A stretch of 64,000 nt of DNA from Porphyridium purpureum (lineage: Eukaryota): the NCBI GenBank assembly GCA_008690995.1, contig VRMN01000004.1, positions 1,302,001 through 1,366,000 of the forward strand, given 5' to 3'. A program made the translations under genes and the position numbers. The notes under the pieces are model-generated. The model did no database searches and was not told the origin of the DNA. It saw only the letters and a program-made list of their open reading frames with translations. This document shows positions 1-64,000 of the stretch, one piece after another. Numbering within the stretch: position 1 is the first letter of the stretch; the number at the start of each line of letters is the position of its first letter.

Positions 1-606
1 ATCGTCATCGTCTTCATCAGAGTCGCCTTCCCCGTCTTCCTGCCCAGACGGCGGAACATACGCTTGTGGCCCTTCCGCCGGCTCGTGTGAGGCGGTAAAT
101 GCCTCTTGTTTCGGACCTCCTATCCGCCGCTGCGCCACCACTGGCGACCTTGCAGGGGCCTGTAGGGCGGTTTGCTTCGGACGTTTCTTACTGGCAGGTC
201 CTGCATTTCCCGACCAAGTACTTTCTGGAATGGCAAATGTCGCAGTACCCGTCGGTGTCGGAGGTAGCATGGCCGACGGTTGTCCTTGCCTGGGCGTCGT
301 TAAGATGCCAGGTAAGCGCCCCGCGGATGGCACGGTCTGAAACGCGGGGGCAGGAGAGCTGTTCAAATCACTTGTCCTGCTAGCGTCCCGCCCCAAAGAC
401 GGCTCCCTAGTTGCCAACACACTGCCGGAACTATTGAAGTGAAAGTCCTGCTCTAACAGCGCTGAGAGTACCTGTGGTGTTTCAGAACGCATGTCATCCA
501 TAAGAGCTGGGTTGATTTCGTTCAGCAATTCCGGAAGCCCCATAGTCTCGACGTCCATTTGGAAGTCGTCCATGATGTCGAACGCTTCCATCCCTCCGTC
601 GTCCAT
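1..606 (-). CDS. 5' part of a low-complexity protein that runs off the window start; possibly a regulatory/transcription factor
   Basis: ATG at 606, then 202 stop-free codons to base 1 (MDDGGMEAFDIMDDFQMDVETMGLPELLNE...PASKKRPK...EGDSDEDDDD). Acidic N-terminus and a KKRPK NLS-like patch. Missing from the ORF track because it has no stop in the window. Confidence 0.7.
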   Translation of the reverse strand, partial: MDDGGMEAFDIMDDFQMDVETMGLPELLNEINPALMDDMRSETPQVLSALLEQDFHFNSSGSVLATREPSLGRDASRTSDLNSSPAPAFQTVPSAGRLPGILTTPRQGQPSAMLPPTPTGTATFAIPESTWSGNAGPASKKRPKQTALQAPARSPVVAQRRIGGPKQEAFTASHEPAEGPQAYVPPSGQEDGEGDSDEDDDD

Positions 607-1279
607 GGCACAAAAACTTCCCCCCTCGTTTCCCCCCGCCGGTGCGCTGCTACTATGCGGTTACTTTGGAGCAGGTATGCACGTGCAAGGTCCCGCAAGG
701 CCAGCGCTCGGATCAGACGACCGAATGTCGCAACTCGCGTGCCGCTCCTGTTGATGCCGCCGCGCACGGGGTTGCGGACGGGGCTTGCGGAGCTCGGCGC
801 GCCACGCGTGCGAACACAATCGGAGCCGAGACACTCGCGCGCACTCGCTAAGGCAGCAGACCCCCCGCTTCCGCCTCCAAACCAATTGCGTGCGAAGCAA
901 TGCACAGCGCGCCACCTCCCACCGGGCTCTTTCATAGCCGCCCGCAGCGCACGCGAACGCCTTTGACAGGCCGCGTTCCCGTTTAACGCGGTGCTGCGCC
1001 TAATCTCTTGGGCGCGTTTGGTGATTTTCCGCCCGGCGCGCCGCACGACACCGGCGGTACAGTGCGAGCAGGATAGGGTACAGTCGGGACAGAGCTCGTG
1101 CACCGCCATTGGCGCGCGCCACGTGCGCTGGTGCTGCGGGTAACGCGGTGCGACTGAGCGCTTCGTGCTGGTACATGGCGCCGCGGATCAAAGTGAGGGG
1201 GGCTGGGTCGGTTGGTTCGCTGCGGTGCTGACGCCGACACGCCGGCCACACGAGCGGTCAAAGAGGACGCGCTTTACCA

Positions 1280-1933
1280 ATGAAGGAGCTGCCAAAGACA
1301 GCGGTGGGCGACCGCGGTAGCGTTGAGCTTGTTGAGGACTCGGTTCTCTTTTCGAGGTACGGCCGCGTCGTGTCACGCTGCGTCATCTATCCAGATGGAT
1401 CCCGGCACGAATTCGATGTCTGGAGTAAAAACTGGCGCAGCAACCAAGAATTTGCAATCGTCGTGCCGTACTATTCGGCGTCTCGCACATTTACATTACT
1501 TTACGAGTACTATCCAGCTGCTCACAGCTTTCACCTCGGCCTCCCCGGCGGAAATGTGGACTCGAACCGGCACACCTCCATTTTGCAGGCTGCCAAGGAG
1601 GAGCTGTATGAGGAAGCGCACCTGAAGAACGGCACGTGGTACCCACTTCTGCCACAAAGTTCGTCTGGAGGCTCCTCACAACCAGGTTTGCTAAATGACA
1701 AGTACCAGCAGGACTGGAGCTTTCCGTTCCTGTGTGTCGATCCAGAACAGCAAAACAGCTCAGAGTTCGGTACCGATCACGCAACCTTCGAAGCGGAGGA
1801 GTTAATTGAAGTGAGAATGCATGTGCCGTTCGAGAAAGTGCGCAGTGATTTGCTCGCCGGGCGGTTCCAGGCGAATCAAACTTCTACATTGTTCTTCGCC
1901 TTCGAAAAGTTGAAAGAGCTCGGCCTCGCTTGA
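1280..1933 (+). CDS. Nudix hydrolase (ADP-ribose pyrophosphatase-like)
   Basis: Nudix-box-like GLPGGNVD...AAKEELYEEAHL and downstream EELIEV motif; 217 aa. Confidence 0.85.
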   Translation: MKELPKTAVGDRGSVELVEDSVLFSRYGRVVSRCVIYPDGSRHEFDVWSKNWRSNQEFAIVVPYYSASRTFTLLYEYYPAAHSFHLGLPGGNVDSNRHTSILQAAKEELYEEAHLKNGTWYPLLPQSSSGGSSQPGLLNDKYQQDWSFPFLCVDPEQQNSSEFGTDHATFEAEELIEVRMHVPFEKVRSDLLAGRFQANQTSTLFFAFEKLKELGLA

Positions 1934-2456
1934 ACTCAACGACAAACAGCTCGAAACCCGAAAGCCCAATGAATTTTTACCATTATCGCTCTCGTACTTG
2001 ACTTCTATTGAAACAACAACTGCGAAAAGTGACCACCCTTGCAATGATACCATGCGTCAAAATAGTTAACTTGTGCCATCGATCTGTCCTTCTGTGAAAG
2101 CGCAACCATACAGGCCGCACACACAATCATCCCTTTCCTTTCTCGCTCGCAAGGCCGAAATAATGCCTTCACGAGGGTCAGTCAAAGGTCTCTCTAACAG
2201 CGCACTGCCACAACGAAGTACAATGAATGAAGATCCACTGCCTTCATCAGTGCGAGTACAGCACACAACCGACGACAGACCACACAAATCGACCCCTGCG
2301 TAGCCTCTCACGACCTGCCAATAAAATTAGTCCGACCGCAGCAAAAAGCTCAAAAGTAGTTAGCATCGTCGCCGCGAATGCCGGAAGCATCTCCTTACTC
2401 ATCGTCCATTCGGGATAAGCACAAAGGGTCTACCAGCCAGGCACTCGTCAATCGTG

Positions 2457-4911
2457 TTAAGCCGCCGCGCCGGCAACTGATGCCTCATTCGCAATGAATC
2501 CGCCAAAGGCTCCGAGCATGACACCACCGAGGGCAATAGCTGTGATACCACCAGGAGAGATGCCTCCTCCGTCATCACCTGCCTGGTCATCGATCAGAAT
2601 GGGTCGCTCGACAAATGATATGCTGTCAACCTCGTAACCAGCCCCTTGGAGCGCTTCCGTCATCATACCCGTGTCAATGTATTCGGCGTATGATGAATTC
2701 ACCAACGGCTGCGAAATCGGTCGCACATAATTTGTGTACATGACCTTGACGCCCATCATGCCGTCAGCTTGACGCACTACATTACGCGCAAAAGCAGGCT
2801 GTGGCACCGAAGTGCCTGATTCCACAAACTCCAGCTCATTCACGATCCAAAGTCGCTCGTCACTGAATGTTTGCTCTGCCCCACGGACGACAAACGCCAT
2901 GTTCAGGCTCACGTTATAATCGCACACGCTTAAGAAACCGGCACCCAAGAATTGCAGAGTCTGAATCACTCGATTGTGGCCGGGAATCGGGTTCGTATCC
3001 TCATAAGGAGTGATCGGTGGCGTCGGACAAGGCGTCTCGGAGGGTTCTTCGGTCGGTTCCTGAGTCGGTTCTTCAGTGGGCTCCTCGGTCGGCTCCTCGG
3101 TCGGTTCTTCAGTGGGTTCCTCGGTCGGCTCCTCGGTCGGCTCCTCGGTCGGCTCCTCGGTCGGCTCCTCGGTCGGCTCTTCAGTGGGTTCCTCGGTCGG
3201 CTCCTCGGTCGGCTCCTCGGTCGGCTCTTCAGTGGGCTCTTCAGTGGGTTCCTCGGTCGGCTGCTCGGTGGGTTCTTCAGTGGGTTCCTCGGTTGGCTGC
3301 TCGGTTGGTTGCTCGGTTGGCTGCTCGGTCGGCTGCTCGGTCGGCTGCTCGGTCGGCTGCTCGGTCGGCTGCTCGGTCGGCTGCTCGGTCGGCTGCTCGG
3401 TCGCTCTCTCGGCTGCTCGGTCGGCTGCTCGGTCTGCTCGGTCGGCTGCTCGGTCGGCTGCTCGGTCGGCTGACGGGCTGCTCGGTTGGCTGCTCGGTCG
3501 GCTGCTCGGTCGGCTGCTCGGTCGGCTGCTCGGTCGGCTGCTCGGTCGGCTGCTCGGTCGGCACCTCTGACGGCACCTCTGACGGGCCACCCGTCACAAT
3601 CGGGGTCTCAGAAGGTGCTTCGGTCGGTTCCTCGGACGGTTCCTCGGTCGGCTCCTCGATGGTAATACGCGCAATTGAATACCCACCCTGGCCTCCGACC
3701 AGAACGGTCTCAGCCTGCCCCACAAGCGGTAGCGAAACATAAGCCCTGTTGACGGGAACTGTCACCAGAAGCTCCGTATTGAAAGCGGCCAACAGCTGTA
3801 AGTCACGAAACACAAATACACCAGCTACCACTGGTGCGTTAGCGGTAAGCGAGGTCGGCACATATATGGAATTCTGCAAGGGGTCAGCGTTGTACGCACT
3901 TCCAAGCCCGACTACAGTCTCTTCTGCAATCTTCATGGACAAATCCAACGTAAATTGTGTCAGCACAATCGCACGTTCACCCTCTTCCACGACAAAGTTG
4001 TTCACAGTGACAATGGACGGCTCCATGTCAGACGGAAAGGGTTGAATGATCGTCTGCGCGAAATAAAAGTCGTCTTCGACCGCATTCTTTCCTCCCGAGA
4101 GACCCGGATTGACTGGGTTGGAAACCTCCTGCGAGACAGAAATGACCACAATGGGGGTTGAGACATCCACAGTCCCCACATATGAAGATACTACTTCGGT
4201 GTCAAAAAGAACCCCGAAAACAACAAAAGTCGAGCCGACTCTCTGAATAAAGTCATCAACTGATCCACCCTGTACGTCCTTTATGATCTCTTCGTCAACC
4301 TCCGGATTCATTTGCACCAGCGAGGTCGCAATGCCACCCTCGTCATCCACAATATTCAGGAAGACGTAAAACTCGTCGGTCTCGCCGAGTCGAAGCGCCA
4401 TGCCGCGAGAGAGGTACGACTTATCTCCACTGAATGGATTCGTAGTCACGTACAAGATCTGCTCTTCTCCCGTGTCCTGGTCCAGGCCGATCAGCACAAC
4501 ATTGAAAGTTGAGTCGTCCACGTAACTCTGGAAAATAAAGGAGACCAGACCGCTGCCTAGTCGCATGGGAACGTAGAGGGGTTTCAATATGTTGACAGCC
4601 GTACTCTCCTCGCTGCTGTACGATCTACTCCAGACTTCCACTGGCTCCGCCGATCCCTCTATCAGTTCCACGTCCAGACGCGCGACGGTAATCACCGAGG
4701 CAACCGTTGCGTTACCGGGGACAACACTCGTCACAAAGACAGAGCCACCTGGGCCCGGCACCGAGTTGACAGTGTACGTTTCTCCGATAATGTGCCCGAA
4801 CGCGGCGTGGGCCGAACGAAATCCGCTGCCGGCTACCATGGCGAGCACGAAAAGCGCCACGGTTGCCGGCACGCGCCGGCTCGAGCTGCGCCGGGCGCGG
4901 CCGCCCGCCAT
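2457..4911 (-). CDS. Type I membrane/cell-surface protein with signal peptide, PTEQ/PTEE stalk and C-terminal TM helix; frame broken inside the repeat
   Basis: ATG 4911 (MAGGRARRSSSRRVPATVALFVLAMVAGSGFRSAHAAF) in the frame of ORF 3277..5187. The C-terminal half lies in ORF 2457..3590 (PTEE repeats, TM GGITAIALGGVMLGAFGGFIA). The frames switch at degenerate repeat units near 3401-3410 and 3468-3477. Confidence 0.75.
3045..3562. repeat. 12-bp coding minisatellite (ggctgctcggtc/ggctcctcggtc; PTEQ/PTEE), about 43 units
   Basis: Direct reading of the tandem units. Confidence 0.95.
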
Positions 4912-5140
4912 GCTTGCGCCCCACCATTCGTTTAACGCGCGCAGCACCCTCCACGCTCCTCCCGCGCAAGCGTGCACGTCTCGTCCCTCCCTCCCCCCGC
5001 GTCCCGCGCCCTCTCTCTCCTCTTCCCTCGCTTCCCCCACGCTACGCCCGCACGCTAAAACCAGCCCACACGTGTGCGAAACGAAGCACGCATATGAAAA
5101 TCGCATTGTTTCGCTAGACACCTGATGCCCACGCGCGTAC

Positions 5141-5164
5141 CCACCACCACCACCACCACCACCA
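5141..5164. repeat. (CCA)8 microsatellite
   Basis: Direct reading. Confidence 0.9.
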
Positions 5165-5674
5165 TCCGCAGTAACCAACCATAACAAAAAGACTGCGTTG
5201 TCTCGTACTCAGTTCTCTATGTCTCCAGACTGCCTTGCATGCCTCGTGTCGGTCGCGCACTTACTATGAAAACACCTCCGCTTTACGAGACGCACGCCAC
5301 TTATTTTTAGACGTGAAGACACGGTCTCGTGCGCTCGCTCGCTTGCGTGCCCGGAACGCGTTCGGAACGGTCGACAGACAACGTTAAAAAACACGCGCCA
5401 GGTTAACGTTAAAAAAAGAGCCGCAGCGCGACTCGGCGGTTTCGAAAATTTGAATTTCAAACCGTCGCCACCCGCTGCGAATGAGCTGCGGCGTTACGTG
5501 AACACGGGACTGCGATGGAGTGCACGCTCGCGCGAGTCGGGTGTAGTGCGACGACATGCTCCGTGAAGCTTTCGCTCGGCCCGCGCAGTGACAGCGAGCG
5601 AGAGGGCCTGCTCTCCGTTGTGGGCAGCGGCGGCAGCGGCAGCAGCATCGGCGAATACCTTTGCTTGTGGCGTC

Positions 5675-8164
5675 ATGGACATGGATGTGTTGGAGCACGT
5701 GGTGCGTGGCTGCGAAGAAACTGACGATGTGCAGCTCTTCCGCGAAAATTTCGAGGAGCTGCTGGGCCCCATTGGAGAAATTTCTCAGTACTGGCAGCTA
5801 GACCTGCAGGAAAAAATGACACAACTACTGGGACTTTTCAACTCGAAAAACACCAGTCAGCTCGGCGCAGGCGCCGAGTTCCAGCGCGCCGCGTTGGTCG
5901 TGCAGGGCTCGGCGCGACTCTACGCGCGGAAAGTAGACCATGCCTACGACTCCATGTTCGGACTCGTCGGCTACTTGCAGGCAGGCGAGGATGGGAGCAA
6001 GTCCGGCGATGCAAACCAGACTTCTCAGCGCGCACAGAAGAAAGCGGAACGACGCACAAATACATGTGGGCTTGCATTCTTCACACTTGCTCCTGCAGAA
6101 TTCACCGACTTGGCAGAGGAGATGTACGGCATTTCCTCGGACGCGGACACATTTGACCCGAAAAGCTTCGCCGAGCGCGTTTGGTCGAGCGAAGCAGATG
6201 CAGACGAGCAGCCGACACAGAACCACGATGCTAGCCCGTGGGCAAAGCTAATATCCGTCGGCCAGAACAGTGGATTCTGGGACCAAAAATGTGTGGGAAC
6301 AGAGAAACGCGAGGTGAACACCCTCGCGCTGGACATTCCATTTGCTCTTCTCCCGCCGTCCTTTTCAATCAACAGGCATTCGGCCCACAGAAAGTTGGCC
6401 GTCCAACACCGTCAGAAACGCCAGTCGAGCCCAGAGCGCGACTCAGCAGACGCTAGCGAGGCTGCACACTTTCGACTTTTCCGTGCAACGTACATGCGCA
6501 GCACAGGTGCTATTCTACTTGACGGAACGCCATTCAACGAGCGCCTCGAGCCGCTTCGCCTCTGGCTGCCCGCGCTGCTTGACGATGCAGATGAAGAGAT
6601 GGCGACCTCAGTGAATGCGCGCCACGGCGCCAGTACCGAGTCCAGCCGGGGTTTCGATGGCTGCCAAGGAAGTGCCGATGTGAGCGCAGATTTTGACAAT
6701 AACGATGACTATGACGATGGAAATGACCATTGCGAAGGACCGAGCGCTTCTGATCGTCAAGAGAATCGTGAACTGCCCTTTGGTCGTGGTCCTCTTGAAA
6801 ACGCCCCAAGCCAGGCATGCAGCTTACCGGAGCCGCCCGTCAGTGATCCACTACTTTCAAGAGCAGCACGGGTTGTCGTTAGACAAAAGCAGCAGTCGGA
6901 CATCCGATGTCAGGAAGTCGAAGACGCGTGGGTACGCGTCGACCCCCACACTCAAGATCCTCGCATGCCAGAATTCCCGTGTGTTAAAGGCCGAACAATT
7001 CGAAAGCTGCATGCCAGGAGCCCAGCTTCCATGTCGAAGAGGGATTTACCGACAATATCAAGCGACGTGCCCGGCTTTTGGACGCAGCTGTATTGGACTG
7101 AGCGGCCTGAACACGCAGGACACATCTCCGAAGTGGAATTCGCACTCGGCCTGCCAAATGTTCTTAAACAACGTCGGGCTTTAACGCATGCGAAGGGTTT
7201 CGAGCACTGGGTCGAGCTCGAAGCAGCGCGACGACGCGCAATCAACCATGCCCTTTCCGGTGCGACCACATTTGGCGGACGAGCTCTTGATGGACGCCTT
7301 GAGTACGATTTTGAACAGGACGCGAACGACGAAGACGAATGTGGTGCGGACTGGCAAGTTGCCGAAGATGAGGGGTCACCGCACGGGGACTCACAGCCTG
7401 CACAGAATCCATCAGATTTTCTTTTCGACTCCACCGACACCACGTCCTCCACAAGATTTCAAAGTAGTAACGGTGCACCAACCACGCCATCGGATGGTGA
7501 CGAAGACCTGATTGACCGAGCAGGCCTGGCACAGGAGATGAGCAACATGGACTTGGACTCGGATGAGTTTGAGAAGCGAATGTATCGCGCGACATTGAGC
7601 TACGAAGAAGCGTGCCGAAGGTATCTACAGAGCACTGCATCGCACTGGGAGCGTGTCTCTACCTGCGAAGAATTTGCAGTCCAGCTAGCCGCTTGGACCG
7701 TGCAATTGGAAAAGCAACTCGTTGCCCAGAATGAATCTGGTGCAACCTATACATCTGACGAGATTTCGGCTTGGAAAACGGACATCATGGACGCGTTCGA
7801 AGCCAAGGATAGCTCGGAAATCAGTCTTCATGAAATGTACGCAGCCCCTTCGACCAGTCGGGTATCCCAGCGCTTTCTGTGCAGCCTATTTTTGGCAAAC
7901 GAAGGAAGTGTATCTTTCCACGTATTCGCATCAGGACAGGAGGAAAACAGTGTGCTTGATTGGAACGCGTCACGGTTTTGTAGGGGCGCCATACACGATG
8001 CTCCAGAAAGCACGCGGCGTCCGGTAAATGCGGTATCCGAGCCTACCGCGAAGAGGGCGAAGACAAGCACAATACGAGCCCTGACTCCCATGCGAGAATC
8101 ACGCACCGATGATCGATTAGCTCTGAGGCCGAAGCCGACCGTAACTCCTGTAAAATTCCTCTGA
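5675..8164 (+). CDS. NCAPH2: Condensin II kleisin subunit H2
   Basis: N-terminal YWQLDL...FQRAALVVQGSARLYARKVD and C-terminal SQRFLCSLFLANEG match the conserved CAP-H2 end domains. First ATG is at 5675. Confidence 0.85.
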   Translation: MDMDVLEHVVRGCEETDDVQLFRENFEELLGPIGEISQYWQLDLQEKMTQLLGLFNSKNTSQLGAGAEFQRAALVVQGSARLYARKVDHAYDSMFGLVGYLQAGEDGSKSGDANQTSQRAQKKAERRTNTCGLAFFTLAPAEFTDLAEEMYGISSDADTFDPKSFAERVWSSEADADEQPTQNHDASPWAKLISVGQNSGFWDQKCVGTEKREVNTLALDIPFALLPPSFSINRHSAHRKLAVQHRQKRQSSPERDSADASEAAHFRLFRATYMRSTGAILLDGTPFNERLEPLRLWLPALLDDADEEMATSVNARHGASTESSRGFDGCQGSADVSADFDNNDDYDDGNDHCEGPSASDRQENRELPFGRGPLENAPSQACSLPEPPVSDPLLSRAARVVVRQKQQSDIRCQEVEDAWVRVDPHTQDPRMPEFPCVKGRTIRKLHARSPASMSKRDLPTISSDVPGFWTQLYWTERPEHAGHISEVEFALGLPNVLKQRRALTHAKGFEHWVELEAARRRAINHALSGATTFGGRALDGRLEYDFEQDANDEDECGADWQVAEDEGSPHGDSQPAQNPSDFLFDSTDTTSSTRFQSSNGAPTTPSDGDEDLIDRAGLAQEMSNMDLDSDEFEKRMYRATLSYEEACRRYLQSTASHWERVSTCEEFAVQLAAWTVQLEKQLVAQNESGATYTSDEISAWKTDIMDAFEAKDSSEISLHEMYAAPSTSRVSQRFLCSLFLANEGSVSFHVFASGQEENSVLDWNASRFCRGAIHDAPESTRRPVNAVSEPTAKRAKTSTIRALTPMRESRTDDRLALRPKPTVTPVKFL

Positions 8165-8260
8165 AACGTTATTATGCTCACATCTAGCATTCTTCCCTCT
8201 CTTACTCTCTGTTTGCCTGTTCTCTGGTTAGTTTATTCACACGTACGGGCCAAAGTCCCA

Positions 8261-10384
8261 CTACATCAACATTGCCCGGGAAAAAATTCCTTCGGCGTTC
8301 ACCGAAATGATCAAGCCGTTGAAAAGCGCAACACCAACCGCAGCATCGGGCGAAGGCAGCGGTGGAATCTTTTTCCTCGCAAATGGATTTGCGCTCCGCG
8401 GTCCTCGCCCAAATTGAGCTTCAAACCTTGCCGCGTGCGAACTCGCTCGCACCCCTTCGACCACACGCATGTACGTTTCCACGTTCCAGATCTTATTCAC
8501 GTGGATTTGGAGTGAATCGACCGAATCAGCCTCACGGGCAGATACACTCGCTCTGACTGTAGCTGGCGCCGCCGGCAATGATCGTACATTCATCTTGGAT
8601 GACCGTGATTTGTCCAAACCCCTGCTGCTCGTGCCGGGTGTTGGTGGCGGCGGTGGAGGTGGCACAGGAGCTGCCAGAACAGAGCCTGTGTCGACGACCG
8701 GTCCTGGAGATGCTTCTGAGGGTGCACTCACGGGCGCAATATAATCCGACACTCCGGCTAGAATGTTCTCGCTATCGCTTCCCCTTCGATGAAGCGGTGA
8801 TCCAGCTGCAACAGAAAGCGTTGTTTTTGAAATCCCGGCTGCGCTCAAGTTCCACACGCGAACAATGCCGTCACTGCCACCTGAAGCGAGGACACACGCA
8901 GGACTATCCCATGGTTCGTGTGCTCGACCTGGGATGGACTGTGAAGGAAGCCCTTCCTCAACGTTGTGCACATTTTTAAATGCCCCACTCGCAAGACACT
9001 GTACGGGACCGACGTGCGCTTGCAACGTAAACAACGGCTGGTCAAGCCCGCGCCGACAGTCCCATATACATATCGCCCCGTCATCGGCCGCTGAGGCCAG
9101 AAGGGGTGCGCTTGCACTCGGGGAATACAGCCATTTTACCGCCCGAATCGGCACGTGCATCCCGTGTGCGCATTCTCGTACCAAAGGCCCTGACGATTTC
9201 GTGTCCACCGGTCGAAAAGCGATGCGTTTGTCAAGCACTTGGAGATCGCCCCCGGCGTCTCCTACCGCGAAAGCTGCCGGTGTCTGGAGGCTCCAGTCCA
9301 GAGCAAGGATAGGCTCCTTGGACACCATTCCGGACACTAAATTTGCTTCCAACCGCATTGGAAGATTTGCATGAACCTCCCATTTCATGTGCTCCATATC
9401 AAAGACGTGAACATTGCAGTTCTCCGCCACAACTGCAACGCAGTTTTCCAAAACGCCTGTTGCCAATGCGCGGATGCGTGGACTGTAAGACCACTTACCT
9501 GGAACTGAAACTGAGGCACCTCTCTCCTGCTCTGAGGAAATCATGATTGTCTCACAGCGCTTCTGCTTGCTTGACGAATGCACGAGAGCTACTGAACCGT
9601 CCTGTCCCCCGACCAACAAGCATGGTTCCGTCCCACCGTCAGCATTGGTGAATGCAGCAGCTCGTGGCGCAGCACAGAAATCCTGCGGGAGCGGAATACT
9701 CGCCATGTACTGCGCCGGCACGTCTTTAGTTGAACCACCTCCACTGGAGTCCCATGCGTATTCCGAGTTGTACGTGCTTGCAGCGAACGGGTCTGCGACT
9801 TCATTCGTCCTGTAGCCAAAGTCGGGATCACTCTGTTTTCTTGCCTCTTCCACTTGGTCAGGATCCATGAAATCGTACCCAGACGAAGAATTGTGGCCCA
9901 GACGCGGGGAGCCTAGCGGAGACGTTGTCATGCGGTACACACTGGCCTGTTTGGGCAAGGCCGGCATGAGCGACTGCGAGATTGATCCCCCATCGAACGA
10001 CGACTGGCCGCGATCCGAGGACGACCCAAAGTGATGGAAGGCTACCATGGTCTCACCGCGGGCTGGAGCGTGTTCTTCCCACGGGTCTACCAGCAAAACG
10101 GCATCACGCGTCACACACGCGACCGCCATGCCGGATGGGTCCGCCGCCAGCGCGACACATCGGAAAGCGCGCTGAGGTTTCCCTCCGTCCACGTCGCCGG
10201 CTCGCGCGACATGACTGCCTGGGTCTGCGATCGAGCGCACGCACAGCGACGAAAGCGCAGTCGCCATTGAAAGGCGTGCTCTCCTCCACTTGCTCTCGAG
10301 GCGAATGGCGCCACGACCGCCGATGGACAGTTCCAAGAACGAAAGATACTGAGCAACGTGCTGCGCTGAGAAATTTTCAGCCAT
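8261..10384 (-). CDS. WD40-repeat protein
   Basis: LLASAADDGAICIWD, AHVGPVQCLA and LASGGSDGIVRVWN repeats; 707 aa. Confidence 0.8.
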   Translation of the reverse strand: MAENFSAQHVAQYLSFLELSIGGRGAIRLESKWRRARLSMATALSSLCVRSIADPGSHVARAGDVDGGKPQRAFRCVALAADPSGMAVACVTRDAVLLVDPWEEHAPARGETMVAFHHFGSSSDRGQSSFDGGSISQSLMPALPKQASVYRMTTSPLGSPRLGHNSSSGYDFMDPDQVEEARKQSDPDFGYRTNEVADPFAASTYNSEYAWDSSGGGSTKDVPAQYMASIPLPQDFCAAPRAAAFTNADGGTEPCLLVGGQDGSVALVHSSSKQKRCETIMISSEQERGASVSVPGKWSYSPRIRALATGVLENCVAVVAENCNVHVFDMEHMKWEVHANLPMRLEANLVSGMVSKEPILALDWSLQTPAAFAVGDAGGDLQVLDKRIAFRPVDTKSSGPLVRECAHGMHVPIRAVKWLYSPSASAPLLASAADDGAICIWDCRRGLDQPLFTLQAHVGPVQCLASGAFKNVHNVEEGLPSQSIPGRAHEPWDSPACVLASGGSDGIVRVWNLSAAGISKTTLSVAAGSPLHRRGSDSENILAGVSDYIAPVSAPSEASPGPVVDTGSVLAAPVPPPPPPPTPGTSSRGLDKSRSSKMNVRSLPAAPATVRASVSAREADSVDSLQIHVNKIWNVETYMRVVEGVRASSHAARFEAQFGRGPRSANPFARKKIPPLPSPDAAVGVALFNGLIISVNAEGIFSRAMLM

Positions 10385-11644
10385 TTTGGCGCCTTGAAAG
10401 TAACATGCACCAAGGAGTAGTGCTACAGCGACGCGACACGGCGGTGCAGAGAAAGTTCAGGGGCGAGGCTCCGGCAGCGTCAGAGATTTGCCAAGGACCA
10501 GACATGATGGCGTAGATGGCGGCGAATGCAGCGTCCCCGCCACGTACCGAGCAAACGTGGTCTTGGATGTGCCGAGCTGAGGGTGTTGCGTCGATGCCCC
10601 ACGGACATGGAATGGTGACTAGAGCGCGCGCCGAGCAATGAACACCGCATGTGCGTGACGCACGAGTGCGAGTCACTCGGCCTGTAGTTGCAGTAGCCGG
10701 AGCCGCCGGAGCCGGAGCAGCTGCCCCGTGGGCAGGCGGCCAAGAACCACGGTCAGACGCCTGCGCGCTGGCGTGCGTCGGCGTCGGATTCAGGCACGCG
10801 CACTTTCCAGAAGCTGAACACCGTGGACTAGAGTCGGGCGCTGCTCGTCGATCACGGCGACACGCAGCGCGTTGTGCGGTTATTCGTTGGCATGGACGAG
10901 CTTGCGTCCGAAATTGAACTAGCTGAAAACGCACGGTGTCGCTTCGCGCTGTGCTGTTTCGCACCCTGCACGTACAGGTGCGTGCGCAACAACCTGCTGG
11001 ATGATGCACACAAGCAGCCGACTGCTTTCCTCAAGTGTTTACGACGTCATTCTGTTACCCAAGCCTGAGGTTTACACTACAAGCCGCCGCCATCGTCGCA
11101 AAATCAGCCCCGCGGCCGTGTGCCAGATGGTCTGCTAGGGCCACGTTCGCTTCCAGAGGCAGCTGGCGTTTAAGGCGCCTTGGTGCGGCTCCCAAGCTGG
11201 TACTGGCCAATTAGGCGTGCAGGTGCAAGACCTACAGTGCATATGAGGCGATCAATACAACCTCGGCGGAGCGAAGTTCGGCATGCGCCGCATGTGGGCT
11301 GTAGCCATTGATCGCGATGTCAACAGGGTTGAGGAGATTCTTTCGCAGAAGTTGAAGTGCTGGACATCTCGGTGCCAAGTTTCTGGGAAGCACCCTGTAT
11401 TCTTTTTTCATCTGTGGTCAACGGAACGACTTCATCTTCGTTCTCGACTTCACGCAGGAGAGGGAGGAGGAGAGCTAGTGCATGGTAGATCATGAATCAC
11501 GATTTCCCACAGCCTTCCTCAAACATTTAAATACCTTCAACTTCTTGAGGATTCAAAAGCATGGTTTAGGTGTGAATTTACTCGCTTCACTGATCGGTTC
11601 GAGAGGATTGACTACAGACAAGACAGCCGTCTAATCCTCAGGGA

Positions 11645-13603
11645 CTATGATATCGATGCGTGCGTTTTAGCATCATCAAGGGACCACTCGCACACGTACA
11701 TGTCTGTGTCCTTACCGACCCGCTCGCGCTCAGCCTTTGTAAATTTGCTGAAACTGTCCCGCATGGTGACAAAGTAGTCAGCTTTCAGGCACATGGCCAT
11801 GTCTAGCAGCGACGCCATGCCCATGCGGTCGGCTTCCGTTGGGCTCAGGTCAGTGTTGCTGTCAAGGGTTATGGCATTCGGGAAGTATTCTAGGAGCTCC
11901 GCGAGCATGGTTTTCATCGCGGCACGTACGCTGGCCTTTGTAGCAAATTCGCCCCCATGCATGCCATCGTTCAACATGTCCGTAGCTATGTAAAATCGAA
12001 AGTTGCCCTCGCCGAGCTTGCGCTCGTACGTGCGCGAAATCTCCTTCAGCTTTTGCATGCAACTCCGAGACCACTGCAGCATGTACGAACCGTCATCTAT
12101 GGCTTGCACGGCTGCCATGATGCGTCCTCCTCTAAAATGTACCGCAATGTAGGGCAGATTGGCCATCTTGCGCTCCTTCACGCTGTCGGCCAGAGATAGC
12201 ACCTTCGGCGACATGGTGACATATTTCAGATCTAATGCCTGATCATTTTCGCGCCTTTCCTTCTTTGCAAAGTTCTCAAATGCATGCTTGCGGTAGTTTT
12301 CGAACGCCAGGGTTACAGGCAGTTCACGATCACGGACTTCGCTCTGCACGAAATCGAAAATTTCGTCGAAATGCTCGTGACCAAGGTTCGAGTTTTGCGT
12401 GGCCTCCGCACCATTCACGCACAAAATCTTGTCGTAGATGACGTGCGGTGAAAGAGCCCCATAACCTTCAATCTGCGGCGGTGGCGTCGAAGACTTCGCA
12501 AGCACAGACATGGACTCGTCGCACCACCAAAACAGAGCCCGATTCTTCGCGGGCGGAATGGCCGAGTTCTCCCACACAAATATCACCAACGCAGAAACAA
12601 CACTAACAAGCCTCCACTCGTTCCCCTGCAAAAAGCGCGACGTCATTTGGGCCCACGTATGAAAGTCTTCGAGGTTTCCAAACTTGCGAATCTCCTCGAC
12701 GCTAAAGTAGTGATCCAGTGTCGCCACTGGCATCTTTTTCTTGATGAAGTGATAAGGAGTATGGAGTCCGTACTGCACCTTCGTTTCGTGCACAAATGGT
12801 GTCACAATGCTGAAGCCAACGTCTTTGCCAATGTACATCATGTGGATAAATGCGGACCTAAAATTCACAAGACGCTCCCACAAGTCCAGCAACATGACGA
12901 ATCGCTGTACGCACTGCCCGTGCATGTCCATCCACGTTTTGCAGGGACCTTTGACCAAAGAAGATGTTTGAAAGGGCCCCGTCAACGCACCAGTTTGCGC
13001 AAGTGATACTGTTGCCAACTGGCGCTCACTACGCTGGAGCTGCTCCTTCAGCGCGCGCACCTCGGCTTGGGCTGCTTTCAGCGCCTCTTCATCTACCGTC
13101 ATTTGCTGATGCGCCACAGATATCTGTTGCACACGTGCCAATTCATCCTCAAGCTGACGTTTTTTCATGGCCGACTCGGACACTTTGGCGTCACACGTTT
13201 CGTTCAGCTCCTGCACCGTGCTTCTCCACAGTCGAATCTGTTCTGTCAACTTTAAGTTTTCATTCTGTAGGACCACAAGATCTTCAGCTCGATGGCCTGC
13301 ACCGGAATCGCCATGCTCGCGGTCGCCCGCGTTGGCTGCAAATGCCAAGACCTGGAGGACCACAAAACTTACCACGCACAAAAGAGCGAGCATGAAGATC
13401 CAGACCTTGGAATGCACGTTTGTCTCTGCCTTACCGGCAGCGGCAGCTCCATTCTGTGCCGTGCCTGGTGCCATTGCCGCCACCATTCCGACTTGGGCGG
13501 CGCCCGCGGTGTAGCCGTACGTCGCCGGTGCGTAATGCGGCGCGCCCCCTCTGTACGGTATTGCTCCCGCAGGCGCAGACGGATTCGGCTGGTAGTGCTT
13601 CAT
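11645..13603 (-). CDS. Type II membrane glycosyltransferase, O-fucosyltransferase-like GT-B family
   Basis: N-proximal TM helix, coiled-coil stem, then YIAVHFRGG, FYIATD and LDMAMCLKADYFVT motifs typical of GDP-fucose-binding O-FucT families. Confidence 0.75.
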   Translation of the reverse strand: MKHYQPNPSAPAGAIPYRGGAPHYAPATYGYTAGAAQVGMVAAMAPGTAQNGAAAAGKAETNVHSKVWIFMLALLCVVSFVVLQVLAFAANAGDREHGDSGAGHRAEDLVVLQNENLKLTEQIRLWRSTVQELNETCDAKVSESAMKKRQLEDELARVQQISVAHQQMTVDEEALKAAQAEVRALKEQLQRSERQLATVSLAQTGALTGPFQTSSLVKGPCKTWMDMHGQCVQRFVMLLDLWERLVNFRSAFIHMMYIGKDVGFSIVTPFVHETKVQYGLHTPYHFIKKKMPVATLDHYFSVEEIRKFGNLEDFHTWAQMTSRFLQGNEWRLVSVVSALVIFVWENSAIPPAKNRALFWWCDESMSVLAKSSTPPPQIEGYGALSPHVIYDKILCVNGAEATQNSNLGHEHFDEIFDFVQSEVRDRELPVTLAFENYRKHAFENFAKKERRENDQALDLKYVTMSPKVLSLADSVKERKMANLPYIAVHFRGGRIMAAVQAIDDGSYMLQWSRSCMQKLKEISRTYERKLGEGNFRFYIATDMLNDGMHGGEFATKASVRAAMKTMLAELLEYFPNAITLDSNTDLSPTEADRMGMASLLDMAMCLKADYFVTMRDSFSKFTKAERERVGKDTDMYVCEWSLDDAKTHASIS

Positions 13604-13852
13604 GGCGTCCTCCGTGCGCTCCCGTCCAGCCCTCCGGACCAGCAGCTACCACGTATGTGCGCGCAGGCGCGATGCGCGACTGGTCTTTCGCGCCGCATGT
13701 CGCGCATCAACGGCTGCGTCTGGGATCGGCTTCTAGCTAGGCGCACCGCTCCCTGCTAGGGCGCGCTCGATCCAGAACCACGAACTGGACGCGGTACACT
13801 CACGGTACAGTGAACGGTGCTTACATCACGTACAGTGCTGCTGTGCCGCTCG

Positions 13853-16327
13853 ATGCGGTTGGCGCGCGCGGTGGGAGGCGGATGCGCGGCGTGGTGCGCG
13901 ACGATCCGACGCGAAGCCGACACTGCCGCGCTCAAATGGAGGGACGCGCGCGGCTGGAAGTCGAGCGCCAGCGCAAGCGCAGCGGCGTACCTGGCGGGCG
14001 TCGCTGACAGGATCACAAACCCGACAGACCTCGAGCGGCGGCGGGCCGCAGCGCGCACGCTCGACGAGCAGCTTCAGGCCGCGCAACCGGAGGTGCTGGA
14101 CGCCGCCGTTCACGCCTTTCTGCGATGCTCGCTGGAGCTCTCCGCAAAGGCGCCCCTGTACGCAACTCTTCTGGCGCTTCTCATGCGCACCGTCGCCAAG
14201 GGCGTCGAGTTTGTCGGACGCTTCTTGGGAGCCTTTCTTGGAACCCTTCACAATGTGCTCAGAGAGGGCGAGGCCGCAAGGGCCAGGCGAATGCTCCGCT
14301 TCATGGCTGAGCTTGTGAATGCGAATGTGCTCAACGCTAAATATTTCATGCACTTTCTGATCAGGCTCGTGCAGGGCTCCCACGCAGAGCACCAGATCCG
14401 GCCAAAACTTCACGCCCGCAAGCGGTTCTTGGCTGATATTGCGCTGTCGTGTCTACCTTGGTGTGGATCTGCACTCGTTCGCCTTGAGCCGGAGCTTCTA
14501 CATGAACTGACATCTCTGTCCAACTCTTTTCGTCAGATTTACATGGCAAGCCAGGAATGGAGCTTCTTGCGCCCCATGAAGCCTGACGGCGTTAACCCAT
14601 CTCGAACGCGTCAACCCGATGCTTCGGTACCGGGCGCGGTGCACTGCGAAGATCGGCTGCTGCTGGTTTTTCAAGCCGTTGACGAGTTAAGCAACAACAA
14701 CTGGGAATGCGCAGTTCCCCTAAAGCCTTACCGCCTCTTCGAGGCAGAATTAGCAAATGGGATGACGCTGGAACCCCCGACAGAAATCAGCATACCGCCG
14801 CACTCGCGCACCAGTCGATACTCAGCGGCAGAGTTCCTCTTCCATTTTGACCTTTCCCCAGCCGAGGAGGAAGAAGCCGGTGACAAGAAGCGGTTGAGTT
14901 TGGCCATGGAAAAGCTGGTCATTTCTGACTACGTGTGTGATATTTTGGACAACTTTGGCGCAAATTATCAGCTTGGAGTGGAACGTTTTCTGCAAATCCC
15001 GACACCGTACTATTATAAGCATCGCGTGGTGGAGACTGTGCTTTCCACCATGCTGGCGCTGCCAAGAAGCAAGTCGCCGCTTGTCTACTATGGCGTGAGC
15101 CTTGCTCACGCCTGTCGCGTGCGTGGGGGAGGCGTGCCCTTCCCCTTGATGAATTGCACAGAACAGCTGTACCTGCACTGCGCTGAGTTGGACGCGGAAG
15201 TTTTCGATCGGTTTGCCGAATGGTTTGCGTATCATCTGAACAACTTTCAATTCCAGTGGAACTGGGAGGACTGGGTTGATGTGACGGAAGACAAGGCAGA
15301 CGACGCAAATCGAGGCAGTCATGCTCGACCATTTAAAGCGCTCTTTGTGAAGATGGTGCTTGATCGTCTGACACGGCATGCGAGTCTTGAGGAAATCAAG
15401 GGAATTTTGCCGGAGGAGCTGCACCCTCTTCTGCCGCCAAAGCCTGAGCCTGACCTCGATATGTTTGGACAGGATCCGCAAGTGCAGAGTTTGCGAGGGA
15501 TAATTACGGGTAAGGGGAAGCTGGAGCTTGACCAAGTACGTGCAGAATTGTACGAAGCAACTGCTCGCTCAAACAGCGTGTATCGGTTTTGCTTGCTGGT
15601 GAAGGCGTTGCTCCTGGGAAGCATGAAAACGTACAGCCACTTTGACATTATTTCAGAAAGGTACATGCCCCTTCTCCGTGAGCTGGCGCTCGCAGCTGGC
15701 GAGACCGGCCAGGCTGAAGCGATTAGTATTGCGCTCCGATTTTGGCGGAATTCTGCTCAGAACTCGTGTTTTATCTTAAACCGATTCAACTACTTGGGCA
15801 TTATTCCAGACACCACGACTGCGACCACGCTTGTGCCCGTGGGCCATAGCGACATGGATCCGAACGAGCTTCAGGCGATGCTGTACCGATTCGAAGTGTG
15901 GGAATATTTGCGTGAAATCGTCCTGCGGAACGCACTAGCGCTAGATCGTGCGAATCGGGAGGTAACAATAGCGGCCTATGCTGCAAACCATGCCACTGAA
16001 GGCGAAGCGGAAGCGGCGCTCGCGGCTTTGGATTCGGCGCGGAGCGCGCAAGAACAATGCAGAGTGAGTATTCAAAATATCCTCCTAGTGGTTCTGTCGC
16101 AGCTGTTTGCCTTGTATGCTGTCATCCTTCGCTCTCTACCGGAGAATAACAGTTCCCGGGCAGTGCTGGTGTGGCGCGTGCGCGGCATGATCATTGAATT
16201 CGCGCGGAAAACGCCTGATACAACCTCGGCAATTTTGCCGCGCATTCAGTACGCCCAGGATTTGGTTGAGCTGCAGCGGTGTATCGATGAGTTGCATGTC
16301 ATCAGTGAATGCAATATTTTGGAGTGA
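13853..16327 (+). CDS. NCBP1: Nuclear cap-binding protein subunit 1 (CBP80)
   Basis: MIF4G-like KAPLYATLL and FDRFAEWFAYHLNNFQFQWNWEDW. Start uncertain; first in-frame ATG is at 13853. Confidence 0.9.
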   Translation: MRLARAVGGGCAAWCATIRREADTAALKWRDARGWKSSASASAAAYLAGVADRITNPTDLERRRAAARTLDEQLQAAQPEVLDAAVHAFLRCSLELSAKAPLYATLLALLMRTVAKGVEFVGRFLGAFLGTLHNVLREGEAARARRMLRFMAELVNANVLNAKYFMHFLIRLVQGSHAEHQIRPKLHARKRFLADIALSCLPWCGSALVRLEPELLHELTSLSNSFRQIYMASQEWSFLRPMKPDGVNPSRTRQPDASVPGAVHCEDRLLLVFQAVDELSNNNWECAVPLKPYRLFEAELANGMTLEPPTEISIPPHSRTSRYSAAEFLFHFDLSPAEEEEAGDKKRLSLAMEKLVISDYVCDILDNFGANYQLGVERFLQIPTPYYYKHRVVETVLSTMLALPRSKSPLVYYGVSLAHACRVRGGGVPFPLMNCTEQLYLHCAELDAEVFDRFAEWFAYHLNNFQFQWNWEDWVDVTEDKADDANRGSHARPFKALFVKMVLDRLTRHASLEEIKGILPEELHPLLPPKPEPDLDMFGQDPQVQSLRGIITGKGKLELDQVRAELYEATARSNSVYRFCLLVKALLLGSMKTYSHFDIISERYMPLLRELALAAGETGQAEAISIALRFWRNSAQNSCFILNRFNYLGIIPDTTTATTLVPVGHSDMDPNELQAMLYRFEVWEYLREIVLRNALALDRANREVTIAAYAANHATEGEAEAALAALDSARSAQEQCRVSIQNILLVVLSQLFALYAVILRSLPENNSSRAVLVWRVRGMIIEFARKTPDTTSAILPRIQYAQDLVELQRCIDELHVISECNILE

Positions 16328-16780
16328 GAGGTACGAAGCATGTGGAATGTCGGTTCTTTAGGTTTAGAGAGATCGGGAAAAAGTCTCACCTTCTACTCCT
16401 TCTCCCTGAAAGAGCACGCTCTCTCGTGAATATCTGAAACCCATTTGCTGGTTGTTCCTCACGGCTTCACCAAGAAAATCACGGTTACGAAAACTTCTCT
16501 CTTTCAGCGGGGATGGGGGGGAATTCTTCCCCGAAATATGCTTTCAGAACTATTTCTCCCCGAACTTGCAACATTGGCGAAAGTTGCTCTTCCCTGCTGA
16601 TGTGATAGGGCACCTTACGATATAGTTTCCAGGGGTGACTGGAGGGTCTCCATTGGCAGACGGACCCTGCTGATATCAGGGACACACACGGGATCAAGTA
16701 GAAGCCACCATAAGCACCTCCAAGTCGCCAGCGTCATCCAAACTTCTTCCTTTGGTAGATGCCCGATCGCGCGAGGCCGA

Positions 16781-17335
16781 CTATTTCCCGATCATGTCGT
16801 CCAGATGTCGGATAAGGCCCGGCATGACGGTATAATCATGTGCGATGATGAGATTCTTCTTCGCCGAGGCCACTTCCTCGATTTGCATCTGGATGAATTC
16901 GTCGAGAAAAACGCCGGTCGATTTGTCGCCATCCTTCTCAGCGAGTTCGGCCAGAGCTTGGATCTTGCCAGAAATGCTCTTCTCGTGCTCGTAGGCGTCA
17001 GCGAATACGTCCACGTGCTTTGGCCAACTTGCCTTGGGCGCCTTGACCGAAGGCACTTGTGGCATACCTCCTCGCTTGACCATGTAGTTCATGAATGTCA
17101 CGGCATGGGTGCGCTCTTCCAGCGACTCCTTCTCGAAGAAGTTTGCGATTCCATCGAGGCGGAAGTTCTTAAAGTAGAAGGACATGGAGAGATATGTAGC
17201 GCTTGCATTAAATTCTTCGGCAACATGAGCATTGAGCGCCTTTTCCATATTGGGGCTCAGCATAGAGCCGCCAGACGCGGTGGTCATGGTCGAGAGGGCG
17301 CGCCGCACGGCCGCAGCTGAGCGAATCAGCACCAT
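16781..17335 (-). CDS. Non-heme ferritin (prokaryotic FtnA-like) with an organellar presequence
   Basis: Ferroxidase residues in AEEFNASATY, EERTHA, EHE and QIEE. N-terminus MVLIRSAAAVRRALSTM from ATG 17335. Confidence 0.88.
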   Translation of the reverse strand: MVLIRSAAAVRRALSTMTTASGGSMLSPNMEKALNAHVAEEFNASATYLSMSFYFKNFRLDGIANFFEKESLEERTHAVTFMNYMVKRGGMPQVPSVKAPKASWPKHVDVFADAYEHEKSISGKIQALAELAEKDGDKSTGVFLDEFIQMQIEEVASAKKNLIIAHDYTVMPGLIRHLDDMIGK

Positions 17336-17861
17336 GGTTTCAAACTTGCCACTCGTGATGTCTATCCGGCTGCTGCTATCCGCGTCGTCGCGCACGTGTG
17401 GTGCACCGTCCACGCACAAACCGCAGCAGTCTCGGTCTCGAGCGCGAGCGAACAAGTAGCAAGAGCTGAAGCGGCGTCATGCCGTGCGCCACCCGCGCTT
17501 CCAACGCGCACTGTACCGACGGCTGTGCGGATGTACAGTTCGCGCACCAATTCCAGTACCCCGGTAGTGTACAAATCGCGCGCTGCTTGTTCTTTGTTTT
17601 CTTGGGATGCGCTCGATCGTGCCAGTCGCTTGGGGGGCGTGGCGATCGTGCTGCGGTTTGTGCAGGCGGACGGTGCGTCACGGCGAGAAGACAAGCGCGC
17701 TGGTGCGGGTACGGGTGCGGGCGCGCGCCGACGAAGCTCAATTCGGCGGGGGCGTCGAACGGTCACGCAGAAGCTAAGGGTGGGCGCTGCTCCGAGCGCG
17801 CATCATCGCTTGCCTTCCGCACGGGAACGGCGAAGGATCGAGGTAGACAGCCCCGACTGAC

Positions 17862-19673
17862 ATGGCAGAGGATGAGCATCATCGCAAGGACCCTGTGCCC
17901 GCACAGGTGGGTGAAGGGCGCAAGCGCTTCAATATTATCCGCACTGCGCATCTGGGCTCCGGGCACTTTGGAGACGTGTATATGGGCACGCACTACAGCA
18001 CCATGAAGAAGGTCGCGGTCAAGCTGGAGCACCGCTCGGGCAGTATTGCAAGAAGGGAGTGGGAGGTCATGCGAGCCATGGACGGGGACGGGGTTCCTGC
18101 CGTTTATTACACTGGCATGAGCGGCAGATATTACGTCATGGTCATGGATTTGCTCGGCCCGACGCTCCAGCGCATTCTCGAGTCGTCACCAAACAGGAAC
18201 CTCCCTTGGGAGACTGTCTCGGCCATCGGCACCAAGTGCGTCGAACTTCTGAGGAAACTGCACCGGCGTGGATATGTCCATGGTGATGTAAAGCCAGAAA
18301 ATTTTCTGTGTGCATTCCGCGATGATAGCAATTCGGCTCCTCGAGACGGCTTGTTCATGGTCGATCTCGGCCTGGCGAGCAAGTGGGCTGATCCATCCTT
18401 GCCTGGAGGCCACATCAGCTACGGGCAGCGAATCGATCACTTTTCGGGAACTGTAAGGTACGCTTCGGTGAATGCACACTTGGGAAGGTGGCTATCACGC
18501 AGAGACGATCTGGAGTCTCTAGGTTACATGCTGCTTTATTTGTTCAACGGGTCATTGCCATGGCAGGGCTACTGTGGTGATGATAAGAATATGCACGTCT
18601 GCGAGACGAAGGGCCGCCTCACGGTCGATGTGTTGTGTCGGAGCGCGCCAGAAGTCATGCAGTACTATCTTGCGTACGTTCGTGCGCTGAAGTTCGAGGA
18701 GGCGCCTGATTATGATTATCTCATGCTCGTATTGGACCACAACCGTGGCATGAAGGAGATCCGTAAGCTATTGACACTCAAGGCCCCGAAGGATTCTCCG
18801 CCGGCAGGGAACGGTTCCGTCAGCGGCGCGGCGTCGGTGGGAAGCAAGCGCAAGCGCGGCGATGACGCTGAGGATGCGGACTCTCAGGCGCTCAAGAAGC
18901 ATAAGGTCGTTGTACCCAAGCGTATCAAAACGCACCAGTGGGTTATTGTATCCACGTCTTCACGCACGGGGAACTCGCCGCACACCCAGTGCTACACTTC
19001 TCATACGACGTATGCGAATCTTGCAAAGGAGGTGGAGAAAAAGTGGTCGCACGGTATGCGCATCACGTCGCTCAACTTTGCTGGCCAGATGTGGACGGCT
19101 GTTCTGAATGCCCAAAATAGTGGATATCTTGAGCAAGCTCTCCACTACTGCCCCGAATCTGAATTTCCACGCGACTGGGTTCGCCGAAAATGGGATGAAG
19201 GATTCTTCATTACGTCGGTCGCCGGCAATGACAACTGCTGGGGCGTAGTCTGCTCCACCATGCAGCGCGGTCGTAAATACAAGCAACAAAGCTATATTGT
19301 ATCGGCAACGTTTCCGAGCAAGTGGGTGAGCGAGAAATGGGCCGGTGGATACTTCATCACAGCGATCGCCACGCAAGGCTGTTTCCAGCAGCAATGGTGC
19401 GTTGTTATGAGTCGTGGTGCTCCGTATAAGGATCAATGTGTGGAGCTAGATTTCGGATATCCGAGTGAGAGTATTCATTATCGGTGGGATGAGAACTACA
19501 TGATTACCGCGATTGCGTGCACCCAAGACCAGAGCGCTTACGTGCTCAGCCGTGGCCATTGTTTTGGGGAAGAACAGCGAGCCACGCGCACTTCACATGG
19601 CCCCCTTCATAAGATACGGGAGGACTGGAACGATCTGCTGTACGTGAGCTGTTTGGCGTATGGACGCGTGTAA
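17862..19673 (+). CDS. Casein kinase 1 family, MUT9/MLK (PPK/AEL)-like kinase
   Basis: HGDVKPEN, DLGLA, GTVRYASVNAHLG and SRRDDLESL. The C-terminal domain YKQQSY..S..FP.KW..KW..GY.IT / DQCVELDFGYPSE.IH.RW is characteristic of plant MLKs. Confidence 0.9.
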   Translation: MAEDEHHRKDPVPAQVGEGRKRFNIIRTAHLGSGHFGDVYMGTHYSTMKKVAVKLEHRSGSIARREWEVMRAMDGDGVPAVYYTGMSGRYYVMVMDLLGPTLQRILESSPNRNLPWETVSAIGTKCVELLRKLHRRGYVHGDVKPENFLCAFRDDSNSAPRDGLFMVDLGLASKWADPSLPGGHISYGQRIDHFSGTVRYASVNAHLGRWLSRRDDLESLGYMLLYLFNGSLPWQGYCGDDKNMHVCETKGRLTVDVLCRSAPEVMQYYLAYVRALKFEEAPDYDYLMLVLDHNRGMKEIRKLLTLKAPKDSPPAGNGSVSGAASVGSKRKRGDDAEDADSQALKKHKVVVPKRIKTHQWVIVSTSSRTGNSPHTQCYTSHTTYANLAKEVEKKWSHGMRITSLNFAGQMWTAVLNAQNSGYLEQALHYCPESEFPRDWVRRKWDEGFFITSVAGNDNCWGVVCSTMQRGRKYKQQSYIVSATFPSKWVSEKWAGGYFITAIATQGCFQQQWCVVMSRGAPYKDQCVELDFGYPSESIHYRWDENYMITAIACTQDQSAYVLSRGHCFGEEQRATRTSHGPLHKIREDWNDLLYVSCLAYGRV

Positions 19674-19763
19674 TGGTGGACGTGTTTGGAAACCAGGCAT
19701 GTGCATAGCGTCTGGTGGGACCATCGTATTCGTTGCTTATGCCATCCAAAGTCAGGCAAAGCC

Positions 19764-19799
<36 letters not shown>
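19764..19799. repeat. (TGCG)9 microsatellite
   Basis: Direct reading. Confidence 0.95.
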
Positions 19800-19800
<1 letters not shown>

Positions 19801-20029
19801 GGGCTTCTGTGCGAACCAAGTGATACGCGTGTCCCTGTGCTAAGCGGGCGATACCTTGGGACGAAAAGTAAGCGGAAATTTGTATCTTGTCCTGTAGCTT
19901 TCGATCCATAAACTTGAAAGAGACATGTTTCTTTGCTGAAGAACCAATTTATACGAAAGCAGGTCAAGTCAAGTCAGAGAGTCACACTCTCTCACTAGAG
20001 GATGCAGAGAACTGCGCGGTTGCGTTATC

Positions 20030-21667
20030 CTACTCCAACACCTTTTTGAACGGGTGCATGTGATCAGGGAAGAACCAGTCGCACTCGGTGCCTGGTTCGG
20101 TGGGCTTAATGGGCACCTTGATATCACGCATGAAAGCACGGATTAGCTCACAGCCCTCCTCGACGCTGGTATCAGTAATGACTCGGATCTCTCCGATCCA
20201 ATCCGGAACGCCGTCCTTTGGCCCAATAACCTTCTCTCCTTTCTTTTTGAAGTAGTGAACGAAGGACACGCGTGGATCCTTCTTCAAGTCATTCAACCAA
20301 TCCTCACTCTCCATGGTCCCTGTAAAAGGCGCATTGATTGCAGTCTCTGAAAAGAATCTCATTGGCGTTGGAGGGATGACTGGCCGAATCGGAATTTTTA
20401 GCACGGCCATCATGTGCTCCTCGACAAGGTCCACTCCCCATGCAACCCTGTTGCAGTCATACACAGACACACCGCCCATACGAGCGTTTACCTCGATCAT
20501 CCGCGGACCGCGTGAAGTGTACTTGCACTCCACGTGGAAAACCCCGTACTTGAAGCCTAGAGCCAGCGTGGTGTCCACAGAAAGCTTAATCAGTTCGTCC
20601 TGTTTGGACTGCGGGTAGGCTGATGGGCAATTGGTGCCTACTTCCTGGAACCAGGGCTCCCAGCAAGCCCAGTTGTCCGATACCTTTGCATAGACGCACT
20701 CTCCTTCAAACAGGAGGATATCAATGTCAAACTCATCTCCGTCATAGTATTCCTCGAGAACCATTTCTGTTCCCTGTGCCCAGATTGTGTCCGCCGACAC
20801 GTCAAGCGTCTTGAAGATCTTGTCGTACGCCACGTGCACCATCTCCGTGTCCGCCACCTTGTTGACGCCCATCGAGGCGGCTCCGAAGACAGGTTTGAGG
20901 ATGGCTGGGAAACCGACATAGTCGGCTGCCGCGTCAATGTCATCCTTTGTGAAGATCGACTTGAACTTGGGTACCGGAAGGCCGCACGCTGCCATTACCT
21001 GGCGCGTGACACGCTTGTTGCGCGCCTGGTCGCACGCTAGAACTGAATTTGCTTCCAGTCCGAGGGCCGAAGCCAGGCGGGCCGCCAAAGCCACCGCATC
21101 CTCAAAGTAGGTGGTCACTGCGTCGAATTTCTGCTCCATTCCAAAGATGACGTCCATCGCTCGCTCAAAGACCGTGGCGTGGTCTGTGAAATCAAGCTCG
21201 GCGAATCCTTCGAGCAGACCCTCCTCTGCCGCGCCCCTCCAGATCGAGTCTGGACCGTCCATGATCGTGACGTGCACGCCAAGCTCCTTCAGCCTTTCGT
21301 ACACAAAGCGCTTTCCGGAGTAACCTCCCTGGATAATAAGCACGTTGGCGCCCCGCAGCAATTTGCGACGCAAAGCTTGCGCCTCATCCGAAGCGACCTT
21401 GAGCTTGTCTGGCTTGAGCGCAGGCAGGTTCTGAAACATGGGGCTGAGCAACGACGACGGCGTGGCGTCGACAAACGACTTCATAATCGGGCTGTCACCA
21501 GCGATCAGCTGCATACCTGGGGGCATGAAGTTTGCACGCAGCGAGCTGCCGTACACCTCGGCGTCCGCACCGAGCTCGTCCTGCATCGAGGCGTCGGGAA
21601 TGCGCTCACGCTGCATTCCCGGCATATGGCGCCGATCCAGCGCATAATCAATCGGAACGGACGACAT
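20030..21667 (-). CDS. ATP-grasp amino-acid ligase (carnosine-synthase/L-amino-acid-ligase-like)
   Basis: ARNKRVTR, GFPAILKPVFGAASMGV, LEEYYDGDEFDID, GVFHVE and IEVNARMGG motifs. Confidence 0.85.
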   Translation of the reverse strand: MSSVPIDYALDRRHMPGMQRERIPDASMQDELGADAEVYGSSLRANFMPPGMQLIAGDSPIMKSFVDATPSSLLSPMFQNLPALKPDKLKVASDEAQALRRKLLRGANVLIIQGGYSGKRFVYERLKELGVHVTIMDGPDSIWRGAAEEGLLEGFAELDFTDHATVFERAMDVIFGMEQKFDAVTTYFEDAVALAARLASALGLEANSVLACDQARNKRVTRQVMAACGLPVPKFKSIFTKDDIDAAADYVGFPAILKPVFGAASMGVNKVADTEMVHVAYDKIFKTLDVSADTIWAQGTEMVLEEYYDGDEFDIDILLFEGECVYAKVSDNWACWEPWFQEVGTNCPSAYPQSKQDELIKLSVDTTLALGFKYGVFHVECKYTSRGPRMIEVNARMGGVSVYDCNRVAWGVDLVEEHMMAVLKIPIRPVIPPTPMRFFSETAINAPFTGTMESEDWLNDLKKDPRVSFVHYFKKKGEKVIGPKDGVPDWIGEIRVITDTSVEEGCELIRAFMRDIKVPIKPTEPGTECDWFFPDHMHPFKKVLE

Positions 21668-21923
21668 GGCTGCTTATCTCGCGCGCCCCGTCCCCCTCTC
21701 TCCTCTGCAACACGCGCTCTCGAACCCCCCCCAACCCCGCTGCTTGTCTCCCCTCCTCTCCTCCTATCGGTAAATCCCTGAGCACCTCTGCTGCCGCCGC
21801 GTGCGTTCCTAACCACCTCCACCCCCGGCAGGTTTGTTGTCTCAGCCAACGTCGTGCAACCCTCTGCTGCGCCGAGCGATTGCGCGCAGGTTCTTAACGC
21901 CACCGACAAAGCCTTCCACGTGA

Positions 21924-21986
21924 CACACGCACACACACGTACACACACGCACACACACGCGCACACACACGCGCACACACACACGC
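21924..21986. repeat. Interrupted (CA)n microsatellite
   Basis: Direct reading. Confidence 0.85.
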
Positions 21987-22361
21987 CAGCAGCCGTTTAC
22001 GCTGGGGCGCACTCGGTGCGTTGTCCACGTACCCCAAAACGCGCAAAACCCCCGCGCCGCACCGTACCGGCCGGGCAGCCGTGGCGGTTCATACCAACGC
22101 GGCGCGGTTTATACCAACGTGCGCGGCTGCCAGCCCGCCAACGGAACCGCGCGCCACGTGCGGCACGTCCTGCCGCACTGTACCACGCCGCACGCAAGCC
22201 GCGTGGAATGCAGCATTGTATTGGCATCGCGCGCGAGCCAGCCGGATCAGCCGCAGCACCAGACCCTCGGCACACGCGCAAACCGAAACCGCGTGCGCAT
22301 GCGCGCCGCGCGCGGGTCTCGTGAGCGCGCGGACAGCGGCACTGCGTGCGCGCGAGAAGAA

Positions 22362-23420
22362 ATGGCGACGGCACAGCTGGTGCAGCGCATCACAACACTG
22401 CGCGGGCTCGCGGGTCTTTGTGGGAACGCAGCAAGTGGGCCAAGGATGTGCGAGTCGACGTTGATGTCACAGCCAGGCGCGGCGTCGGCTGTCGTTGCGC
22501 TGGTTGACGCGGGGATGGACGTGAGGAGAGACGCCGCGCACGTACCTGCGCCAGGAGCGGCCGGCGAGGGAACAGCGGGCGCTGCGCCTCGCGCGGAAAA
22601 GGCCATGGCTGCGGCGGCGGGCGATGTGCAGAAGCAGGGCCGCGTCCTTGACCCAGACGCGCTTCAGGTCGAGACGTCGATCGCACGCCACGACGTGGTG
22701 GTCTGCGCGTGCAGCAACAGCAAAAAGCGCGTCCATGCAGACAATGTGGACGAGCGAAGGCCAGACAAACGGATCAGGAAGTGGCTGTCGGACCTGCCTG
22801 TCGAAAATATGGACTCCTTCGCTCAGCTGGAGGCGCATGGCTCGCTTGGCGCGCTGAGCGTCAACACAACTGTGATTAACCTGCCAAGCAGAATGGAGCC
22901 AGGCAGCAAAGAAGGGGCGTGCTGGATTCGGAGTGACGATACCGAACTGCTCAAGCGCGCATTGCGAACGAAGCAAAGGATGAAAGTGGCGGCCATGGAA
23001 CGACTTTCGAAAGAAGGGAAACGGATGTCGCAGCCGGGCATTGAAGAGTTGCGCCCGCTCAAGAAGCTAGCTCTTTCGACTGGAAGACCAGCTGCTGCCG
23101 AAGCGTTCTCGGTAGGTCCAGCAGTCGCCATGACTGATGCAAATGAGCCTGCGTCCCGATCTGAGGTCCGGGAACGCCGCGTTGCCGCGTTCAATTTCGC
23201 GTGCTCGCTTGTGGGAGAACGCCCAAACTCGCAGACCATTACAGTTACAGATTGCTTGAAATGGAGTCTTACAGATCTCCGACGCATCTGCGAGATGGCA
23301 AATCTATCAACACATGGCTCGAGCAAAACAGATATTTTGAGAACAGTCATGAACTTCCTAGCAAGTGAACTGTCGCGCGACCCTGAACGAAGCGGTGTTC
23401 GAAACGGAGGCAGCCAATGA
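22362..23420 (+). CDS. Hypothetical protein with C-terminal SAP/HeH-like motif
   Basis: Open frame from ATG 22362. WSLTDLRRICEMANLSTHGSSKTDILRTVMNFL resembles a SAP motif. Confidence 0.6.
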   Translation: MATAQLVQRITTLRGLAGLCGNAASGPRMCESTLMSQPGAASAVVALVDAGMDVRRDAAHVPAPGAAGEGTAGAAPRAEKAMAAAAGDVQKQGRVLDPDALQVETSIARHDVVVCACSNSKKRVHADNVDERRPDKRIRKWLSDLPVENMDSFAQLEAHGSLGALSVNTTVINLPSRMEPGSKEGACWIRSDDTELLKRALRTKQRMKVAAMERLSKEGKRMSQPGIEELRPLKKLALSTGRPAAAEAFSVGPAVAMTDANEPASRSEVRERRVAAFNFACSLVGERPNSQTITVTDCLKWSLTDLRRICEMANLSTHGSSKTDILRTVMNFLASELSRDPERSGVRNGGSQ

Positions 23421-23826
23421 AAGCAGAACAATCCCATGTCTGATTTGCCAAGGAGCGCAGTCGCGCAAGAGCGAGGAAGTCGTTTTCGTTTGTTGTTTTT
23501 TGCAGCATGCTGTGTTTGAAATTTCTTGGCACGAAAGACGAACGAATGGTGGTCTCCAAGAGATCCATCATGCCGCTCGTGGGTAAGACAAGAACGACAC
23601 GAAGGGGCAGTCCTTGGTGCCTCCGCGAGAAATAAGAATTGACGCCATAGTGAAGCTCCGCACAGGCGTCGCGGCCGGAATGGGAAATAAAAGACGAGAG
23701 CAGGAAAGGTTCGGTTATTCATTTGAAAGGCATACAGCGGCAAAAAGAACCGGAAGGGTGAACCACTGCAGAGGACTCAACAGCAGAGGCCCGGATGGCT
23801 CACCCACCAAAAGCACGTTCTTGTTC

Positions 23827-24997
23827 TTAAGACGTCATGTACGAGCTGACATCAATCTTCTCCGGTAGCTCCGGCACCGCCACGGCAAAGCGGCTCTGCA
23901 CCTCATTCAGCACTTCAACTTCTTCTTCCGTCGCTACAAACGAGACGGCGAGACCCTTGGTACCAAATCTGCCCGCCCGACCAACGCGGTGCAAGTATGA
24001 ATCGGCGTCCGGGGGCATATCATAATTGATCACGATGTTCACGCGCTCAATGTCAATCCCGCGACCAAAAAGATCTGTCGAAACCAAGATGCGCGCTTGG
24101 AAGTCTTTGAAGGCACGGTACCTCTTGATGCGCTCTTCCTGATTCAGAGTGGAATACATCGCAATCGAAGGAAAGTTTGACTCGTTCAAAACCTTGTTGA
24201 GCGCTTCCGCACGCTGCCCGCTTTTCACAAAGATTACCACTTGGTTGAATTCAAGTGCGTCGAGCAAATCGTTCAGCTTGCGGTTTTTCTGTGCCTCGTC
24301 CAGCTTCAAGTAGTACTGCAACAAGCCGTGCAGGGTCAATTTGGAATCATTGTCTACGATGACCTCCAAAGGATCCGTCATAAAATGCTTGGCGCTCTCA
24401 CGCAACGTAGCACTCAAAGTCGCAGTGAACATCATCACTTGCTTGTTGGCCGGAGTCGCCATGAAGATCTGCTGAACTTGTGGCCTCATTCCTGCTTCAA
24501 GTACACGGTCGCACTCGTCCAGTACGAAAAATTTGACCTTGCTGAGATCAACGTACTTTCGCTCGACTAGATCAGCCATGCGACCTGCGCTACCCACCAA
24601 AATATTGGGAATCGCAGCCTCTAGCTTCTCTTTATCCGCCTTGACCGGAACCCCACCAAACACGGCCATCGTACGGATGTCTTTGAGGTACTTGCTGAAT
24701 CGGTCAAACTCGGCCTTAATCTGGTACGCGAGCTCACGAGTGTGACCTAGCACGACGCAGGAGATGGTGTTCTCTTCAGGTTCGAGCTGCTGGAGTACAG
24801 CGAGACAAAACACCGCCGTTTTGCCCATGCCCGACTTGGCTTGGCAGAGAACATCCTGTCCCACTATCGCCTGAGGAATGCACTCGTGCTGAACCTCGGA
24901 TGGATGCTCAAAGCCGCAATCCTGAATCGCGCGGAGCAGCTCTGGTTTGAGCAAAAAGTCACGGAAACCAGCTGAATGCACGCCCACATAAGCACCT
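23827..24997 (-). CDS. UAP56: DExD-box RNA helicase UAP56/SUB2, exon 2
   Basis: [27 protein letters not shown] and [10 protein letters not shown]. Acceptor CAG ends at 24998. The spliced product is 434 aa. Confidence 0.95.
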
Positions 24998-26455
24998 CTG
25001 TGATGTTCATGGAAGCCAAATCATGCCGTCGTGGAAAGAACATGATGCAGAGACCCACAAGAACAAGCCGCGGAAAATTAGAAATCGCAGCAACGCGATC
25101 GACACAGAATCACAAAATCAAAAAATAAAAAAGTCAGGAGTTGCCGGATTAGTAACATGTTCACATCATCTTCGTCTTATCACACGTGACAATGGCAAAG
25201 ACTGAAATGACTCACATTGCGCACCGCTGACCCCGCCGACGACAAGAATGAGCTGGACAATACGGAACAGGGGCCAGGCAGGTCATCTCAAATGATCATG
25301 CGAAAGCAAGTTTGCCAGGCAATGTGGCTGCCTCCACGGAAACTGGCTTGCGAAGGGGACCTGATTTTTTCTGAAAATGAGCACTCGGCAATACTGCTGA
25401 GGCCGGATGCGACTGACGAGCCCCGAGGAATCTATGCACACGAAAAATCATCTTTCAAGCGTCTGTCATGCCAAGAATATGGGCAGCTCCCATCTCTTCC
25501 CGATGGACAAGCAACCAATTCATTCGTGAGCCTAGACATCCCAAGGAAGCACACAGAGATGGGCTGAATGGAGACCTTTCAGATCACCTCTGCAGAGCAA
25601 GAGCAAGAAATCAATCTCTCGTACATAAATACCAACGGTGCTGGATCTGAGCAACCAGGCACGGTCGAAACCTTTCCAGTACCACGGCTCGCGTCACGGA
25701 AGTTCCCCGGTCGCAGAAAAAAGTCCCCAGACACAAAATCAGAGAGAACAACGCCGTGCCTGCTCACCAACAAATTTCGAGAGAGACAAAAGGGGTGACA
25801 CTGCACGAACAAGCTGAAGACGCAAGTATGCCGTCGCTTCCTTCATTCTTCTCTCTTCGCCTGGAGGCCCCCAAATGTAATTCAAACACAAGGCGTTGGA
25901 GAGATTGTTTCCTGATAGAAATCCTCCTCCTGATGTCCCAATCAAGCTCATTCTTGTCCGGATAGGGCCAGAGATCCTAAATGACGAGATTTGTAGTCCA
26001 GCACGCCGCAGGAGCCACGAGGAAAAGAATAGAAAAAGAAAATAGGAAAGGCAGAGAGAGACCGAACCAAGGACGGTCGCTTCAAACACGGAGTGCGCTT
26101 GACCGCTGAGACCTCTTGAGAACCGGTTTGCGCCTAGTCCCTTCCCACTGCACGTTTGAGTACACGCCGCGCGCGAGTGAAAGCGACCAAAGCGGAAACG
26201 AACAGAAGGAGAATCGCTCGCGCCACACTCCTCCCGGCGAGGGCACGGGCCCGCCACCACGAGGCCAGTCTCTCGAGCCAGTCTCCGACCCGATCACGGG
26301 CCTCAACTCGCCCGGAACGAGCCTCCCCATTTGATTAAGACCTCCGAAGTCGGCCACCGCCGAGCTCTCTGGTCGCAACCGCGCGCCGTCGCTGCGGGGA
26401 ACCCGCAACGAGTGAAAACTTTCTACAACAGAAATATCCCGTCTATCTTACGTAC
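24998..26455 (-). other. 1458-nt phase-2 spliceosomal intron of UAP56
   Basis: Donor AA|GTACGT at 26455 and acceptor CAG|A at 24998 join to give ...[18 protein letters not shown], the conserved UAP56 sequence. Confidence 0.9.
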
Positions 26456-26589
26456 TTATTCCCCGACTTGGCGTCGGCCGGTGCATCGGCCTTGGAGGCT
26501 GCCGCGACCGGCGCATCCTCTTCTTCCTCGTAATCGACCAGGTCATCCTCCTTCACCGCGGCCTTGGCCACGCCGTTCTCCCCCGCCAT
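26456..26589 (-). CDS. UAP56: UAP56/SUB2 exon 1
   Basis: MAGENGVAKAAVKEDDLVDYEEEEDAP..., carrying the conserved UAP56 N-terminal LxDYEEE motif. Not in the ORF track. Confidence 0.9.
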
Positions 26590-27108
26590 GGTTCCGCGCG
26601 GCACCCGTCGACAAACTCCCTGCTTCTCACGAACGCCGTGCGGAAAGCCTCAGTTGCCACGAAACCGTTCCGCCCGTAGCCACCACAGTCGCTGTCGCTG
26701 TCCAAGCCTCACTCCCCCGCCTCTTCGCCTCGTACTCTGTCCGCACCGCGATTCTGCCGTGCTCCGTTGGTGCGCTCGTGTGCTATTGAGAGCCCGCACT
26801 GCCTGGGCCGAAGCTATGCGCGTTGATAGTAAAAACGGCTCGTTTTGCTAGACGACGCGCGCCAGTTGCGCGGTGTGTGGTGCACTCATCCGCGTGGAGG
26901 TGTACAGTATGGCTCTGTGTACAGTTTCACGTTTGCGGGGAGGTTTTGCGTGCCGTGAGAAGGAGCGGGAGGGTGAGGATGCAACAGGGAAGGGACATGA
27001 GCTGTGGGGAAGCGAGCGACGGGTGGGGAAAGGACGGGAGCGAGAGAGGGACGGGCGCGCGCGAGGGACGGAACGCACAGGGGAGTGGTTTGGAGAGGGC
27101 GCGCGGTC

Positions 27109-27390
27109 ATGGCGGACAAGATGGCGAGGGTGATGAGCACCGTTCGCGGCGAGAATGTGTTCTCGTTCATCAACCAACGCCTGTTCGGCGCGCGCGGCTT
27201 CAAGGGCCTGGCGCAGGCGTATTACGACAAGTACGTCGCGACGAACACCCTGATGCCGCTCGTGCACTACGCGAGTTACGCGTTCTTGTTCGGATACGCG
27301 CTCGAACACTCACACCTGAAGCATGTCAGGAAGCATGAGCAAGAAGAGGTGTTCCATATTCCGTCTATGCCAACAGAGGCGGACGTGTAA
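27109..27390 (+). CDS. ATP17: Mitochondrial ATP synthase subunit f (ATP17-like)
   Basis: 93 aa; YYDKYV...PLVHY...FGYALEHSHLKH matches the fungal/plant subunit f pattern. Confidence 0.75.
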   Translation: MADKMARVMSTVRGENVFSFINQRLFGARGFKGLAQAYYDKYVATNTLMPLVHYASYAFLFGYALEHSHLKHVRKHEQEEVFHIPSMPTEADV

Positions 27391-27674
27391 GAACGCGCTT
27401 GTGCTTGAGCGCACATGGTGTTTCACGCTACTATGAAGGAGTGGTCGTGGGGTGTGTGTGTGTTTGTGTGTGTGTGTGTTTTTTTGTGTGTTTGTGTCTT
27501 TGCGGGTGTGCCTGAAAGAGAAGTTTGAGCGTCTATAGCACGTCTTTTTTATACTCTCATTGAGTTTTGGAAACACGATCAGTTAGATCGACAAGTAAAG
27601 CGAAGTCTTGCTTGAGCACTCAAATATTAATGTGACTTGATTCATGCCGTTTGGAGCATTATCATTCAAAGTCG

Positions 27675-28793
27675 TCAGTAGTCAGCGTAAAATATTCGGT
27701 CTAGGCACAGTCCCCTTGCCGGCGCGGCCTTGGGAGCTATTCTGCGGTCTCGAGCGCCTAAGAGAACGTCAATGTGCTCTGGTGGCATGTCGTGCCTGGC
27801 CACATGCAGTGCAGCGCCAATCATATTCCTCACCATCTTGTACAAGGCACCCTGCAGGTCTACTTCGACGGTCATCAAACGGGGATCTCGCTCGTCGCGT
27901 ATCACTCGCACGGAATGCACTGTGCGAACGGGGTTCCGGACAACTTCTCCGTGACTTAATCTATTCGCGAATGAACTAAAGTCGTGCGTTCCCACAAACC
28001 TCTGCAGGGCCGCTTCGAACAAATCTGTATCGCACGCTTGATATTCATGGTGTCGATATAATCGTTCAAGCGGATCCATACACGTCGCGAACATGATTTT
28101 GTACGAGTAGATCTTGTGCTGCGCGCAGTAAATGCTGTGCCAGGGTTTCAATCGCTCGCCACTCGGGAGCTTGACCAGCGATGGTGGCGGTGCCACCTCC
28201 ATGCGCAGCACCTGCAGATTGGCCGGAAGCATCCGATTTACCTGGAATTCGAGGCGCGATAATCCTGACGAATCATCCTGTTGCAGATCCTCCTTTGGTA
28301 TTTCCTCAGGAATATCGAAGTGCGCCACCTGCCCGCGCGCATGCACACCAGTATCGGTACGCGATGCGCCCACAACGCGCGTAAATCCGTTCAGCCTCCG
28401 CGAGAACACTTTTTCAAGCGTGGCCTGCACAGAGTTGCGAGTGTTGATTTGATACTGCCAGCCTCGAAATTCAGTTCCATCGTACGCAACTGTCATTCTA
28501 CAACGATAGGTCTCGCCACGCAGTACACGAGCCTCCGTCTCTGACCACAAGCTCCAATCTGCGTCTGCAAGATCCGACTCGATTTGGCCTGCATCAATCA
28601 CGCAAAACATCACCGCACGCGACTGAACGGTTGACGAGGCCGGCAGTGGAATGTTTAGAGGTCTGATCGACCGTTGGCCGTAGCAGAAGGCTCCTGATCT
28701 AACGACTCCGCCGCGACCATCCGCACGTGCATTTGAGCTGCGTCGCTGCTGCCACGCCGTCGTGACGACAACAAAGCCAGGCCTGGAAACCAT
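27675..28793 (-). CDS. truA: tRNA pseudouridine synthase A, probably organelle-targeted
   Basis: VAYDGTEFRGWQ, GASRTDTGVHARGQVAHFD, GTHDFSSF, LYKMVRNMIG and AAPARGLCL motifs; transit-like N-terminus. Confidence 0.92.
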   Translation of the reverse strand: MVSRPGFVVVTTAWQQRRSSNARADGRGGVVRSGAFCYGQRSIRPLNIPLPASSTVQSRAVMFCVIDAGQIESDLADADWSLWSETEARVLRGETYRCRMTVAYDGTEFRGWQYQINTRNSVQATLEKVFSRRLNGFTRVVGASRTDTGVHARGQVAHFDIPEEIPKEDLQQDDSSGLSRLEFQVNRMLPANLQVLRMEVAPPPSLVKLPSGERLKPWHSIYCAQHKIYSYKIMFATCMDPLERLYRHHEYQACDTDLFEAALQRFVGTHDFSSFANRLSHGEVVRNPVRTVHSVRVIRDERDPRLMTVEVDLQGALYKMVRNMIGAALHVARHDMPPEHIDVLLGARDRRIAPKAAPARGLCLDRIFYADY

Positions 28794-28863
28794 TCAGAAT
28801 AATGGGCGCGAAGTAAAAGTGACGACCTCGGTGAATAGCTTTCGCGCGGCTTCACCCCGCGCA

Positions 28864-29754
28864 ATGCAGCGCGCTTTCAAGTCGTCTCCCCAAATCGCGC
28901 GACGGTCCCGTGAGTTATTCCGGACGCTGCTGAACGCCGACCGCTTTTTCGTGATCGCGGGACTCAACGTGATTGAAAGCGAGGAACAGACTGTTCAAGT
29001 TGCGCGAACGCTGCGCGACATTTGTGACGATCTGGCACTACCGCTGGTCTTCAAAGCATCATTTGACAAGGCGAATCGAAGTTCCGTGGTATCGTATCGC
29101 GGCGTTGGGCTCGATGCCGGCCTGAAAATCCTCGAGAAGGTCAAGGATCAGACGCTACTTCCGGTATTGACAGATGTGCATTGCCTCGCAACTTTGGGAG
29201 CGGCAGCCAGCGTGGTAGATGTGGTGCAAATTCCGGCATTTTTATGTAGACAGACTGACTTATTGCTTGCAGCTGGTCAATCTGGCCGCATCGTCCACAT
29301 CAAGAAGGGCCAGTTTGCGTCCCCACGGGTAGCCGTCCAAGCTGCACACAAGGTGCTGTCCACCGGCAACTCAAATGTGATTCTGTGCGAACGAGGTTTC
29401 GCATTTGGGTACGATGATCTCGTCTTCGACCCCACAAGCATTCCGGAGATGCGTCGTATGGTACCAGAAGTCCCACTTGTGGTCGACGTGAGCCACTCCC
29501 TTCAAAAGCCTGGTGGGAAAGTGCGCGATGACGGAACGGTGGAGAGCAGTGGCAGGCGCTTCCTCATTCCGACAATGGCGAGATGCGCAGTAGCGATTGG
29601 CTGCAATGGCTTATTCCTTGAAGTCCACCCGTGTCCAGACGAGGCGCCTGTGGACAGCCAAGTGCAATGGCCTCTAGGCAAGGTACACACCCTCCTGTCA
29701 GAATTGCTAGATATCGCGGGAGCCACACGCGCCCGTGAGACGAGTTGTGTTTAG
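28864..29754 (+). CDS. kdsA: KDO-8-phosphate synthase
   Basis: IAGLNVIES, FKASFDKANRSS, QIPAFLCRQTDLL, KKGQF, CERG and GLFLEVHP motifs. Confidence 0.93.
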   Translation: MQRAFKSSPQIARRSRELFRTLLNADRFFVIAGLNVIESEEQTVQVARTLRDICDDLALPLVFKASFDKANRSSVVSYRGVGLDAGLKILEKVKDQTLLPVLTDVHCLATLGAAASVVDVVQIPAFLCRQTDLLLAAGQSGRIVHIKKGQFASPRVAVQAAHKVLSTGNSNVILCERGFAFGYDDLVFDPTSIPEMRRMVPEVPLVVDVSHSLQKPGGKVRDDGTVESSGRRFLIPTMARCAVAIGCNGLFLEVHPCPDEAPVDSQVQWPLGKVHTLLSELLDIAGATRARETSCV

Positions 29755-29903
29755 CACGCGACCACTGCGCACGCTTGGCTGGTCTGCTACTGATGCTTAT
29801 TTTTATGAGGTGAGTTGTGCGACGGAAGGCGTACACAGTAAAGATGTATGTGGGTCAGATCACGGGCGCGCTCGCACGCAGGACAACGGACAAAGTACAT
29901 TCT

Positions 29904-30995
29904 TCATGAAAAGCTAAGCCCTTCGAACTCGAAAACGTTCAAAGCGTAACCTACAAAGGAGATGACGCATGCAGAGATAAAGATCTTATTGCGCCAGCGT
30001 CGACTGCGCTCTGCTTCCGAAAGCTGCTTGGCGGACGTTTTGGTCGCTGTGTCCGCGGATCTCCGAGCCGCTTCTTCCGCAGCAGATCGGGCAGACATCC
30101 GCGCCGGTCTGGAATCGTTTGTTTCGGCAGCACTCATTTGCTCCGCGAGATCCGGGTACAACTTACTACGCATAGTGTGGCAAAACTGGACGAGGTTCTT
30201 TCTCTCCAGCAGGAGATCCCGCAGGCGTGAGTTTTGAATCGGCGAGTATACGATGCAAGACAAGTACCCAAACAGAAAGGCGTCAATCGACGCAGGTTTC
30301 CCACCGTAGAAGAATTCGCTGTGCGAACCCAGCCTGCTACTAAAATGCGAAAGCGCGAGGTCCGCATCCTGATAGGCTTGTTCAATACCTTGCTCGGTGC
30401 CCATGAGACCAGATTCCAGGGCCTGTCGTACACGACGACGTTCTTTCATAGGATTGAGCCAGCTCATCGGATATGTCAATCCCTCGGCAAGCTTCTCCTT
30501 GATGTAAACTTCGTAGCAGACATCGTCCAGGTACCACTCATAGAACATCACACTGGTAAACGTACTCTGCAGCAAGGATGCAAAGGCGTCCGACTCGGCG
30601 AGCTGTGTCTTCGTGAGCGCGCGATCAACCAGACCTATCATTCCTCCGGTGCGGGTACGAAGAACCTGACGTATCGCATGCAACCCAGCTGCCGAGCTGA
30701 TCCCGAGAGCTGCAGCATGATTGCCAGCATGATTCACTTTTCCAGCCGCTGCGCCAGATGTGGAATCAGCTGCCGATTCGGGACCCGTCGCAGTAGACGA
30801 GGATATGCGCGCACCCCGCACGTGCATATACGGCAAGCAATGAGTGGCCGTCATAGCGTGCGAGCTATTGCAACGCAGGGAGCAGTCGAGGCCTGCGACT
30901 TTGACAAGCGTCAGCGCAGCCATATCCTCCGGGTGCAGTAGCGGCAGCTCCCAGCCCGACGGGCCACAATACAAATGCACTTCAGATTGATCCAT
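29904..30995 (-). CDS. Metaxin (mitochondrial SAM-associated, GST-like fold) with C-terminal anchor
   Basis: WELPLLHPED, FFYGGKPASIDAFLFGYL, NLVQFC and a C-terminal TM helix. Likely ATG at 30995. Confidence 0.8.
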   Translation of the reverse strand: MDQSEVHLYCGPSGWELPLLHPEDMAALTLVKVAGLDCSLRCNSSHAMTATHCLPYMHVRGARISSSTATGPESAADSTSGAAAGKVNHAGNHAAALGISSAAGLHAIRQVLRTRTGGMIGLVDRALTKTQLAESDAFASLLQSTFTSVMFYEWYLDDVCYEVYIKEKLAEGLTYPMSWLNPMKERRRVRQALESGLMGTEQGIEQAYQDADLALSHFSSRLGSHSEFFYGGKPASIDAFLFGYLSCIVYSPIQNSRLRDLLLERKNLVQFCHTMRSKLYPDLAEQMSAAETNDSRPARMSARSAAEEAARRSADTATKTSAKQLSEAERSRRWRNKIFISACVISFVGYALNVFEFEGLSFS

Positions 30996-31177
30996 CTCCG
31001 CCCGCCGCGATCTAAAATGTCGCACCCGCATGAAGCCACCCCCGAGCCAGAGTGACAGGCTGACCAACGCGTTTACTGTTAAACCGTTTGGATCTGAGCG
31101 GCCGGAGCCTTTGGGACAAGCGGTGCGCGTGCTGACGTGCCGCCGGGACGGGAAGAGGTTCGTTGCCTCCTTTTGTG

Positions 31178-32032
31178 ATGTCCGACGCTAGGCCAGATCA
31201 AGATGATGCCCAAGAAGCGAGGGCACTTGAAGACGTAGAAGCAAATGAGCTGGCGCGCGGCGTGGTGCGCGAGCGGGCAGTTTGGGTCGAGCAAGCGCAC
31301 GGCATTCTTCTCCTGCGCTCGCATGTGGTTGGTTTCGGAATGTTAAGCTTGAGCAGAAGGCTCACCAAACCTTCCAGCGCGGGCAGGCGCGGAAAGAAAG
31401 GTGGGCGCCCGACGCACGGAGTCATGGAGGTACCTGAGAATGAGCACTTGCAGCTTACTTTGGAGGAAGCGTACTACGCCGCATTCGAGGCACGTCTGCT
31501 CTATATCTTTGGGATTGAAGACCCAGCAAAAGCATGGTTGGAGGAAGACTGTTGGGCGCAGTTCTGCTCTCTTGACTCGAACTTTCCCATGGCATTCGCT
31601 GCGTACTACAAGTACCGGAAAGCTGGCTGGGCACCGCACAGCGGACTCAAGTACGGAGCGGATTATGTTTTGTATGATCACCGGCATCTCATGAAGACCA
31701 AAGCTCATCATGCTCATGCACCTTACTGTGTGCGCCTTGTGTACAGGAGAGAGGATGAAGCCGACACCACCGTGCTCGCCGAGTCGGCACCCAGTCTTTA
31801 TGGTACGCTGCGGGTGACACATAATGTCGTCAAAAAGCTCGTCTTGTGCCTAGTTGTATATCCAGTGTCCGGTGGGCATCTTCGAAGTGCTTCAGACGCA
31901 CGGAGCTGTATCTCCGTCCGTGAACTCATGTTTAGAAGGTTTGTACCGACCAAGCATCTGACACCAACATGGCAAGAACTGAAAAAGCGACAGAAAATCG
32001 AAGAGCGCACGATCAAAAAAGCCCAGAAATAG
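31178..32032 (+). CDS. SEN2: tRNA-splicing endonuclease subunit Sen2
   Basis: EHLQLTLEEAYY, YRKAGW.PHSGLKYGADYVLY, HAPY and KKLVL motifs. Confidence 0.85.
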   Translation: MSDARPDQDDAQEARALEDVEANELARGVVRERAVWVEQAHGILLLRSHVVGFGMLSLSRRLTKPSSAGRRGKKGGRPTHGVMEVPENEHLQLTLEEAYYAAFEARLLYIFGIEDPAKAWLEEDCWAQFCSLDSNFPMAFAAYYKYRKAGWAPHSGLKYGADYVLYDHRHLMKTKAHHAHAPYCVRLVYRREDEADTTVLAESAPSLYGTLRVTHNVVKKLVLCLVVYPVSGGHLRSASDARSCISVRELMFRRFVPTKHLTPTWQELKKRQKIEERTIKKAQK

Positions 32033-32429
32033 TGGCGACTGCGGTGTGTGTGAATGATGGTGTTCGGGCATGTATGTCGTTTGGTCCAGGAGGTGCAGGA
32101 CGAGCGGTTTCGCGCAGCTCTTAAAATAAGAGGGACGGTTCAGTTTCGAAGAGGTGGAACTCAAAGCTCGACCCCGCCGTATCCATCTCTACCGCACTTC
32201 CAGATAAACGCATCGCCTTCTGCAGATCGCATGCTGAGACAACTCGCGAACTCGAATATTCCGCGACGAAGACCTGAGCCGTCGAGAAGCAGCATGCGCC
32301 TACCCAGGGTACAGTGGAGTCGCGACGTTCATCGCACTGTACCGGCGGTGGTGAACTGGAAGGAGGGACGCAACGCAAGCTGCGCCAGGAGCGCGGGGAG
32401 GAGTCAAACAACGTGGTGCTGTCTTTAAA

Positions 32430-33005
32430 ATGTGGACCACTCAAGCATTCATCTACGGCACAGCGGTCAGAGGCCGTCGTCTGGCAGCTAGAACCGGGTT
32501 CGCGGCGAATCACCGCAAGGCGCAAACGGCCCGCGCTAGGCAGACCGCTCGCAGCGCGCGCACGACTCTCGTTGCCCAGTGGGGTCCTGGAGGGCCGAAC
32601 TCCTCTCCGCCACCACCGCCGCCATCTCCTCCGAATGATTCGCTGTTCCGTTTAAGCCGATTTCTTCAAAGCGGCGCGGGCCAGTTGGCAGGTTGGGGCC
32701 TCGTCACCTACCTCGTTCTCAGTGGGCGCTTCCTGGATTGGGTTGTCGCTCTGATTGGATTGGCTGTCCTCACTCCAGTGATTGGGATTGCGGCTTTCCG
32801 ATTCTGGCTCGGACGAAACTTGGTTCAAGGAGAGTGTGCCAGTTGCGGTGTTCCTCAAGCTGCAATTCGTGACCGAACGTTTGTGTGCCTCAACTGTGGG
32901 CAACAACTTGAAGCTGCAGCTGGCGGTACTTTCCCAGTCGTTTACGGAGATCCCTCAGAAGCAACCATCGATGTGGAAGTCGTTGAGAACGACTCAGATT
33001 CATAG
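32430..33005 (+). CDS. Plastid-targeted membrane protein with Zn-ribbon (cyanobacterial/plant conserved hypothetical)
   Basis: Transit-like N-terminus, two TM segments, CASC...CLNC and a terminal TIDVEV. Confidence 0.7.
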   Translation: MWTTQAFIYGTAVRGRRLAARTGFAANHRKAQTARARQTARSARTTLVAQWGPGGPNSSPPPPPPSPPNDSLFRLSRFLQSGAGQLAGWGLVTYLVLSGRFLDWVVALIGLAVLTPVIGIAAFRFWLGRNLVQGECASCGVPQAAIRDRTFVCLNCGQQLEAAAGGTFPVVYGDPSEATIDVEVVENDSDS

Positions 33006-33055
33006 ATTAGAGGCAGCAGATTGACTGAAGGGTGAAGCGTTTCATACCTGTAACA

Positions 33056-33130
33056 TTTCTCTCTCTCTCTTTTTTTTCTTTTTTTTCTTTTTTTTCTTTT
33101 TTTTTTTTCCTTCCCCTTTTCCTTCGTTCT
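33056..33130. repeat. T/C-rich low-complexity tract between convergent 3' ends
   Basis: Direct reading. Confidence 0.7.
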
Positions 33131-33262
33131 TGCACAGACACAACATCATATGCTTGGCTGCGATTCTCATCCAACTGTCTCGATCAAAAGCCGTCAGCGT
33201 GATACGATGCACCCTGCACAACAGGAAAACAATATCCCAAAGTGCCTGGTGGTATTGTAATC

Positions 33263-36200
33263 TTACACGCCTGAGATCAGCATGTCGACGGCTTTAATAA
33301 CATCCCCGTCTGTGCGGAACAGAGCCATGCGAGCTCGATGCTCATCAAAACCAAGTTCCAGGAGTTGCGCGACTTCATCCTCGAAATCCTTTTCTGCGAC
33401 AATGGGTGCCACTGGCACCCCAGATGCTGAACCAGCTTGAAGCTCCCTATGTTCCGACGATCCCTTGAGTGGTTGGGAACGTCCACGTTTGATACCAGAT
33501 GCCCACGACATTATCTTTTCTCTTGTGCCGGCCTTCTTCAGGGGGATTTCTCTGTACTGAGCTACCTGCCCTACGTCGCCAGATTTCTCGTCTTCGTTTG
33601 ATCTTCCTTGGCGTGTCCCAGGTTCTCGCGAAAATCCTGCACGATTGCCCGTGTCTGGATTGACGCGCGACAGCGAGCTTGATCCCTTCCTGACGGTCGG
33701 CGGCTTATCCGCATCCGCGAGCACCCTGTCTGTGACTACGACTTTCATTCGCACACACGGCCCGCGAGCTTGAAGCTCCTGATACACAAATGTGTCCGGA
33801 GAAGCATTTCGGATCAGAAGCAACGGCTCTGCCAGCATCGAGGCAGCAAAAAAGAGAACGACTTTTCTCTGGCTGGCGGTCTTCAGAATGAAAGATCCAC
33901 GCACATCCGAGACAATACTATCAGCCCCTTGAGCAACGAAAACCATCTTGTGATGGGCCAAAAGTCTCTCGAGAGGAGCTTCTGCCCAGCGCCCCGAGTG
34001 CAACACCAATTCGGACACTATCAATGTTTCAGGAAGATCATTTGCGATGTGAAAGACACACGTCCGCTCATGATCAAACCAACCGTGATGAGATGCAATG
34101 ATAGCATCGATTCCCGGGTCGAGGGAGGCGAGCAACTCCGCTGCGCTAGGCTGATTCTGTACATTAACATGCGCCAACAGTCCACTCTCGTTTCGACTTG
34201 ATGGTGAAAGGGAGACACCGTCCGCAGCGCCAATACCTTCCTCGCCATCACGCGGGAAATCCTCAATCTCAAGAGCACCCAGAAGGATGGAAGATGCAGA
34301 GGCACCCGATGAAGGAATTAGAGACTTCTTCGATTCAGAAGCGTAACGTATAGCCTGTTGCAACTCATCGCGAGCTTTCTGAGAGCCGCAGAACAATCGC
34401 TGCCATGAGGTGGACGGAGAAGATGCATTTCGCACGCCTAGCATAAGATAGTCCTTGTTTTCTGCAGAGACATGCGTGTTTGAAATATTTTCCAACGGGC
34501 AGGACCAAACCAAGTCACCATCCAAAGTTGCTACGACCAAGCGCAACGTTGTGACGAGCGCAACACGGCTCTTCTCCGCTCGCTTCACATTCACCTCGTT
34601 GTTCTTCAACTTCCGCCGCAGCAGAGGATCTGCCCTCGTGAAGCGACGAACAATCAACCACGTTTCCTCGGCTCGGGAAGAGCTGCTAGATGCAGATGTC
34701 AGTTCGAGCCAGAATAGAACTGTTTCTCTGTCCTGGATGGAGTGTGCCTCGTAACCAACTCGGTTCGATTCAGAACGCCCGGCGGCATTCAAGATAGCAT
34801 CCCCTAAGGAGTCCCGGAAATCGTAGGGGCGCAACCGATTTCCCCTGGCAATACGCGGAGGCCGGAGCGGCTCAGCAATGTCGGTCAAGCGCTGAGTGAC
34901 AATCATGTTCCGGATTCCTACCGCAGGCTCTGCAATCATGTCCAACGCACCGGTCAATGGCTTCAATGCCACGCCCGCCACTCCTTTGCCTAGCCCTTTC
35001 CAAAATCCAAGGAATCCATCTTGTCTAGCTCCCTCTACAGGATTTGTAAACAACCCTGTCGCCCCAGACCGGATTCCGTGACCAAGAGCAATGGTTCCGG
35101 CAAGCAAGCCAGTGGCGAGAGTTTGAGAGCCGCGATGCTGGTTGTATCGCATTGCCTCTCGTTCAGCGATGTATTTCTTGTCCCCAATTGCGGACTCGAG
35201 ACCTTGCGCCATGGCCCTCGGTATTCCGCCAACAGACCCGATCAGGCCTCCCGCCGTGTTGGAAATCAAAGACGCCCCACCTCGCCCAACGCTCGTTATA
35301 AATTCAACAGATCCTTTGGCCTTGCGCGGTTCCACGAAGAAGTCCCGGGCACCGATCGAGACGGACTCAAACAAGCCAGACGCATTTCCTAAGAGAGCGT
35401 TTGACGCGACCACTTGGTACTTATTCTGGTTCACTTGCTGCAAATAGAACTTGCCGATTAAATTGCGGAAATGATCGACGTTGTCGAACACATTTTCGAG
35501 CTCAAGAGCATTCAATTCGAACTCAGCGTTCTCCACATTTCCAAGAACAGCAATCAGGGTCCTTATCAGTGTGCGATACTTCCGCATGGGAAGCTGCACA
35601 TTCTGCGAAGCAGAAAAGGAAAGCGAAAATTTGACTGGTGCCAGTAGTAGGCGGTCAATACAAATCCGCGGAGGCAGGTCGTCCTCGGAAATTGCGCGAG
35701 TCTTATGTGACTTCACAAAGCCTTTCGACTCCTCGTCGTCATCAAGCGGCTCTCGCTCATCAACTGATCCCAAACTCATTTGAACAGTCATTGCGTAAAG
35801 CTTCAGAGCAAACGTTTCCTCAAGACAGACGCGAAATTGCTGGAACGCGACGTAGAACGCGGAGACACGAACAATCTCGTCCTTCGTGTTCTTCACACGG
35901 TCCAAGGTTAATTGCATGGCAGGCGGTCGAGTGCCAGCAGTACTGTCCTTACTAGAGTCATTACGCGGAAACCACAAGACTACAGGATACGACGGATTCT
36001 TCAACTGGTTATCAATCTGAAAGTCGCCGACTTCTGTGATGATCAACCGCCTCTCGTCGGATTCATCCATGTGAAAGCGGATGTCACGCAAAGAAATGTA
36101 GCATACTTCATCGAGATCTGCATTGGTGCAACTGATACCGATTGCGGAGATTACCACCTCAATATCCATGGAGACGATCTCGTCTCTAATTACTTCCAAT

Positions 36201-39200
36201 TGGTGAGCCGAAGGCGCAGTCGTCGCTGATATTTCAGCGGCATCATCACTGACTGACTTAGTACCTTCATCAGCGGCAACAAGACTTAGTTCCGTGTCGC
36301 CGCCCTCAGCGGCATTCTCTCCGCTCAGTACGTCATCCCATGCCACAATAGGCACAGGTTTCGGTTCTATGTCGCTGGAAATTTTGCGGCGCGATGCGGG
36401 TAGAACTGCAGCGGCTTTGCTGGATGCCTCCAAGGCCGCAAGGTGAACGTCATCGTCAAAGAAGGTGACGATTCTCGAGGGGCCGTTCATTTCTACACGG
36501 ACAAACAAGGGCAAATCGGAACCACCAAATCGATCGTATTGGACCGCCATTACAACGTCAATGCACAGCTCAAACTCGGGGGACGAGACCTCCACATTTC
36601 GAAACAAACCTGGGGTTACTTCTTTTCTCCTTGTTTCGATGGCCCGAATCATCAACAGCTGCTTACGCTTCGGCGCCTGAATATCATCCCAAGCGTATCT
36701 GGTGGTCATTCCCGGTTTCAACAGCCACGGGTGGGCTTTGTTAGAGGTCATTTGCCTGAAGGCAATAGCACGGGTTTTGCAGTAGTTTCGAATACGGTAG
36801 GGAGGATGGTCCAGATCCTCACCATACACCTGGATTAACAAAGAGCCTCCTTCCAGGCGGGTGCTCACGACTCTCGCAATGTACTGCTCGTGAGTTTTCG
36901 GTCGATACATTTTCGCCGGGACTTCGCCCAACGTTTTCTCGACCGGAATTGCCTGCGACCAAATCCAATCGCTGGAAGCAGGATTGATGGAGTCGGCAAT
37001 TCGAAAACACAATCCGCGCTCATCTTCATCCGAGCGCCCGGCGGACGACTTCCGAAAGTCCCAGGATACAGCCGCCCTTTTCCCCGGTTCCAAATGATGA
37101 ACATGTGACGCAAGCAAAATGCCTCGATTGTCGAGAGCTGCGGGTTCGCACCACTGAATATATCTGCTTGTCTTGTTCTCCACCCATAGCTGATGCCGGA
37201 TACACACCACAGTTGTTCGGTGAAATGGGCGACGCCCTGTCCTACAATCCAACGTCAAATAAGAGAACGTGGTGGATACCGAATCGTATTTGTCCACTTC
37301 TTGTACGTCTACGTTGGCGGACCATCCCGAGTCGTTGCCAATGCTCACCCGCTGACCAGAATTATCAAAAATATCATGGAACTCGAGCAAAGAACCAGTA
37401 CAAACAGCGAAACTCTCAGGTTTCTCGCCGGGAGGACGTCCTTCAAGAGCCAACGTGTATCGGCTTTTAGAATGGTAGTTCAGGGTCGATGAAGTCGACC
37501 TCAACGAAACCGGAAGCTTTGATCTCACAAGGAGCGGCTTACTGGTGCGATTACGAAGCCATACATCTGCGAAAATGACAACTCGTTGGTGGTTGCACGA
37601 AGACTCGCGCTCAAATTTGAGAGGGACAGCAGAACCAGGCTTTTGAGAATTCCGACACCAGAAATACCCCATCGAATCTCTCAGACTGAAAGGACGCACT
37701 TCTTCAAACTGCGGCGATTTTCCGAGTGCAACCGATTCGTAGTCCAAAGTATCATTGTTTGCAAAGTCCACCTCAAGCAGAATGTCAGAAAGGTCTCGCT
37801 GGTTAAGCACAAAGACCTCATAGACCCCTGCAGAATCTGCCACACCTTGGTCTACCAAAATAAACTCCTTACTTCGCCGCGGACCCATCTGCGTCATGAA
37901 CATCTTGAAGAAAAGCGGACGCGGCAACGCATTTTCTACCACGAGAGGCGGAATCAAGTGAATATCTACCCAAGCTCGTGATAAAAGCTCGCGAACCGTC
38001 CCAGAGTCAATCTTCGGCTTCAGAGAGAGATGGAACTCCTTCTCACTCGACTGGACTGCCCGGCAAACAATCTTCAAGTCACATTCTGGCAAAGGCCTCC
38101 CGTCGCCCGCAGCGTCCTGAGATCCGCTACCCCGAGAATCTGACGTGATCTGGTTCCATGCATATTCGCGAAGGTTCTCTATTTTTGCCAGTGGCTGGCT
38201 GAATGAGAATACAGACTCTATTTCTCCAAAATCCGAACTGTCATCATCAGCCGGCTCGATGGAAGAAAGTCGCCGCAAGGAAACCACAGATTCCTTGATG
38301 CAAGGGCGTACCAGAAGAGGTCTATTCACAGAATATACCGGAACTGACCAGTGCCCTCCGGGAGCCATGACGACGCATGTGTCTCCATCGCTTATCTCAA
38401 TGGGCACAGCAGTGCTGTTTACAACGCGCGCCAGGCTTCGTATGATTCCAACTGCCACACCATCCTCCATTCGAACTTCCCAGACCATCAAGACTTCCTG
38501 CATCTCCTGCGTCACCAATTGAGATGATGCATTCTTCGATTTGCTACACAACGCTTGAATTTCGAGAGGGTCTGGTGGAAACGCCACACACGCGATACGC
38601 GAATGTTCCAGCGAAAGCGATACCTCAAGAAACCCGTGGAACTTGACAGTGCATTGCATCAGATCTTTTCGCTGCTTCTGAGCCATGGTGGTCTCGCTCG
38701 ACAATAGCACGTCCTCAGCAGCAATATCGACTTCATACTGGGCACCATTTGCAATAACCCGTTCCGCAGACGAGGCAGGCTCCTGAAATATAAGGCTTCG
38801 CCCACTTTCATTTCGCACCACGTAAGCCGCGACACTCGGACGGCGTCGCTGAACGTCTTCGGCATCTGCGCCAGCAGCTTGGCTTGGGCCCTCTCCGACA
38901 GAATCAATGGCGCTCTGAACAGCCTTCAACACTTGAGCCAAGCCCGTCAATGTACTTGGGGTAAGATTTATATCCATGCGATCGTCTGTTCGAACCCCAA
39001 TCGCTTTGGCTCCTTCACTGCCTTCATTAACAGCAAGGCGCAAACGAAACGTCTCAATGCCGGGAACCCAGTATCCTCGCATTCTGTCAAAAAGATCTAA
39101 CGACATCTCCGACTCGACGTTAGTCACAATCGGCGCGTTGGACCGTACAACACTATCGCGCAAGCGAAATTCCAGAACAGGGACGTAGCTATTCGACGCT

Positions 39201-42200
39201 TCGTTCTCGTCCGTTACCACGCATCGAAATGAGGCTATTATCGCAGAGACATCCGTTTCTCGCACTTGGCCTGCAGTCATCGCAAGAACCGCTGGAGAAA
39301 TTCCAACTCGAGCTCGTGAGCTTGCTTCAGATGCAAGCAAGGCTCCTCGCACAAGACGATCAACAATAGCGGCGATGATCTGCACGTCCTGGACAGCCAC
39401 TCGCGCCACAAAGTTCTCCGCAAAGATATTGACCCTCATAAAAGTCGGCGCCAGCTCAATCGTCATGGTTGTCTGAGCTGGGTACACAACGGGAATTGCA
39501 AGGGACTCGCTCGCCAGCGCACTCAATGACATATTCAGCGATGGTGTTAAAATGCTTACGGTCTTGTCGCGAGTCACTGGGGCCCAAATAATTTTGGCGA
39601 CAAAGTCTCCTCCGATCACGAGAGCTCTCGGATCATTCTCAAACGCATCCGCTCGCAACTCGATTTTCGGCTGCGAGAGCGTCACGGTCATTTCTCTGCC
39701 GAAAAAGGGAGGATCGACTGCGAACTTGGAAGTCGGCAGATAAGGCCACCCGGGAATTGTGAGCTGGCCAAGTCTTGCAAAAATTTCAGGTGCGACACGC
39801 ATTCGTAAACCATTCACAAAAAGCAAAATGACGGGACGCATGTCGAGCCCTCGATCATACGTCACCTGGACGTTGGGCTCCTGCTCCCATTCTTGACTAT
39901 TTTCTGAGCCCAATGATGCCTCCATTAGCTCTACCGGTGCGTGTGGAATTCCGTAGTCAGGACCACGAAGGCAAGCATCCTTCACGTAATCCAAGCGGCC
40001 TTGCAACTCAAACTTGAAACGGCCCGTCCACTCCACAGAAGCACGGCCTGCAATGCTTGACAATGACGTTTCAATCAGTTGATCGCGAGCGTCAGTGCTC
40101 GAACCTTGCGCAATAACCGATTTCAGTTGCGAAACATGCAACAAAACCAATAGCGCTGGCGGGGCCGTCTGATCGTCGTTTGACGCCAATCCTGATTTAA
40201 GAGTGGACGCTTCATTTCCATTCGTTTTCGCCTCGCTTTTTTTCCGTGAGCCAGATGCTTGGTCTGTTGTACCCACGTCGTGCGATTCGTCGAAATTCAG
40301 TGAGGCTGGTTCTGCCGCATTCTCCGTGAGAACAAAGTAAAGTATCGAGTACTCTGCCTCATTCATGCGCAAAAGCACGCTAGATGAAGTAAAGCATCGA
40401 AGCCGTAAGGCTGGAAGAGCTGAAGGGACATTATAGACGAATTCCAACGAGCTCGTTTCCGAAACTCGTTGAGAGTCCATCGACTCGTCCGGCACGTGAG
40501 CTCGAAACATATCGCCCTTGACTACCATATGAAAATTCTCCAGCAATGTTCGCATGCCCGTTGCATCTGCGTCGGGATCGATAGGGACAGGCTCTGATCC
40601 CGGATGATATAGAGCGAAAGCGTTAATTCCTTCTAGGGCCATTTTGAAGCCGAAACGATATCCTACGGCACTGAGCTCCTCATTGGATATCCGTATTCTT
40701 GTGATTCGGAAGCGAAGACCTTCATGGAACGACGCCGAGTCTCGAGGAAGTATGTAGTCAACGTCGCCCACCAAGAAGCTGAAGCGTAGCCTGGGAGAGC
40801 GCTTCTGTAGTAGGAAGGCCAAAGAGTGAGGTTCCCCGCTGTCCAGCAGACTTGCCATTGTCAATGCCGATGCTGGCTTTTCAAACCCATTTGCCTTTCG
40901 AGAGTGGCCACCTGGGTCGGAATCAACAATATCCTGCATCTTTCGACCAAATGCGCTGACGTAATTTTGAACATTTCTTAAAAACTGGGTCACGAGAGCA
41001 CCACGCAGGCCTTCAAACTTCAGAATGAGCCATGGGTCCTGCTTCTCCGATGCAGCTGGTATGGATACGATATAACCGTCCTGGCACTTGTCGATGTCAC
41101 CGACTCGGGCGGCCGCCAGGTCATGCTGAGCTTCGTTGCCAGTTGAGGAACGTTCGTATGAGAGGACGCGCCGAAAGGTTCCTGATTTAGCCGACAGATC
41201 CAAAAGGACAAGCTTTCCCAGCTGACCTCTAGAACTCAATGAACCGTCTGTTCTTCGCTCGAAAAATGTGCGTGCGTTTTCAAGCTGTAGAGAACACAGC
41301 CCTCCGAATTTTCTGGAACCGACGTACACACCTAGCTCCTTCAAGGATGTGGAAATTCGCACAATCCCTAAACCTTGAATAACTTCCGCCGACAGGTCAA
41401 GAACATCGCCAGCGTTTTCTTTCAGAATCTTTGCAGCGTCCGCCGCTGAATTGATCCCAATAGCGTAGAATGCATCTTTGGTCTTTTCTTTGGTTCCCGA
41501 GACAAAGAAGAAGCGTAAGATCTCCAAGTAGGTCTCAAAGTTGATATTCACACGCAACACATCAAAGTTGGCGACCAAATCCTGTGAATCCACCCCAGTC
41601 TGCCTCTTGCGAGAAAACTCGACGGCGAGGAATCTGGTATCTTCTGACGGCGTCAAATCTGCAGTGCTGTTATCGTCCTCTGACGGCCGTGAGGGACCTG
41701 CGTACACCAGACGATTGCGCATCTCACCGTTGACGTGCTCGTTCATTTCAAAACCAGACGACGCAAAGGCCATGCTTGGTCCTTCAGACTTGAGCAAAAT
41801 TTCAAGGTGAGATCTCTTGGCCTGGCCGGACAAAAAGACCCGATCGTCTTTTTCCAATAATTTGTATGCTAATCCGTCAAAGTCAAAGCGCGTCTTAAGA
41901 GAAATCAAGGATTGCTCAGGTCTCAGAGTGCGACGCAAGGGTACAGAGTCTGCTCCCACGCTCCCTTCCGCGCCTCCAATCTTTCGAGGAGGAATGCTCG
42001 AATCCGCGGCACCTTCTCTTTCAGGTATCGGCCATTCATCTTCAAAACTATGGTCCTCCTGCGCTGAAGGCTCATCGCTGGAGGTAGCACTCCGCGCGGC
42101 AGCAGCTGATTGCGATGCCCAAGCACTGAAAACACCAACCACGTGCTGATAGTTCAGGCGTGACAGTTGCACGCTCAGACTCGGAAGGCGACCAATCAAA

Positions 42201-44767
42201 AAGGTTTTCACCAAAGATGAACGAATGCGTTCTTCTGGCACGGCTGCGGCTACCAAATGCAGATTCTGTAGACCATGAATGACGAGATCGCATTCAATCG
42301 GCTCGAGGAGAATCTTTGCTTCTTTCAAGTGCCTGCGCTCGTGGACGACACTCACCGAGAGATTACTCGCTCGCAGCACATGCTTGGTGTAGCGAATCAG
42401 AGTCGCACGCTCAGGATCAAGAAATGACATTGCGCCCTCCGGAGGCCCAGACCCACCTGGTAATGTTTCAAATGAAAGAGTACCGGAATCGAGGATGATG
42501 GCCGGATCTTGTGTACGGCGTCCGGTCAGAATAAATCGAGGCGCTCGCACTTTCAGCTGAACTTTGAGTTTGGAAGATGATTCTGCCAGAGCATGTTCCA
42601 TTCGCACGCGTAGCTCTGCAAGCCTGGCATCTGCAACCGACGAGAGAAAAGAAATAATTCTCCGTGGCTCGCTTGTTGGGCTCCAGAATGAAAAGGACTT
42701 GAAAACCACGGATTCGGCACCATCAAAAACGATGTCCACGCCGCTCAGAGCAAAGATAAGCTCGTCCGAAAACGAAGGTGCATCGTTTGAGCCTTTCTTT
42801 CCTGGAAGAAAGCGTCTCTTTAGACTGAGGCCCGCAATGCATGGCATATCTCTGTCTGCCTGGGAGCCCGTCAGATTTCCAAACGCAGATCTTATGGTTC
42901 CTGTGAGACCACCACCTACAGCCAGCTTGTTATCAAGAACATTGTCCTTAGGTCGGTCCGTGTGTTCGCATACTGATTCAAGAATCTGTTCCACACTCTG
43001 GGGTAATCCTAGGTACATCTGATCGACGTTCTTGAAGTTTGAAAAGTCAAAAGAATCACGCGGGTGCAGCGCCATAACATTGTTTCTACTGTCCCAACAC
43101 TCAAGTTTCCCGAGCGACATTCCCATGGAATAGCTCCCATCATGACAGGTTTCGAGACCAAAATTCAAGTGGTGAAACATAAGCTTAGAAAACTCGGTCC
43201 CTGCATGCGGGTACCCACCTCGGGCGAGCGTGATGGAGCCAACACGGAGACCAAAGTTCACTTTGAGCCCCCTCGCGGTACCAAACCGTGCGGAGACCCT
43301 GGCTGGAGTGTGCTCCTCCGCTTCATCAGTGCTTTCCTCTTCTGTGTAATCGATCAAATACTTTTCGTCGAGGCTGGGCATCGCCGATGCCTTTTTCTCG
43401 GGTTTCGCAAGGCGCCGCACAAGGCTCATGTCGACTAGGTCTCGCCATGCAATCACCTCGACGTACGAAAGCGCCACTTCGTACCCCTTCATGCTTGCGC
43501 GAAAGCTGTCGGCGAGCTTTTCATTCGAACTTCTTTTGGCTTCAATGTAGCTCACACGTACGGTTTCGTATTTCTCAAATGTCGCGCGGAAATCATGCAG
43601 ATGTTCGGGTGTGAGTCTGGTTTCTTGTCGCCGTCGATCCAGGAATCCAGGAAGCAGCTGGTGGACGGCCCACTGCCATTTTTCACGAGCGCTTCGATAC
43701 TGAAATGGAATTCCGGACGACTTGAAGGAGCTCATATGGTGCACCACAGAGAGCAGACTCGCGTACTGAAAGTCGTCGAAAGAAACACCGAACTTCGGGA
43801 AGCATACGTCGAGTGACGACTTTGGCTTTGCCTGCGCAATCTGGTCGGCAGATCGCAACCCATTCAAGTAATTTTGGTAAGCTTCCTCTCTGAACACTGC
43901 TGCCCGAAGCTCTCCAGACACTGGCTGTAAGATATAGCTTTGATCCCGACTGTTCCCGCGTCTTCGCTGCCAAATCATCTTGGCCATTGTGGCTGGATCT
44001 ACGTTCGAGGCCTGCGCAGGGCTCATTTGCACCAGTGGATCCGAGCTGTCTCCGCCCTGATGAAGCAACGGGAAGGCTTGAAGAGCCAAGTCCTTCAAAA
44101 CAATGCGCTTGAACACTTGCGGGCTTTCTTGATCTTGAATGAATACATTTTGCCAATTGGCATCCGTGGAATGTGTTTCCAGCCGCGCAAGCTGAATTTC
44201 TGCGCAGACAGGCTTGCTTGGAACAGAGCAAGGGTCCTCATAACGAATAAAAATGTTATGGACTTCAATGCGGATGTTATCCAAGATCTTGCTCACAAGC
44301 CCAGAAGTACCCAAAGAGAAGTAGCCGGCAGATTTGCTCTTGGCTTTTTCGCCTGCGTCACTCAACTCCTGGGCTGCTTGCCACGCCCCTTCGCGGAAAG
44401 CGTCATCTTGATCTAGTCGCGCCTGTTTGAGCCGTGCATGTCGTTCCAGAAGCGCCTCTGGCGATGAATCCGCTGCAGGACGCGCTAGAACACTGATATC
44501 TTCTAGCGTTACCTGCACCGGCTTTGAGCGGAGTGAGGTCCATGGCACCTGGACCTTTAGCACACCAACGACGCCCTGACGAACCGTAACGGGTAAATTG
44601 AATCCCAGCGATTCAAAGAGAACCTCTAGCGCCTCTGCGTGGAGTTGCAGGCCGCGCAGTTCGAGATTTCCGCCCCAAACGCCAACCTTAAGACTCTCGC
44701 GGTCGATACCACTAACATATTGTCCCAACACGCGCGATAGCACGTCCGCGACGACACTTTCGAACAT
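33263..44767 (-). CDS. VPS13: VPS13-family lipid transfer protein (3834 aa, intronless)
   Basis: Chorein-N start MFESVVADVLSRVLGQYV, VAB/SHR-BD-like PPYRIRN...YAWD, FQIDNQ, ATG_C-like PVEGARQDGFLGFWKGLGKG and PLRPPR, followed by a PH-like region and a C-terminal UBA. Confidence 0.93.
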   Translation of the reverse strand: MFESVVADVLSRVLGQYVSGIDRESLKVGVWGGNLELRGLQLHAEALEVLFESLGFNLPVTVRQGVVGVLKVQVPWTSLRSKPVQVTLEDISVLARPAADSSPEALLERHARLKQARLDQDDAFREGAWQAAQELSDAGEKAKSKSAGYFSLGTSGLVSKILDNIRIEVHNIFIRYEDPCSVPSKPVCAEIQLARLETHSTDANWQNVFIQDQESPQVFKRIVLKDLALQAFPLLHQGGDSSDPLVQMSPAQASNVDPATMAKMIWQRRRGNSRDQSYILQPVSGELRAAVFREEAYQNYLNGLRSADQIAQAKPKSSLDVCFPKFGVSFDDFQYASLLSVVHHMSSFKSSGIPFQYRSAREKWQWAVHQLLPGFLDRRRQETRLTPEHLHDFRATFEKYETVRVSYIEAKRSSNEKLADSFRASMKGYEVALSYVEVIAWRDLVDMSLVRRLAKPEKKASAMPSLDEKYLIDYTEEESTDEAEEHTPARVSARFGTARGLKVNFGLRVGSITLARGGYPHAGTEFSKLMFHHLNFGLETCHDGSYSMGMSLGKLECWDSRNNVMALHPRDSFDFSNFKNVDQMYLGLPQSVEQILESVCEHTDRPKDNVLDNKLAVGGGLTGTIRSAFGNLTGSQADRDMPCIAGLSLKRRFLPGKKGSNDAPSFSDELIFALSGVDIVFDGAESVVFKSFSFWSPTSEPRRIISFLSSVADARLAELRVRMEHALAESSSKLKVQLKVRAPRFILTGRRTQDPAIILDSGTLSFETLPGGSGPPEGAMSFLDPERATLIRYTKHVLRASNLSVSVVHERRHLKEAKILLEPIECDLVIHGLQNLHLVAAAVPEERIRSSLVKTFLIGRLPSLSVQLSRLNYQHVVGVFSAWASQSAAAARSATSSDEPSAQEDHSFEDEWPIPEREGAADSSIPPRKIGGAEGSVGADSVPLRRTLRPEQSLISLKTRFDFDGLAYKLLEKDDRVFLSGQAKRSHLEILLKSEGPSMAFASSGFEMNEHVNGEMRNRLVYAGPSRPSEDDNSTADLTPSEDTRFLAVEFSRKRQTGVDSQDLVANFDVLRVNINFETYLEILRFFFVSGTKEKTKDAFYAIGINSAADAAKILKENAGDVLDLSAEVIQGLGIVRISTSLKELGVYVGSRKFGGLCSLQLENARTFFERRTDGSLSSRGQLGKLVLLDLSAKSGTFRRVLSYERSSTGNEAQHDLAAARVGDIDKCQDGYIVSIPAASEKQDPWLILKFEGLRGALVTQFLRNVQNYVSAFGRKMQDIVDSDPGGHSRKANGFEKPASALTMASLLDSGEPHSLAFLLQKRSPRLRFSFLVGDVDYILPRDSASFHEGLRFRITRIRISNEELSAVGYRFGFKMALEGINAFALYHPGSEPVPIDPDADATGMRTLLENFHMVVKGDMFRAHVPDESMDSQRVSETSSLEFVYNVPSALPALRLRCFTSSSVLLRMNEAEYSILYFVLTENAAEPASLNFDESHDVGTTDQASGSRKKSEAKTNGNEASTLKSGLASNDDQTAPPALLVLLHVSQLKSVIAQGSSTDARDQLIETSLSSIAGRASVEWTGRFKFELQGRLDYVKDACLRGPDYGIPHAPVELMEASLGSENSQEWEQEPNVQVTYDRGLDMRPVILLFVNGLRMRVAPEIFARLGQLTIPGWPYLPTSKFAVDPPFFGREMTVTLSQPKIELRADAFENDPRALVIGGDFVAKIIWAPVTRDKTVSILTPSLNMSLSALASESLAIPVVYPAQTTMTIELAPTFMRVNIFAENFVARVAVQDVQIIAAIVDRLVRGALLASEASSRARVGISPAVLAMTAGQVRETDVSAIIASFRCVVTDENEASNSYVPVLEFRLRDSVVRSNAPIVTNVESEMSLDLFDRMRGYWVPGIETFRLRLAVNEGSEGAKAIGVRTDDRMDINLTPSTLTGLAQVLKAVQSAIDSVGEGPSQAAGADAEDVQRRRPSVAAYVVRNESGRSLIFQEPASSAERVIANGAQYEVDIAAEDVLLSSETTMAQKQRKDLMQCTVKFHGFLEVSLSLEHSRIACVAFPPDPLEIQALCSKSKNASSQLVTQEMQEVLMVWEVRMEDGVAVGIIRSLARVVNSTAVPIEISDGDTCVVMAPGGHWSVPVYSVNRPLLVRPCIKESVVSLRRLSSIEPADDDSSDFGEIESVFSFSQPLAKIENLREYAWNQITSDSRGSGSQDAAGDGRPLPECDLKIVCRAVQSSEKEFHLSLKPKIDSGTVRELLSRAWVDIHLIPPLVVENALPRPLFFKMFMTQMGPRRSKEFILVDQGVADSAGVYEVFVLNQRDLSDILLEVDFANNDTLDYESVALGKSPQFEEVRPFSLRDSMGYFWCRNSQKPGSAVPLKFERESSCNHQRVVIFADVWLRNRTSKPLLVRSKLPVSLRSTSSTLNYHSKSRYTLALEGRPPGEKPESFAVCTGSLLEFHDIFDNSGQRVSIGNDSGWSANVDVQEVDKYDSVSTTFSYLTLDCRTGRRPFHRTTVVCIRHQLWVENKTSRYIQWCEPAALDNRGILLASHVHHLEPGKRAAVSWDFRKSSAGRSDEDERGLCFRIADSINPASSDWIWSQAIPVEKTLGEVPAKMYRPKTHEQYIARVVSTRLEGGSLLIQVYGEDLDHPPYRIRNYCKTRAIAFRQMTSNKAHPWLLKPGMTTRYAWDDIQAPKRKQLLMIRAIETRRKEVTPGLFRNVEVSSPEFELCIDVVMAVQYDRFGGSDLPLFVRVEMNGPSRIVTFFDDDVHLAALEASSKAAAVLPASRRKISSDIEPKPVPIVAWDDVLSGENAAEGGDTELSLVAADEGTKSVSDDAAEISATTAPSAHQLEVIRDEIVSMDIEVVISAIGISCTNADLDEVCYISLRDIRFHMDESDERRLIITEVGDFQIDNQLKNPSYPVVLWFPRNDSSKDSTAGTRPPAMQLTLDRVKNTKDEIVRVSAFYVAFQQFRVCLEETFALKLYAMTVQMSLGSVDEREPLDDDEESKGFVKSHKTRAISEDDLPPRICIDRLLLAPVKFSLSFSASQNVQLPMRKYRTLIRTLIAVLGNVENAEFELNALELENVFDNVDHFRNLIGKFYLQQVNQNKYQVVASNALLGNASGLFESVSIGARDFFVEPRKAKGSVEFITSVGRGGASLISNTAGGLIGSVGGIPRAMAQGLESAIGDKKYIAEREAMRYNQHRGSQTLATGLLAGTIALGHGIRSGATGLFTNPVEGARQDGFLGFWKGLGKGVAGVALKPLTGALDMIAEPAVGIRNMIVTQRLTDIAEPLRPPRIARGNRLRPYDFRDSLGDAILNAAGRSESNRVGYEAHSIQDRETVLFWLELTSASSSSSRAEETWLIVRRFTRADPLLRRKLKNNEVNVKRAEKSRVALVTTLRLVVATLDGDLVWSCPLENISNTHVSAENKDYLMLGVRNASSPSTSWQRLFCGSQKARDELQQAIRYASESKKSLIPSSGASASSILLGALEIEDFPRDGEEGIGAADGVSLSPSSRNESGLLAHVNVQNQPSAAELLASLDPGIDAIIASHHGWFDHERTCVFHIANDLPETLIVSELVLHSGRWAEAPLERLLAHHKMVFVAQGADSIVSDVRGSFILKTASQRKVVLFFAASMLAEPLLLIRNASPDTFVYQELQARGPCVRMKVVVTDRVLADADKPPTVRKGSSSLSRVNPDTGNRAGFSREPGTRQGRSNEDEKSGDVGQVAQYREIPLKKAGTREKIMSWASGIKRGRSQPLKGSSEHRELQAGSASGVPVAPIVAEKDFEDEVAQLLELGFDEHRARMALFRTDGDVIKAVDMLISGV

Positions 44768-45232
44768 GGCTCCTCTAAAGACCCAGTTTTAGGCGCATGA
44801 GCTCAGTGAGCCAGCGCCGCGGAGAGAGCGATTCGCCCGGAACGGGCCGCGATTGCACGACTCTCGACGCACGAGCGTCCTGCACAACCGGCACGGGGCG
44901 CGGATCTGTCGCCAACCCGCAAGGCAGCGACCGTGCTGAGAAAAATTGAGAGCGTTGCGAGGGAAAAAGTTCTCCGGCACTGACCACGAACTTGTGTTTG
45001 CTCGCTCCAGGCTGTCTCACCCCGCGTAAGCCGCGCCCACTCGTTCCCAGGCCCACGTGTCAAACATCCGGTTGGCAAGGGCGCAGAACACTATCCGTCA
45101 GTTTTTACAGTACACCCTTGGCGGCTCCAATTCACTGTACACCACTTATTTTTATAGGTACAGTGTTTTCGGAAGCTCTGGAGCTCGAACGGCAATTGCA
45201 ACAAGCACGAATGCGGGGCGCTCGCCAAGCGA

Positions 45233-45898
45233 ATGGTGGGGTTCGTCGCCTTTGCTCCCGCTGCGCGCATGCCCAGTACAGCGCCCGTGCAAGCCATGGC
45301 TCGGACGCGAGCTCAAAGCACCGGCGCAAGGCGCGGTAAAACCGCCGACCCGGGCGTGCACAAAGCACTTCCACGTCCCATCAAGCACCGAGCGACCACA
45401 ACTGTGCCTGCACAAGCTGAGCAGCAGCAGTACTGGCTTATGAAAAGCGAAGGAGCGGGTGAGGGCAAATTCTCAATCGACGATCTTGCCGCTTGTCCCG
45501 AGGCGAGAACTCCCTGGGATGGTGTCCGAAATTACGCAGCTCGGAATTTCATGAAAGCCATGAAATGTGGCGATCTTGCCTTCTTCTATCACTCAAATTG
45601 CAAAGTCCCCGGTATCGCCGGTGTGGTCCGTGTTGTGAAGGAGAGCTATCCAGACCCGACTCAGTTTGACAAAGGCAGTAAGTACTATGACGCCAAGTCT
45701 TCGTCGGATGAGCCACGCTGGTTCCTTGTGGATGTGCAGCTAGTGCAAAAGTTTGCTCGACTTCTGTCCCTCGAAGAGCTGAAAGGGCATCGAGATCGCC
45801 TTCCAAACATGATGCTTTTCACTCATAGTCGCCTGAGCGTGCAGCGCGTGCACAGCACCGAATGGGAGGTCATAATCAACCTCAGCGCGGACACGTGA
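45233..45898 (+). CDS. EVE-domain protein (THYN1-like)
   Basis: YWLMKSE, WDGVRNYAARNFM, AFFYHSNCK, YPDPTQFD and SRLSVQ motifs. Confidence 0.9.
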   Translation: MVGFVAFAPAARMPSTAPVQAMARTRAQSTGARRGKTADPGVHKALPRPIKHRATTTVPAQAEQQQYWLMKSEGAGEGKFSIDDLAACPEARTPWDGVRNYAARNFMKAMKCGDLAFFYHSNCKVPGIAGVVRVVKESYPDPTQFDKGSKYYDAKSSSDEPRWFLVDVQLVQKFARLLSLEELKGHRDRLPNMMLFTHSRLSVQRVHSTEWEVIINLSADT

Positions 45899-46059
45899 AG
45901 GGCTGTTTTTCTACATGCGCCCGGCCAAGATACTTTGCATGCTTCTCACCAAGCACCTTTTACTTAGACACTACGAAGGACCACGTCTACGCGTCTATCT
46001 TTGCGCATCTCCTATGCACTCATGCTAATTGTACCCGTTGTTTAAGGCCTCCTTACTTC

Positions 46060-46359
46060 TCACCAAGCATTGTGAATTCGAACGCTTAGAAGCCCCATCT
46101 CGTCCATGTCGAGCTCTTCTGGCGTTTGCTCGGGATACACGCGCTTACCCATGAAATAGAATTCCACAGCGCTCGGTGGCACACAAGCTTCCATGCAATA
46201 GACATCGAAAAGCAAGCCAAGACTTCGGCGTCGCTTCAGTTTGAACTGATATTTCCGATGCCCTTCAAGACGGGGCTCATGCACAGACAAGTAAACGTAT
46301 CCATTGGAACGCGTCGGCTTCCCAGACAACAATGCGTCCTCCACAATTGGAATTCCCAT
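46060..46359 (-). CDS. Small SUMO-like (Rad60-SLD-type) protein lacking the C-terminal diglycine
   Basis: First in-frame ATG at 46359, 99 aa. FKLKRRRSLGLLFDVYC...FYFMGKRVYPEQTPEELDMDE is SUMO-fold-like. Confidence 0.6.
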   Translation of the reverse strand: MGIPIVEDALLSGKPTRSNGYVYLSVHEPRLEGHRKYQFKLKRRRSLGLLFDVYCMEACVPPSAVEFYFMGKRVYPEQTPEELDMDEMGLLSVRIHNAW

Positions 46360-47496
46360 GGCGACAAACCAGAGTGCCCACGTTTGCCGGCTAGCTGGCA
46401 CCTCGCTTTGTGCGTATGCTTTCAAGCGCGGAACGCAGTCAGAAGCAGCAACCCAAGAAATTCCTTCTTGTCCTCCGCTCTTGCTTGTCTTCCGCGCGTT
46501 GTACCGCGCGTCCTCCCCTGAGGTGACTTGTAGCTCGCTGCCCGTGCAGAAGTTCGTGAAGCGGTGCAAACGCGAGCACCCTTTTGAACGACCAGTCGGG
46601 AGATGCGAGCGGACTCGCGACGAGTCCCGCTTTCTCTCTTCCGCGGTTGCACGCTGCGGGACCCGCGGTCAGCGCCCATCAAGCGCGGGCGACGGAAGCA
46701 ACGAGAGTCTCTGCGCCGGCCGCGCTGCGGTGCCGAGGGCGCTTGCGAGGGCGCTGCTCGAGAAACGCGCGGCGGCGGTCAGAGCGGCCAACGAGCGCAG
46801 GCGCGGGGAGAGTGGCGCAGGGCACGTGCGCGGCCGTGTGGCGCGGAAAGAGCGCGTGGCGAGCGGCGCGGTTCTGTGGCCGCGTACAGCTGCGGGCGCG
46901 TTGCGGCTTACAGCGGCGTGTGTACAGCGGCGCGGAGTCCAGTCAGCAGTGCGGCGTGTACAGCGCGAGCTGCACGCACAGCTTGTCGTTACTCCGCACG
47001 GGTGCGCGTGGCTGAAATGAGCGAATTCGGCGCGGCGTGGTGACACGCGCGTGGCATCGCGCGTTTTGGGCCGAATTTCTGCACACGCAAGCACGCACCC
47101 CAAACGTCAAAATAAAACATACGGCACTGGCGTCATACGTGGCGCGCAGGCTGCGCACTTGCGCGCTTCGTGGCGGGCTGCTGGCAAAGCGCGCCTCAGT
47201 CCCAATTTTGGGCAGGCGCGTGGAGAGCGCTCCGTGCTGATCGAGACTCACGGCACACTTGGCACTCCTGCGCTCGCACGCTCGCCGCTTATAAACACCA
47301 ACGCACGTGCCGGCCCGCCGCGATTCAGCGCACAGCGTGGTGTGCCGGGCGGGTGCAAACGGCACATGCGTGCGCAGCGAGGAAGCTAAAGGACGCAGAT
47401 TGCGAGTGCCTATAAGTTTGTTCGCTCGGGACGCGCCGGGACGCTCGCGGTTGGGTTCCTCAAGCGGCGTCGCTAGAGAGCGCGAGAGAACCCGGG

Positions 47497-47881
47497 ATGC
47501 AGGCGCAGCGTCACGACGAACCGCACAGCGGCGCCCTGCCACCGCTTTGGACGTTGAGCTTGGGCGGCAATGGGGTGAACGACGTGCGGCCGCCGCAAGA
47601 CCACTTCATGCGCAGCGCGTCGCCGCAGCAGCAAAGCTTCATGCCGCCACTTGAGAGTGCCACAATGGCGCGACGCCCTCCCTATCTGGACATCAGCGAC
47701 GCTCAACCACGGCGTCTTCATGCACAAGGAAACATGTACCCGCGGTTCGAGCCGGGAAACATGGCGCCGATTTCAAGTCCGCGCCAACTTGCACTGGAAC
47801 AGAAGCAGCAGCAGTTGCACATGCAGTACCAGCTGTTGCAGCAACAGCAGGAACTGCTGCAGGTACAAGCGCAGCAGTACA

Positions 47882-47914
<33 letters not shown>

Positions 47915-48843
47915 TTTTGCCAAGCACGCCACAGCGCTTCTCGACTGAGGCAGTCTCTGATGCCGATGCAGCAGATATGTGGTCGCGCCGCTCGGTCTAC
48001 GCAACTGCCCATGGTCAAGGTCAGCCACCTTTCCCAAACGCATTCGCTGGGCAAGCGCGACAGTCGTGCCCGGGCGCGTTGCCGCTTTCAAATTTTGATT
48101 CGGACCATTTCTACCATTCCAGGGTGCTGAACGCAAGAGCGCCGGCGGCCGTGGCGTTTACTCCGACCGGCGTACGTACAGATGAATGGACTCCGCCGTC
48201 GCATGAGAGTGTCGTGACGGTGTCCAATGTGAAGTTGCCTGCGGGTCGCCCAGTTCCGCGCGCTCTTGACGTACAGAAGCTTCAGCAACCGTACAATCGT
48301 AATGCATTTTGGGGTGTTGTCATGGGAGAGTCCTCTAGCGTTGGCGAGTCTCCGAGGGTGCATCGCTACTCCGAAAGCCTCGCGGACTCGACTTCCCGTT
48401 CGACAGTTTTGAGCACGGAAGATAGTGTCTTCGAAGGTAGCAAGGCTGCTCCGAAGCAAGCGCGTGCACGGGGGCGGGGCGTTACTCATTCTCCACTTGC
48501 TGTTGCGGCTGAAGGGCTTGCCTTGCTTGGCCAGACGCCGGAAACGCGTAGTCCGCGTCAGCTGGACGCCCTGGGGATTCGACGTCCGTTCCAGTGCGGC
48601 ATGTGCTCCGTTGGGTTTTTTCAGAAAAGTGCCCTGAAGAGCCATATTCGTGTTGTACACAATAAGGAACGACCGTTTGCTTGTTCTCAGTGCGATGTGA
48701 CATTCGGACACAAAGGGGACTTGAATAGGCACAAGCTCGTGAAGCATGAGAATCAGCGACCGTACGCCTGTGCGGTGTGTCAATCAGCTTTCGGGCGCAA
48801 GTCGGTTCTGAAAAGACACATGGAGAAAGTGCATAAGGCTTGA
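47497..48843 (+). CDS. C2H2 zinc-finger transcription factor with polyQ
   Basis: Three C-terminal CxxC...HxxxxH fingers with KERPF/NQRPY linkers; CAG tract near 47883-47910. Confidence 0.88.
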
Positions 48844-48991
48844 ATGCTCGAACCTGAAAGTGCAGGTTTTCTAATCCTACTAACTCGTCAATCATAGATA
48901 TTTGAGCTTAAACGACTCGTATTTTCTAAACATCGCAGAGTCGAACTTTCGAAATCAGGTAAACGACCGCACTCTGGCAACACGTGAAGTG

Positions 48992-50420
48992 TGACCAAAT
49001 CGGACAGGGGACAGTACGTTTTTCAAGGTTCACTAGCAAAATGATCTGCTTTACTATAAAAGGGAAAGAGGTCCGGTGAAAAGGGAATGTGGAATAGGTC
49101 GAAACGGATAGGGGACACGGCATATTTCTGGCCATTACTCAGCCATAGAGAATCGGAATTGGTCGCGGTTTCCTTGCACGTACGCGCCTTGAAGATACAC
49201 ACAGTCGAATATTCGTTTCGGCAGCGACGCGTACAAATTGGCCATCACAGGCTGGTCCAAACTCTCCCAGGCCAGTAAAATGGCAAACTTGAGCTCCAGC
49301 ACCGTCTCATACTGCCTTGCACCCTCGTAAACATTGCACGCTAGTATCCTCCACAATTTCTCGATGATATTAAAGTCCGGCGAATACGCTGGCCAGTCTA
49401 GGAGCTCCACATTCTCGTCATTCATGAAATTCTTAACCAGGCGACTTGTGTGCACTGGCGCGTTATCCTGCTGAAAAACCATGTTCGGGCCCACCATCTG
49501 ACGGCAGCGGCTCAGCACGTTGTTCTCTCGAAGCATGGAAACATATTTTGCAGCCGTAAATGACCCCTCAATAAAATGAAGGTGAATCTTTCCTCTTGCA
49601 GAAATTGCACCCCAAACCATGCATCCACCGCCGCCGGAATGTCGCGACCAAACGTATGGAACGTCCGCCGCACGCTCAACACACGTCTTGTGGAAACCAT
49701 CGGGTCCGTCCAGGTTGAACTTCTTTTCGTCAGTGAACACAATTGCGGCCCAATTCGCCTGTTCCAATTCATGGTGCCTGGCCGAGGCCAGCCTCTTGAG
49801 CTTGCAATTAAGTATCAGTGACAGACAAGCTGGAATTATGCGGTATGCATACGTGTCACTCACTGCCTTGATGATTGTTATCAAACGTTGGACAGGTTTT
49901 GCTCCACAAATTCGCAGAGCTGCTTGGAGCTGACGAGCCGTGTGAATGGTCGGAAGCTTAGCAATGTTGTAAATCTTCGTTTTGACCGCCTCCGTCAGCT
50001 TTAAAGCGTTCACATTGGCATATTTCTGGCAGTACTCGTTTGGAGCCGACAAATAGCTGAAAACCACGTTCTTAGAGCGCCCAATTTTGGTCGCAATGGC
50101 TCTGACGCTGTTGCCCGACTCTGGGAGACCCTGAAAACGTCCTTTCTCCTCGCCTGTAAGGCCAATCTTGCGCCCCATGGAGTCAAAATGGAGCTCGTTA
50201 CGAGCTGCGATGGATCCGCACTTTTCCGCTTACACTGAACCGCCGACGTCCGAGATATTTCGCTTCCACGCAGTGTCCCCTATCCGTTTTGAGCCACAAA
50301 TTTCGTCGTAACCGTTGCAGACGAACCCCACCGTTCTACTTTCATAGTAAAAGATCAAACTTTACTATTAATGAACTATTTTTTCTGAAAGTTTTGATTG
50401 TCCCCTGTCCGATTTGGTCG
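48992..50420 (-). mobile_element. Tc1/mariner DNA transposon with IR/DR-type ends
   Basis: Perfect 21-bp outer IR at 48993-49013/50399-50419 and 17-bp inner IR at 49102-49118/50273-50289. TA follows the right end; the left flank reads TG. Confidence 0.88.
49135..50178 (-). CDS. Tc1/Tc3-like transposase, DD34E
   Basis: N-terminal HTH, then VFTDEKKFNLDGPDG, FQQDNAPVH and WPAYSPDFNIIE (34 residues between D2 and E); uninterrupted 347 aa. Confidence 0.93.
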   Translation of the reverse strand: MGRKIGLTGEEKGRFQGLPESGNSVRAIATKIGRSKNVVFSYLSAPNEYCQKYANVNALKLTEAVKTKIYNIAKLPTIHTARQLQAALRICGAKPVQRLITIIKAVSDTYAYRIIPACLSLILNCKLKRLASARHHELEQANWAAIVFTDEKKFNLDGPDGFHKTCVERAADVPYVWSRHSGGGGCMVWGAISARGKIHLHFIEGSFTAAKYVSMLRENNVLSRCRQMVGPNMVFQQDNAPVHTSRLVKNFMNDENVELLDWPAYSPDFNIIEKLWRILACNVYEGARQYETVLELKFAILLAWESLDQPVMANLYASLPKRIFDCVYLQGAYVQGNRDQFRFSMAE

Positions 50421-52156
50421 TACGTTAGCTGTGACGAATACACGCCCTCACCGACACGGCGGTGAGAGGTTGCGACGCTGGACGCGACTAGAAGCCGAGC
50501 CGTGAAGCTCTTCGGCCTAACGCGAAAGGTCACGAATCTTAAGTGCACGTGCTTTAAATGTAAAAGAGCAGAAGGGCACGATCCTTTCTTTTCCAGACGT
50601 GCCAATGCTCAGAGAAATTGACGCACATTCTGGTGCGTAAGGAGGCAGAGGTACTTGACGCTCGGATTTGTGGGAGCGCTGTGGAAAAGCAAAAGAGCGC
50701 AAGCATAGGAAGATCGAAATCACTATGTGAATGAAGCCGCGCTCACCGAACTCGCCAACGTTCAAAGTTGGACACAAATATCAGTAATGATGAGTTTGAA
50801 GGAATCTTACAGACCACGTCGACTGTATGTCTGTATCGCACTCATTCCTAGCATTCTGGAAAGTCCATGGTGCGCATGAAAGTCCATGGTGCGTATGAAG
50901 GCGTGCAAAGCTTGATACTTCTGTTATATCGGACCAATAAACCGCTTGCTACCCGGTCGCTGTTCCATTAGATACAGCGAAAACCCTCAATATAAGTGTG
51001 GGATTGTAGTGATCTTTAGGGTCCCACTTCAGTACAAGCGTCGTCGTTTCTCGACGGCGCTCTTAATTTGAAAAAAAGAGAGACAAGAGTGAGTGAAGTG
51101 GGCTTTCGTTTTGTCCCTGTGTGTGTTGCCGGCGTGGTCCTCGGTGTGTCCCGAGTAGACCGTGGCACTTCAAGCAAACGAAGAATTTGAGGAGTCCCAG
51201 GATGACATGGACGGAGCAAGCTTTGCGTCTTCCGAGCTTTTTTCCAAACTTTAGAATAGTCTCCGAGAGGAGGAAACCAAAACAGCAAACGCTGCTTATT
51301 TAATTGAGACAGGGCTTTTTTTTTACGGCAAAGGAAATTTGCTCGGATCTCTTTCTTCTCCCTTATTTGCTCAATAATTTCAGCTGCGACCGAAACGGAA
51401 AGGGCTTGACTAATGCATATTGTCCGCCCGAACCACGGTACTTTCCGTCGCCACTTTTTGCGGCTGCGAGAAGGCCCGGTGCTCATTCTTTGACCGGCAG
51501 GATTGATGTGAGTGACTCCTTGGACGAGCGGGCGAAAGCCGAAAACGAGCTAAATTCCGGAAAGGGGCACAATGTCGACTGTGGAATGCATTGGGATCGA
51601 TGAGGGAGGTGAGTGCGGACAGGCACGAAATCCCAACTGCGAATTTCGAAGAGCGGAATCGAAAGCACAGCTTAGTACTTGACAGACTTCTTCGAACGTG
51701 GCGAGAACATAAAGGCAAAGCGGCTGCGGGAGTCGTAGAGGTCGCAATGTCGCGCATTCAGTAGAATAAAGAGGTAAGGCGAACAAACGCACTGCTTTTC
51801 GTCGAAACCCATGCTCTCATTTTTAGCAACGTGGGCAGCGCATCAAAGCCAGCGGGCACGATCCAGCTGCCTCATCAATAGGGCAAGTGGAACCAGCAAA
51901 TTTTACATTTGAGGGACAATTCTCCTTTTTCATATTCCCGATCAAATAATCCAATTTAGTATAAAGAGTGTTATCAGCTGTGTATCTGAGTGTTTTTTAC
52001 TGTCGGTCTCTTCTTCCTACCTCTTCTGTCTCCGAGCAAGACCTGACCGGCTAGTCCGGGCAGGCGCGTCGCCTTTTTATATCCTTACTTCCGGTAGGGA
52101 CAGCAAGGCGCCAAGAGAAATGACAATCCAAACCATTGGCATTTCTGCGCGCGTCT

Positions 52157-52190
52157 AGAAGGTTCTGGAACCTCTAGAAGCTTCTAGAAA
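52157..52190. promoter_or_regulatory. Tandem heat-shock-element-like arrays
   Basis: aGAAggTTCtgGAAc (52157-52171) and aGAAgcTTCtaGAAa (52176-52190), each three alternating nGAAn pentamers. Confidence 0.45.
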
Positions 52191-52599
52191 CGGTTAAACG
52201 GTCTACCGGTTTAACGGCTTACCGGTTTTGGAGTAACCGAACCGTTCTAGGTGACTGGGGTCGAACGGATAACAAAGAGGATTGCGGTCAAGTAAAAAGG
52301 AGATATGGCGGGAGTTCCCAGCGGAAGGCAGCATAACACATATCTGGTCATTACTCAGCCCCACAGAGGCGGAATCGATCACAGTTTTCGTACACATATT
52401 GACCTCACATATTCGCATGTTCGAAGCAGCGTCTTATAATGATTGCCGCACAGTAGGGCGTCCTACTCCTCACGCCGCTCCCTTCTCCACCAGTCCAGCC
52501 AAAAAAGCCTATCGCCCAATCCCACTGGCTGCCGGCGACTGCGCACTCCTGAAAAATGGTTGTATCACCTGTTATTTGAACGTAGAAACTTCAATTTCA

Positions 52600-53450
52600 T
52601 AATACAAATGAGCGATTCTACAAGTTGTTCCTAAAACTTGCAAAAGCATATTTTCCGTCTCCCATTCCATGAAAGGAGCGCATTTTGCAGGTTTCCGCAC
52701 GGCCATCATAGAAAGCATAACATATGCAAGCATGTCGACGTCTCCAATTCACTCGGGTATACAACAGCGATAAAGCCTAGAAGCCATACGAAGCAGAGGC
52801 ACGCTTGTGCGACTTGTCGATTTCGAAAAAGGGTAGATCAACGATCTGCACCGGGTAGGACCGGCGCCGCGCCCCAGTGCAGCAAGCCTGTGTCCGCGCC
52901 CAGACAAAGCTAAACCATCATATAAGACTGAAGATGAATTTCCGAAGAATAGAGGCTGGAACATGCTTTTGAAAATGCTCGGGCCTGGGCCAAACATCGC
53001 GCCGAATTTGGACGCTACGTGCTTGATTTCACCAATGTTTTGAGGTTTAAACCTGCTCAGGCAGTTACGGAGCACAATACCGTGCGCAGAGTGCTTGGAA
53101 TGTTCCTGGGTCCGGCAAGATCCACCAGGTCTCTGTATCGTGACGCGAAGGTGAAAGCGATGCATTTTGGGAAAGAACCAAGTCAGACGGGCCACACGGG
53201 TACAACGATACTTACTAGCACACGCGGGGCGCTCGGCCCGCGCCCACCGTCCGTCGCCACGGCGGCGCAGGACCGATAGTGTTTTGTAGCGTCATGTCGC
53301 ATCACGAAGCGAAGGCCCTGCATCGCGTCCAAGGTCACTGACTGCCGAGTGATAGTACCAGGTCTGGCTGGACGTCCTGAAGCTTTCGGCCTCTGAGCTG
53401 CCTTGGTGTCTCGACCAGCCAGCCTCTCCATGCATATCTCAGCAACACAA
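52600..53450 (-). pseudogene. Possible decayed CACTA/EnSpm-like transposase fragment
   Basis: Across broken frames, AVATDG...VWPV then RFKPQNI...GPGPSIFKSMFQPL...LYDG, resembling the CACTA TDG..WPV..GP..QPL motif order. Confidence 0.3.
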
Positions 53451-53543
53451 ATCACCTCGACATGCAGCGCTGAGCACGCGCAAGCTTTTCGATACAGTCG
53501 GAATTGCGCTACTTGACTGGCCGGCGCAGTCCCCGGCTAAAAT

Positions 53544-55993
53544 TCAATTGAAAACGTTTGCGCCATTGCGTCTTGCCGTTTGCACCGGCTTGGACGCCAG
53601 TTTATGTATGTCCATGATATATTTACGGTTGGGTATGGCTACTGGCGAAATGAAGTGCCGAAGTACGTTAAGAATCTTATCGAAAGCATGCCCCGTCGCT
53701 AGCAGGCCTGCATCGACGGCTGCGGTCGTCAAATGAATTACAAATTCCTTTGCTATAGCCAAAGTTCATCTCATGAACATGTTAGCCCCCATCATGCTCT
53801 TTCAGTACATTTCCCTGCATCATCCGTACTCAGACCTGCTATCTCCTTTCGTAATAAATGTCCGTGCGTCCCAATCTCTTTATCATCCCGCGGATTCATA
53901 CTGTGAGATAAAGAGAGACAATATTCGCGTCAAAATTGTGACTTGCGTACAAGAAGTCTTACATTCTTTACCTGGTACAAAAGCTGAGCCAGAGCTGCGC
54001 ACGAGTGTACAATTCTAAAGTAAAAGCGCACAAGTAGCTGAGCTAAGACAAATACTTGTACATTGCAACATCATTTTGAATAGCATCAAAACAATGTCAA
54101 CGCTGATTACGAAACTCTATTGCTTAAAAAAATCAGATAGACGTACAGTCTGACGCACTTCGCTCGGATCATGGTGGTGCAAAATCTGGTCGGCATGTAC
54201 AGAAATGTTTTCAGAGCAAGGCGCTTCCTCGGACTTCAATGGTTTTTCAAACTCAACAAAATCATAGAACAACAGCGGCGGAATATGAAATCCTCAGAGG
54301 CGCTTCGCCGTCTACGTGTATGTCATCATATTGGACCTCACGAAAAGGCAAGCGACATTTCGACCTCATTATGGAAACGAAACTGGAGTGGTGGTGGAAT
54401 TGCAACTTCGAGACGCGCGTCAACAACCAAACGTGATCGCATTGCTCTGAGAATTTTCAGCTCCAAAGCATTAGCTGATGCTGAAACAAAGTTCCTTCCT
54501 AATCTCGAAAAGAAAATTAGGGATGGATACTTTATAAAATATGAAAAAGTTCATTCCAGCCATGCGCTTTCCTCATATTCTGGGATAGAACTTTGGTCTA
54601 AGACTGTTCAGTTTGTCAAATCCAAAATTAAACCTAAACCTGGTTGAGAAAGACATGGACAAAGATCATCAGGTAATATGTCAACCATACCATCGAAAAA
54701 CTTCGACCGACGAGGTTATCTGTTGACATTCATTTAGTTTCTTGAGACACTCAAAATAGTATCAATCTGACTCTGAATCTTAAACATTTGGGAATCAAGT
54801 ATATGAGAAAAACAAAATATAATGAAAATGACAATGATGATGGCGGCAGCGATTCGGAAAAGATTGAATATTTGCGTGGTCAGAAATTTCTCATAATGCC
54901 TGGAAATGCAAACACAAGTACCGCAAAAAGTTTTGAACCACATTCTCTGAAGAATATCTTGATAAGAATTACGTAAGAAACCGAAATCCTTTTGAATAAG
55001 GAAACAGAGTTATTGATCAATAGTGAAACACCGAATATAGTTCAAAATCCAAAGAGAAAAATAGAATTCTGTCCAACTACGCTATCAGAGTCAAGATTAC
55101 TTTCAAAGGCACCATCGATTGGCGCCAGAGCTGACTGATTATTGAAAGATTTGGTCAAATGTGTGGACTCATGTTCAAGAATATTTTCAGTGTACCAATT
55201 GTCACGAGACGATTCAAAAGAAACAATTGATTCGTGCTGAAGACGGTTCCATTCTTCTTTGTGTGCTGCGACGCGGGTACTTTTACTTGGCATCTTGTAC
55301 AAGAGAAATTTCACACAGTTGTCTCAGGCATTTGATTTCGAAGAAGAATAAGGTCTGCACGAAACAAAGAGTAATTTTCTTCGTATGCCAGACTGGAGTG
55401 TCTGGAATGAGTTTTCATCTGCTTTAATAAATGAAGCAAGAAAATTTAGAATGCAAGCGGATATATGTCCTTTTGTAAATGGTGGAGAAGAGCAATATGT
55501 CGCAACTTCTACCAAAGACCTTACGTCAGACGAAGACAATTTTCTGCGACTAGGGCTGATGAATGTTTCTTCAAAAGTTCCAATCCGTTGTGCAGGGAGA
55601 CTTCAAAGCAAGATTATGCAAGAATTAGAAGAAATATGATCAATTTATCAATATCTGCAATAGATTCAATGTCAACACACTAAGAACAGTCTTACAGGTT
55701 CTATAGGAATGTATTCGCTCAATTCATGATGTATATTTCGACAAAAAGAATTGCCCCTGAATCAAGGATCTGCAGGAAGCCCTTGTGTTGCATCGCATAT
55801 TTTTCATTTGCGGGAGCCTTCATTTGCTGGGGTAAGTGAACTCAGCTTGAAATTTTATTTTTCCTGTAGATTACTTCAAAATGAACAATTTGCAATAATA
55901 AAACTCGTTGGCACGGCCTGAAGGAGTGTCATCGTATCTAAAATGAACTCCAGATTTAAGCGTATTGATTATTCAATGTACAAGGATAGATTC
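53544..55993 (-). pseudogene. Ancient degenerate Ty1/Copia pol relic (IN-RT-RNaseH)
   Basis: Fragments in the correct order across stops and frameshifts: TQGLPADP (cf. VQGIPADL), ESSRD, NLVGRSFS, AITFGC*RASRSCN (cf. AIYGLKQASRAWN), ACLF, IHVDG, LWLSFCTR, KLASKPVQTARRNGANV (cf. KLSENPIVHERSKHIDV). Confidence 0.6.
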
Positions 55994-56300
55994 TATTAAA
56001 AGGTCTGATGTATCGGGGAGTCTTTGTGACTTGTCACTAACGCAGTTGCGTGTCCCCTTCGTCGCCCTTGCAACTAACCTTACCTTCGTCATCCGGGGAC
56101 TCCGAGCCTCGGCCATCGCTAAGCTCTTCATATAGGCAATCGTAGTGCTTTCACTAGTGAGATTGCCAACTGTACCTCCAGGGCAAAAACCCTTATTTAC
56201 TATAAGTTGGAGAAATACAGAAAGTTGGAGCTGAAACATTCCCCATGGTATTACTACTTTACCTGGGGAGGGAATCTACCGAAACCCTGGATTCATAACA
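55994..56300 (-). mobile_element. Solo LTR (307 bp) of the young Copia family
   Basis: Reverse complement of the 57702-58026 LTR minus one 18-bp repeat unit; no PBS or PPT adjacent. Confidence 0.92.
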
Positions 56301-57701
56301 ATAATGCTATAGATACTATGGGGATCTTTCGTTCAAACTGTTACGTTTGTTTGCAGTTTGGACTTCCGTGAGATTGCTCCTCAATCCGAAATAATAGAAA
56401 ATCCAGTCGTTGATCTTCTGGATCTTTCTCCAGCACAGTCTGCATCTGCATAAACTTGACTACTTTTCGTAGACATAGTAGGATAAGTCAGATCGCAATC
56501 TAGAGTTCCCTTTGGATACCGTGTACCCCTTTCGCAACTTGCACGTGTCATTCGATTACCAGGACGTCTATGACAAGGAGTCCCACCAAACAGGGGAATA
56601 TTTTGTCAAGTGCAAAAATTTATGTACATGAAAGCATCCAAGGTATCGATGCATGGAGAACAAAAAAATGAATAAATAAATTGGTAGGCCTGGACTCCAG
56701 TGCGGCATATTCCAACGCTAGGTGTATTTTACGGATTTCATGCCTCCATTCTAAATGTTCCAAAATAATCTATTTACTACATTTGAGAATGAATCAGTAC
56801 TCAATTCATTCGGTGGCATTTGAATCATATCCGGTAAATCCTAGCTTCGAGCCTTCTCCAAAAGTATGAATTTTATATTTTTTCACAAGATAACAGCTGA
56901 GTGCTGTTTCACAAATTTCGTGAGTATTTACTGACAGGCAATTGAGACATCAAGATTGAAGCCCTACACGTTAACTTCTTAAAGACCTATGGAACTGTTT
57001 CGAGGGCAGAGAGTACCGCGCTTCATACAGAACCTTGCACAAAATTTCAATCCAGGCACGCGAGACTTGCATACATTTTCAACTTGTCTTTCCCAATTTC
57101 AGGTTTTACTTTCTCAGGCACTAATTCTGTCACACTGTTGCATGATAACATCCTTTTGCAGAATATCATTTCGGAATACTATGGTGTCGCCGACCGAAAA
57201 TGCATGCTTTTCTTTTGTAGCATGATCAACTAAATTTGTTCATCCCTCTTTGGCGTGTTGCCGCACTGATCGATGAATTCTCGCGATGGCATGCTGCAGC
57301 ATTGATTATATCATCGAGTGGCATCCCCAGCCTCTGTGAAAATTCGTTCTTGCCCAGCTTGCCTTTATACCAATCCATGATTGCCGCAGCATGAAAGTTC
57401 GCTTTGGTGCCTCGCTTGGATTCGGCAAAACTTAAATGATCCAAAGATTTAAAGATCTTTTGACAATGTATACTCTCTTTATCAGTGTCTTAAGGTCTTT
57501 ACCAAATAAATTTCTGCATTGAGTTGCACATCTCTTAGGAAGAATTTTTTTGTGGGAATCTGATTTAATGATCTCATGTGTAGCAATAGTAGTAGTTGTA
57601 TTACCCAGCCAGTCGGCTTCACAAGACGGTAAAGACTTAGAATCGTAATCTATGTGGCCACTAGGTTTTTTTAACTTTCATCGAATCTTGGACGCCGAAA
57701 T
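56301..57701 (-). pseudogene. Second degenerate Ty1/Copia RT-RNaseH relic
   Basis: DWYKGKLGKNEFSQRLG (cf. DRFKCRLVAKGFTQKPG), QVSRAW, AFMYINFCT*, RYPKGTLD...VYADADCAGERSRRSTTGF...AISRKSKLQ. Confidence 0.8.
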
Positions 57702-58026
57702 TGTTATGAATCCAGGGTTTCGGTAGATTCCCTCCCCAGGTAAAGTAGTAATACCATGGGGAATGTTTCAGCTCCAACTTTCTGTATTTCTCCAACTTTC
57801 TGTATTTCTCCAACTTATAGTAAATAAGGGTTTTTGCCCTGGAGGTACAGTTGGCAATCTCACTAGTGAAAGCACTACGATTGCCTATATGAAGAGCTTA
57901 GCGATGGCCGAGGCTCGGAGTCCCCGGATGACGAAGGTAAGGTTAGTTGCAAGGGCGACGAAGGGGACACGCAACTGCGTTAGTGACAAGTCACAAAGAC
58001 TCCCCGATACATCAGACCTTTTAATA
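57702..58026 (+). repeat. 5' LTR (325 bp, TGTTA...TAATA)
   Basis: Matches the copies at 60922-61246 and 55994-56300 in reverse orientation. Confidence 0.93.
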
Positions 58027-58037
58027 GGTTATGAGCC
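58027..58037 (+). promoter_or_regulatory. Primer-binding site GGTTATGAGCC (internal/half tRNA-iMet type)
   Basis: Immediately follows the LTR; same type as the copia/Ty5 PBS. Confidence 0.8.
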
Positions 58038-60921
58038 TAGACGCGATGGCGTTTACGTTTGATGCGTCGAAGCTGTCCGCGCTTGCGAACGGCGTGGAAA
58101 AGTTCAATGGCGAGAATTACGACATTTGGGCACGCCGCACGAAGCTCGCGTTGCGTGTGGTGAAGCTGTGGCCCGTCGTTGCGGGGATGGTCGTTCGCCC
58201 ATCGTCGTCGTCGCGTGCAACTACCGGGATGACGGCAGAAGAGTGGGACGATGCGGACCTGGCGGGACAGTTCTTTCTGTCCGGGGTCTTGGAGAACAGG
58301 TACGACCGTCTCGTCCGCGATAAGTCGTCGGCGGACGGTTGGTCCGCGGTGGCGAATTATGCGCACGATCAACTGTCGGCGCAGAAGTTCGCGTTTCGCA
58401 TGGCGCTGGAGCGCATTGTCCAGAACAAGAACGAGGCAATGGCCGAGTACTTGGATCGCGGAATCGGTCTGTGGGACAAGCTTGTCTCGATCGGTGAGCA
58501 AGTTCCCGAGGACCATGTCGTGCGTTATCTGGTGATCGGGCTCCGCAAAGAGTTTCAGGGGTCGAAGGACTACCTGCTGCATTCGGCGCCCACGGTCTCC
58601 GCAGCTCGGCTGCAACTGCTCCAGCTGGAGGCCGGAAAAGCGCTCGAGCGCACGTTGGCAGATGAGCCCCCGCCCATCGCAATGGCGGTGTCCCAGCGTC
58701 CGCAGCAACAGCAGCGTGATCGCTCAGCGGGTGTCGTGAAGACGGCACTCGTCAAGGAGAACCTGAAGTGTGGCTACTGCCACAAGGTTGGGCACGAGAC
58801 GAAGCGTTGCTTTAAGCGCAAGAATGACTTGCGCGACAAGGCTGCTGGTGCGAGTGGCGCAGCAGACCCGGAGGCAGTGAAACGCGGCATCGGAAAGCCG
58901 AATGCGCGGGTGAATGTGGTTCAGGTAAAAACCAAGGTGACGAAACCACCGGCTCCGGCGGCAAAGGCAGCCATTGAGCCAGGTTGGATGTCGTGGGAGG
59001 CCTACGCGAATAGCGTTGCGGGAAGGGGCGTGGTGCCAAAAGGCCCTTCTCTGGATATCCGCATGATTAGCCCCCCAGCGACCCCTGCACCAATCAATAA
59101 AGCCACCACTTCCATCTATGCCATCTGTGTCTCTGTTGTGCCCCACAAGCACAAGTCGCACAAATGGATGTTCGATTCTGGATCGGACAGACATATCACT
59201 TGGGATAGGTCTATTCTAATGAATGAAAGACCTTCTGATGAATCACTTGTTACTGTTGCCAACGGGGAACATGTTGAAGTTTCATTGATGGGTGATGTCA
59301 TGCTCAAAACAATTATTCAAGACAAGTTTAATGACTTGCGTCTTGAAAATGTTTTGTTGATCGAAAGCACACCCATAAATCTCCTTTCGACAAAGGTCGC
59401 AGCGAGAAAGGGCTGTGTCTTCAAACACGATGATAGTTCATCTGTTTTGCATTTTGGGTCAGATGGGCCCGTCCTAGCGGTTGGGGATGGTGATTTAATG
59501 ATCAAACTATCCGCCGCTAGAATAAATGCAATCACAGCTTCAAATAAGTTTGAGCTATTTCACCGTCGACTTGGTCATCCTGGACTTGCTGGTCTGAAAA
59601 ATACGCAAAATTGTGTACAGGGAATTCCCGCGGACTTAAAAGTTCCGGATGAATACCATTGTGTGATTTGCCAAAAGGCAAAGGGAACACGAACTCCCTT
59701 TAAGAAGCGGAAATTGAATTCCATTTCGGCGGTTCCGGGAGAAGTCCTTCATACTGATGTATGCGGACCACTCACTCCTTCGAGTTTTGACGACCATCGA
59801 TATTTTCTAGTTGTCGTCGACGAATGCTCAAGTTTGAGTGTCGTCCACTTGCTCGAGCGAAAAAGTGAAGCGGGTGAAATGTTACTGCGCACACTTAAAT
59901 ATCTCGAAACGACTCTTGGTGCAAAGGCAAAAAGAGTTCGGTCCGACAAAGGTGGCGAATTCGCAAGCCTTTATGTGCAAAGGCATCTCCAAGACTCTGG
60001 AATTACTTGGGAAAATACCTCTGCTTACACGCCAGAACTTAATGGTATGGCTGAACGCATGAATCGGACATTACTCGAAAAGGTTCGAAGCTTATTGTTT
60101 GATAGTAATCTACCTTTGGAAAATTGGAGTAATGCTTTGTTGACTGCGAATTATTTGCGAAATCGCATTTCAAATAATCGCGGGAAAACGCCGATAGAAA
60201 TTGCATTCAGGCAAAGGCCAGATCTCAGCAATCTCAGAATCTACGGATCGAGAGCGTTTGTTCATATTCCTAAGCAATTGCGAGGAAAACTAGAAACAAG
60301 ATCTGCAATTGGATGCTTGGTCGGTTATGGAAATGTCCATTCCGTTTATCGCATTCTTCTATCGGATGGCACGGTCGTTGAAAGTCGAAATGTCACTTTC
60401 GATGAGTCTGTCGTTGGAATAGATGTTCATGAACATGAAATCCACGATTCGGAATATTTTTCCAACTTCGATAAAATTGTCGAAGAGTTGTTTCCAAAAG
60501 ATTTCTCGAAGTCGTTTGATGAAAAGTCTCAAATCGCGTCAAAAAATTTTGAAACAGATTCCACTCGACAAATGGATGATCGCAGTCAGGAATATTCTAT
60601 TTCAAATGAAATCGGAGAAACGTTTCTGGAAAAAGTTCAGAATAATTCGAAAGATTTAGGGTTCCAAAAGGCTCCAAATGGAAACTTTGGGAATACTGAG
60701 GATGACGAAAGTCAAGACAGTGGATATGTCGCAAATCAATTCGTTGGAATAATTTCCACCGTTTCTGAACCTCGGTCAGTCGAAGAAGCACTAAAGGGTG
60801 ACTTCTCTGAGCAATGGCTGGAAGCTCTGAATAGAGAATTGGAATCTCTCACTGGCAAATGCACGTGGGAGCTCGTCGATCGTCCACAGGACCGAATTCC
60901 TGTCAGATGCAAATGGGTTTT
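58031..60921 (+). CDS. Copia gag-pol, truncated (frame runs on into the inverted LTR to 61063)
   Basis: FNGENYDIW, CGYCHKVGHETKRC knuckle, FDSGS protease, HRRLGH/CVIC, LHTDVCGP, RSDKGGEF and NGMAERMNRTL. Confidence 0.9.
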
Positions 60922-63900
60922 TATTAAAAGGTCTGATGTATCGGGGAGTCTTTGTGACTTGTCACTAACGCAGTTGCGTGTCCCCTTCGTCGCCCTTGCA
61001 ACTAACCTTACCTTCGTCATCCGGGGACTCCGAGCCTCGGCCATCGCTAAGCTCTTCATATAGGCAATCGTAGTGCTTTCACTAGTGAGATTGCCAACTG
61101 TACCTCCAGGGCAAAAACCCTTATTTACTATAAGTTGGAGAAATACAGAAAGTTGGAGAAATACAGAAAGTTGGAGCTGAAACATTCCCCATGGTATTAC
61201 TACTTTACCTGGGGAGGGAATCTACCGAAACCCTGGATTCATAACACTCCCACGCAGCGACAACTTTTCGTCATGCCTTCCACCTCTATCTCGAATTTTC
61301 AAGACAAGCAACACCCAATAAGGTTTTGCATTTCAAAAACATTTCTCGAGGAACCACTTTGGTTAGGAAATCTGCTGCCTGATCTGATGTGCGAATGTAA
61401 ATAGCCTTGACTATTCCCCGTTGCTGACATTCGCGAGCATAGTGCTTTCTCACGTCAATGTGCTTCGACCTTTCGTGCACAATCGGGTTCTCACTCAGTT
61501 TCAGTGCAGCATCATTGTCACAAAACATTGGAATCGATTTCGACTTGAATCCTAGGAATTCCATGAGATATTGAAACCACTGGGCTTCTTTACATGCATC
61601 CGAGAGAGCCATGTACTCTGCTTCGGTTGTGGACAGCGCCACAGTTGGTTGTAGCCTGGATTTCCAGGAGACAACTGATCCATTGATCGTGAAAGCATAT
61701 CCGGTGGTTGACCTTCGCGTTCGAAGATCACTAGCATAGTCTGAATCAACGTAACCAATTAGGTCGGAGTTGCCATTTGAGCTAAATTGGAGACCATAAT
61801 TTATGGTTCCTTTAAGATATCGCAGCACTCCCTTTGCCGCATTCCAATGGGATTCATTGGCATTTGCCATTGATCGTGCAAGCACTCCCACGGCGAAGGA
61901 AATATCCGGACGCGTGCAAGTGCACAAATACATTAGTGCTCCCACGAGTTCCATGTAAGGCATCTTGCATGGTTCTGCAGTAGCAGTATACCACTTCGTA
62001 TCCTTTTCCATGGGAAGCTTCCTTGGATTCGCCGATTCCATTCCGAACCTTTCCAGGATGGTTTGGACATACAAGCTTTGATTAAGTCTGATAATGCCAT
62101 TCCTTTGATCATAATCAAGAGTGTAGCCGGCAAATTTTTGCTTGACCACTTGCCCAAGATCCCTGACTTCAAACTTGCCTTGCAAATGCAGAAGCACTTC
62201 ATTTGAAGTAACTTCGTCTTCACCTATGAAGACCAAGTCATCGACGTAAATCATGATATACGGACCATTTGGACCCTTAGAAAACAGACAAGGATCTGCC
62301 GTACTTTCGGAAAAATTGATTTCTTTAAGTGCTTGCACAAGAACTTGATTCCAAGCTCGAGATGCCTGCTTCAATCCATAGATTGCTTTACGCAGTTTCA
62401 GGACTTTTCCTCCTTCATGTACGAATCCAGGAGGCTGTTCCATGAAAATTTCTTCATGAAGTTCTCCATTGAGAAACGCAGTCACCACATCGAAAAGTCG
62501 AATTTTCAACTTTCTTGCAGCTGCTACTGCCAGGACCGTTCGAATAGTGTTGTGTCGCACAACAGGGCTGAACACTTCGTCGTAGTCCAAACCAGGTTTC
62601 TGAGTGAAACCTTTTGCGACAAGTCGACACTTGAACCGATCAATTTGTCCGTTGACATTATATTTGATCTTAAAAACCCATTTGCATCTGACAGGAATTC
62701 GGTCCTGTGGACGATCGACGAGCTCCCACGTGCAGTTGCCAGTGAGAGATTCCAATTCTCTATTCAGAGCTTCCAGCCATTGCTCAGAGAAGTCACCCTT
62801 TAGTGCTTCTTCGACTGACCGAGGTTCAGAAACGGTGGAAATTATTCCAACGAATTGATTTGCGACATATCCACTGTCTTGACTTTCGTCATCCTCAGTA
62901 TTCCCAAAGTTTCCATTTGGAGCTTTTTGGAACCCTAAATCTTTCGAATTATTCTGAACTTTTTCCAGAAACGTTTCTCCGATTTCATTTGAAATAGAAT
63001 ATTCCTGACTGCGATCATCCATTTGTCGAGTGGAATCTGTTTCAAAATTTTTTGACGCGATTTGAGACTTTTCATCAAACGACTTCGAGAAATCTTTTGG
63101 AAACAACTCTTCGACAATTTTATCGAAGTTGGAAAAATATTCCGAATCGTGGATTTCATGTTCATGAACATCTATTCCAACGACAGACTCATCGAAAGTG
63201 ACATTTCGACTTTCAACGACCGTGCCATCCGATAGAAGAATGCGATAAACGGAATGGACATTTCCATAACCGACCAAGCATCCAATTGCAGATCTTGTTT
63301 CTAGTTTTCCTCGCAATTGCTTAGGAATATGAACAAACGCTCTCGATCCGTAGATTCTGAGATTGCTGAGATCTGGCCTTTGCCTGAATGCAATTTCTAT
63401 CGGCGTTTTCCCGCGATTATTTGAAATGCGATTTCGCAAATAATTCGCAGTCAACAAAGCATTACTCCAATTTTCCAAAGGTAGATTACTATCAAACAAT
63501 AAGCTTCGAACCTTTTCGAGTAATGTCCGATTCATGCGTTCAGCCATACCATTAAGTTCTGGCGTGTAAGCAGAGGTATTTTCCCAAGTAATTCCAGAGT
63601 CTTGGAGATGCCTTTGCACATAAAGGCTTGCGAATTCGCCACCTTTGTCGGACCGAACTCTTTTTGCCTTTGCACCAAGAGTCGTTTCGAGATATTTAAG
63701 TGTGCGCAGTAACATTTCACCCGCTTCACTTTTTCGCTCGAGCAAGTGGACGACACTCAAACTTGAGCATTCGTCGACGACAACTAGAAAATATCGATGG
63801 TCGTCAAAACTCGAAGGAGTGAGTGGTCCGCATACATCAGTATGAAGGACTTCTCCCGGAACCGCCGAAATGGAATTCAATTTCCGCTTCTTAAAGGGAG

Positions 63901-64000
63901 TTCGTGTTCCCTTTGCCTTTTGGCAAATCACACAATGGTATTCATCCGGAACTTTTAAGTCCGCGGGAATTCCCTGTACACAATTTTGCGTATTTTTCAG
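60922..64000 (-). mobile_element. Ty1/Copia retrotransposon, 3' part (IN-RT-RH-PPT-3' LTR), continues beyond the window
   Basis: 3' LTR at 60922-61246, preceded on the minus strand by PPT-like GTGGGAG; intact pol frame. Confidence 0.95.
61286..64000 (-). CDS. Copia pol (integrase, RT, RNase H), 5' end outside the window
   Basis: RLVAKGFTQ, YGLKQASRAW, YVDD, YVDSDYA, TEAEYMAL and RSKHIDVR; no stops. Confidence 0.95.
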   Translation of the reverse strand: MKNTQNCVQGIPADLKVPDEYHCVICQKAKGTRTPFKKRKLNSISAVPGEVLHTDVCGPLTPSSFDDHRYFLVVVDECSSLSVVHLLERKSEAGEMLLRTLKYLETTLGAKAKRVRSDKGGEFASLYVQRHLQDSGITWENTSAYTPELNGMAERMNRTLLEKVRSLLFDSNLPLENWSNALLTANYLRNRISNNRGKTPIEIAFRQRPDLSNLRIYGSRAFVHIPKQLRGKLETRSAIGCLVGYGNVHSVYRILLSDGTVVESRNVTFDESVVGIDVHEHEIHDSEYFSNFDKIVEELFPKDFSKSFDEKSQIASKNFETDSTRQMDDRSQEYSISNEIGETFLEKVQNNSKDLGFQKAPNGNFGNTEDDESQDSGYVANQFVGIISTVSEPRSVEEALKGDFSEQWLEALNRELESLTGNCTWELVDRPQDRIPVRCKWVFKIKYNVNGQIDRFKCRLVAKGFTQKPGLDYDEVFSPVVRHNTIRTVLAVAAARKLKIRLFDVVTAFLNGELHEEIFMEQPPGFVHEGGKVLKLRKAIYGLKQASRAWNQVLVQALKEINFSESTADPCLFSKGPNGPYIMIYVDDLVFIGEDEVTSNEVLLHLQGKFEVRDLGQVVKQKFAGYTLDYDQRNGIIRLNQSLYVQTILERFGMESANPRKLPMEKDTKWYTATAEPCKMPYMELVGALMYLCTCTRPDISFAVGVLARSMANANESHWNAAKGVLRYLKGTINYGLQFSSNGNSDLIGYVDSDYASDLRTRRSTTGYAFTINGSVVSWKSRLQPTVALSTTEAEYMALSDACKEAQWFQYLMEFLGFKSKSIPMFCDNDAALKLSENPIVHERSKHIDVRKHYARECQQRGIVKAIYIRTSDQAADFLTKVVPREMFLKCKTLLGVACLENSR

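Follow-up and report, generated by a model that had tools for sequence, protein, structure and literature searches.

In yeasts, a long-range stem can shorten a long intron or act as a splicing enhancer. A zipper stem comprises at least 6 bp and is linked to the donor and the branch point by 42-85 nt in total (PMC12350175), and autoregulation of yeast RPL7B proceeds by disabling such a zipper-stem enhancer (PMC12311795). Pre-mRNA of yeast YRA1, which encodes an mRNA-export factor, is decayed via Edc3 and Mex67 (PMC2864733), and splicing of intron 6 of human DDX39A and DDX39B depends on the level of these proteins themselves (PMC11317157). Splicing factors of the poison-exon/AS-NMD type make a stop-bearing isoform in which a junction lies far downstream of the stop. 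These statements reflect the accessible parts of the respective sources. A literature search that covered few subscription papers found no report on the intron of red algal SUB2, which is the subject of the present analysis. We propose that the intron of SUB2/UAP56 in Porphyridium purpureum is ancient and folded, undergoes unproductive splicing and probably acts in dosage control via a predicted stem over an internal donor, a combined reading that we hold tentatively and with slightly less than even confidence.

The gene lies on the minus strand of the window, by which we mean the whole 64,000-nt stretch of DNA that was analysed, and its two exons (26589-26456 and 24997-23827) encode a DECD helicase of 434 aa. 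The annotated SUB2 of P. purpureum (P0001) has the same length, and the part of the product encoded by exon 2 is 100% identical to it over 389 aa. The domains PF00270 and PF00271, the DECD motif in the translation and the placement in the tree assign the protein to the UAP56/SUB2/DDX39 family. The gene is composed as follows:

26456-26589, minus strand: exon 1, coding, 134 nt from the ATG, ending in phase 2
24998-26455, minus strand: intron of 1458 nt with donor GTACGT and acceptor CAG (GT..AG, phase 2), junction present in RNA contigs
26443-26445, minus strand: in-frame TAG that, as read from the sequence, is met by the retained and the internal-donor forms (48-aa peptide)
25210-25215, minus strand: internal donor GTGAGT, used in RNA (joint 24997/25216 in run X4)
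23827-24997, minus strand: exon 2, with the DEAD and helicase-C domains up to the stop, assigned by identity to P0001

RNA evidence was drawn from four runs from four studies, out of 20 runs containing the stretch (24 listed). One of the four is recorded as RNA and three were guessed to be RNA; all consist of assembled contigs and were evaluated for the region 24600-26900. Contigs lose rare forms, and a missing joint is therefore not proof of absence. The full junction 26455-24998 was present in three of the four runs and, together with its GT..AG ends and phase 2, substantiates the 1458-nt intron postulated by the first-pass annotation of this DNA. Intron sequence was covered in all four runs and the stretch upstream of the transcript (26756-26900) in none of them, which argues against DNA carry-over as the source of the intron cover. 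The 5' end of the transcript is located near 26700-26720, with RNA contigs ending at 26653-26721. In run X4, a second joint, 25215-24998, with exact GT..AG ends (CT..AC as read) was detected in one contig at a depth of 3.8, in this one of the four runs. Site 25215 had been predicted from the sequence before the RNA was examined and proved to be a used donor. Its use removes a mini-intron of 218 nt (25215-24998) and extends exon 1 by 1240 nt. Because a single continuous contig of X4 spans 25216-26485 beside this joint, the second form represents an alternative donor with an extended exon 1 and not a cassette exon. The contig word depths of full splice, internal donor and retained 3' part were 5.9, 3.8 and 8.1 in X4, 191.5, none and 139.9 in X1, and 5.4, none and 14.1 in X11, suggesting that spliced and unspliced SUB2 RNA are comparable in order of magnitude, although contig depths are rough and cannot rank parts of the gene.

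The SUB2 intron is thus represented by three RNA forms (full splice, internal donor and retention), two of which are unproductive and stop after 48 residues. Read-through of the donor, as anticipated, soon meets a TAG (26445-26443), after K-Y-V-R and four codons into the intron. In the internal-donor form this stop precedes the exon junction by 1227 nt, so that a stop-bearing splice isoform as in AS-NMD autoregulation does exist. An exon junction far downstream of a stop is the usual mark of an NMD target; the retained form has no exon junction at all, since the gene has one intron. In the accessible part of a supplement with gene trees, P. purpureum is found in the trees of UPF1 and UPF2 and is missing from that of UPF3 (PMC5880011). 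The earlier idea of an unproductive isoform therefore survives in altered form: a stop-bearing form occurs in RNA and its donor lies within a predicted stem, but it arises from an alternative 5' site, next to retention, and not from a cassette exon.

Some further observations were made in the RNA runs. A coverage gap at 26231-26248 in run X3 was not counted as a finding. In run X11, one of the four, the piece 25410-25647 reached a depth of 40 compared to 13-14 on both flanks, and a 59-nt contig ended on the first 30 bases of this piece. The lengths fit a joint leading back from 25647 to 25410, as in a 237-nt circle or a tandem copy, with ends that are not GT..AG. Six single-base differences between the runs are all intronic (25463, 25730, 25733, 25775, 25821 and 26003), and four of them are common to X4 and X11, which points to a second strain. 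None of the six is located in the arms of the predicted stem, where only about 0.5 would be expected, so that this count is uninformative; four of the six disrupt predicted pairs elsewhere in the intron.

The following additional elements of the intron were located by motif scans and folding predictions:

25000-25169, minus strand: AG-free zone of 170 nt before the acceptor (p=0.0003, 3000 shuffles)
25148-25154, minus strand: likely branch point TACTAAT according to the motif scan (alternatives at 25139 and 25083)
25211-25268, minus strand: 3' arm of the predicted stem (core 25254-25241), the outer end of which pairs GTGAG of the internal donor
25935-25988, minus strand: 5' arm of the predicted stem (core 25958-25945), overlapping the unused acceptor-like AG at 25978-25977
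25977-26079, minus strand: pyrimidine-rich AG-free run of 101 nt ending with the acceptor-like TTTAG, a possible decoy at which no joint was seen

A distant branch point had been suggested for this intron and is indirectly supported by branch-like motifs inside the 170-nt AG-free zone. These motifs are situated 151, 136 and 80 nt before the acceptor, with TACTAAT (25154-25148) at 151 and TTCTAAT (25083) at 80. The 170 nt without AG before the acceptor are in themselves an argument for a distant branch point, and an AG gap of this length was found in one of 98 tiles of the window. Judging from the motifs, the branching adenosine is most likely the one in TACTAAT at 25154, which lies at a distance of 66 nt from the internal donor. 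Folding of the stretch between branch point and acceptor did not exceed chance (z=-0.01).

The first-pass annotation had also listed several long-range complementary segments, and this holds for one helix. The perfect 14-bp helix 25958-25945/25254-25241 exceeds the length expected by chance (p=0.003, 600 shuffles) and was matched in none of 41 window tiles of the same size, the longest helix of which had 12 bp. Helix counts, on the other hand, equalled those of 100 shuffles: 15 vs 13.0 Watson-Crick helices of at least 8 bp and 13 vs 15.1 helices of at least 12 bp with GU pairs allowed, with no excess at any length tested. This was an outcome that the earlier annotation had set beforehand as speaking against its proposal. 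The other inverted repeats, 26287/25337, 25907/25612 and 25762/25656, were rejected, as their pair probability in the ensemble was about 0. The 14-bp core has pair probabilities of 0.97-1.0 in the ensemble at 25 °C and extends to about 46 predicted pairs between 25988-25935 and 25211-25268, with pair probabilities of 0.82-1.0. The best-duplex energy of the stem was borderline, with p=0.02-0.03, 0.115 and 0.75 under a loose, middle and strict length penalty, respectively. At the outer end of the predicted stem, GTGAG of the used donor pairs with the nucleotides immediately preceding the acceptor-like AG at 25977. An alternative, looser duplex, 26413-26262/25362-25210, is predicted to be mutually exclusive with the stem and would likewise cover the donor at 25215. 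However, 68% of the intron bases are predicted to be paired and the internal donor ranks merely at the 14th percentile of accessibility, so that a covered donor is weak evidence when taken alone, and internal donor-like motifs occur in the intron in chance-level numbers. Folding of sub-regions gave z=-1.9 for 25200-26000 (20 shuffles) and z=-2.0 for 26000-26455; in view of these values and of z=-0.01 behind the branch point, we do not claim a downstream stem. Rfam and tRNA scans of the intron returned nothing, with the best Rfam hit at E=0.045 and 18 bits compared to the 120 bits needed for the gathering level. Helices that hide an unproductive site, as had been postulated, are thus supported by a predicted stem built on one significant helix, but most helices are at chance level and no conserved internal donor was found in three orthologues.

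The genome of P. purpureum is intron-poor, with 245 introns according to the row of supplementary Table S5 that was accessible (PMC5880011). The SUB2 intron had been called the only one among about 23 genes in the window. The long open frames do look uninterrupted, but RNA was mapped to 24600-26900 alone and the claim is not confirmed; in a motif scan, 15 intron-like signals were counted, compared to 23.5 in shuffles. Nearby genes related to RNA processing encode a MIF4G-type (CBP80-like) protein, a tRNA pseudouridine synthase and a tRNA intron endonuclease (13853-16327, 27675-28793 and 31178-32032). The right end of the window carries a Tc3/DDE transposase (49135-50178) and two facing frames of copia-type retroelements (58031-61063 and 61286-63715).

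The survey of orthologues comprised 80 loci, three of which (L004-L006) are red algal with the intron in question; 11 others were read and the rest were screened for motifs. L004, L005 and L006 are genomic SUB2 genes that group with florideophytes in the tree, and their intron agrees with that of P. purpureum in codon and phase, with lengths of 440, 442 and 579 nt. The donors are GTACGC or GTACGA, and all three introns end with GAAG, a non-YAG acceptor (AAG), compared to CAG in P. purpureum. Among 137 database proteins, of which 91 fitted neither of the patterns tested, 20 open with residues read from the intron, the last of which is an R that immediately precedes G-x-Y-V. Of these 20, 19 fall among the red algae in the tree (18 labelled rows and P0123), and they include rows identical to P. 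aerugineum and Erythrolobus. One transcriptome-type record, P0015, has a protein that begins with intron-read residues, which hints at retention of the intron in another red alga. Outside the red algae, two AT-rich loci (L039:650-690 and L067:725-775) carry a phase-2 intron of very small size at the corresponding point of the N-terminal tail, so that the intron position may predate the red algae. In five loci of green algal type (L017, L027, L071, L076 and L077), a short intron in phase 0 precedes this place by a few codons.

No shared sequence was found among the four introns of P. purpureum and L004-L006 (pairwise p 0.29-0.94), and multiple alignment fails. A 12-mer common to the introns of P. 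purpureum and L006 was dismissed, being at chance level and not collinear. Under the loose score, long-range duplexes in L004, L005 and L006 reached z=-4.2, -6.0 and -5.1, values of -4 or below being found in one of 25 flanking tiles; by the strict score and by the longest helix, the duplex was significant in two of the three (L004 was not significant under the strict score, p=0.19). Folding of whole introns gave z=-2.3 in L005, -1.0 in L004 and -2.8 in L006. The AG-free zones of L004, L005 and L006 measure 89, 46 and 80 nt (p=0.03, 0.17 and 0.02), and an internal donor-like motif is absent in L005 and at chance level in the other orthologues. Conservation thus appears to concern the position, a length of more than 400 nt and folding over a long range, and not the decoy donor. 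Effective distances from donor to branch point were mixed in comparison with shuffles (29 vs 64 with 8 shuffles, 23 vs 27, 13 vs 25 and 58 vs 33 in the four introns) and were rejected as evidence. An Rfam scan of L004-L006 gave zero family matches. In L004, the 9 bases with which the true donor begins are repeated 130 nt into the intron (L004:3690-3705), and a complementary run able to pair with either copy follows. The motif TTGTCTCTC occurs in the looped-out part of three of the four introns (window 25790-25778, intron positions 163-175 of L004 and 199-215 of L006; p=0.04, uncorrected) and may be a decoy pyrimidine tract.

From these data we derive the following model. The stem of about 46 bp would loop out about 670 nt, thereby shortening the path from the true donor to the distant branch point, and would also pair with, and hence cover, the internal donor at 25215. 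If the stem formed in time, the full intron would be removed and Sub2 would be made. If it remained unformed or was opened, the internal donor, with its distance of 66 nt to the branch point, would win, or the intron would stay. Splicing of the 218-nt mini-intron would place a junction 1227 nt past the stop and mark the RNA for nonsense-mediated decay. The share of productive SUB2 mRNA would be set by how fast the stem forms relative to donor choice and export. By analogy with yeast YRA1 and RPL7B, Sub2 itself may shift this balance by unwinding the stem or by exporting the RNA before splicing. Dosage control is favoured by the persistence of the intron in an intron-poor genome and by its recurrence, with codon and phase unchanged, in three further genes from red algae; counting against it are the finding of the 25215 joint in one contig at a depth below 5 and the borderline energy of the stem. 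The boldest version, a helicase gauge, strikes us as rather doubtful: Sub2 would open or outrun the stem of its own pre-mRNA and expose the branch-proximal donor, the mini-intron junction behind the early stop would lead to decay, and the fold would have been kept across red algal classes while the sequence was fully turned over.

A plain zipper or fidelity stem is a serious rival to dosage control. According to this explanation, a long and old intron has acquired a zipper-like stem that joins donor and branch point and hides cryptic sites as a matter of housekeeping, a weak spliceosome produces retention and the 25215 joint by leakage, and the Sub2 level is not controlled. Long yeast introns often contain zipper stems and stems that cover cryptic sites (32 of 88 in the accessible part of PMC12350175), a stem and not the internal donor appears to be what the orthologues have in common, and red algal relatives generally splice poorly: in Cyanidiales, overall splicing efficiency is 42-50% and 85% of the introns contain an early stop, as far as the accessible part of that report goes (10.64898/2026.05.17.725761). 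Considering this low efficiency and the frequency of intronic stops, retention and the TAG of SUB2 need not be special. Predicted zipper linkers amount to about 80 nt in L005, which fits the rule of 42-85 nt, about 95 nt in L004, more in L006 and more than 500 linear nt in P. purpureum, where the stem begins about 470 nt from the donor and thus outside the rule. In addition, the predicted donor-to-branch distance relative to shuffles is not clearly shorter in L004 and is longer in L006. Housekeeping also leaves unexplained why a gene set so poor in introns has retained this one, and at such a length, and why the AG-free zone is long (p<0.05 in three of four introns). On balance we consider it unlikely, though not to be dismissed lightly.

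Positive feedback would assign a different role to Sub2, which would be needed to splice its own difficult intron with the distant branch point and folded middle, such that low Sub2 would cause more retention. Depletion of DDX39A or DDX39B does raise retention of their own intron 6 and re-expression rescues splicing (accessible part of PMC11317157), and the distant branch point as well as the weak AAG acceptors in all three orthologues are in line with such a dependence. The human intron, however, occupies another position in the gene and requires a C-rich tract (PMC11317157), and we regard positive feedback as improbable. Still less credence is given to the cassette exon of the first-pass annotation, in which helices cage a poison exon, starting at 25976 or 25589 and ending at 25768 or 25216, until they are opened by the helicase or by heat and the exon is included. 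In the stem as predicted, the acceptor-like 25977 is paired with the donor 25215, the two ends of a stop-bearing 761-nt candidate exon, a pyrimidine-rich run precedes 25977, and the possible decoy tract TTGTCTCTC lies in looped-out parts. Nevertheless, no joints at 25977, 25767 or 25590 were seen in any of the four contig runs, from which rare forms may have dropped out, X4 is continuous across the region, and the motif scan of the intron found no CTRAY branch motif upstream of 25977. The 374-nt and 761-nt candidate exons do contain stops; the 209-nt piece 25976-25768 is without an in-frame stop, contrary to what had been claimed, and its inclusion would shift the frame and lead to a stop in exon 2. 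The run at 25977-26079 is 73% pyrimidine (p=0.08) and was matched by 11 of 98 control tiles, and high exon conservation was not observed, with no significant pairwise match to the three distant orthologues compared. Human DDX39B introns host snoRNAs, and a hosted non-coding RNA, snoRNA-like or circular, could likewise keep the SUB2 intron long, with the stem as its processing frame. The piece of X11 with three times the depth of its flanks would agree with this, but the depth step is confined to one of four runs, neither the P. purpureum intron at gathering level nor L004-L006 matched an Rfam family, and no shared sequence was found among the orthologues; we regard a hosted RNA as the least probable of the explanations.

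If dosage control by the stem and the internal donor is true, it would explain why one intron survives, and survives long, in a genome that shed nearly all others, and SUB2 would offer a compact system for asking whether a DExD helicase reads its own activity through an RNA fold. As P. purpureum is transformable (accessible part of PMC6110788) and the gene has one intron in which the stem and both donors are mapped, reporter tests would be direct. Even without feedback, long-range stems at one red algal intron position would extend the idea of zipper stems beyond yeasts.

Among the described systems, poison-exon/AS-NMD splicing factors resemble SUB2 in that the gene of a splicing factor yields an isoform whose stop lies well ahead of a splice junction; P. 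purpureum differs by using an alternative 5' site instead of a cassette exon and by having no ultraconserved sequence. With human DDX39A/DDX39B, SUB2 shares the protein family and, potentially, splicing of an own intron that depends on the protein level, but in the accessible part of that report a different intron is concerned, a pyrimidine tract and not a long-range stem is involved, and the feedback is positive and thereby opposite in sign to the model of the first-pass annotation (PMC11317157). YRA1 is an mRNA-export factor of the same pathway, and its intron-containing RNA is controlled at the levels of export and of decay in the cytoplasm; it is another gene with another intron, its pre-mRNA is not decayed by NMD, and an internal donor within a stem is not described in the accessible part of the source (PMC2864733). 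The stems of S. cerevisiae are similar in that a long-range stem shortens a long intron and stems cover cryptic sites (PMC12350175, in part), while in P. purpureum the stem lies at the distance from the donor given above and the branch-to-acceptor stretch is not folded above chance. RPL7B combines a long-range intronic stem, a non-consensus branch point and an unproductive outcome proposed to depend on the own product, all of which find a likeness in SUB2. In RPL7B, a conserved alternative structure binds Rpl7 and the feedback has been shown (accessible part of PMC12311795), whereas in P. purpureum SUB2 no conserved sequence was found, the predicted stem lies over an internal donor that is used, and the gene encodes a helicase.

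Follow-up and report, generated by a model that had tools for sequence, protein, structure and literature searches.

The sole intron of the SUB2/UAP56 gene of Porphyridium purpureum, which lies in the 64,000-nucleotide window analyzed here (contig VRMN01000004.1), may hold a structure-gated cassette for unproductive splicing, with an in-frame stop codon, a donor that is spliced in RNA, and two ends that are both predicted to be buried in folded RNA. We assign this reading a probability of about 45%. Since the two ends are both predicted to lie hidden in folds, the cassette would likely dampen output from its own gene. The reading starts from two features that occur together in this long, conserved intron of a gene for a helicase of splicing and export: a cryptic donor that is real, and an acceptor that is statistically unusual and folded according to prediction. 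RNA contigs attest removal of the whole intron, use of the donor at 25215 and the unspliced intron, and the alternative forms carry early stops. The placement of the decoy AG in a predicted hairpin and of the donor in a predicted long-range helix is new in this analysis; the initial annotation, which saw here a poison exon derived from exon 2, had overlooked this folding as well as the heavy presence of unspliced intron.

The gene, its intron and the candidate cassette

The product of exon 2 belongs to the DEAD/Helicase_C proteins, and its best relatives among solved structures are DDX39B and Sub2. Removal of the whole intron yields a 434-aa translation identical to P0001, the SUB2 protein of P. 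purpureum. The genome of this alga is reported to have about 235-245 introns (10.64898/2026.05.17.725761; PMC5880011). The true acceptor AG lies at 24999-24998 on the minus strand (Table 1). We also note that its pyrimidine tract is poor (24998-25030) and that the nearest branch-like motifs are 84-155 nt upstream of it.

Within the intron, the decoy AG at 25591-25590, the TAG reached 18 codons later, the GTGAGT donor and the 374-nt length of the cassette were all placed correctly by the initial annotation. Every alternative product ends in a premature stop. Translation meets the TAG near the start of the intron in retained forms and in forms that use the 25215 donor but skip the decoy acceptor, whereas the TAG inside the cassette stands well ahead of the next joint, at 25216, as is typical of poison exons.

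Table 1. Features of the SUB2/UAP56 locus and of its intron (positions in the window)
Feature	Position	Strand	Remarks
Exon 1, coding part, SUB2/UAP56	26456..26589	-	transcript contigs start near 26700-26721
Intron 1, sole intron	24998..26455	-	1,458 nt, phase 2; from contigs
Exon 2, helicase core of SUB2/UAP56	23827..24997	-	
Candidate cassette	25216..25589	-	374 nt; 3' end in RNA contigs, 5' end putative
Candidate internal acceptor	25590..25612	-	pyrimidine tract and CAG; joint in 0/8 runs
Internal donor GTGAGT	25210..25215	-	joined to exon 2 in run X4
In-frame TAG of cassette	25532..25534	-	316 nt before cassette 3' end
In-frame TAG when 5' part of intron is kept	26443..26445	-	48-aa product
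Downstream part of intron	24998..25215	-	218 nt, separately removable
Candidate branch-like motifs	25154-25148, 25137-25133, 25081-25077	-	from sequence only
Stretch resembling start of exon 2	25550..25592	-	20/30 with CAG; 23/40 after AG
Predicted hairpin, decoy AG in lower stem	25553..25593	-	folding prediction
Predicted arm pairing with 25234-25211, over internal donor	25964..25988	-	prediction
Perfect 14-bp long-range stem, 5' arm	25945..25958	-	
Perfect 14-bp long-range stem, 3' arm	25241..25254	-	

Splice joints in RNA contigs

Twenty sequencing runs include the locus, and eight of these, from six studies, were compared, all as assembled contigs; seven of the eight are RNA by guess only, and the set contains no DNA control. 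The normal joint, with the whole intron removed, occurs in five runs (X13, X4, X9, X1 and X5). The joint 25216^24997 was found in a single run (X4, contig depth 3.8; absent from X6, a sibling run of the same study), and its canonical ends (CT..AC on the plus strand) argue that the 25215 donor is real. Of the two junctions that the initial annotation had predicted, this one was thus recovered, whereas the contigs of all eight runs lack 26456^25589, the joint of the decoy acceptor. The proposal that the cassette is spliced in RNA accordingly holds for its 3' end, but the use of its acceptor has no joint behind it. Contigs lose rare forms, and the absence of a joint from them proves nothing; inclusion of the cassette is therefore neither shown nor excluded by these data, and a decay-sensitive cassette could be missed.

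Contigs cover the intron in all eight runs (with an 18-nt gap in X3), which places the cassette in a large (>1 kb) retained intron, as is usual for decoy exons. X3, X6 and X8 show no spliced joints, and in none of the eight runs does coverage extend from 26744 upward. One X4 contig crosses the decoy acceptor without a break, spanning 25216 to 26485, and the contigs of this run are compatible either with an alternative 5' splice site or with a half-spliced precursor. PMC8831791 and PMC11740881, citing Wong et al. 2021, report that about half of the intron-bearing transcripts of P. purpureum are unspliced, so that retention at this locus is in itself nothing special.

In run X13 two pieces, each about 30 nt long (25410-25439 and 25618-25647) and separated by a deeper contig, follow from the bin depths. 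The ends of these pieces coincide with the arms of a helix predicted between 25630-25612 and 25450-25430, and the record (25410-25647) may reflect a jump by reverse transcriptase, a chimera formed in amplification or a circular molecule.

Predicted folding of the intron

The decoy AG falls in a predicted hairpin in which 25593-25585 pairs with 25561-25553 and 25582-25578 with 25568-25564. Its pair probability is 0.99, and its local z of -2.50 (matched by 4 of 200 shuffles) ranks third among the 75 AGs of the intron and best among those with a strong pyrimidine tract. The window around the true acceptor is under-folded (z +1.66). The internal donor lies in a predicted nested rod with a mean unpaired probability of 0.05, third among 97 GTs, and this rod includes the perfect 14-bp stem, which was equaled in 1 of 300 shuffles. 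The intron as a whole folds with a z of -1.85 (50 shuffles) and the region 26005-25140 with a z of -2.19 (20 shuffles). Pairing is common among the AGs of the intron, with local pairing at 23 of 75 and burial in the global fold at 30 of 76, and the folding tests were picked after the data had been seen. Seven strain differences fall in the intron, none of them within the cassette; relative to the predicted pairs three break a pair, two keep one and two are unpaired, a count that omits one further difference found only in X13.

A strand-exchange switch, in which 25561-25546 would block the true acceptor, was considered and rejected: the pairing energies are -17.6 against -15.9 kcal/mol (decoy), and 138 of 300 shuffles do equally well. 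A 23-nt inverted match of 78% identity links 25224-25246, just before the internal donor, to 26467-26489 at the end of exon 1; it is absent from the best fold.

Resemblance to exon 2

The initial annotation had derived the cassette from a partial duplication of exon 2, on the strength of 20 identities in 30 nt (including the CAG) in the same phase, a count that we recomputed and confirmed. Counted after the AG, 17 of 27 and 23 of 40 positions are identical. Shuffles of the intron reach the AG-anchored 17/27 match 16 times in 3000 under a Markov null and 11 times in 3000 under dinucleotide shuffling, and the 23/40 match 7 times in 3000 under the latter; these odds are somewhat flattering because the lengths were picked after the match had been seen. 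Without the anchor the match is ordinary (214 of 3000 shuffles), and 12 of the 128 27-mers of exon 2, counting the first, match some stretch of the intron at least as well. The pyrimidine tract of the decoy is the best in the intron (16/20), a score usual for an intron of this length (852 of 1000 shuffles do as well). What stands out is that the AG preceded by the intron's best pyrimidine tract is also the one with which the best match is in register.

In-register identity at the offset of 592 nt peaks only at 25589-25550, and we found no similarity ahead of the AG or farther than about 40 nt past it. Gapped DNA alignment of the decoy with exon 2 was equaled by 243 of 500 shuffles and alignment at the protein level by 146 of 150. 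A longer duplication of exon 2 is rejected on the basis of these two tests and of the confinement of the identity. The second block of the match is also the inner 3' arm of the local hairpin. An origin by duplication is weakly supported: the 23/40 identity in register speaks for it, but the likeness ends near 40 nt, overlaps the hairpin stem and is missing from all three distant relatives examined. A short duplication of the start of exon 2 is possible from the sequence. We read the likeness as either a short remnant or a side effect of the hairpin; the structure-gated model works without it.

The intron in relatives

We compared 80 loci, among which the three genomic loci nearest to the query (L004-L006; 68-69%) are distant and of red-algal type. 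All three have an intron that shares codon and phase with that of P. purpureum, begins with GTACG and is 440-579 nt long. Among 28 close proteins listed, 17 start at this spot with intron-derived residues ending in Arg, nine are full length and two are uninformative; one of the 17 clusters with P. aerugineum, and two are likely the same records as L004 and L006. The position of the intron is therefore conserved. The cassette pattern is absent from all 80 loci, and the introns of L004-L006 have no mimic of exon 2 (10-12 of 27 identities); on the sequences compared, the conservation claimed here is that of the intron and does not extend to the putative cassette.

Two of the three related introns fold better than their shuffles (z -0.99, -2.34 and -2.79), and long perfect stems in them were matched by 7 of 300 and 0 of 300 shuffles, against 186 of 300 in the third. 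In L006 (1670-1859) the stem has 14 bp, is partly palindromic and was reached in 0 of 300 shuffles, and in L005 (741-993) it has 10 bp (7 of 300); each brackets or overlaps a pyrimidine-rich internal AG. At the best internal AG of the three introns no hairpin was found (z 1.18, -0.21 and 0.79). A conserved internal acceptor is not claimed: the best tracts lie at 37-43% of intron length, have no local hairpins and are equaled by 32, 582 and 106 of 1000 shuffles. An alignment of the four introns was uninformative.

Some minor likenesses were also seen. The 9-mer TTGTCTCTC is common to three of the four introns (about 25785-25795 in the window, 2725-2735 in L004 and 1690-1700 in L006) and directly precedes an internal AG in L004 and L006. 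At about 2750-2776 of L004, some 10 nt past the best internal AG of that intron, a stretch matches the decoy at 17 of 27 positions with no AG in register, which may be chance. In six genomic loci of other eukaryotes (L017, L027, L071, L076, L077 and L067) this variable N-terminal stretch has a short intron too, at a nearby but different position that lies a few codons to one side or the other.

Comparison with known systems

Intron 6 of human DDX39B lies in the middle of its gene. The intron of P. purpureum, in contrast, stands just before the helicase core, and this difference in position suggests that the P. purpureum cassette and the human decoy likely arose independently. The human intron contains a decoy of 122-369 nt whose retention activity in a reporter is strong (Parra et al. 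2018, PMC6097662). The likeness, so far as that account goes, extends to the gene family, to a cryptic stop-bearing cassette (374 nt here) and to the large retained intron. Joints of the human decoy exon are reported to be seldom seen unless NMD is blocked, a further point of likeness that we draw to the P. purpureum cassette, and retention-type decoys in general may rarely show joints (PMC6097662; PMC7373989). Unlike the P. purpureum cassette, the human decoy has been tested for function, and the passages of PMC6097662 cited here describe neither exon mimicry nor hairpin gating. In human cells DDX39B is reported to promote removal of its own intron 6, its depletion raising retention (PMC11317157); this self-dependence of DDX39A/B resembles our model in that a helicase affects the splicing of its own intron, and it is a positive loop, whereas here the sign could go either way.

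In the plant DEAD motif of DRH1/RH46 an alternative AG lies at the base of a hairpin and takes part in a negative loop (10.64898/2026.01.23.701338; PMC12218528). As reported, it shares with P. purpureum the helicase gene, the long intron and an alternative 3' splice site placed at a hairpin base (here by prediction only), as well as cassette, partial and full retention outcomes that all contain stops. It differs in its host, since SUB2/DDX39B of a red alga belongs to another helicase subfamily than DRH1/RH46 of land plants, and in its reported stem of 19-20 bp with a 3-5-nt loop, as opposed to the interrupted stem of about 9+5+2 pairs in P. purpureum, which, like the long rod over the donor, is known from prediction alone. 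The plant hairpin is described as conserved in land plants and absent in algae, with its usage and feedback demonstrated. Yeast Yra1 represses the splicing of its own YRA1 intron, the unspliced RNA undergoing cytoplasmic degradation (PMC11585973). By this account YRA1 too is a gene for an mRNA-export factor with a long, poorly spliced intron kept in an intron-poor genome; unlike in P. purpureum, feedback has been shown there, and an internal cassette is not described in the cited part of PMC11585973.

A model for the cassette and its alternatives

We propose that the hairpin over the decoy AG and the long rod over the donor may hide the internal sites and thereby favor removal of the whole intron. 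Opening of the fold would let these sites compete with the normal ones, and this competition would give 5'-extended, cassette-bearing (by putative use of the acceptor) or fully retained transcripts, which might be degraded or kept in the nucleus. The most speculative step is that the opener would be SUB2/UAP56 itself, closing a negative loop. In favor of the structure-gated reading we count the donor joint with canonical ends, the burial ranks of both internal sites beside an under-folded true acceptor, the 14-bp stem, the folding of two of the three related introns, and the survival of the intron position, despite so few introns genome-wide, in all three close genomic loci and most of the close proteins listed. 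The human decoy supplies a precedent in an orthologue and the plant hairpin one for the mechanism. Against it stand the missing acceptor joint and the single shallow donor joint that X6 does not repeat, the general retention reported for this alga, the modest z of the whole intron with so many AGs paired or buried, the three strain differences that break predicted pairs, the relatives with neither the mimic nor a hairpin at their best internal AG, the positive sign of the loop in DDX39B and the post hoc choice of folding tests. A bolder version, which we consider improbable, is a helicase gauge in an alga with a stripped-down spliceosome: a copy of the exon 2 acceptor would be locked in the hairpin and the donor in the rod, an excess of SUB2/UAP56 would open the fold, and the copy would then outcompete the true acceptor so that the message is destroyed, an independent parallel to both the DDX39B decoy and the DEAD hairpin.

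The main rival, by virtue of the reported half of unspliced transcripts, is splicing noise, in which an old, long and slowly spliced intron occasionally uses a cryptic donor while the exon 2 match and the folding arose by chance. A single low-depth donor joint in eight runs, the retention reported throughout the genome, an ordinary match once the anchor is dropped, the modest whole-intron z and strain differences that do not favor the fold would all be expected under it; we nevertheless regard it as somewhat unlikely, given the AG-anchored match on the best pyrimidine tract (11 of 3000), the third rank of both cassette ends for burial, the stem found in 1 of 300 shuffles, and an intron kept and long in relatives. 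Alternatively, regulation might involve the 25215 donor only, as an alternative 5' splice site yielding a 5'-extended transcript with the stop at 26445-26443, the decoy acceptor being a silent relic shut by its hairpin. The X4 contigs are exactly of this form, unbroken from 25216 to 26485 and joined to exon 2, but they equally fit a half-spliced precursor of the cassette form, and cassette forms may be degraded and then dropped from contigs; we judge this alternative unlikely. Most doubtful is the strict version of the initial proposal, that a duplicated start of exon 2 became an included poison exon triggering NMD and that the mimicry itself matters. The shared phase, the 23/40 identity with the AG in register, the used donor, the stop 316 nt ahead of the joint and the reported presence of UPF1-3 in red algae (PMC5880011) agree with it; the lack of an acceptor joint in eight runs, of homology ahead of the AG or farther than about 40 nt past it and of the mimic in the three distant relatives, together with the chance-level pairing of the 3' arm of the hairpin with the true acceptor (138/300), argue against it.

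If the structure-gated reading is true, UAP56/SUB2 would have gained unproductive splicing in red algae in another intron than in humans, a further argument that this helicase, essential and active in both splicing and export, must be kept under dosage control. There would then be one testable case of regulated rather than merely sloppy retention in a poorly splicing alga of roughly 240 introns, and it would be easier to understand why intron 1 of SUB2/UAP56 was retained when most introns were lost. Should splicing noise be the answer, 25215 would be an ordinary cryptic donor.

Additional observations

A search of titles and the starts of abstracts found no paper on this SUB2/UAP56 intron; the primary literature on splicing in P. 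purpureum (Wong et al. 2021 and the genome paper) may bear on it. Rfam gave two sub-threshold matches around the SUB2/UAP56 gene, none at gathering level, and none within L004-L006; a snoRNA or other known RNA hosted in the intron is on this basis rejected. The viral contigs searched contained no relative. Elsewhere in the window there are ORFs of a Copia-type retrotransposon (58031-63715) and an ORF of a Tc1-type transposase (49135-50178).

Follow-up and report, generated by a model that had tools for sequence, protein, structure and literature searches.

The question raised by this locus is whether two complementary 14-nt sequences, found about 690 nt apart in a 64-kb window of Porphyridium purpureum DNA (the window being the whole stretch of 64 000 nucleotides that was analysed), pair with one another in a transcript and whether such pairing bears on how that transcript is spliced. 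The perfect repeat was present as an earlier note on this DNA had described it, each arm being the exact reverse complement of the other. In the RNA, which is read from the minus strand, 25958–25945 forms the 5′ arm and 25254–25241 the 3′ arm; the arm sequence is single-copy in the window even when up to two mismatches are allowed. Coordinates of the features are collected in Table 1.

Table 1. Features of the SUB2/UAP56 locus in the window, with the orthologous introns in the coordinates of their own loci.
Feature	Position	Strand	Remarks
SUB2/UAP56 coding exon 1, 134 nt	26456..26589	-	Ends at phase 2 of a Lys codon; joint 26456->24997 in 5/8 runs
GT-AG intron, 1458 nt, GTACGT...CACAG	24998..26455	-	Often unspliced in transcript assemblies
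Productive donor GTACGT	26450..26455	-	GTACG common to three orthologous red algal introns
In-frame TAG, met if the productive donor is skipped	26443..26445	-	Read-through K-Y-V-R-stop
Extended 5′ arm of predicted helix	25935..25988	-	Prediction only
5′ arm of perfect 14-bp core	25945..25958	-	Exact match
Candidate decoy acceptor: pyrimidine tract plus CAG/AGGTG	25590..25612	-	No use in 8/8 runs
3′ arm of perfect 14-bp core	25241..25254	-	Exact match
Extended 3′ arm of predicted helix, ends on alternative donor	25211..25268	-	Prediction only
Alternative donor GTGAGT	25210..25215	-	Removes 218 nt (25215–24998); leaves stop-containing 1240-nt exon 1 extension
Branch-point-like ACTAAT	25148..25153	-	Predicted mostly unpaired
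Second branch-point candidate TCTAAT	25082–25077	-	
Coding exon 2, 3′ of CACAG acceptor	23827..24997	-	DEAD, Helicase_C
Orthologous introns	L012 4532–4091, L022 2818–2240, L032 4530–4091	-	

Both arms lie within a minus-strand gene. Joining 26589–26456 to 24997–23827 gave an open frame of 434 amino acids, the second exon of which, with its DEAD and Helicase_C domains, showed a 100% match to P0001 (ATP-dependent RNA helicase SUB2, Porphyridium purpureum, 434 amino acids). The host gene is SUB2/UAP56, which encodes an mRNA-export helicase, and it has one intron, in which the repeat is situated as the earlier note had it. A short transcribed gene at 27001–27390 (contigs in all four runs checked; no Pfam match) is divergent from UAP56. 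In the available parts of two reports the introns of P. purpureum were counted as 235 and 245 (bioRxiv 10.64898/2026.05.17.725761; PMC5880011), so that any intron in a gene of this alga is uncommon, yet one of 1.46 kb has been kept in a core mRNA-export gene.

How rare the repeat is depends on where it is looked for. A perfect 14-mer had been held to be unlikely by chance; this stands for the intron itself, dinucleotide shuffles of which contained a perfect repeat of at least 14 bp in eight of 2000 cases (p about 0.004) and one of at least 13 bp in 30 of 2000, but not for a search of the entire window, where 0.65 perfect repeats of at least 14 bp within 1.5 kb are expected and at least one was obtained in 43 of 100 shuffles. 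Because of this window-wide expectation the 14-bp repeat is suggestive only by its location, and by itself it amounts to modest evidence. The window contains five more perfect repeats of at least 14 bp, three of them at transposon-like ends. A Tc1/mariner-type element occupies 48993–50419, with 21 bp perfect terminal inverted repeats round a 364-codon frame with DDE_3 and HTH_Tnp_Tc3_1 domains; another element (56204–57798) has 99-bp perfect terminal inverted repeats and adjoins a copia-type gag-pol frame (58028–61063). At 30590–31787 the arms of another perfect 14-bp inverted repeat lie about 1.2 kb apart, both in open frames [Tom37/GST_C-like (minus strand) and tRNA intron endonuclease (plus strand)]; this repeat is likely to be chance background for repeats of such size.

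Folding predictions placed the 14-bp repeat at the core of an imperfect helix of about 46 bp on the transcribed strand (25988–25935 with 25211–25268), in which 46 pairs had P ≥ 0.78 and the core pairs P 0.94–1.0; formation in the pre-mRNA, as earlier proposed, is thus also predicted here. The arm duplex was computed at −59.7 kcal/mol on the transcribed strand versus −46.9 kcal/mol on the other strand. The imperfect extension that had been suggested was recovered on one side: the outward CCG/CGG pairs were predicted (P 0.92–0.96), whereas inward a different register (GAT/GTC plus TGGGAC/GTTCCG, P about 0.8) was preferred to GGACA/TGTCC. About 20 further outer pairs, which the earlier note did not contain, would extend the helix across the 25 nt that, as stated there, separate the core arm from GTGAGT on the minus strand (25215–25210), and so to the donor itself. 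The outermost predicted pairs cover AATGTGAG at 25218–25211, the internal donor, positions −2 to +5 of which were predicted to be paired at P 0.93–1.0; opening this donor was computed to cost 6.45 kcal/mol when the 5′ arm was included in the fold and 3.98 kcal/mol when it was left out. The productive donor was likewise predicted to be paired (P 0.81–0.89), and the predicted masking is therefore not donor-specific. Strain differences numbered nine in the intron and zero in the arms, a zero that chance gives about half the time (the arms being 112 of 1458 nt). Three of the differences fall where pairing is predicted with confidence; two of them preserve the pair and one disrupts it.

Against shuffled controls the fold stood out for the enclosed domain and the whole intron, but less clearly when the domain was run again or when the helix was scored with G–U pairs. 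The energy of the enclosed domain was reached by none of 40 shuffles (z −2.9; equal-length exon-2 control, eight of 25, z −0.6) and the folding energy of the whole intron was better than that of 33 of 34 shuffles; a second test on a near-identical domain was weaker (z −1.6, one of 20 shuffles). In the number of long-range pairs and the depth of nesting the whole intron was ordinary (15 of 34 and six of 34 shuffles, respectively). The first complementarity scoring was rejected as uninformative for long sequence: its gap costs were too low, the alignments ran for hundreds of bases and 192–197 of 200 shuffles matched the window intron. Three stricter scoring sets were chosen after this had become apparent, and the first of the three was used for the ortholog test described below. 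With G–U pairs and gaps allowed, the helix was the intron's best long-range match, but a marginal one: with two of the scoring sets 18–24 of 300 shuffles equalled it, and with the strictest 74 of 300 did. The arms were unremarkable in a single-window test, in which arm B paired equally well or better with three unrelated windows. A hairpin stronger than the UAP56 helix (15-bp perfect core, about 26–28 near-contiguous pairs; z −4.3, 0 of 100 shuffles, minus strand) was found at 17390–17690. It lies 50–350 nt upstream of a minus-strand ferritin gene and also upstream of a divergent plus-strand kinase with DUF7477; among its possible identities are an iron-control structure in a 5′ UTR, a cruciform at a promoter and a small foldback element.

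Transcripts were examined in eight runs from six studies, of 20 runs holding the sequence, and in all cases as assembled contigs, which lose rare forms and the depths of which are poor measures of expression. Only X11 of the eight is recorded as RNA and the comparison included no DNA run; the intergenic bin upstream of the gene had zero cover in all eight. The full splice 26456->24997 was present in five runs. The intron was covered by contigs in every run (with an 18-nt gap in X3), and in X6 and X8 a single contig held it together with the flanking exon sequence at either end; X3, X6 and X8 showed zero joints in their assembled contigs, from which rare forms can drop out. In X4 and X14, from two studies, a joint 25216->24997 was found (the X14 row carrying the flag 'between: not known'), which establishes the GTGAGT near the arm as a real donor, as had been supposed. 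Each of these two runs also contained one unbroken 1270-nt contig leading from the internal donor back into exon 1 (25216–26485), and the internal donor is therefore an alternative 5′ splice site and not part of a cassette exon. Contig depths for the full splice, the internal splice and the unspliced 3′ part were 5.9, 3.8 and 8.1 in X4 and 43.9, 17.1 and 33 in X14, from which it can be read that the internal-donor form is common enough to survive assembly, and no more.

After exon 1 the unspliced and the 218-nt-spliced forms both read K-Y-V-R-stop, the stop falling four codons into the intron, and in the 218-nt-spliced form the splice junction lies about 1.2 kb behind that stop. A junction far behind a stop is the usual mark of a decay substrate, and this form is likely to be one. 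The frame that runs into the alternative donor holds one ATG. It lies 24 codons upstream of the donor, well downstream of the true start and of the stop in the frame of that start, and is unlikely to give rise to a protein.

Homologues were used to ask how widely the intron is found. Of 32 homologous proteins examined, 18 were without the exon-1 motif, and 16 of these 18 had unrelated residues ending in R directly before G-x-Y. Unrelated residues ending in R are expected when a gene caller crosses an AG acceptor at the same phase-2 site, and the intron position thus appears to be common across red algae. From 35 metagenome loci given by one scan, the three of red-algal type with both exons (L012, L022 and L032) were used and the other 32 were set aside. 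In the tree these three formed one clade, so they are not independent lineages; they grouped with Agarophyton in a clade with Porphyra as sister. Their introns (442, 579 and 440 nt, respectively) start with GTACG and end with GAAG, and the internal GTGAGT is present in none of them. The three introns gave no stable alignment (runs gave differing alignments, and the consensus fold was without the single-sequence helices), and they had only scattered 9–12 nt words in common with the window intron. The ciliate-type loci, read by eye, had only short introns at about this site (that of L027 is about 60 nt long and at the exact site), and the same DNA pattern had no match in genome contigs or viral contigs.

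A long rod was nevertheless predicted in each of the three red-algal introns: a 13-bp helix with one G–U pair in L012, a perfect 14-bp helix containing a palindrome in L022 and a longer interrupted helix in L032. Of 100 shuffles of each intron, none equalled the long-range helix of L012 or of L022 and one equalled that of L032, whereas among 64 tiles of equal length, taken as controls from these loci, two were equalled by two or fewer shuffles. The energy z-scores of L012, L022 and L032 were −2.4, −2.9 and −1.2, respectively. L032 fails the strictest scoring (63–68 of 300 shuffles) and the antisense strand of L012 folds better than the sense strand. On these predicted folds, what is common to the introns is a property: a long intron with a GTACG donor and predicted long-range pairing. 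The GAAG end of the three introns is an AAG acceptor and not YAG, Porphyridium having CACAG, and several further homologues have R-R-G here; AAG may be a conserved weak acceptor in the red algal orthologs. A red algal protein, P0015, begins in intron-like sequence at the same site; the name of its record follows the style of transcriptome assemblies, which hints that the intron is retained in the RNA of another red alga too.

The reading that we prefer, tentatively and at a little under an even chance, is that the helix folds 780 nt of the intron away, covers the internal donor and changes the ratio of productive to stop-containing mRNA. We infer this causal link from the gene model, the repeat and the three RNA forms, which were observed, together with the helix and its cover of the donor, which were predicted. 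The helix would form as the 3′ arm is transcribed and, once formed, would fold away the 780 nt and hide the internal donor. Of the two branch-point candidates the first, ACTAAT (25148–25153), is about 65 nt away from this donor and 1.3 kb from the main donor; when uncovered, the internal donor, being the nearer, would compete with the distal GTACGT. A closed helix would thus favour the distal GTACGT and full-length UAP56 mRNA, an open helix would yield the stop-containing form, the likely decay substrate, and slow assembly would leave the intron in. Donor choice might in this way set the dosage of UAP56. That UAP56 senses its own level by opening the helix in its own intron and exposing the unproductive donor, and that red algae from Porphyridium to florideophytes have kept the intron long and folded by structure and not sequence despite losing most other introns, is a further inference that we regard as decidedly doubtful. 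According to the available part of PMC3608606, total UAP56 transcript level is kept in Arabidopsis when one of its two genes is lost, and an excess of UAP56 is harmful in yeast and animals.

The same observations might arise if the repeat had come about by chance or were neutral in a long intron rich in G+U, with inefficient splicing by a reduced spliceosome accounting for both retention and the internal donor independently of any helix. The 0.65 perfect repeats of at least 14 bp expected across the window, the marginal G–U helix and the unconserved sequence of the orthologous introns all agree with this, and the alternative outcome in Cyanidiales and Galdieria is mainly retention, according to the available parts of two reports (bioRxiv 10.64898/2026.05.17.725761; PMC5880011). 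We nevertheless regard it as somewhat unlikely: all three orthologous introns were at the top of their own loci for long-range pairing against two of 64 controls, the predicted helix in the window ends on a donor that is used and only eight of 2000 shuffles of the intron reached 14 bp. Alternatively, the helix might inhibit splicing in the manner of RPL22B: the structure, perhaps stabilized by a bound protein, would stall the spliceosome and favour retention of the entire intron. This would accord with the presence of the unspliced form in all eight runs and with yeast RPL22B, in which, according to the available part of the report (PMC13630204), a GTACGT donor identical to that of UAP56 is found together with a second, unproductive donor and a stem that inhibits splicing. 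The branch-point candidate is, however, predicted to be open, and in yeast, according to what is available of PMC12350175, cryptic sites are enriched for structures and canonical ones depleted of them, so that inhibition appears to us unlikely.

The earlier note had the helix looping out a decoy acceptor, for which it gave no coordinate; we took this to be CAG/AGGTG at 25592–25590. Between the arms there is indeed a pyrimidine tract followed by this motif, the internal donor is in use, and a cassette from about 25589 to 25216 might then be a decoy or poison exon comparable to the decoy of human DDX39B intron 6 (122–369 nt, strong retention activity; available part of PMC6097662). As in that class, the retained intron is longer than 1 kb (1458 nt, in 8/8 runs) and an internal donor is joined to the downstream exon (2/8 runs). 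No joint into any internal acceptor was found in the eight runs, as contigs from which rare forms can be lost and with decay unblocked, and decoy exons are often rarely spliced according to the available part of the same report (PMC6097662). In both runs that use the internal donor the contig 25216–26485 is unbroken, and a local hairpin of 9 bp is predicted to bury the candidate acceptor. The looping-out of a decoy acceptor was therefore not upheld, and a decoy cassette is very improbable. Still less can be said for an origin of the arms as the terminal repeats of a small transposon or as the processing stem of an intronic snoRNA, which we consider extremely improbable. The spacing of about 690 nt would fit and true terminal-repeat elements occur in the window, but the flanks differ, meaning that a target-site duplication is absent, the 64-kb window holds no second copy, the outer extension depends on the G–U pairs of one strand and no C/D box pair with a terminal stem was found. 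Rfam gave no match at gathering score in the window or in L012, L022 and L032; a plus-strand match to Toga_5_CRE was weak (E 0.025, 18 bits versus a gathering score of 120) and unrelated.

A literature search, which covered mostly open papers without the Porphyridium genome paper and its supplements, the tables of which might list the isoform, found neither this intron nor its alternative donor or structure described. If, as we prefer, the helix controls donor choice, the locus would be a compact case of UAP56 dosage control through RNA structure in a lineage whose spliceosome is reduced. It would also parallel human DDX39B, where the retained intron occupies another position in the gene.

Three known systems, each taken from the available part of its report, are the closest for comparison. 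Yeast RPL22B (PMC13630204) resembles the UAP56 intron in its suboptimal GTACGT main donor, its unproductive internal donor (here GTGAGT, with the stop at 26445–26443), its predicted long stem and its RNA-binding host product. The alternative donor of RPL22B is, however, 65 nt downstream of the main donor, whereas that of UAP56 is 1240 nt downstream and within the helix; in yeast the stem inhibits splicing and binding of Rpl22 has been shown, whereas the UAP56 helix is known by prediction only. With the zipper stems and protected cryptic sites of yeast (PMC12350175) the intron has in common a long stem in a long intron, an intron-poor genome and a competing site that is predicted to be covered. 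A zipper stem as defined by Rangan et al. has at least 6 bp and a total linker of 42–85 nt to the donor and branch point (PMC12350175); the window helix lies outside this range, with 467 nt plus about 60 nt (~530 nt), and among the orthologs the predicted linker of L012 (about 80 nt) is the only one to fall within it (L022, about 134 nt; L032, about 97 nt). Intron 6 of human DDX39B (PMC6097662) belongs to the same gene family and is likewise a retained intron with internal sites that lead to non-coding forms; the term 'secondary structure' is absent from the main text of that report as available. DDX39B differs in that its sixth intron is concerned, with cassette joints and U2AF binding, whereas in Porphyridium it is the first intron and an alternative donor only. 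By analogy with these systems the element may work like a structured regulatory intron in the gene of an RNA-binding protein, for which the decoy-exon and autoregulatory classes are candidates only.

Follow-up and report, generated by a model that had tools for sequence, protein, structure and literature searches.

Porphyridium purpureum is a red alga whose genome is reported to contain about 235-245 introns in total. Among these ~240 introns is one of 1.46 kb in the UAP56 gene, at a position common to red algae. An intron of this length is notable because the species has so few. The original prediction for this DNA was that a helix masks the branch site and pyrimidine tract of a decoy acceptor. 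The window analyzed here is a 64,000-nucleotide stretch of contig VRMN01000004.1, positions are counted within it, and every feature of the gene lies on the minus strand.

The SUB2/UAP56 gene and its transcripts

The gene is SUB2/UAP56. Coding exon 1 (26456..26589), with its ATG at 26589, is placed by an RNA-contig junction and by the spliced 434-aa product. Coding exon 2 (23827..24997) encodes the DEAD-box helicase core and is placed by protein identity; its translation matches P. purpureum SUB2 (434 aa) at 100% identity. The 434-aa protein is encoded by the product that joins 26456 to 24997. The GT-AG intron removed in this joint (24998..26455, 1458 nt) is the only intron in the coding region.

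Eight RNA runs among the 24 listed were examined as assembled contigs, which drop rare forms. The 26456-24997 joint (GT..AG) is found in five of them (X18, X19, X2, X3, and X7), and the three runs that lack it may be, or include, DNA. Contigs cover the unspliced intron in all eight runs, though they give no levels and DNA is possibly present. The contig depths over intron and junction (463/1020, 257/518, 140/192, 17/6, and 13-14/5) are likewise not usable as levels. Retention of the intron results in a stop after 48 codons. About half of the transcripts of this alga are reported to be unspliced (PMC8831791, citing Wong et al. 2021). Because retention is common genome-wide in P. purpureum, the unspliced contigs are no sign of regulation here.

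Splice sites within the intron

The likely true branch site, judged from the consensus, is UACUAAU (25147..25154). Its A at 25149 is 151 nt upstream of the true acceptor and lies inside a 170-nt AG-free zone; weaker CURAY candidates are present at 25134 and 25078. CURAY is found upstream of the true acceptor in all four UAP56 introns compared, those of P. purpureum and three relatives. The branch-to-acceptor distance is 151 nt in P. purpureum versus 25-71 nt in the relatives.

The intron contains 75 internal AGs. The one at 25590, part of a candidate CAG acceptor (25590..25592), has the highest pyrimidine content among them and is the acceptor that was originally called a decoy. Its pyrimidine tract is the best of the intron. 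No use of it as an acceptor was observed: a joint at 25590 or at 25253 occurs in none of the eight runs, including X18 with its donor joint, in contigs that lose rare forms and comprise no NMD-blocked data. A25611, in the motif UUGAU, is 21 nt upstream of the AG ending at 25590. The motif is only branch-like, with the C of CURAY missing from UUGAU; strict CURAY was found upstream of 0 of the 75 internal AGs. Two of eight loose branch motifs are followed by an internal YAG 12-45 nt downstream, UUGAU at A25611 among them.

An internal donor, GUGAGU (25210..25215), is joined to the true acceptor (joint 25216-24997, GT..AG) in run X18 only, one of the eight, at low depth. This form stops translation at 48 aa. 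Acceptor 25590 and the used donor 25215 together would define a stop-codon decoy or poison exon, a candidate cassette of 374 nt (25216..25589) with its 3' end given by the X18 joint and its 5' end putative. Inclusion of the cassette would result in a translation stop at 63 aa. The second internal AG (25254-25253) would bound a 37-nt mini-cassette ending at 25216. Such a mini-exon would be frameshifting and may be an alternative target of structural masking.

A long-range helix with a single bulged A

The helix is composed of a 16-nt 5' arm (25899..25914) and a 17-nt 3' arm (25604..25620), the latter containing the branch-like UUGAU, the bulged A25611, and the start of the pyrimidine tract. The original prediction described 16 bp with one G-U and A25611 bulged in UUGAU, 21 nt from the AG, and recomputing the arm pairing confirmed this. 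The order is 9 bp, the bulged A25611, and 7 bp, with 15 Watson-Crick pairs and one G-U. The helix is long-range, with a 278-nt loop between its arms. It was also proposed to nest in a 14-bp helix and to continue through 25632-25637/25894-25899. The nesting is possible. The continuation is not possible as 6 bp, since C25899 is shared, and adds at most 5 bp with a predicted probability of 0.03-0.96 depending on parameters.

The 14-bp helix is perfect and pairs 25945..25958 with 25241..25254 at probabilities of 0.94-1.00. Its 3' arm begins exactly on the second internal AG.

By pair count, the helix exceeds every other bulged long-range helix in the intron. Intron shuffles (2-, 3-, and 4-let, 150 each) yield an equally long helix in 1, 6, and 3 cases, and 80 window tiles yield one in a single case. 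The 14-bp helix is not equaled by pair count in any of 450 shuffles or 80 window tiles. By energy alone, the bulged helix is ordinary: its -22.9 kcal/mol ranks 8th-9th within the intron, and at both k used, every one of 60 shuffles contains a helix at least as stable. The 14-bp helix is matched in stability by 26-28 of 60 shuffles and hence is also ordinary by energy.

What distinguishes the bulged helix is its placement. At each of three k, none of 2000 upstream shuffles gave A25611 a 16-bp partner (0/6000 in total), a test that is optimistic and overstates the significance because the site was chosen retrospectively. The partner of A25611 is also the best among the 237 As of the intron, where the runner-up has 11 bp. 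The coincidence of placement survives despite the post hoc choice of site.

Predicted folding of nascent and full-length RNA

In transcripts ending between 25585 and 25430, the bulged helix is predicted at a probability of 0.50-0.98 in all 40 conditions, which combine 4 parameter sets, 2 temperatures, and 5 lengths. At transcript ends 25350 and 25230, the probability is 0.15 or less in 16 of 16 conditions. Neither the minimum-energy nor the ensemble fold of the full intron contains the helix (P 0.00), and at full length a competing downstream partner (25430..25460) takes over 25630-25603. Forcing the helix, nested in the 14-bp helix, into the full-length fold costs 8.8 of ~287 kcal/mol, which is within model error. 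The predictions thus describe a helix that forms early, during transcription, and that kinetic trapping may or may not preserve later. A25611 is predicted to be unpaired in nearly all folds (0.52-1.00), also when 25460-25430 replaces the 5' arm.

The AG itself is predicted to be buried in a local 9-bp stem, 25593-25585 with 25561-25553 (25553..25593), in both nascent and full-length folds. Removal of the 5' arm in silico raises the sampled unpaired probability of 25615-25605 in nascent folds from 0.00-0.17 (bulged A aside) to 0.12-0.98. This removal opens the branch-like motif but not the AG, and it changes nothing in the full-length fold. The proposed masking of the branch-like motif and pyrimidine tract is thus supported by the predictions for nascent RNA.

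The folding z-scores of the domain are modest, -0.1 to -1.5 in one analysis and -2.1 in another. A nascent rod, in which four further 7-bp helices lie outside the bulged helix, was considered as a second state of a switch and rejected as not above background. A duplex energy equal to that of the rod is reached in 105 and 139 of 1000 shuffles, as well as in 159 of 2000 real window pairs.

The intron in related red algae

The relatives compared are three distant metagenome loci (L001, L002, and L003); the introns of the close P. aerugineum and Erythrolobus fall outside the comparison. Pattern scans of genome contigs and viral contigs gave 0 further loci. The proteins of all three loci group by sequence with red-algal UAP56, and all three genes have an intron at the identical position and phase, 440-579 nt in length. 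Many other matches begin at the intron point, which is consistent with a shared intron. The four UAP56 introns all start with GUACG after AA (26455-26451 in P. purpureum), which differs from GUAAG at +4.

Sequence similarity among the four introns, short motifs included, does not rise above that of shuffles in any of the six pairs. L002 has a palindrome-based 14-bp perfect long-range helix (2636-2623 with 2460-2447, minus strand) that no shuffle reproduces at either of two k (300 shuffles each). L001 has a 13-bp long-range helix with one G-U (3973-3961 with 3727-3715, minus strand), which is reached by 4 and 3 of 300 shuffles. These two helices are unrelated in sequence, and no unusually long long-range helix was found in L003. 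None of the three relatives has a branch motif with a similar bulged-A helix; the best one there has 9 bp. The L001 helix encloses the best internal YAG of its intron.

A proposed masked acceptor and its alternatives

The most probable explanation, to which we give a probability close to even, is that a helix formed during transcription hides a decoy or poison acceptor at 25590 by covering its branch-like motif and tract until the true acceptor is made. The helix would form once the 3' arm is transcribed and would later be traded for the downstream partner 25460-25430, with the local 9-bp stem predicted to hold the AG paired throughout. Such a mask would bar SF1, U2AF, and U2 from 25590 during the ~600 nt of transcription until the true acceptor emerges. 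With the acceptor masked, the default outcomes would be full splicing or retention. Opening of the helix would divert RNA to retained or stop-codon forms, and UAP56 output would fall. By analogy it is conceivable, though rather doubtful, that UAP56 itself opens the helix and so provides negative feedback. The bulged A would spare the branch A while weakening the helix, and would not be a protein ligand.

This explanation is favored because the helix covers the top-ranked of the 75 AGs with its bulge on a branch-like A, which gained a 16-bp partner in none of the 6000 shuffles. It is also favored by the nascent formation predicted in every one of the 40 conditions, by the used internal donor 374 nt downstream, and by the second long helix that starts on the other candidate acceptor. 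The shared intron position at three of three algal loci, two of which have an unusually long long-range helix, points the same way. So do the precedents of the DDX39B intron 6 decoy (PMC6097662) and of yeast cryptic 3' sites in stems (PMC12350175). It is weakened by the 25590 joint being seen in 0 of 8 runs, by the lack of strict CURAY at the 75 AGs, by the ordinary energy, by a full-length fold without the helix, and by the lack of a sequence or bulged-A equivalent in the three relatives. The helix may also be redundant because the AG is paired with or without it.

Much of this weakening evidence agrees with complementarity that is fortuitous or neutral, in a long and generally folded intron whose 25590 site is never spliced and whose helix serves no function. 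Arms rich in GA and UC pair readily, the helix is of ordinary energy and missing from the full-length fold, equal length is reached somewhere in 1-6 of 150 shuffles, and neither use of 25590 in the eight runs nor conservation in the three relatives was seen. Chance leaves as coincidences that the longest bulged helix of the intron sits on its best internal acceptor with the bulge at a branch-like A, and that a second rare helix sits on the other candidate acceptor. We consider chance unlikely, but a serious contender. A role as a folding scaffold is slightly more unlikely. The helix would then compact the 1.46-kb intron like a zipper, or serve as an intermediate that guides the 14-bp helix into which it can nest, and the cover over the splice site would be incidental. 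L001 and L002 have long-range helices without a bulged A or common sequence, as a scaffold would allow, and zippers and long stems are widespread in the long introns of yeast (PMC12350175; PMC12311795). However, yeast zipper stems have a total linker of 42-85 nt (PMC12350175), and the coordinates put the algal arms far beyond that range, at ~540 nt to the donor and 455 nt to the likely branch. A scaffold also leaves the bulge at the branch-like A unexplained.

The original prediction went further and inferred an intramolecular U2 mimic, resembling the U2:branch-point duplex, that blocks the step promoted by UAP56. In such a model, the bulged A25611 would be bound by SF3B or would otherwise stall the spliceosome. 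At the branch point, UAP56 removes SF1 and brings in U2 (PMC11317157), and a survey of 40 lineages found Hsh155/SF3B1 in every one (PMC10158995). What SF3B recognizes in a bulged-A helix is its shape and not its sequence (Zhang et al. 2025, PMC12342898). This recognition extends to U2-free RNA, with a histone H2A mRNA element and a hairpin mimic (4.6 nM) described as ligands in the same paper. The algal RNA resembles these ligands in having a single bulged A, then a pyrimidine tract on the same strand. A helix with one bulged A is indeed present in the nascent predictions, 9 bp precede the A, and the A is nearly always unpaired in the predicted folds. However, the A is not near a helix end. 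SF3B is described as requiring that position together with a single-stranded overhang (PMC12342898), and by our own pairing of the printed sequence the hairpin mimic has 3 bp after its A. In the alga, 7 bp follow A25611 and bury the pyrimidine tract in place of an overhang, so that the A is mid-helix (9+7 bp) with a paired tract. A form with 1-3 bp after the A and a 12-nt free tail would cost 7.9-13.6 kcal/mol in nascent RNA and 17-20 at full length. The cheapest opening, at 7.9 kcal/mol, is still a possible case because binding at 4.6 nM equals ~11 kcal/mol at standard state by our own arithmetic. The 5' arm is also without the U2 branch-recognition sequence, and the bulged-A helix was not found in the three relatives. 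Within the U2 snRNP, the SF3B site is normally engaged with U2. Binding of SF3B to the bulged-A helix is biochemically possible by analogy, and the U2 mimic nonetheless fits poorly; we regard it as improbable. Slightly less probable still is a combination in which the 7 weak pairs fray or are opened by UAP56, the freed A and tract load SF3B, and the resulting dead-end complex sets UAP56 splicing. Should the bulged A prove to bind SF3B, the element would mimic a branch helix naturally and in cis; with SF3B loading of this kind it would also be a helicase-sensing feedback switch.

Comparison with known systems

The closest known case, by analogy, is the decoy exon in intron 6 of human DDX39B (UAP56). 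This decoy is 122-369 nt in length with several splice sites, has strong retention activity, and is bound by U2AF (Parra et al. 2018, PMC6097662). The two introns belong to the same gene family, exceed 1 kb with unspliced RNA, and have more than one candidate acceptor. Both also have a non-coding cassette of similar size, 374 nt in the alga and 122-369 nt in humans, and decoy junctions are described as rare in untreated human cells. Unlike the human decoy, the algal cassette is a candidate decoy, with the 25590 acceptor junction seen in 0 of 8 runs. An RNA-structure gate is proposed for the alga, unlike the decoy as described in PMC6097662. The algal cassette would work like a structure-masked decoy acceptor and is a candidate member of that type.

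The algal intron follows codon 45, and intron 6 of human DDX39B probably lies further into its gene. With such a difference in position, the algal and human decoys would likely be convergent.

In yeast, cryptic 3' splice sites are enriched in probed stems (Rangan et al., PMC12350175). There too, as in the alga, the genome has few introns and a helix covers a cryptic acceptor. The yeast stems are described as lying in the interval from branch point to true 3' site, whereas the algal helix is long-range, lies upstream of the true branch, and extends over a branch-like motif. Autoregulation through introns is reported for yeast DBP2, YRA1, and RPL7B (PMC12311795; PMC4695336). The algal gene resembles these as an RNA helicase or export-factor gene with a long, position-conserved, inefficiently spliced intron, and it resembles RPL7B in the mutually exclusive structures of the intron. 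It differs from all three in that no conserved protein-binding structure was found in the three algal relatives, and feedback here is putative. Pairing of a branch sequence blocks splicing in a theophylline-aptamer design (PMC2275289), which unlike the algal helix is synthetic, ligand-driven, and placed on the true branch site.

A literature search, mostly at the level of titles, found no report on this intron or on UAP56 autoregulation via intron structure. If the structure-gated decoy exon is true, decoy-type control of UAP56 arose both in humans and in a red alga with a reduced spliceosome. The locus would then offer a one-intron, one-helix system for asking whether UAP56 regulates its own splicing.

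Other features of the locus

Six strain differences fall within the intron, and neither helix is touched, which is uninformative as the chance expectation is ~77%. Four of the six cluster at 25730-25821, in the loop closed by the bulged helix, and are common to X18, X19, and X20.

In run X19, one contig covers 25410-25647 at a depth of 40, compared to 13-14 on its flanks. The visible half of a 59-nt record from this run starts at 25410, and the assembly graph suggests an end-to-end back-joint of 25410-25647, which suggests a circle, a tandem copy, or a library chimera. Its ends are not splice-like, and it is absent from X20 of the same study. In the 5' leader, a 116-nt record of run X9 has 61 other letters flanked by matches to 26578-26607 and 26626-26650. 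An intronic ATG at 25286 (minus strand) is in frame with exon 2 via the internal donor, giving a 413-aa product, and matters only if transcription starts within the intron.

No Rfam match near threshold was found across 21000-28000, and a scan for intron-hosted C/D snoRNAs returned two pairs of C/D boxes, neither with a terminal stem. A pattern scan of the window returned 16 intron-like matches, which were unverified and set aside. Elsewhere in the window, an uninterrupted open frame of 3841 codons lies at 33263-44788 (minus strand), which, judged by its start, may be VPS13-like.
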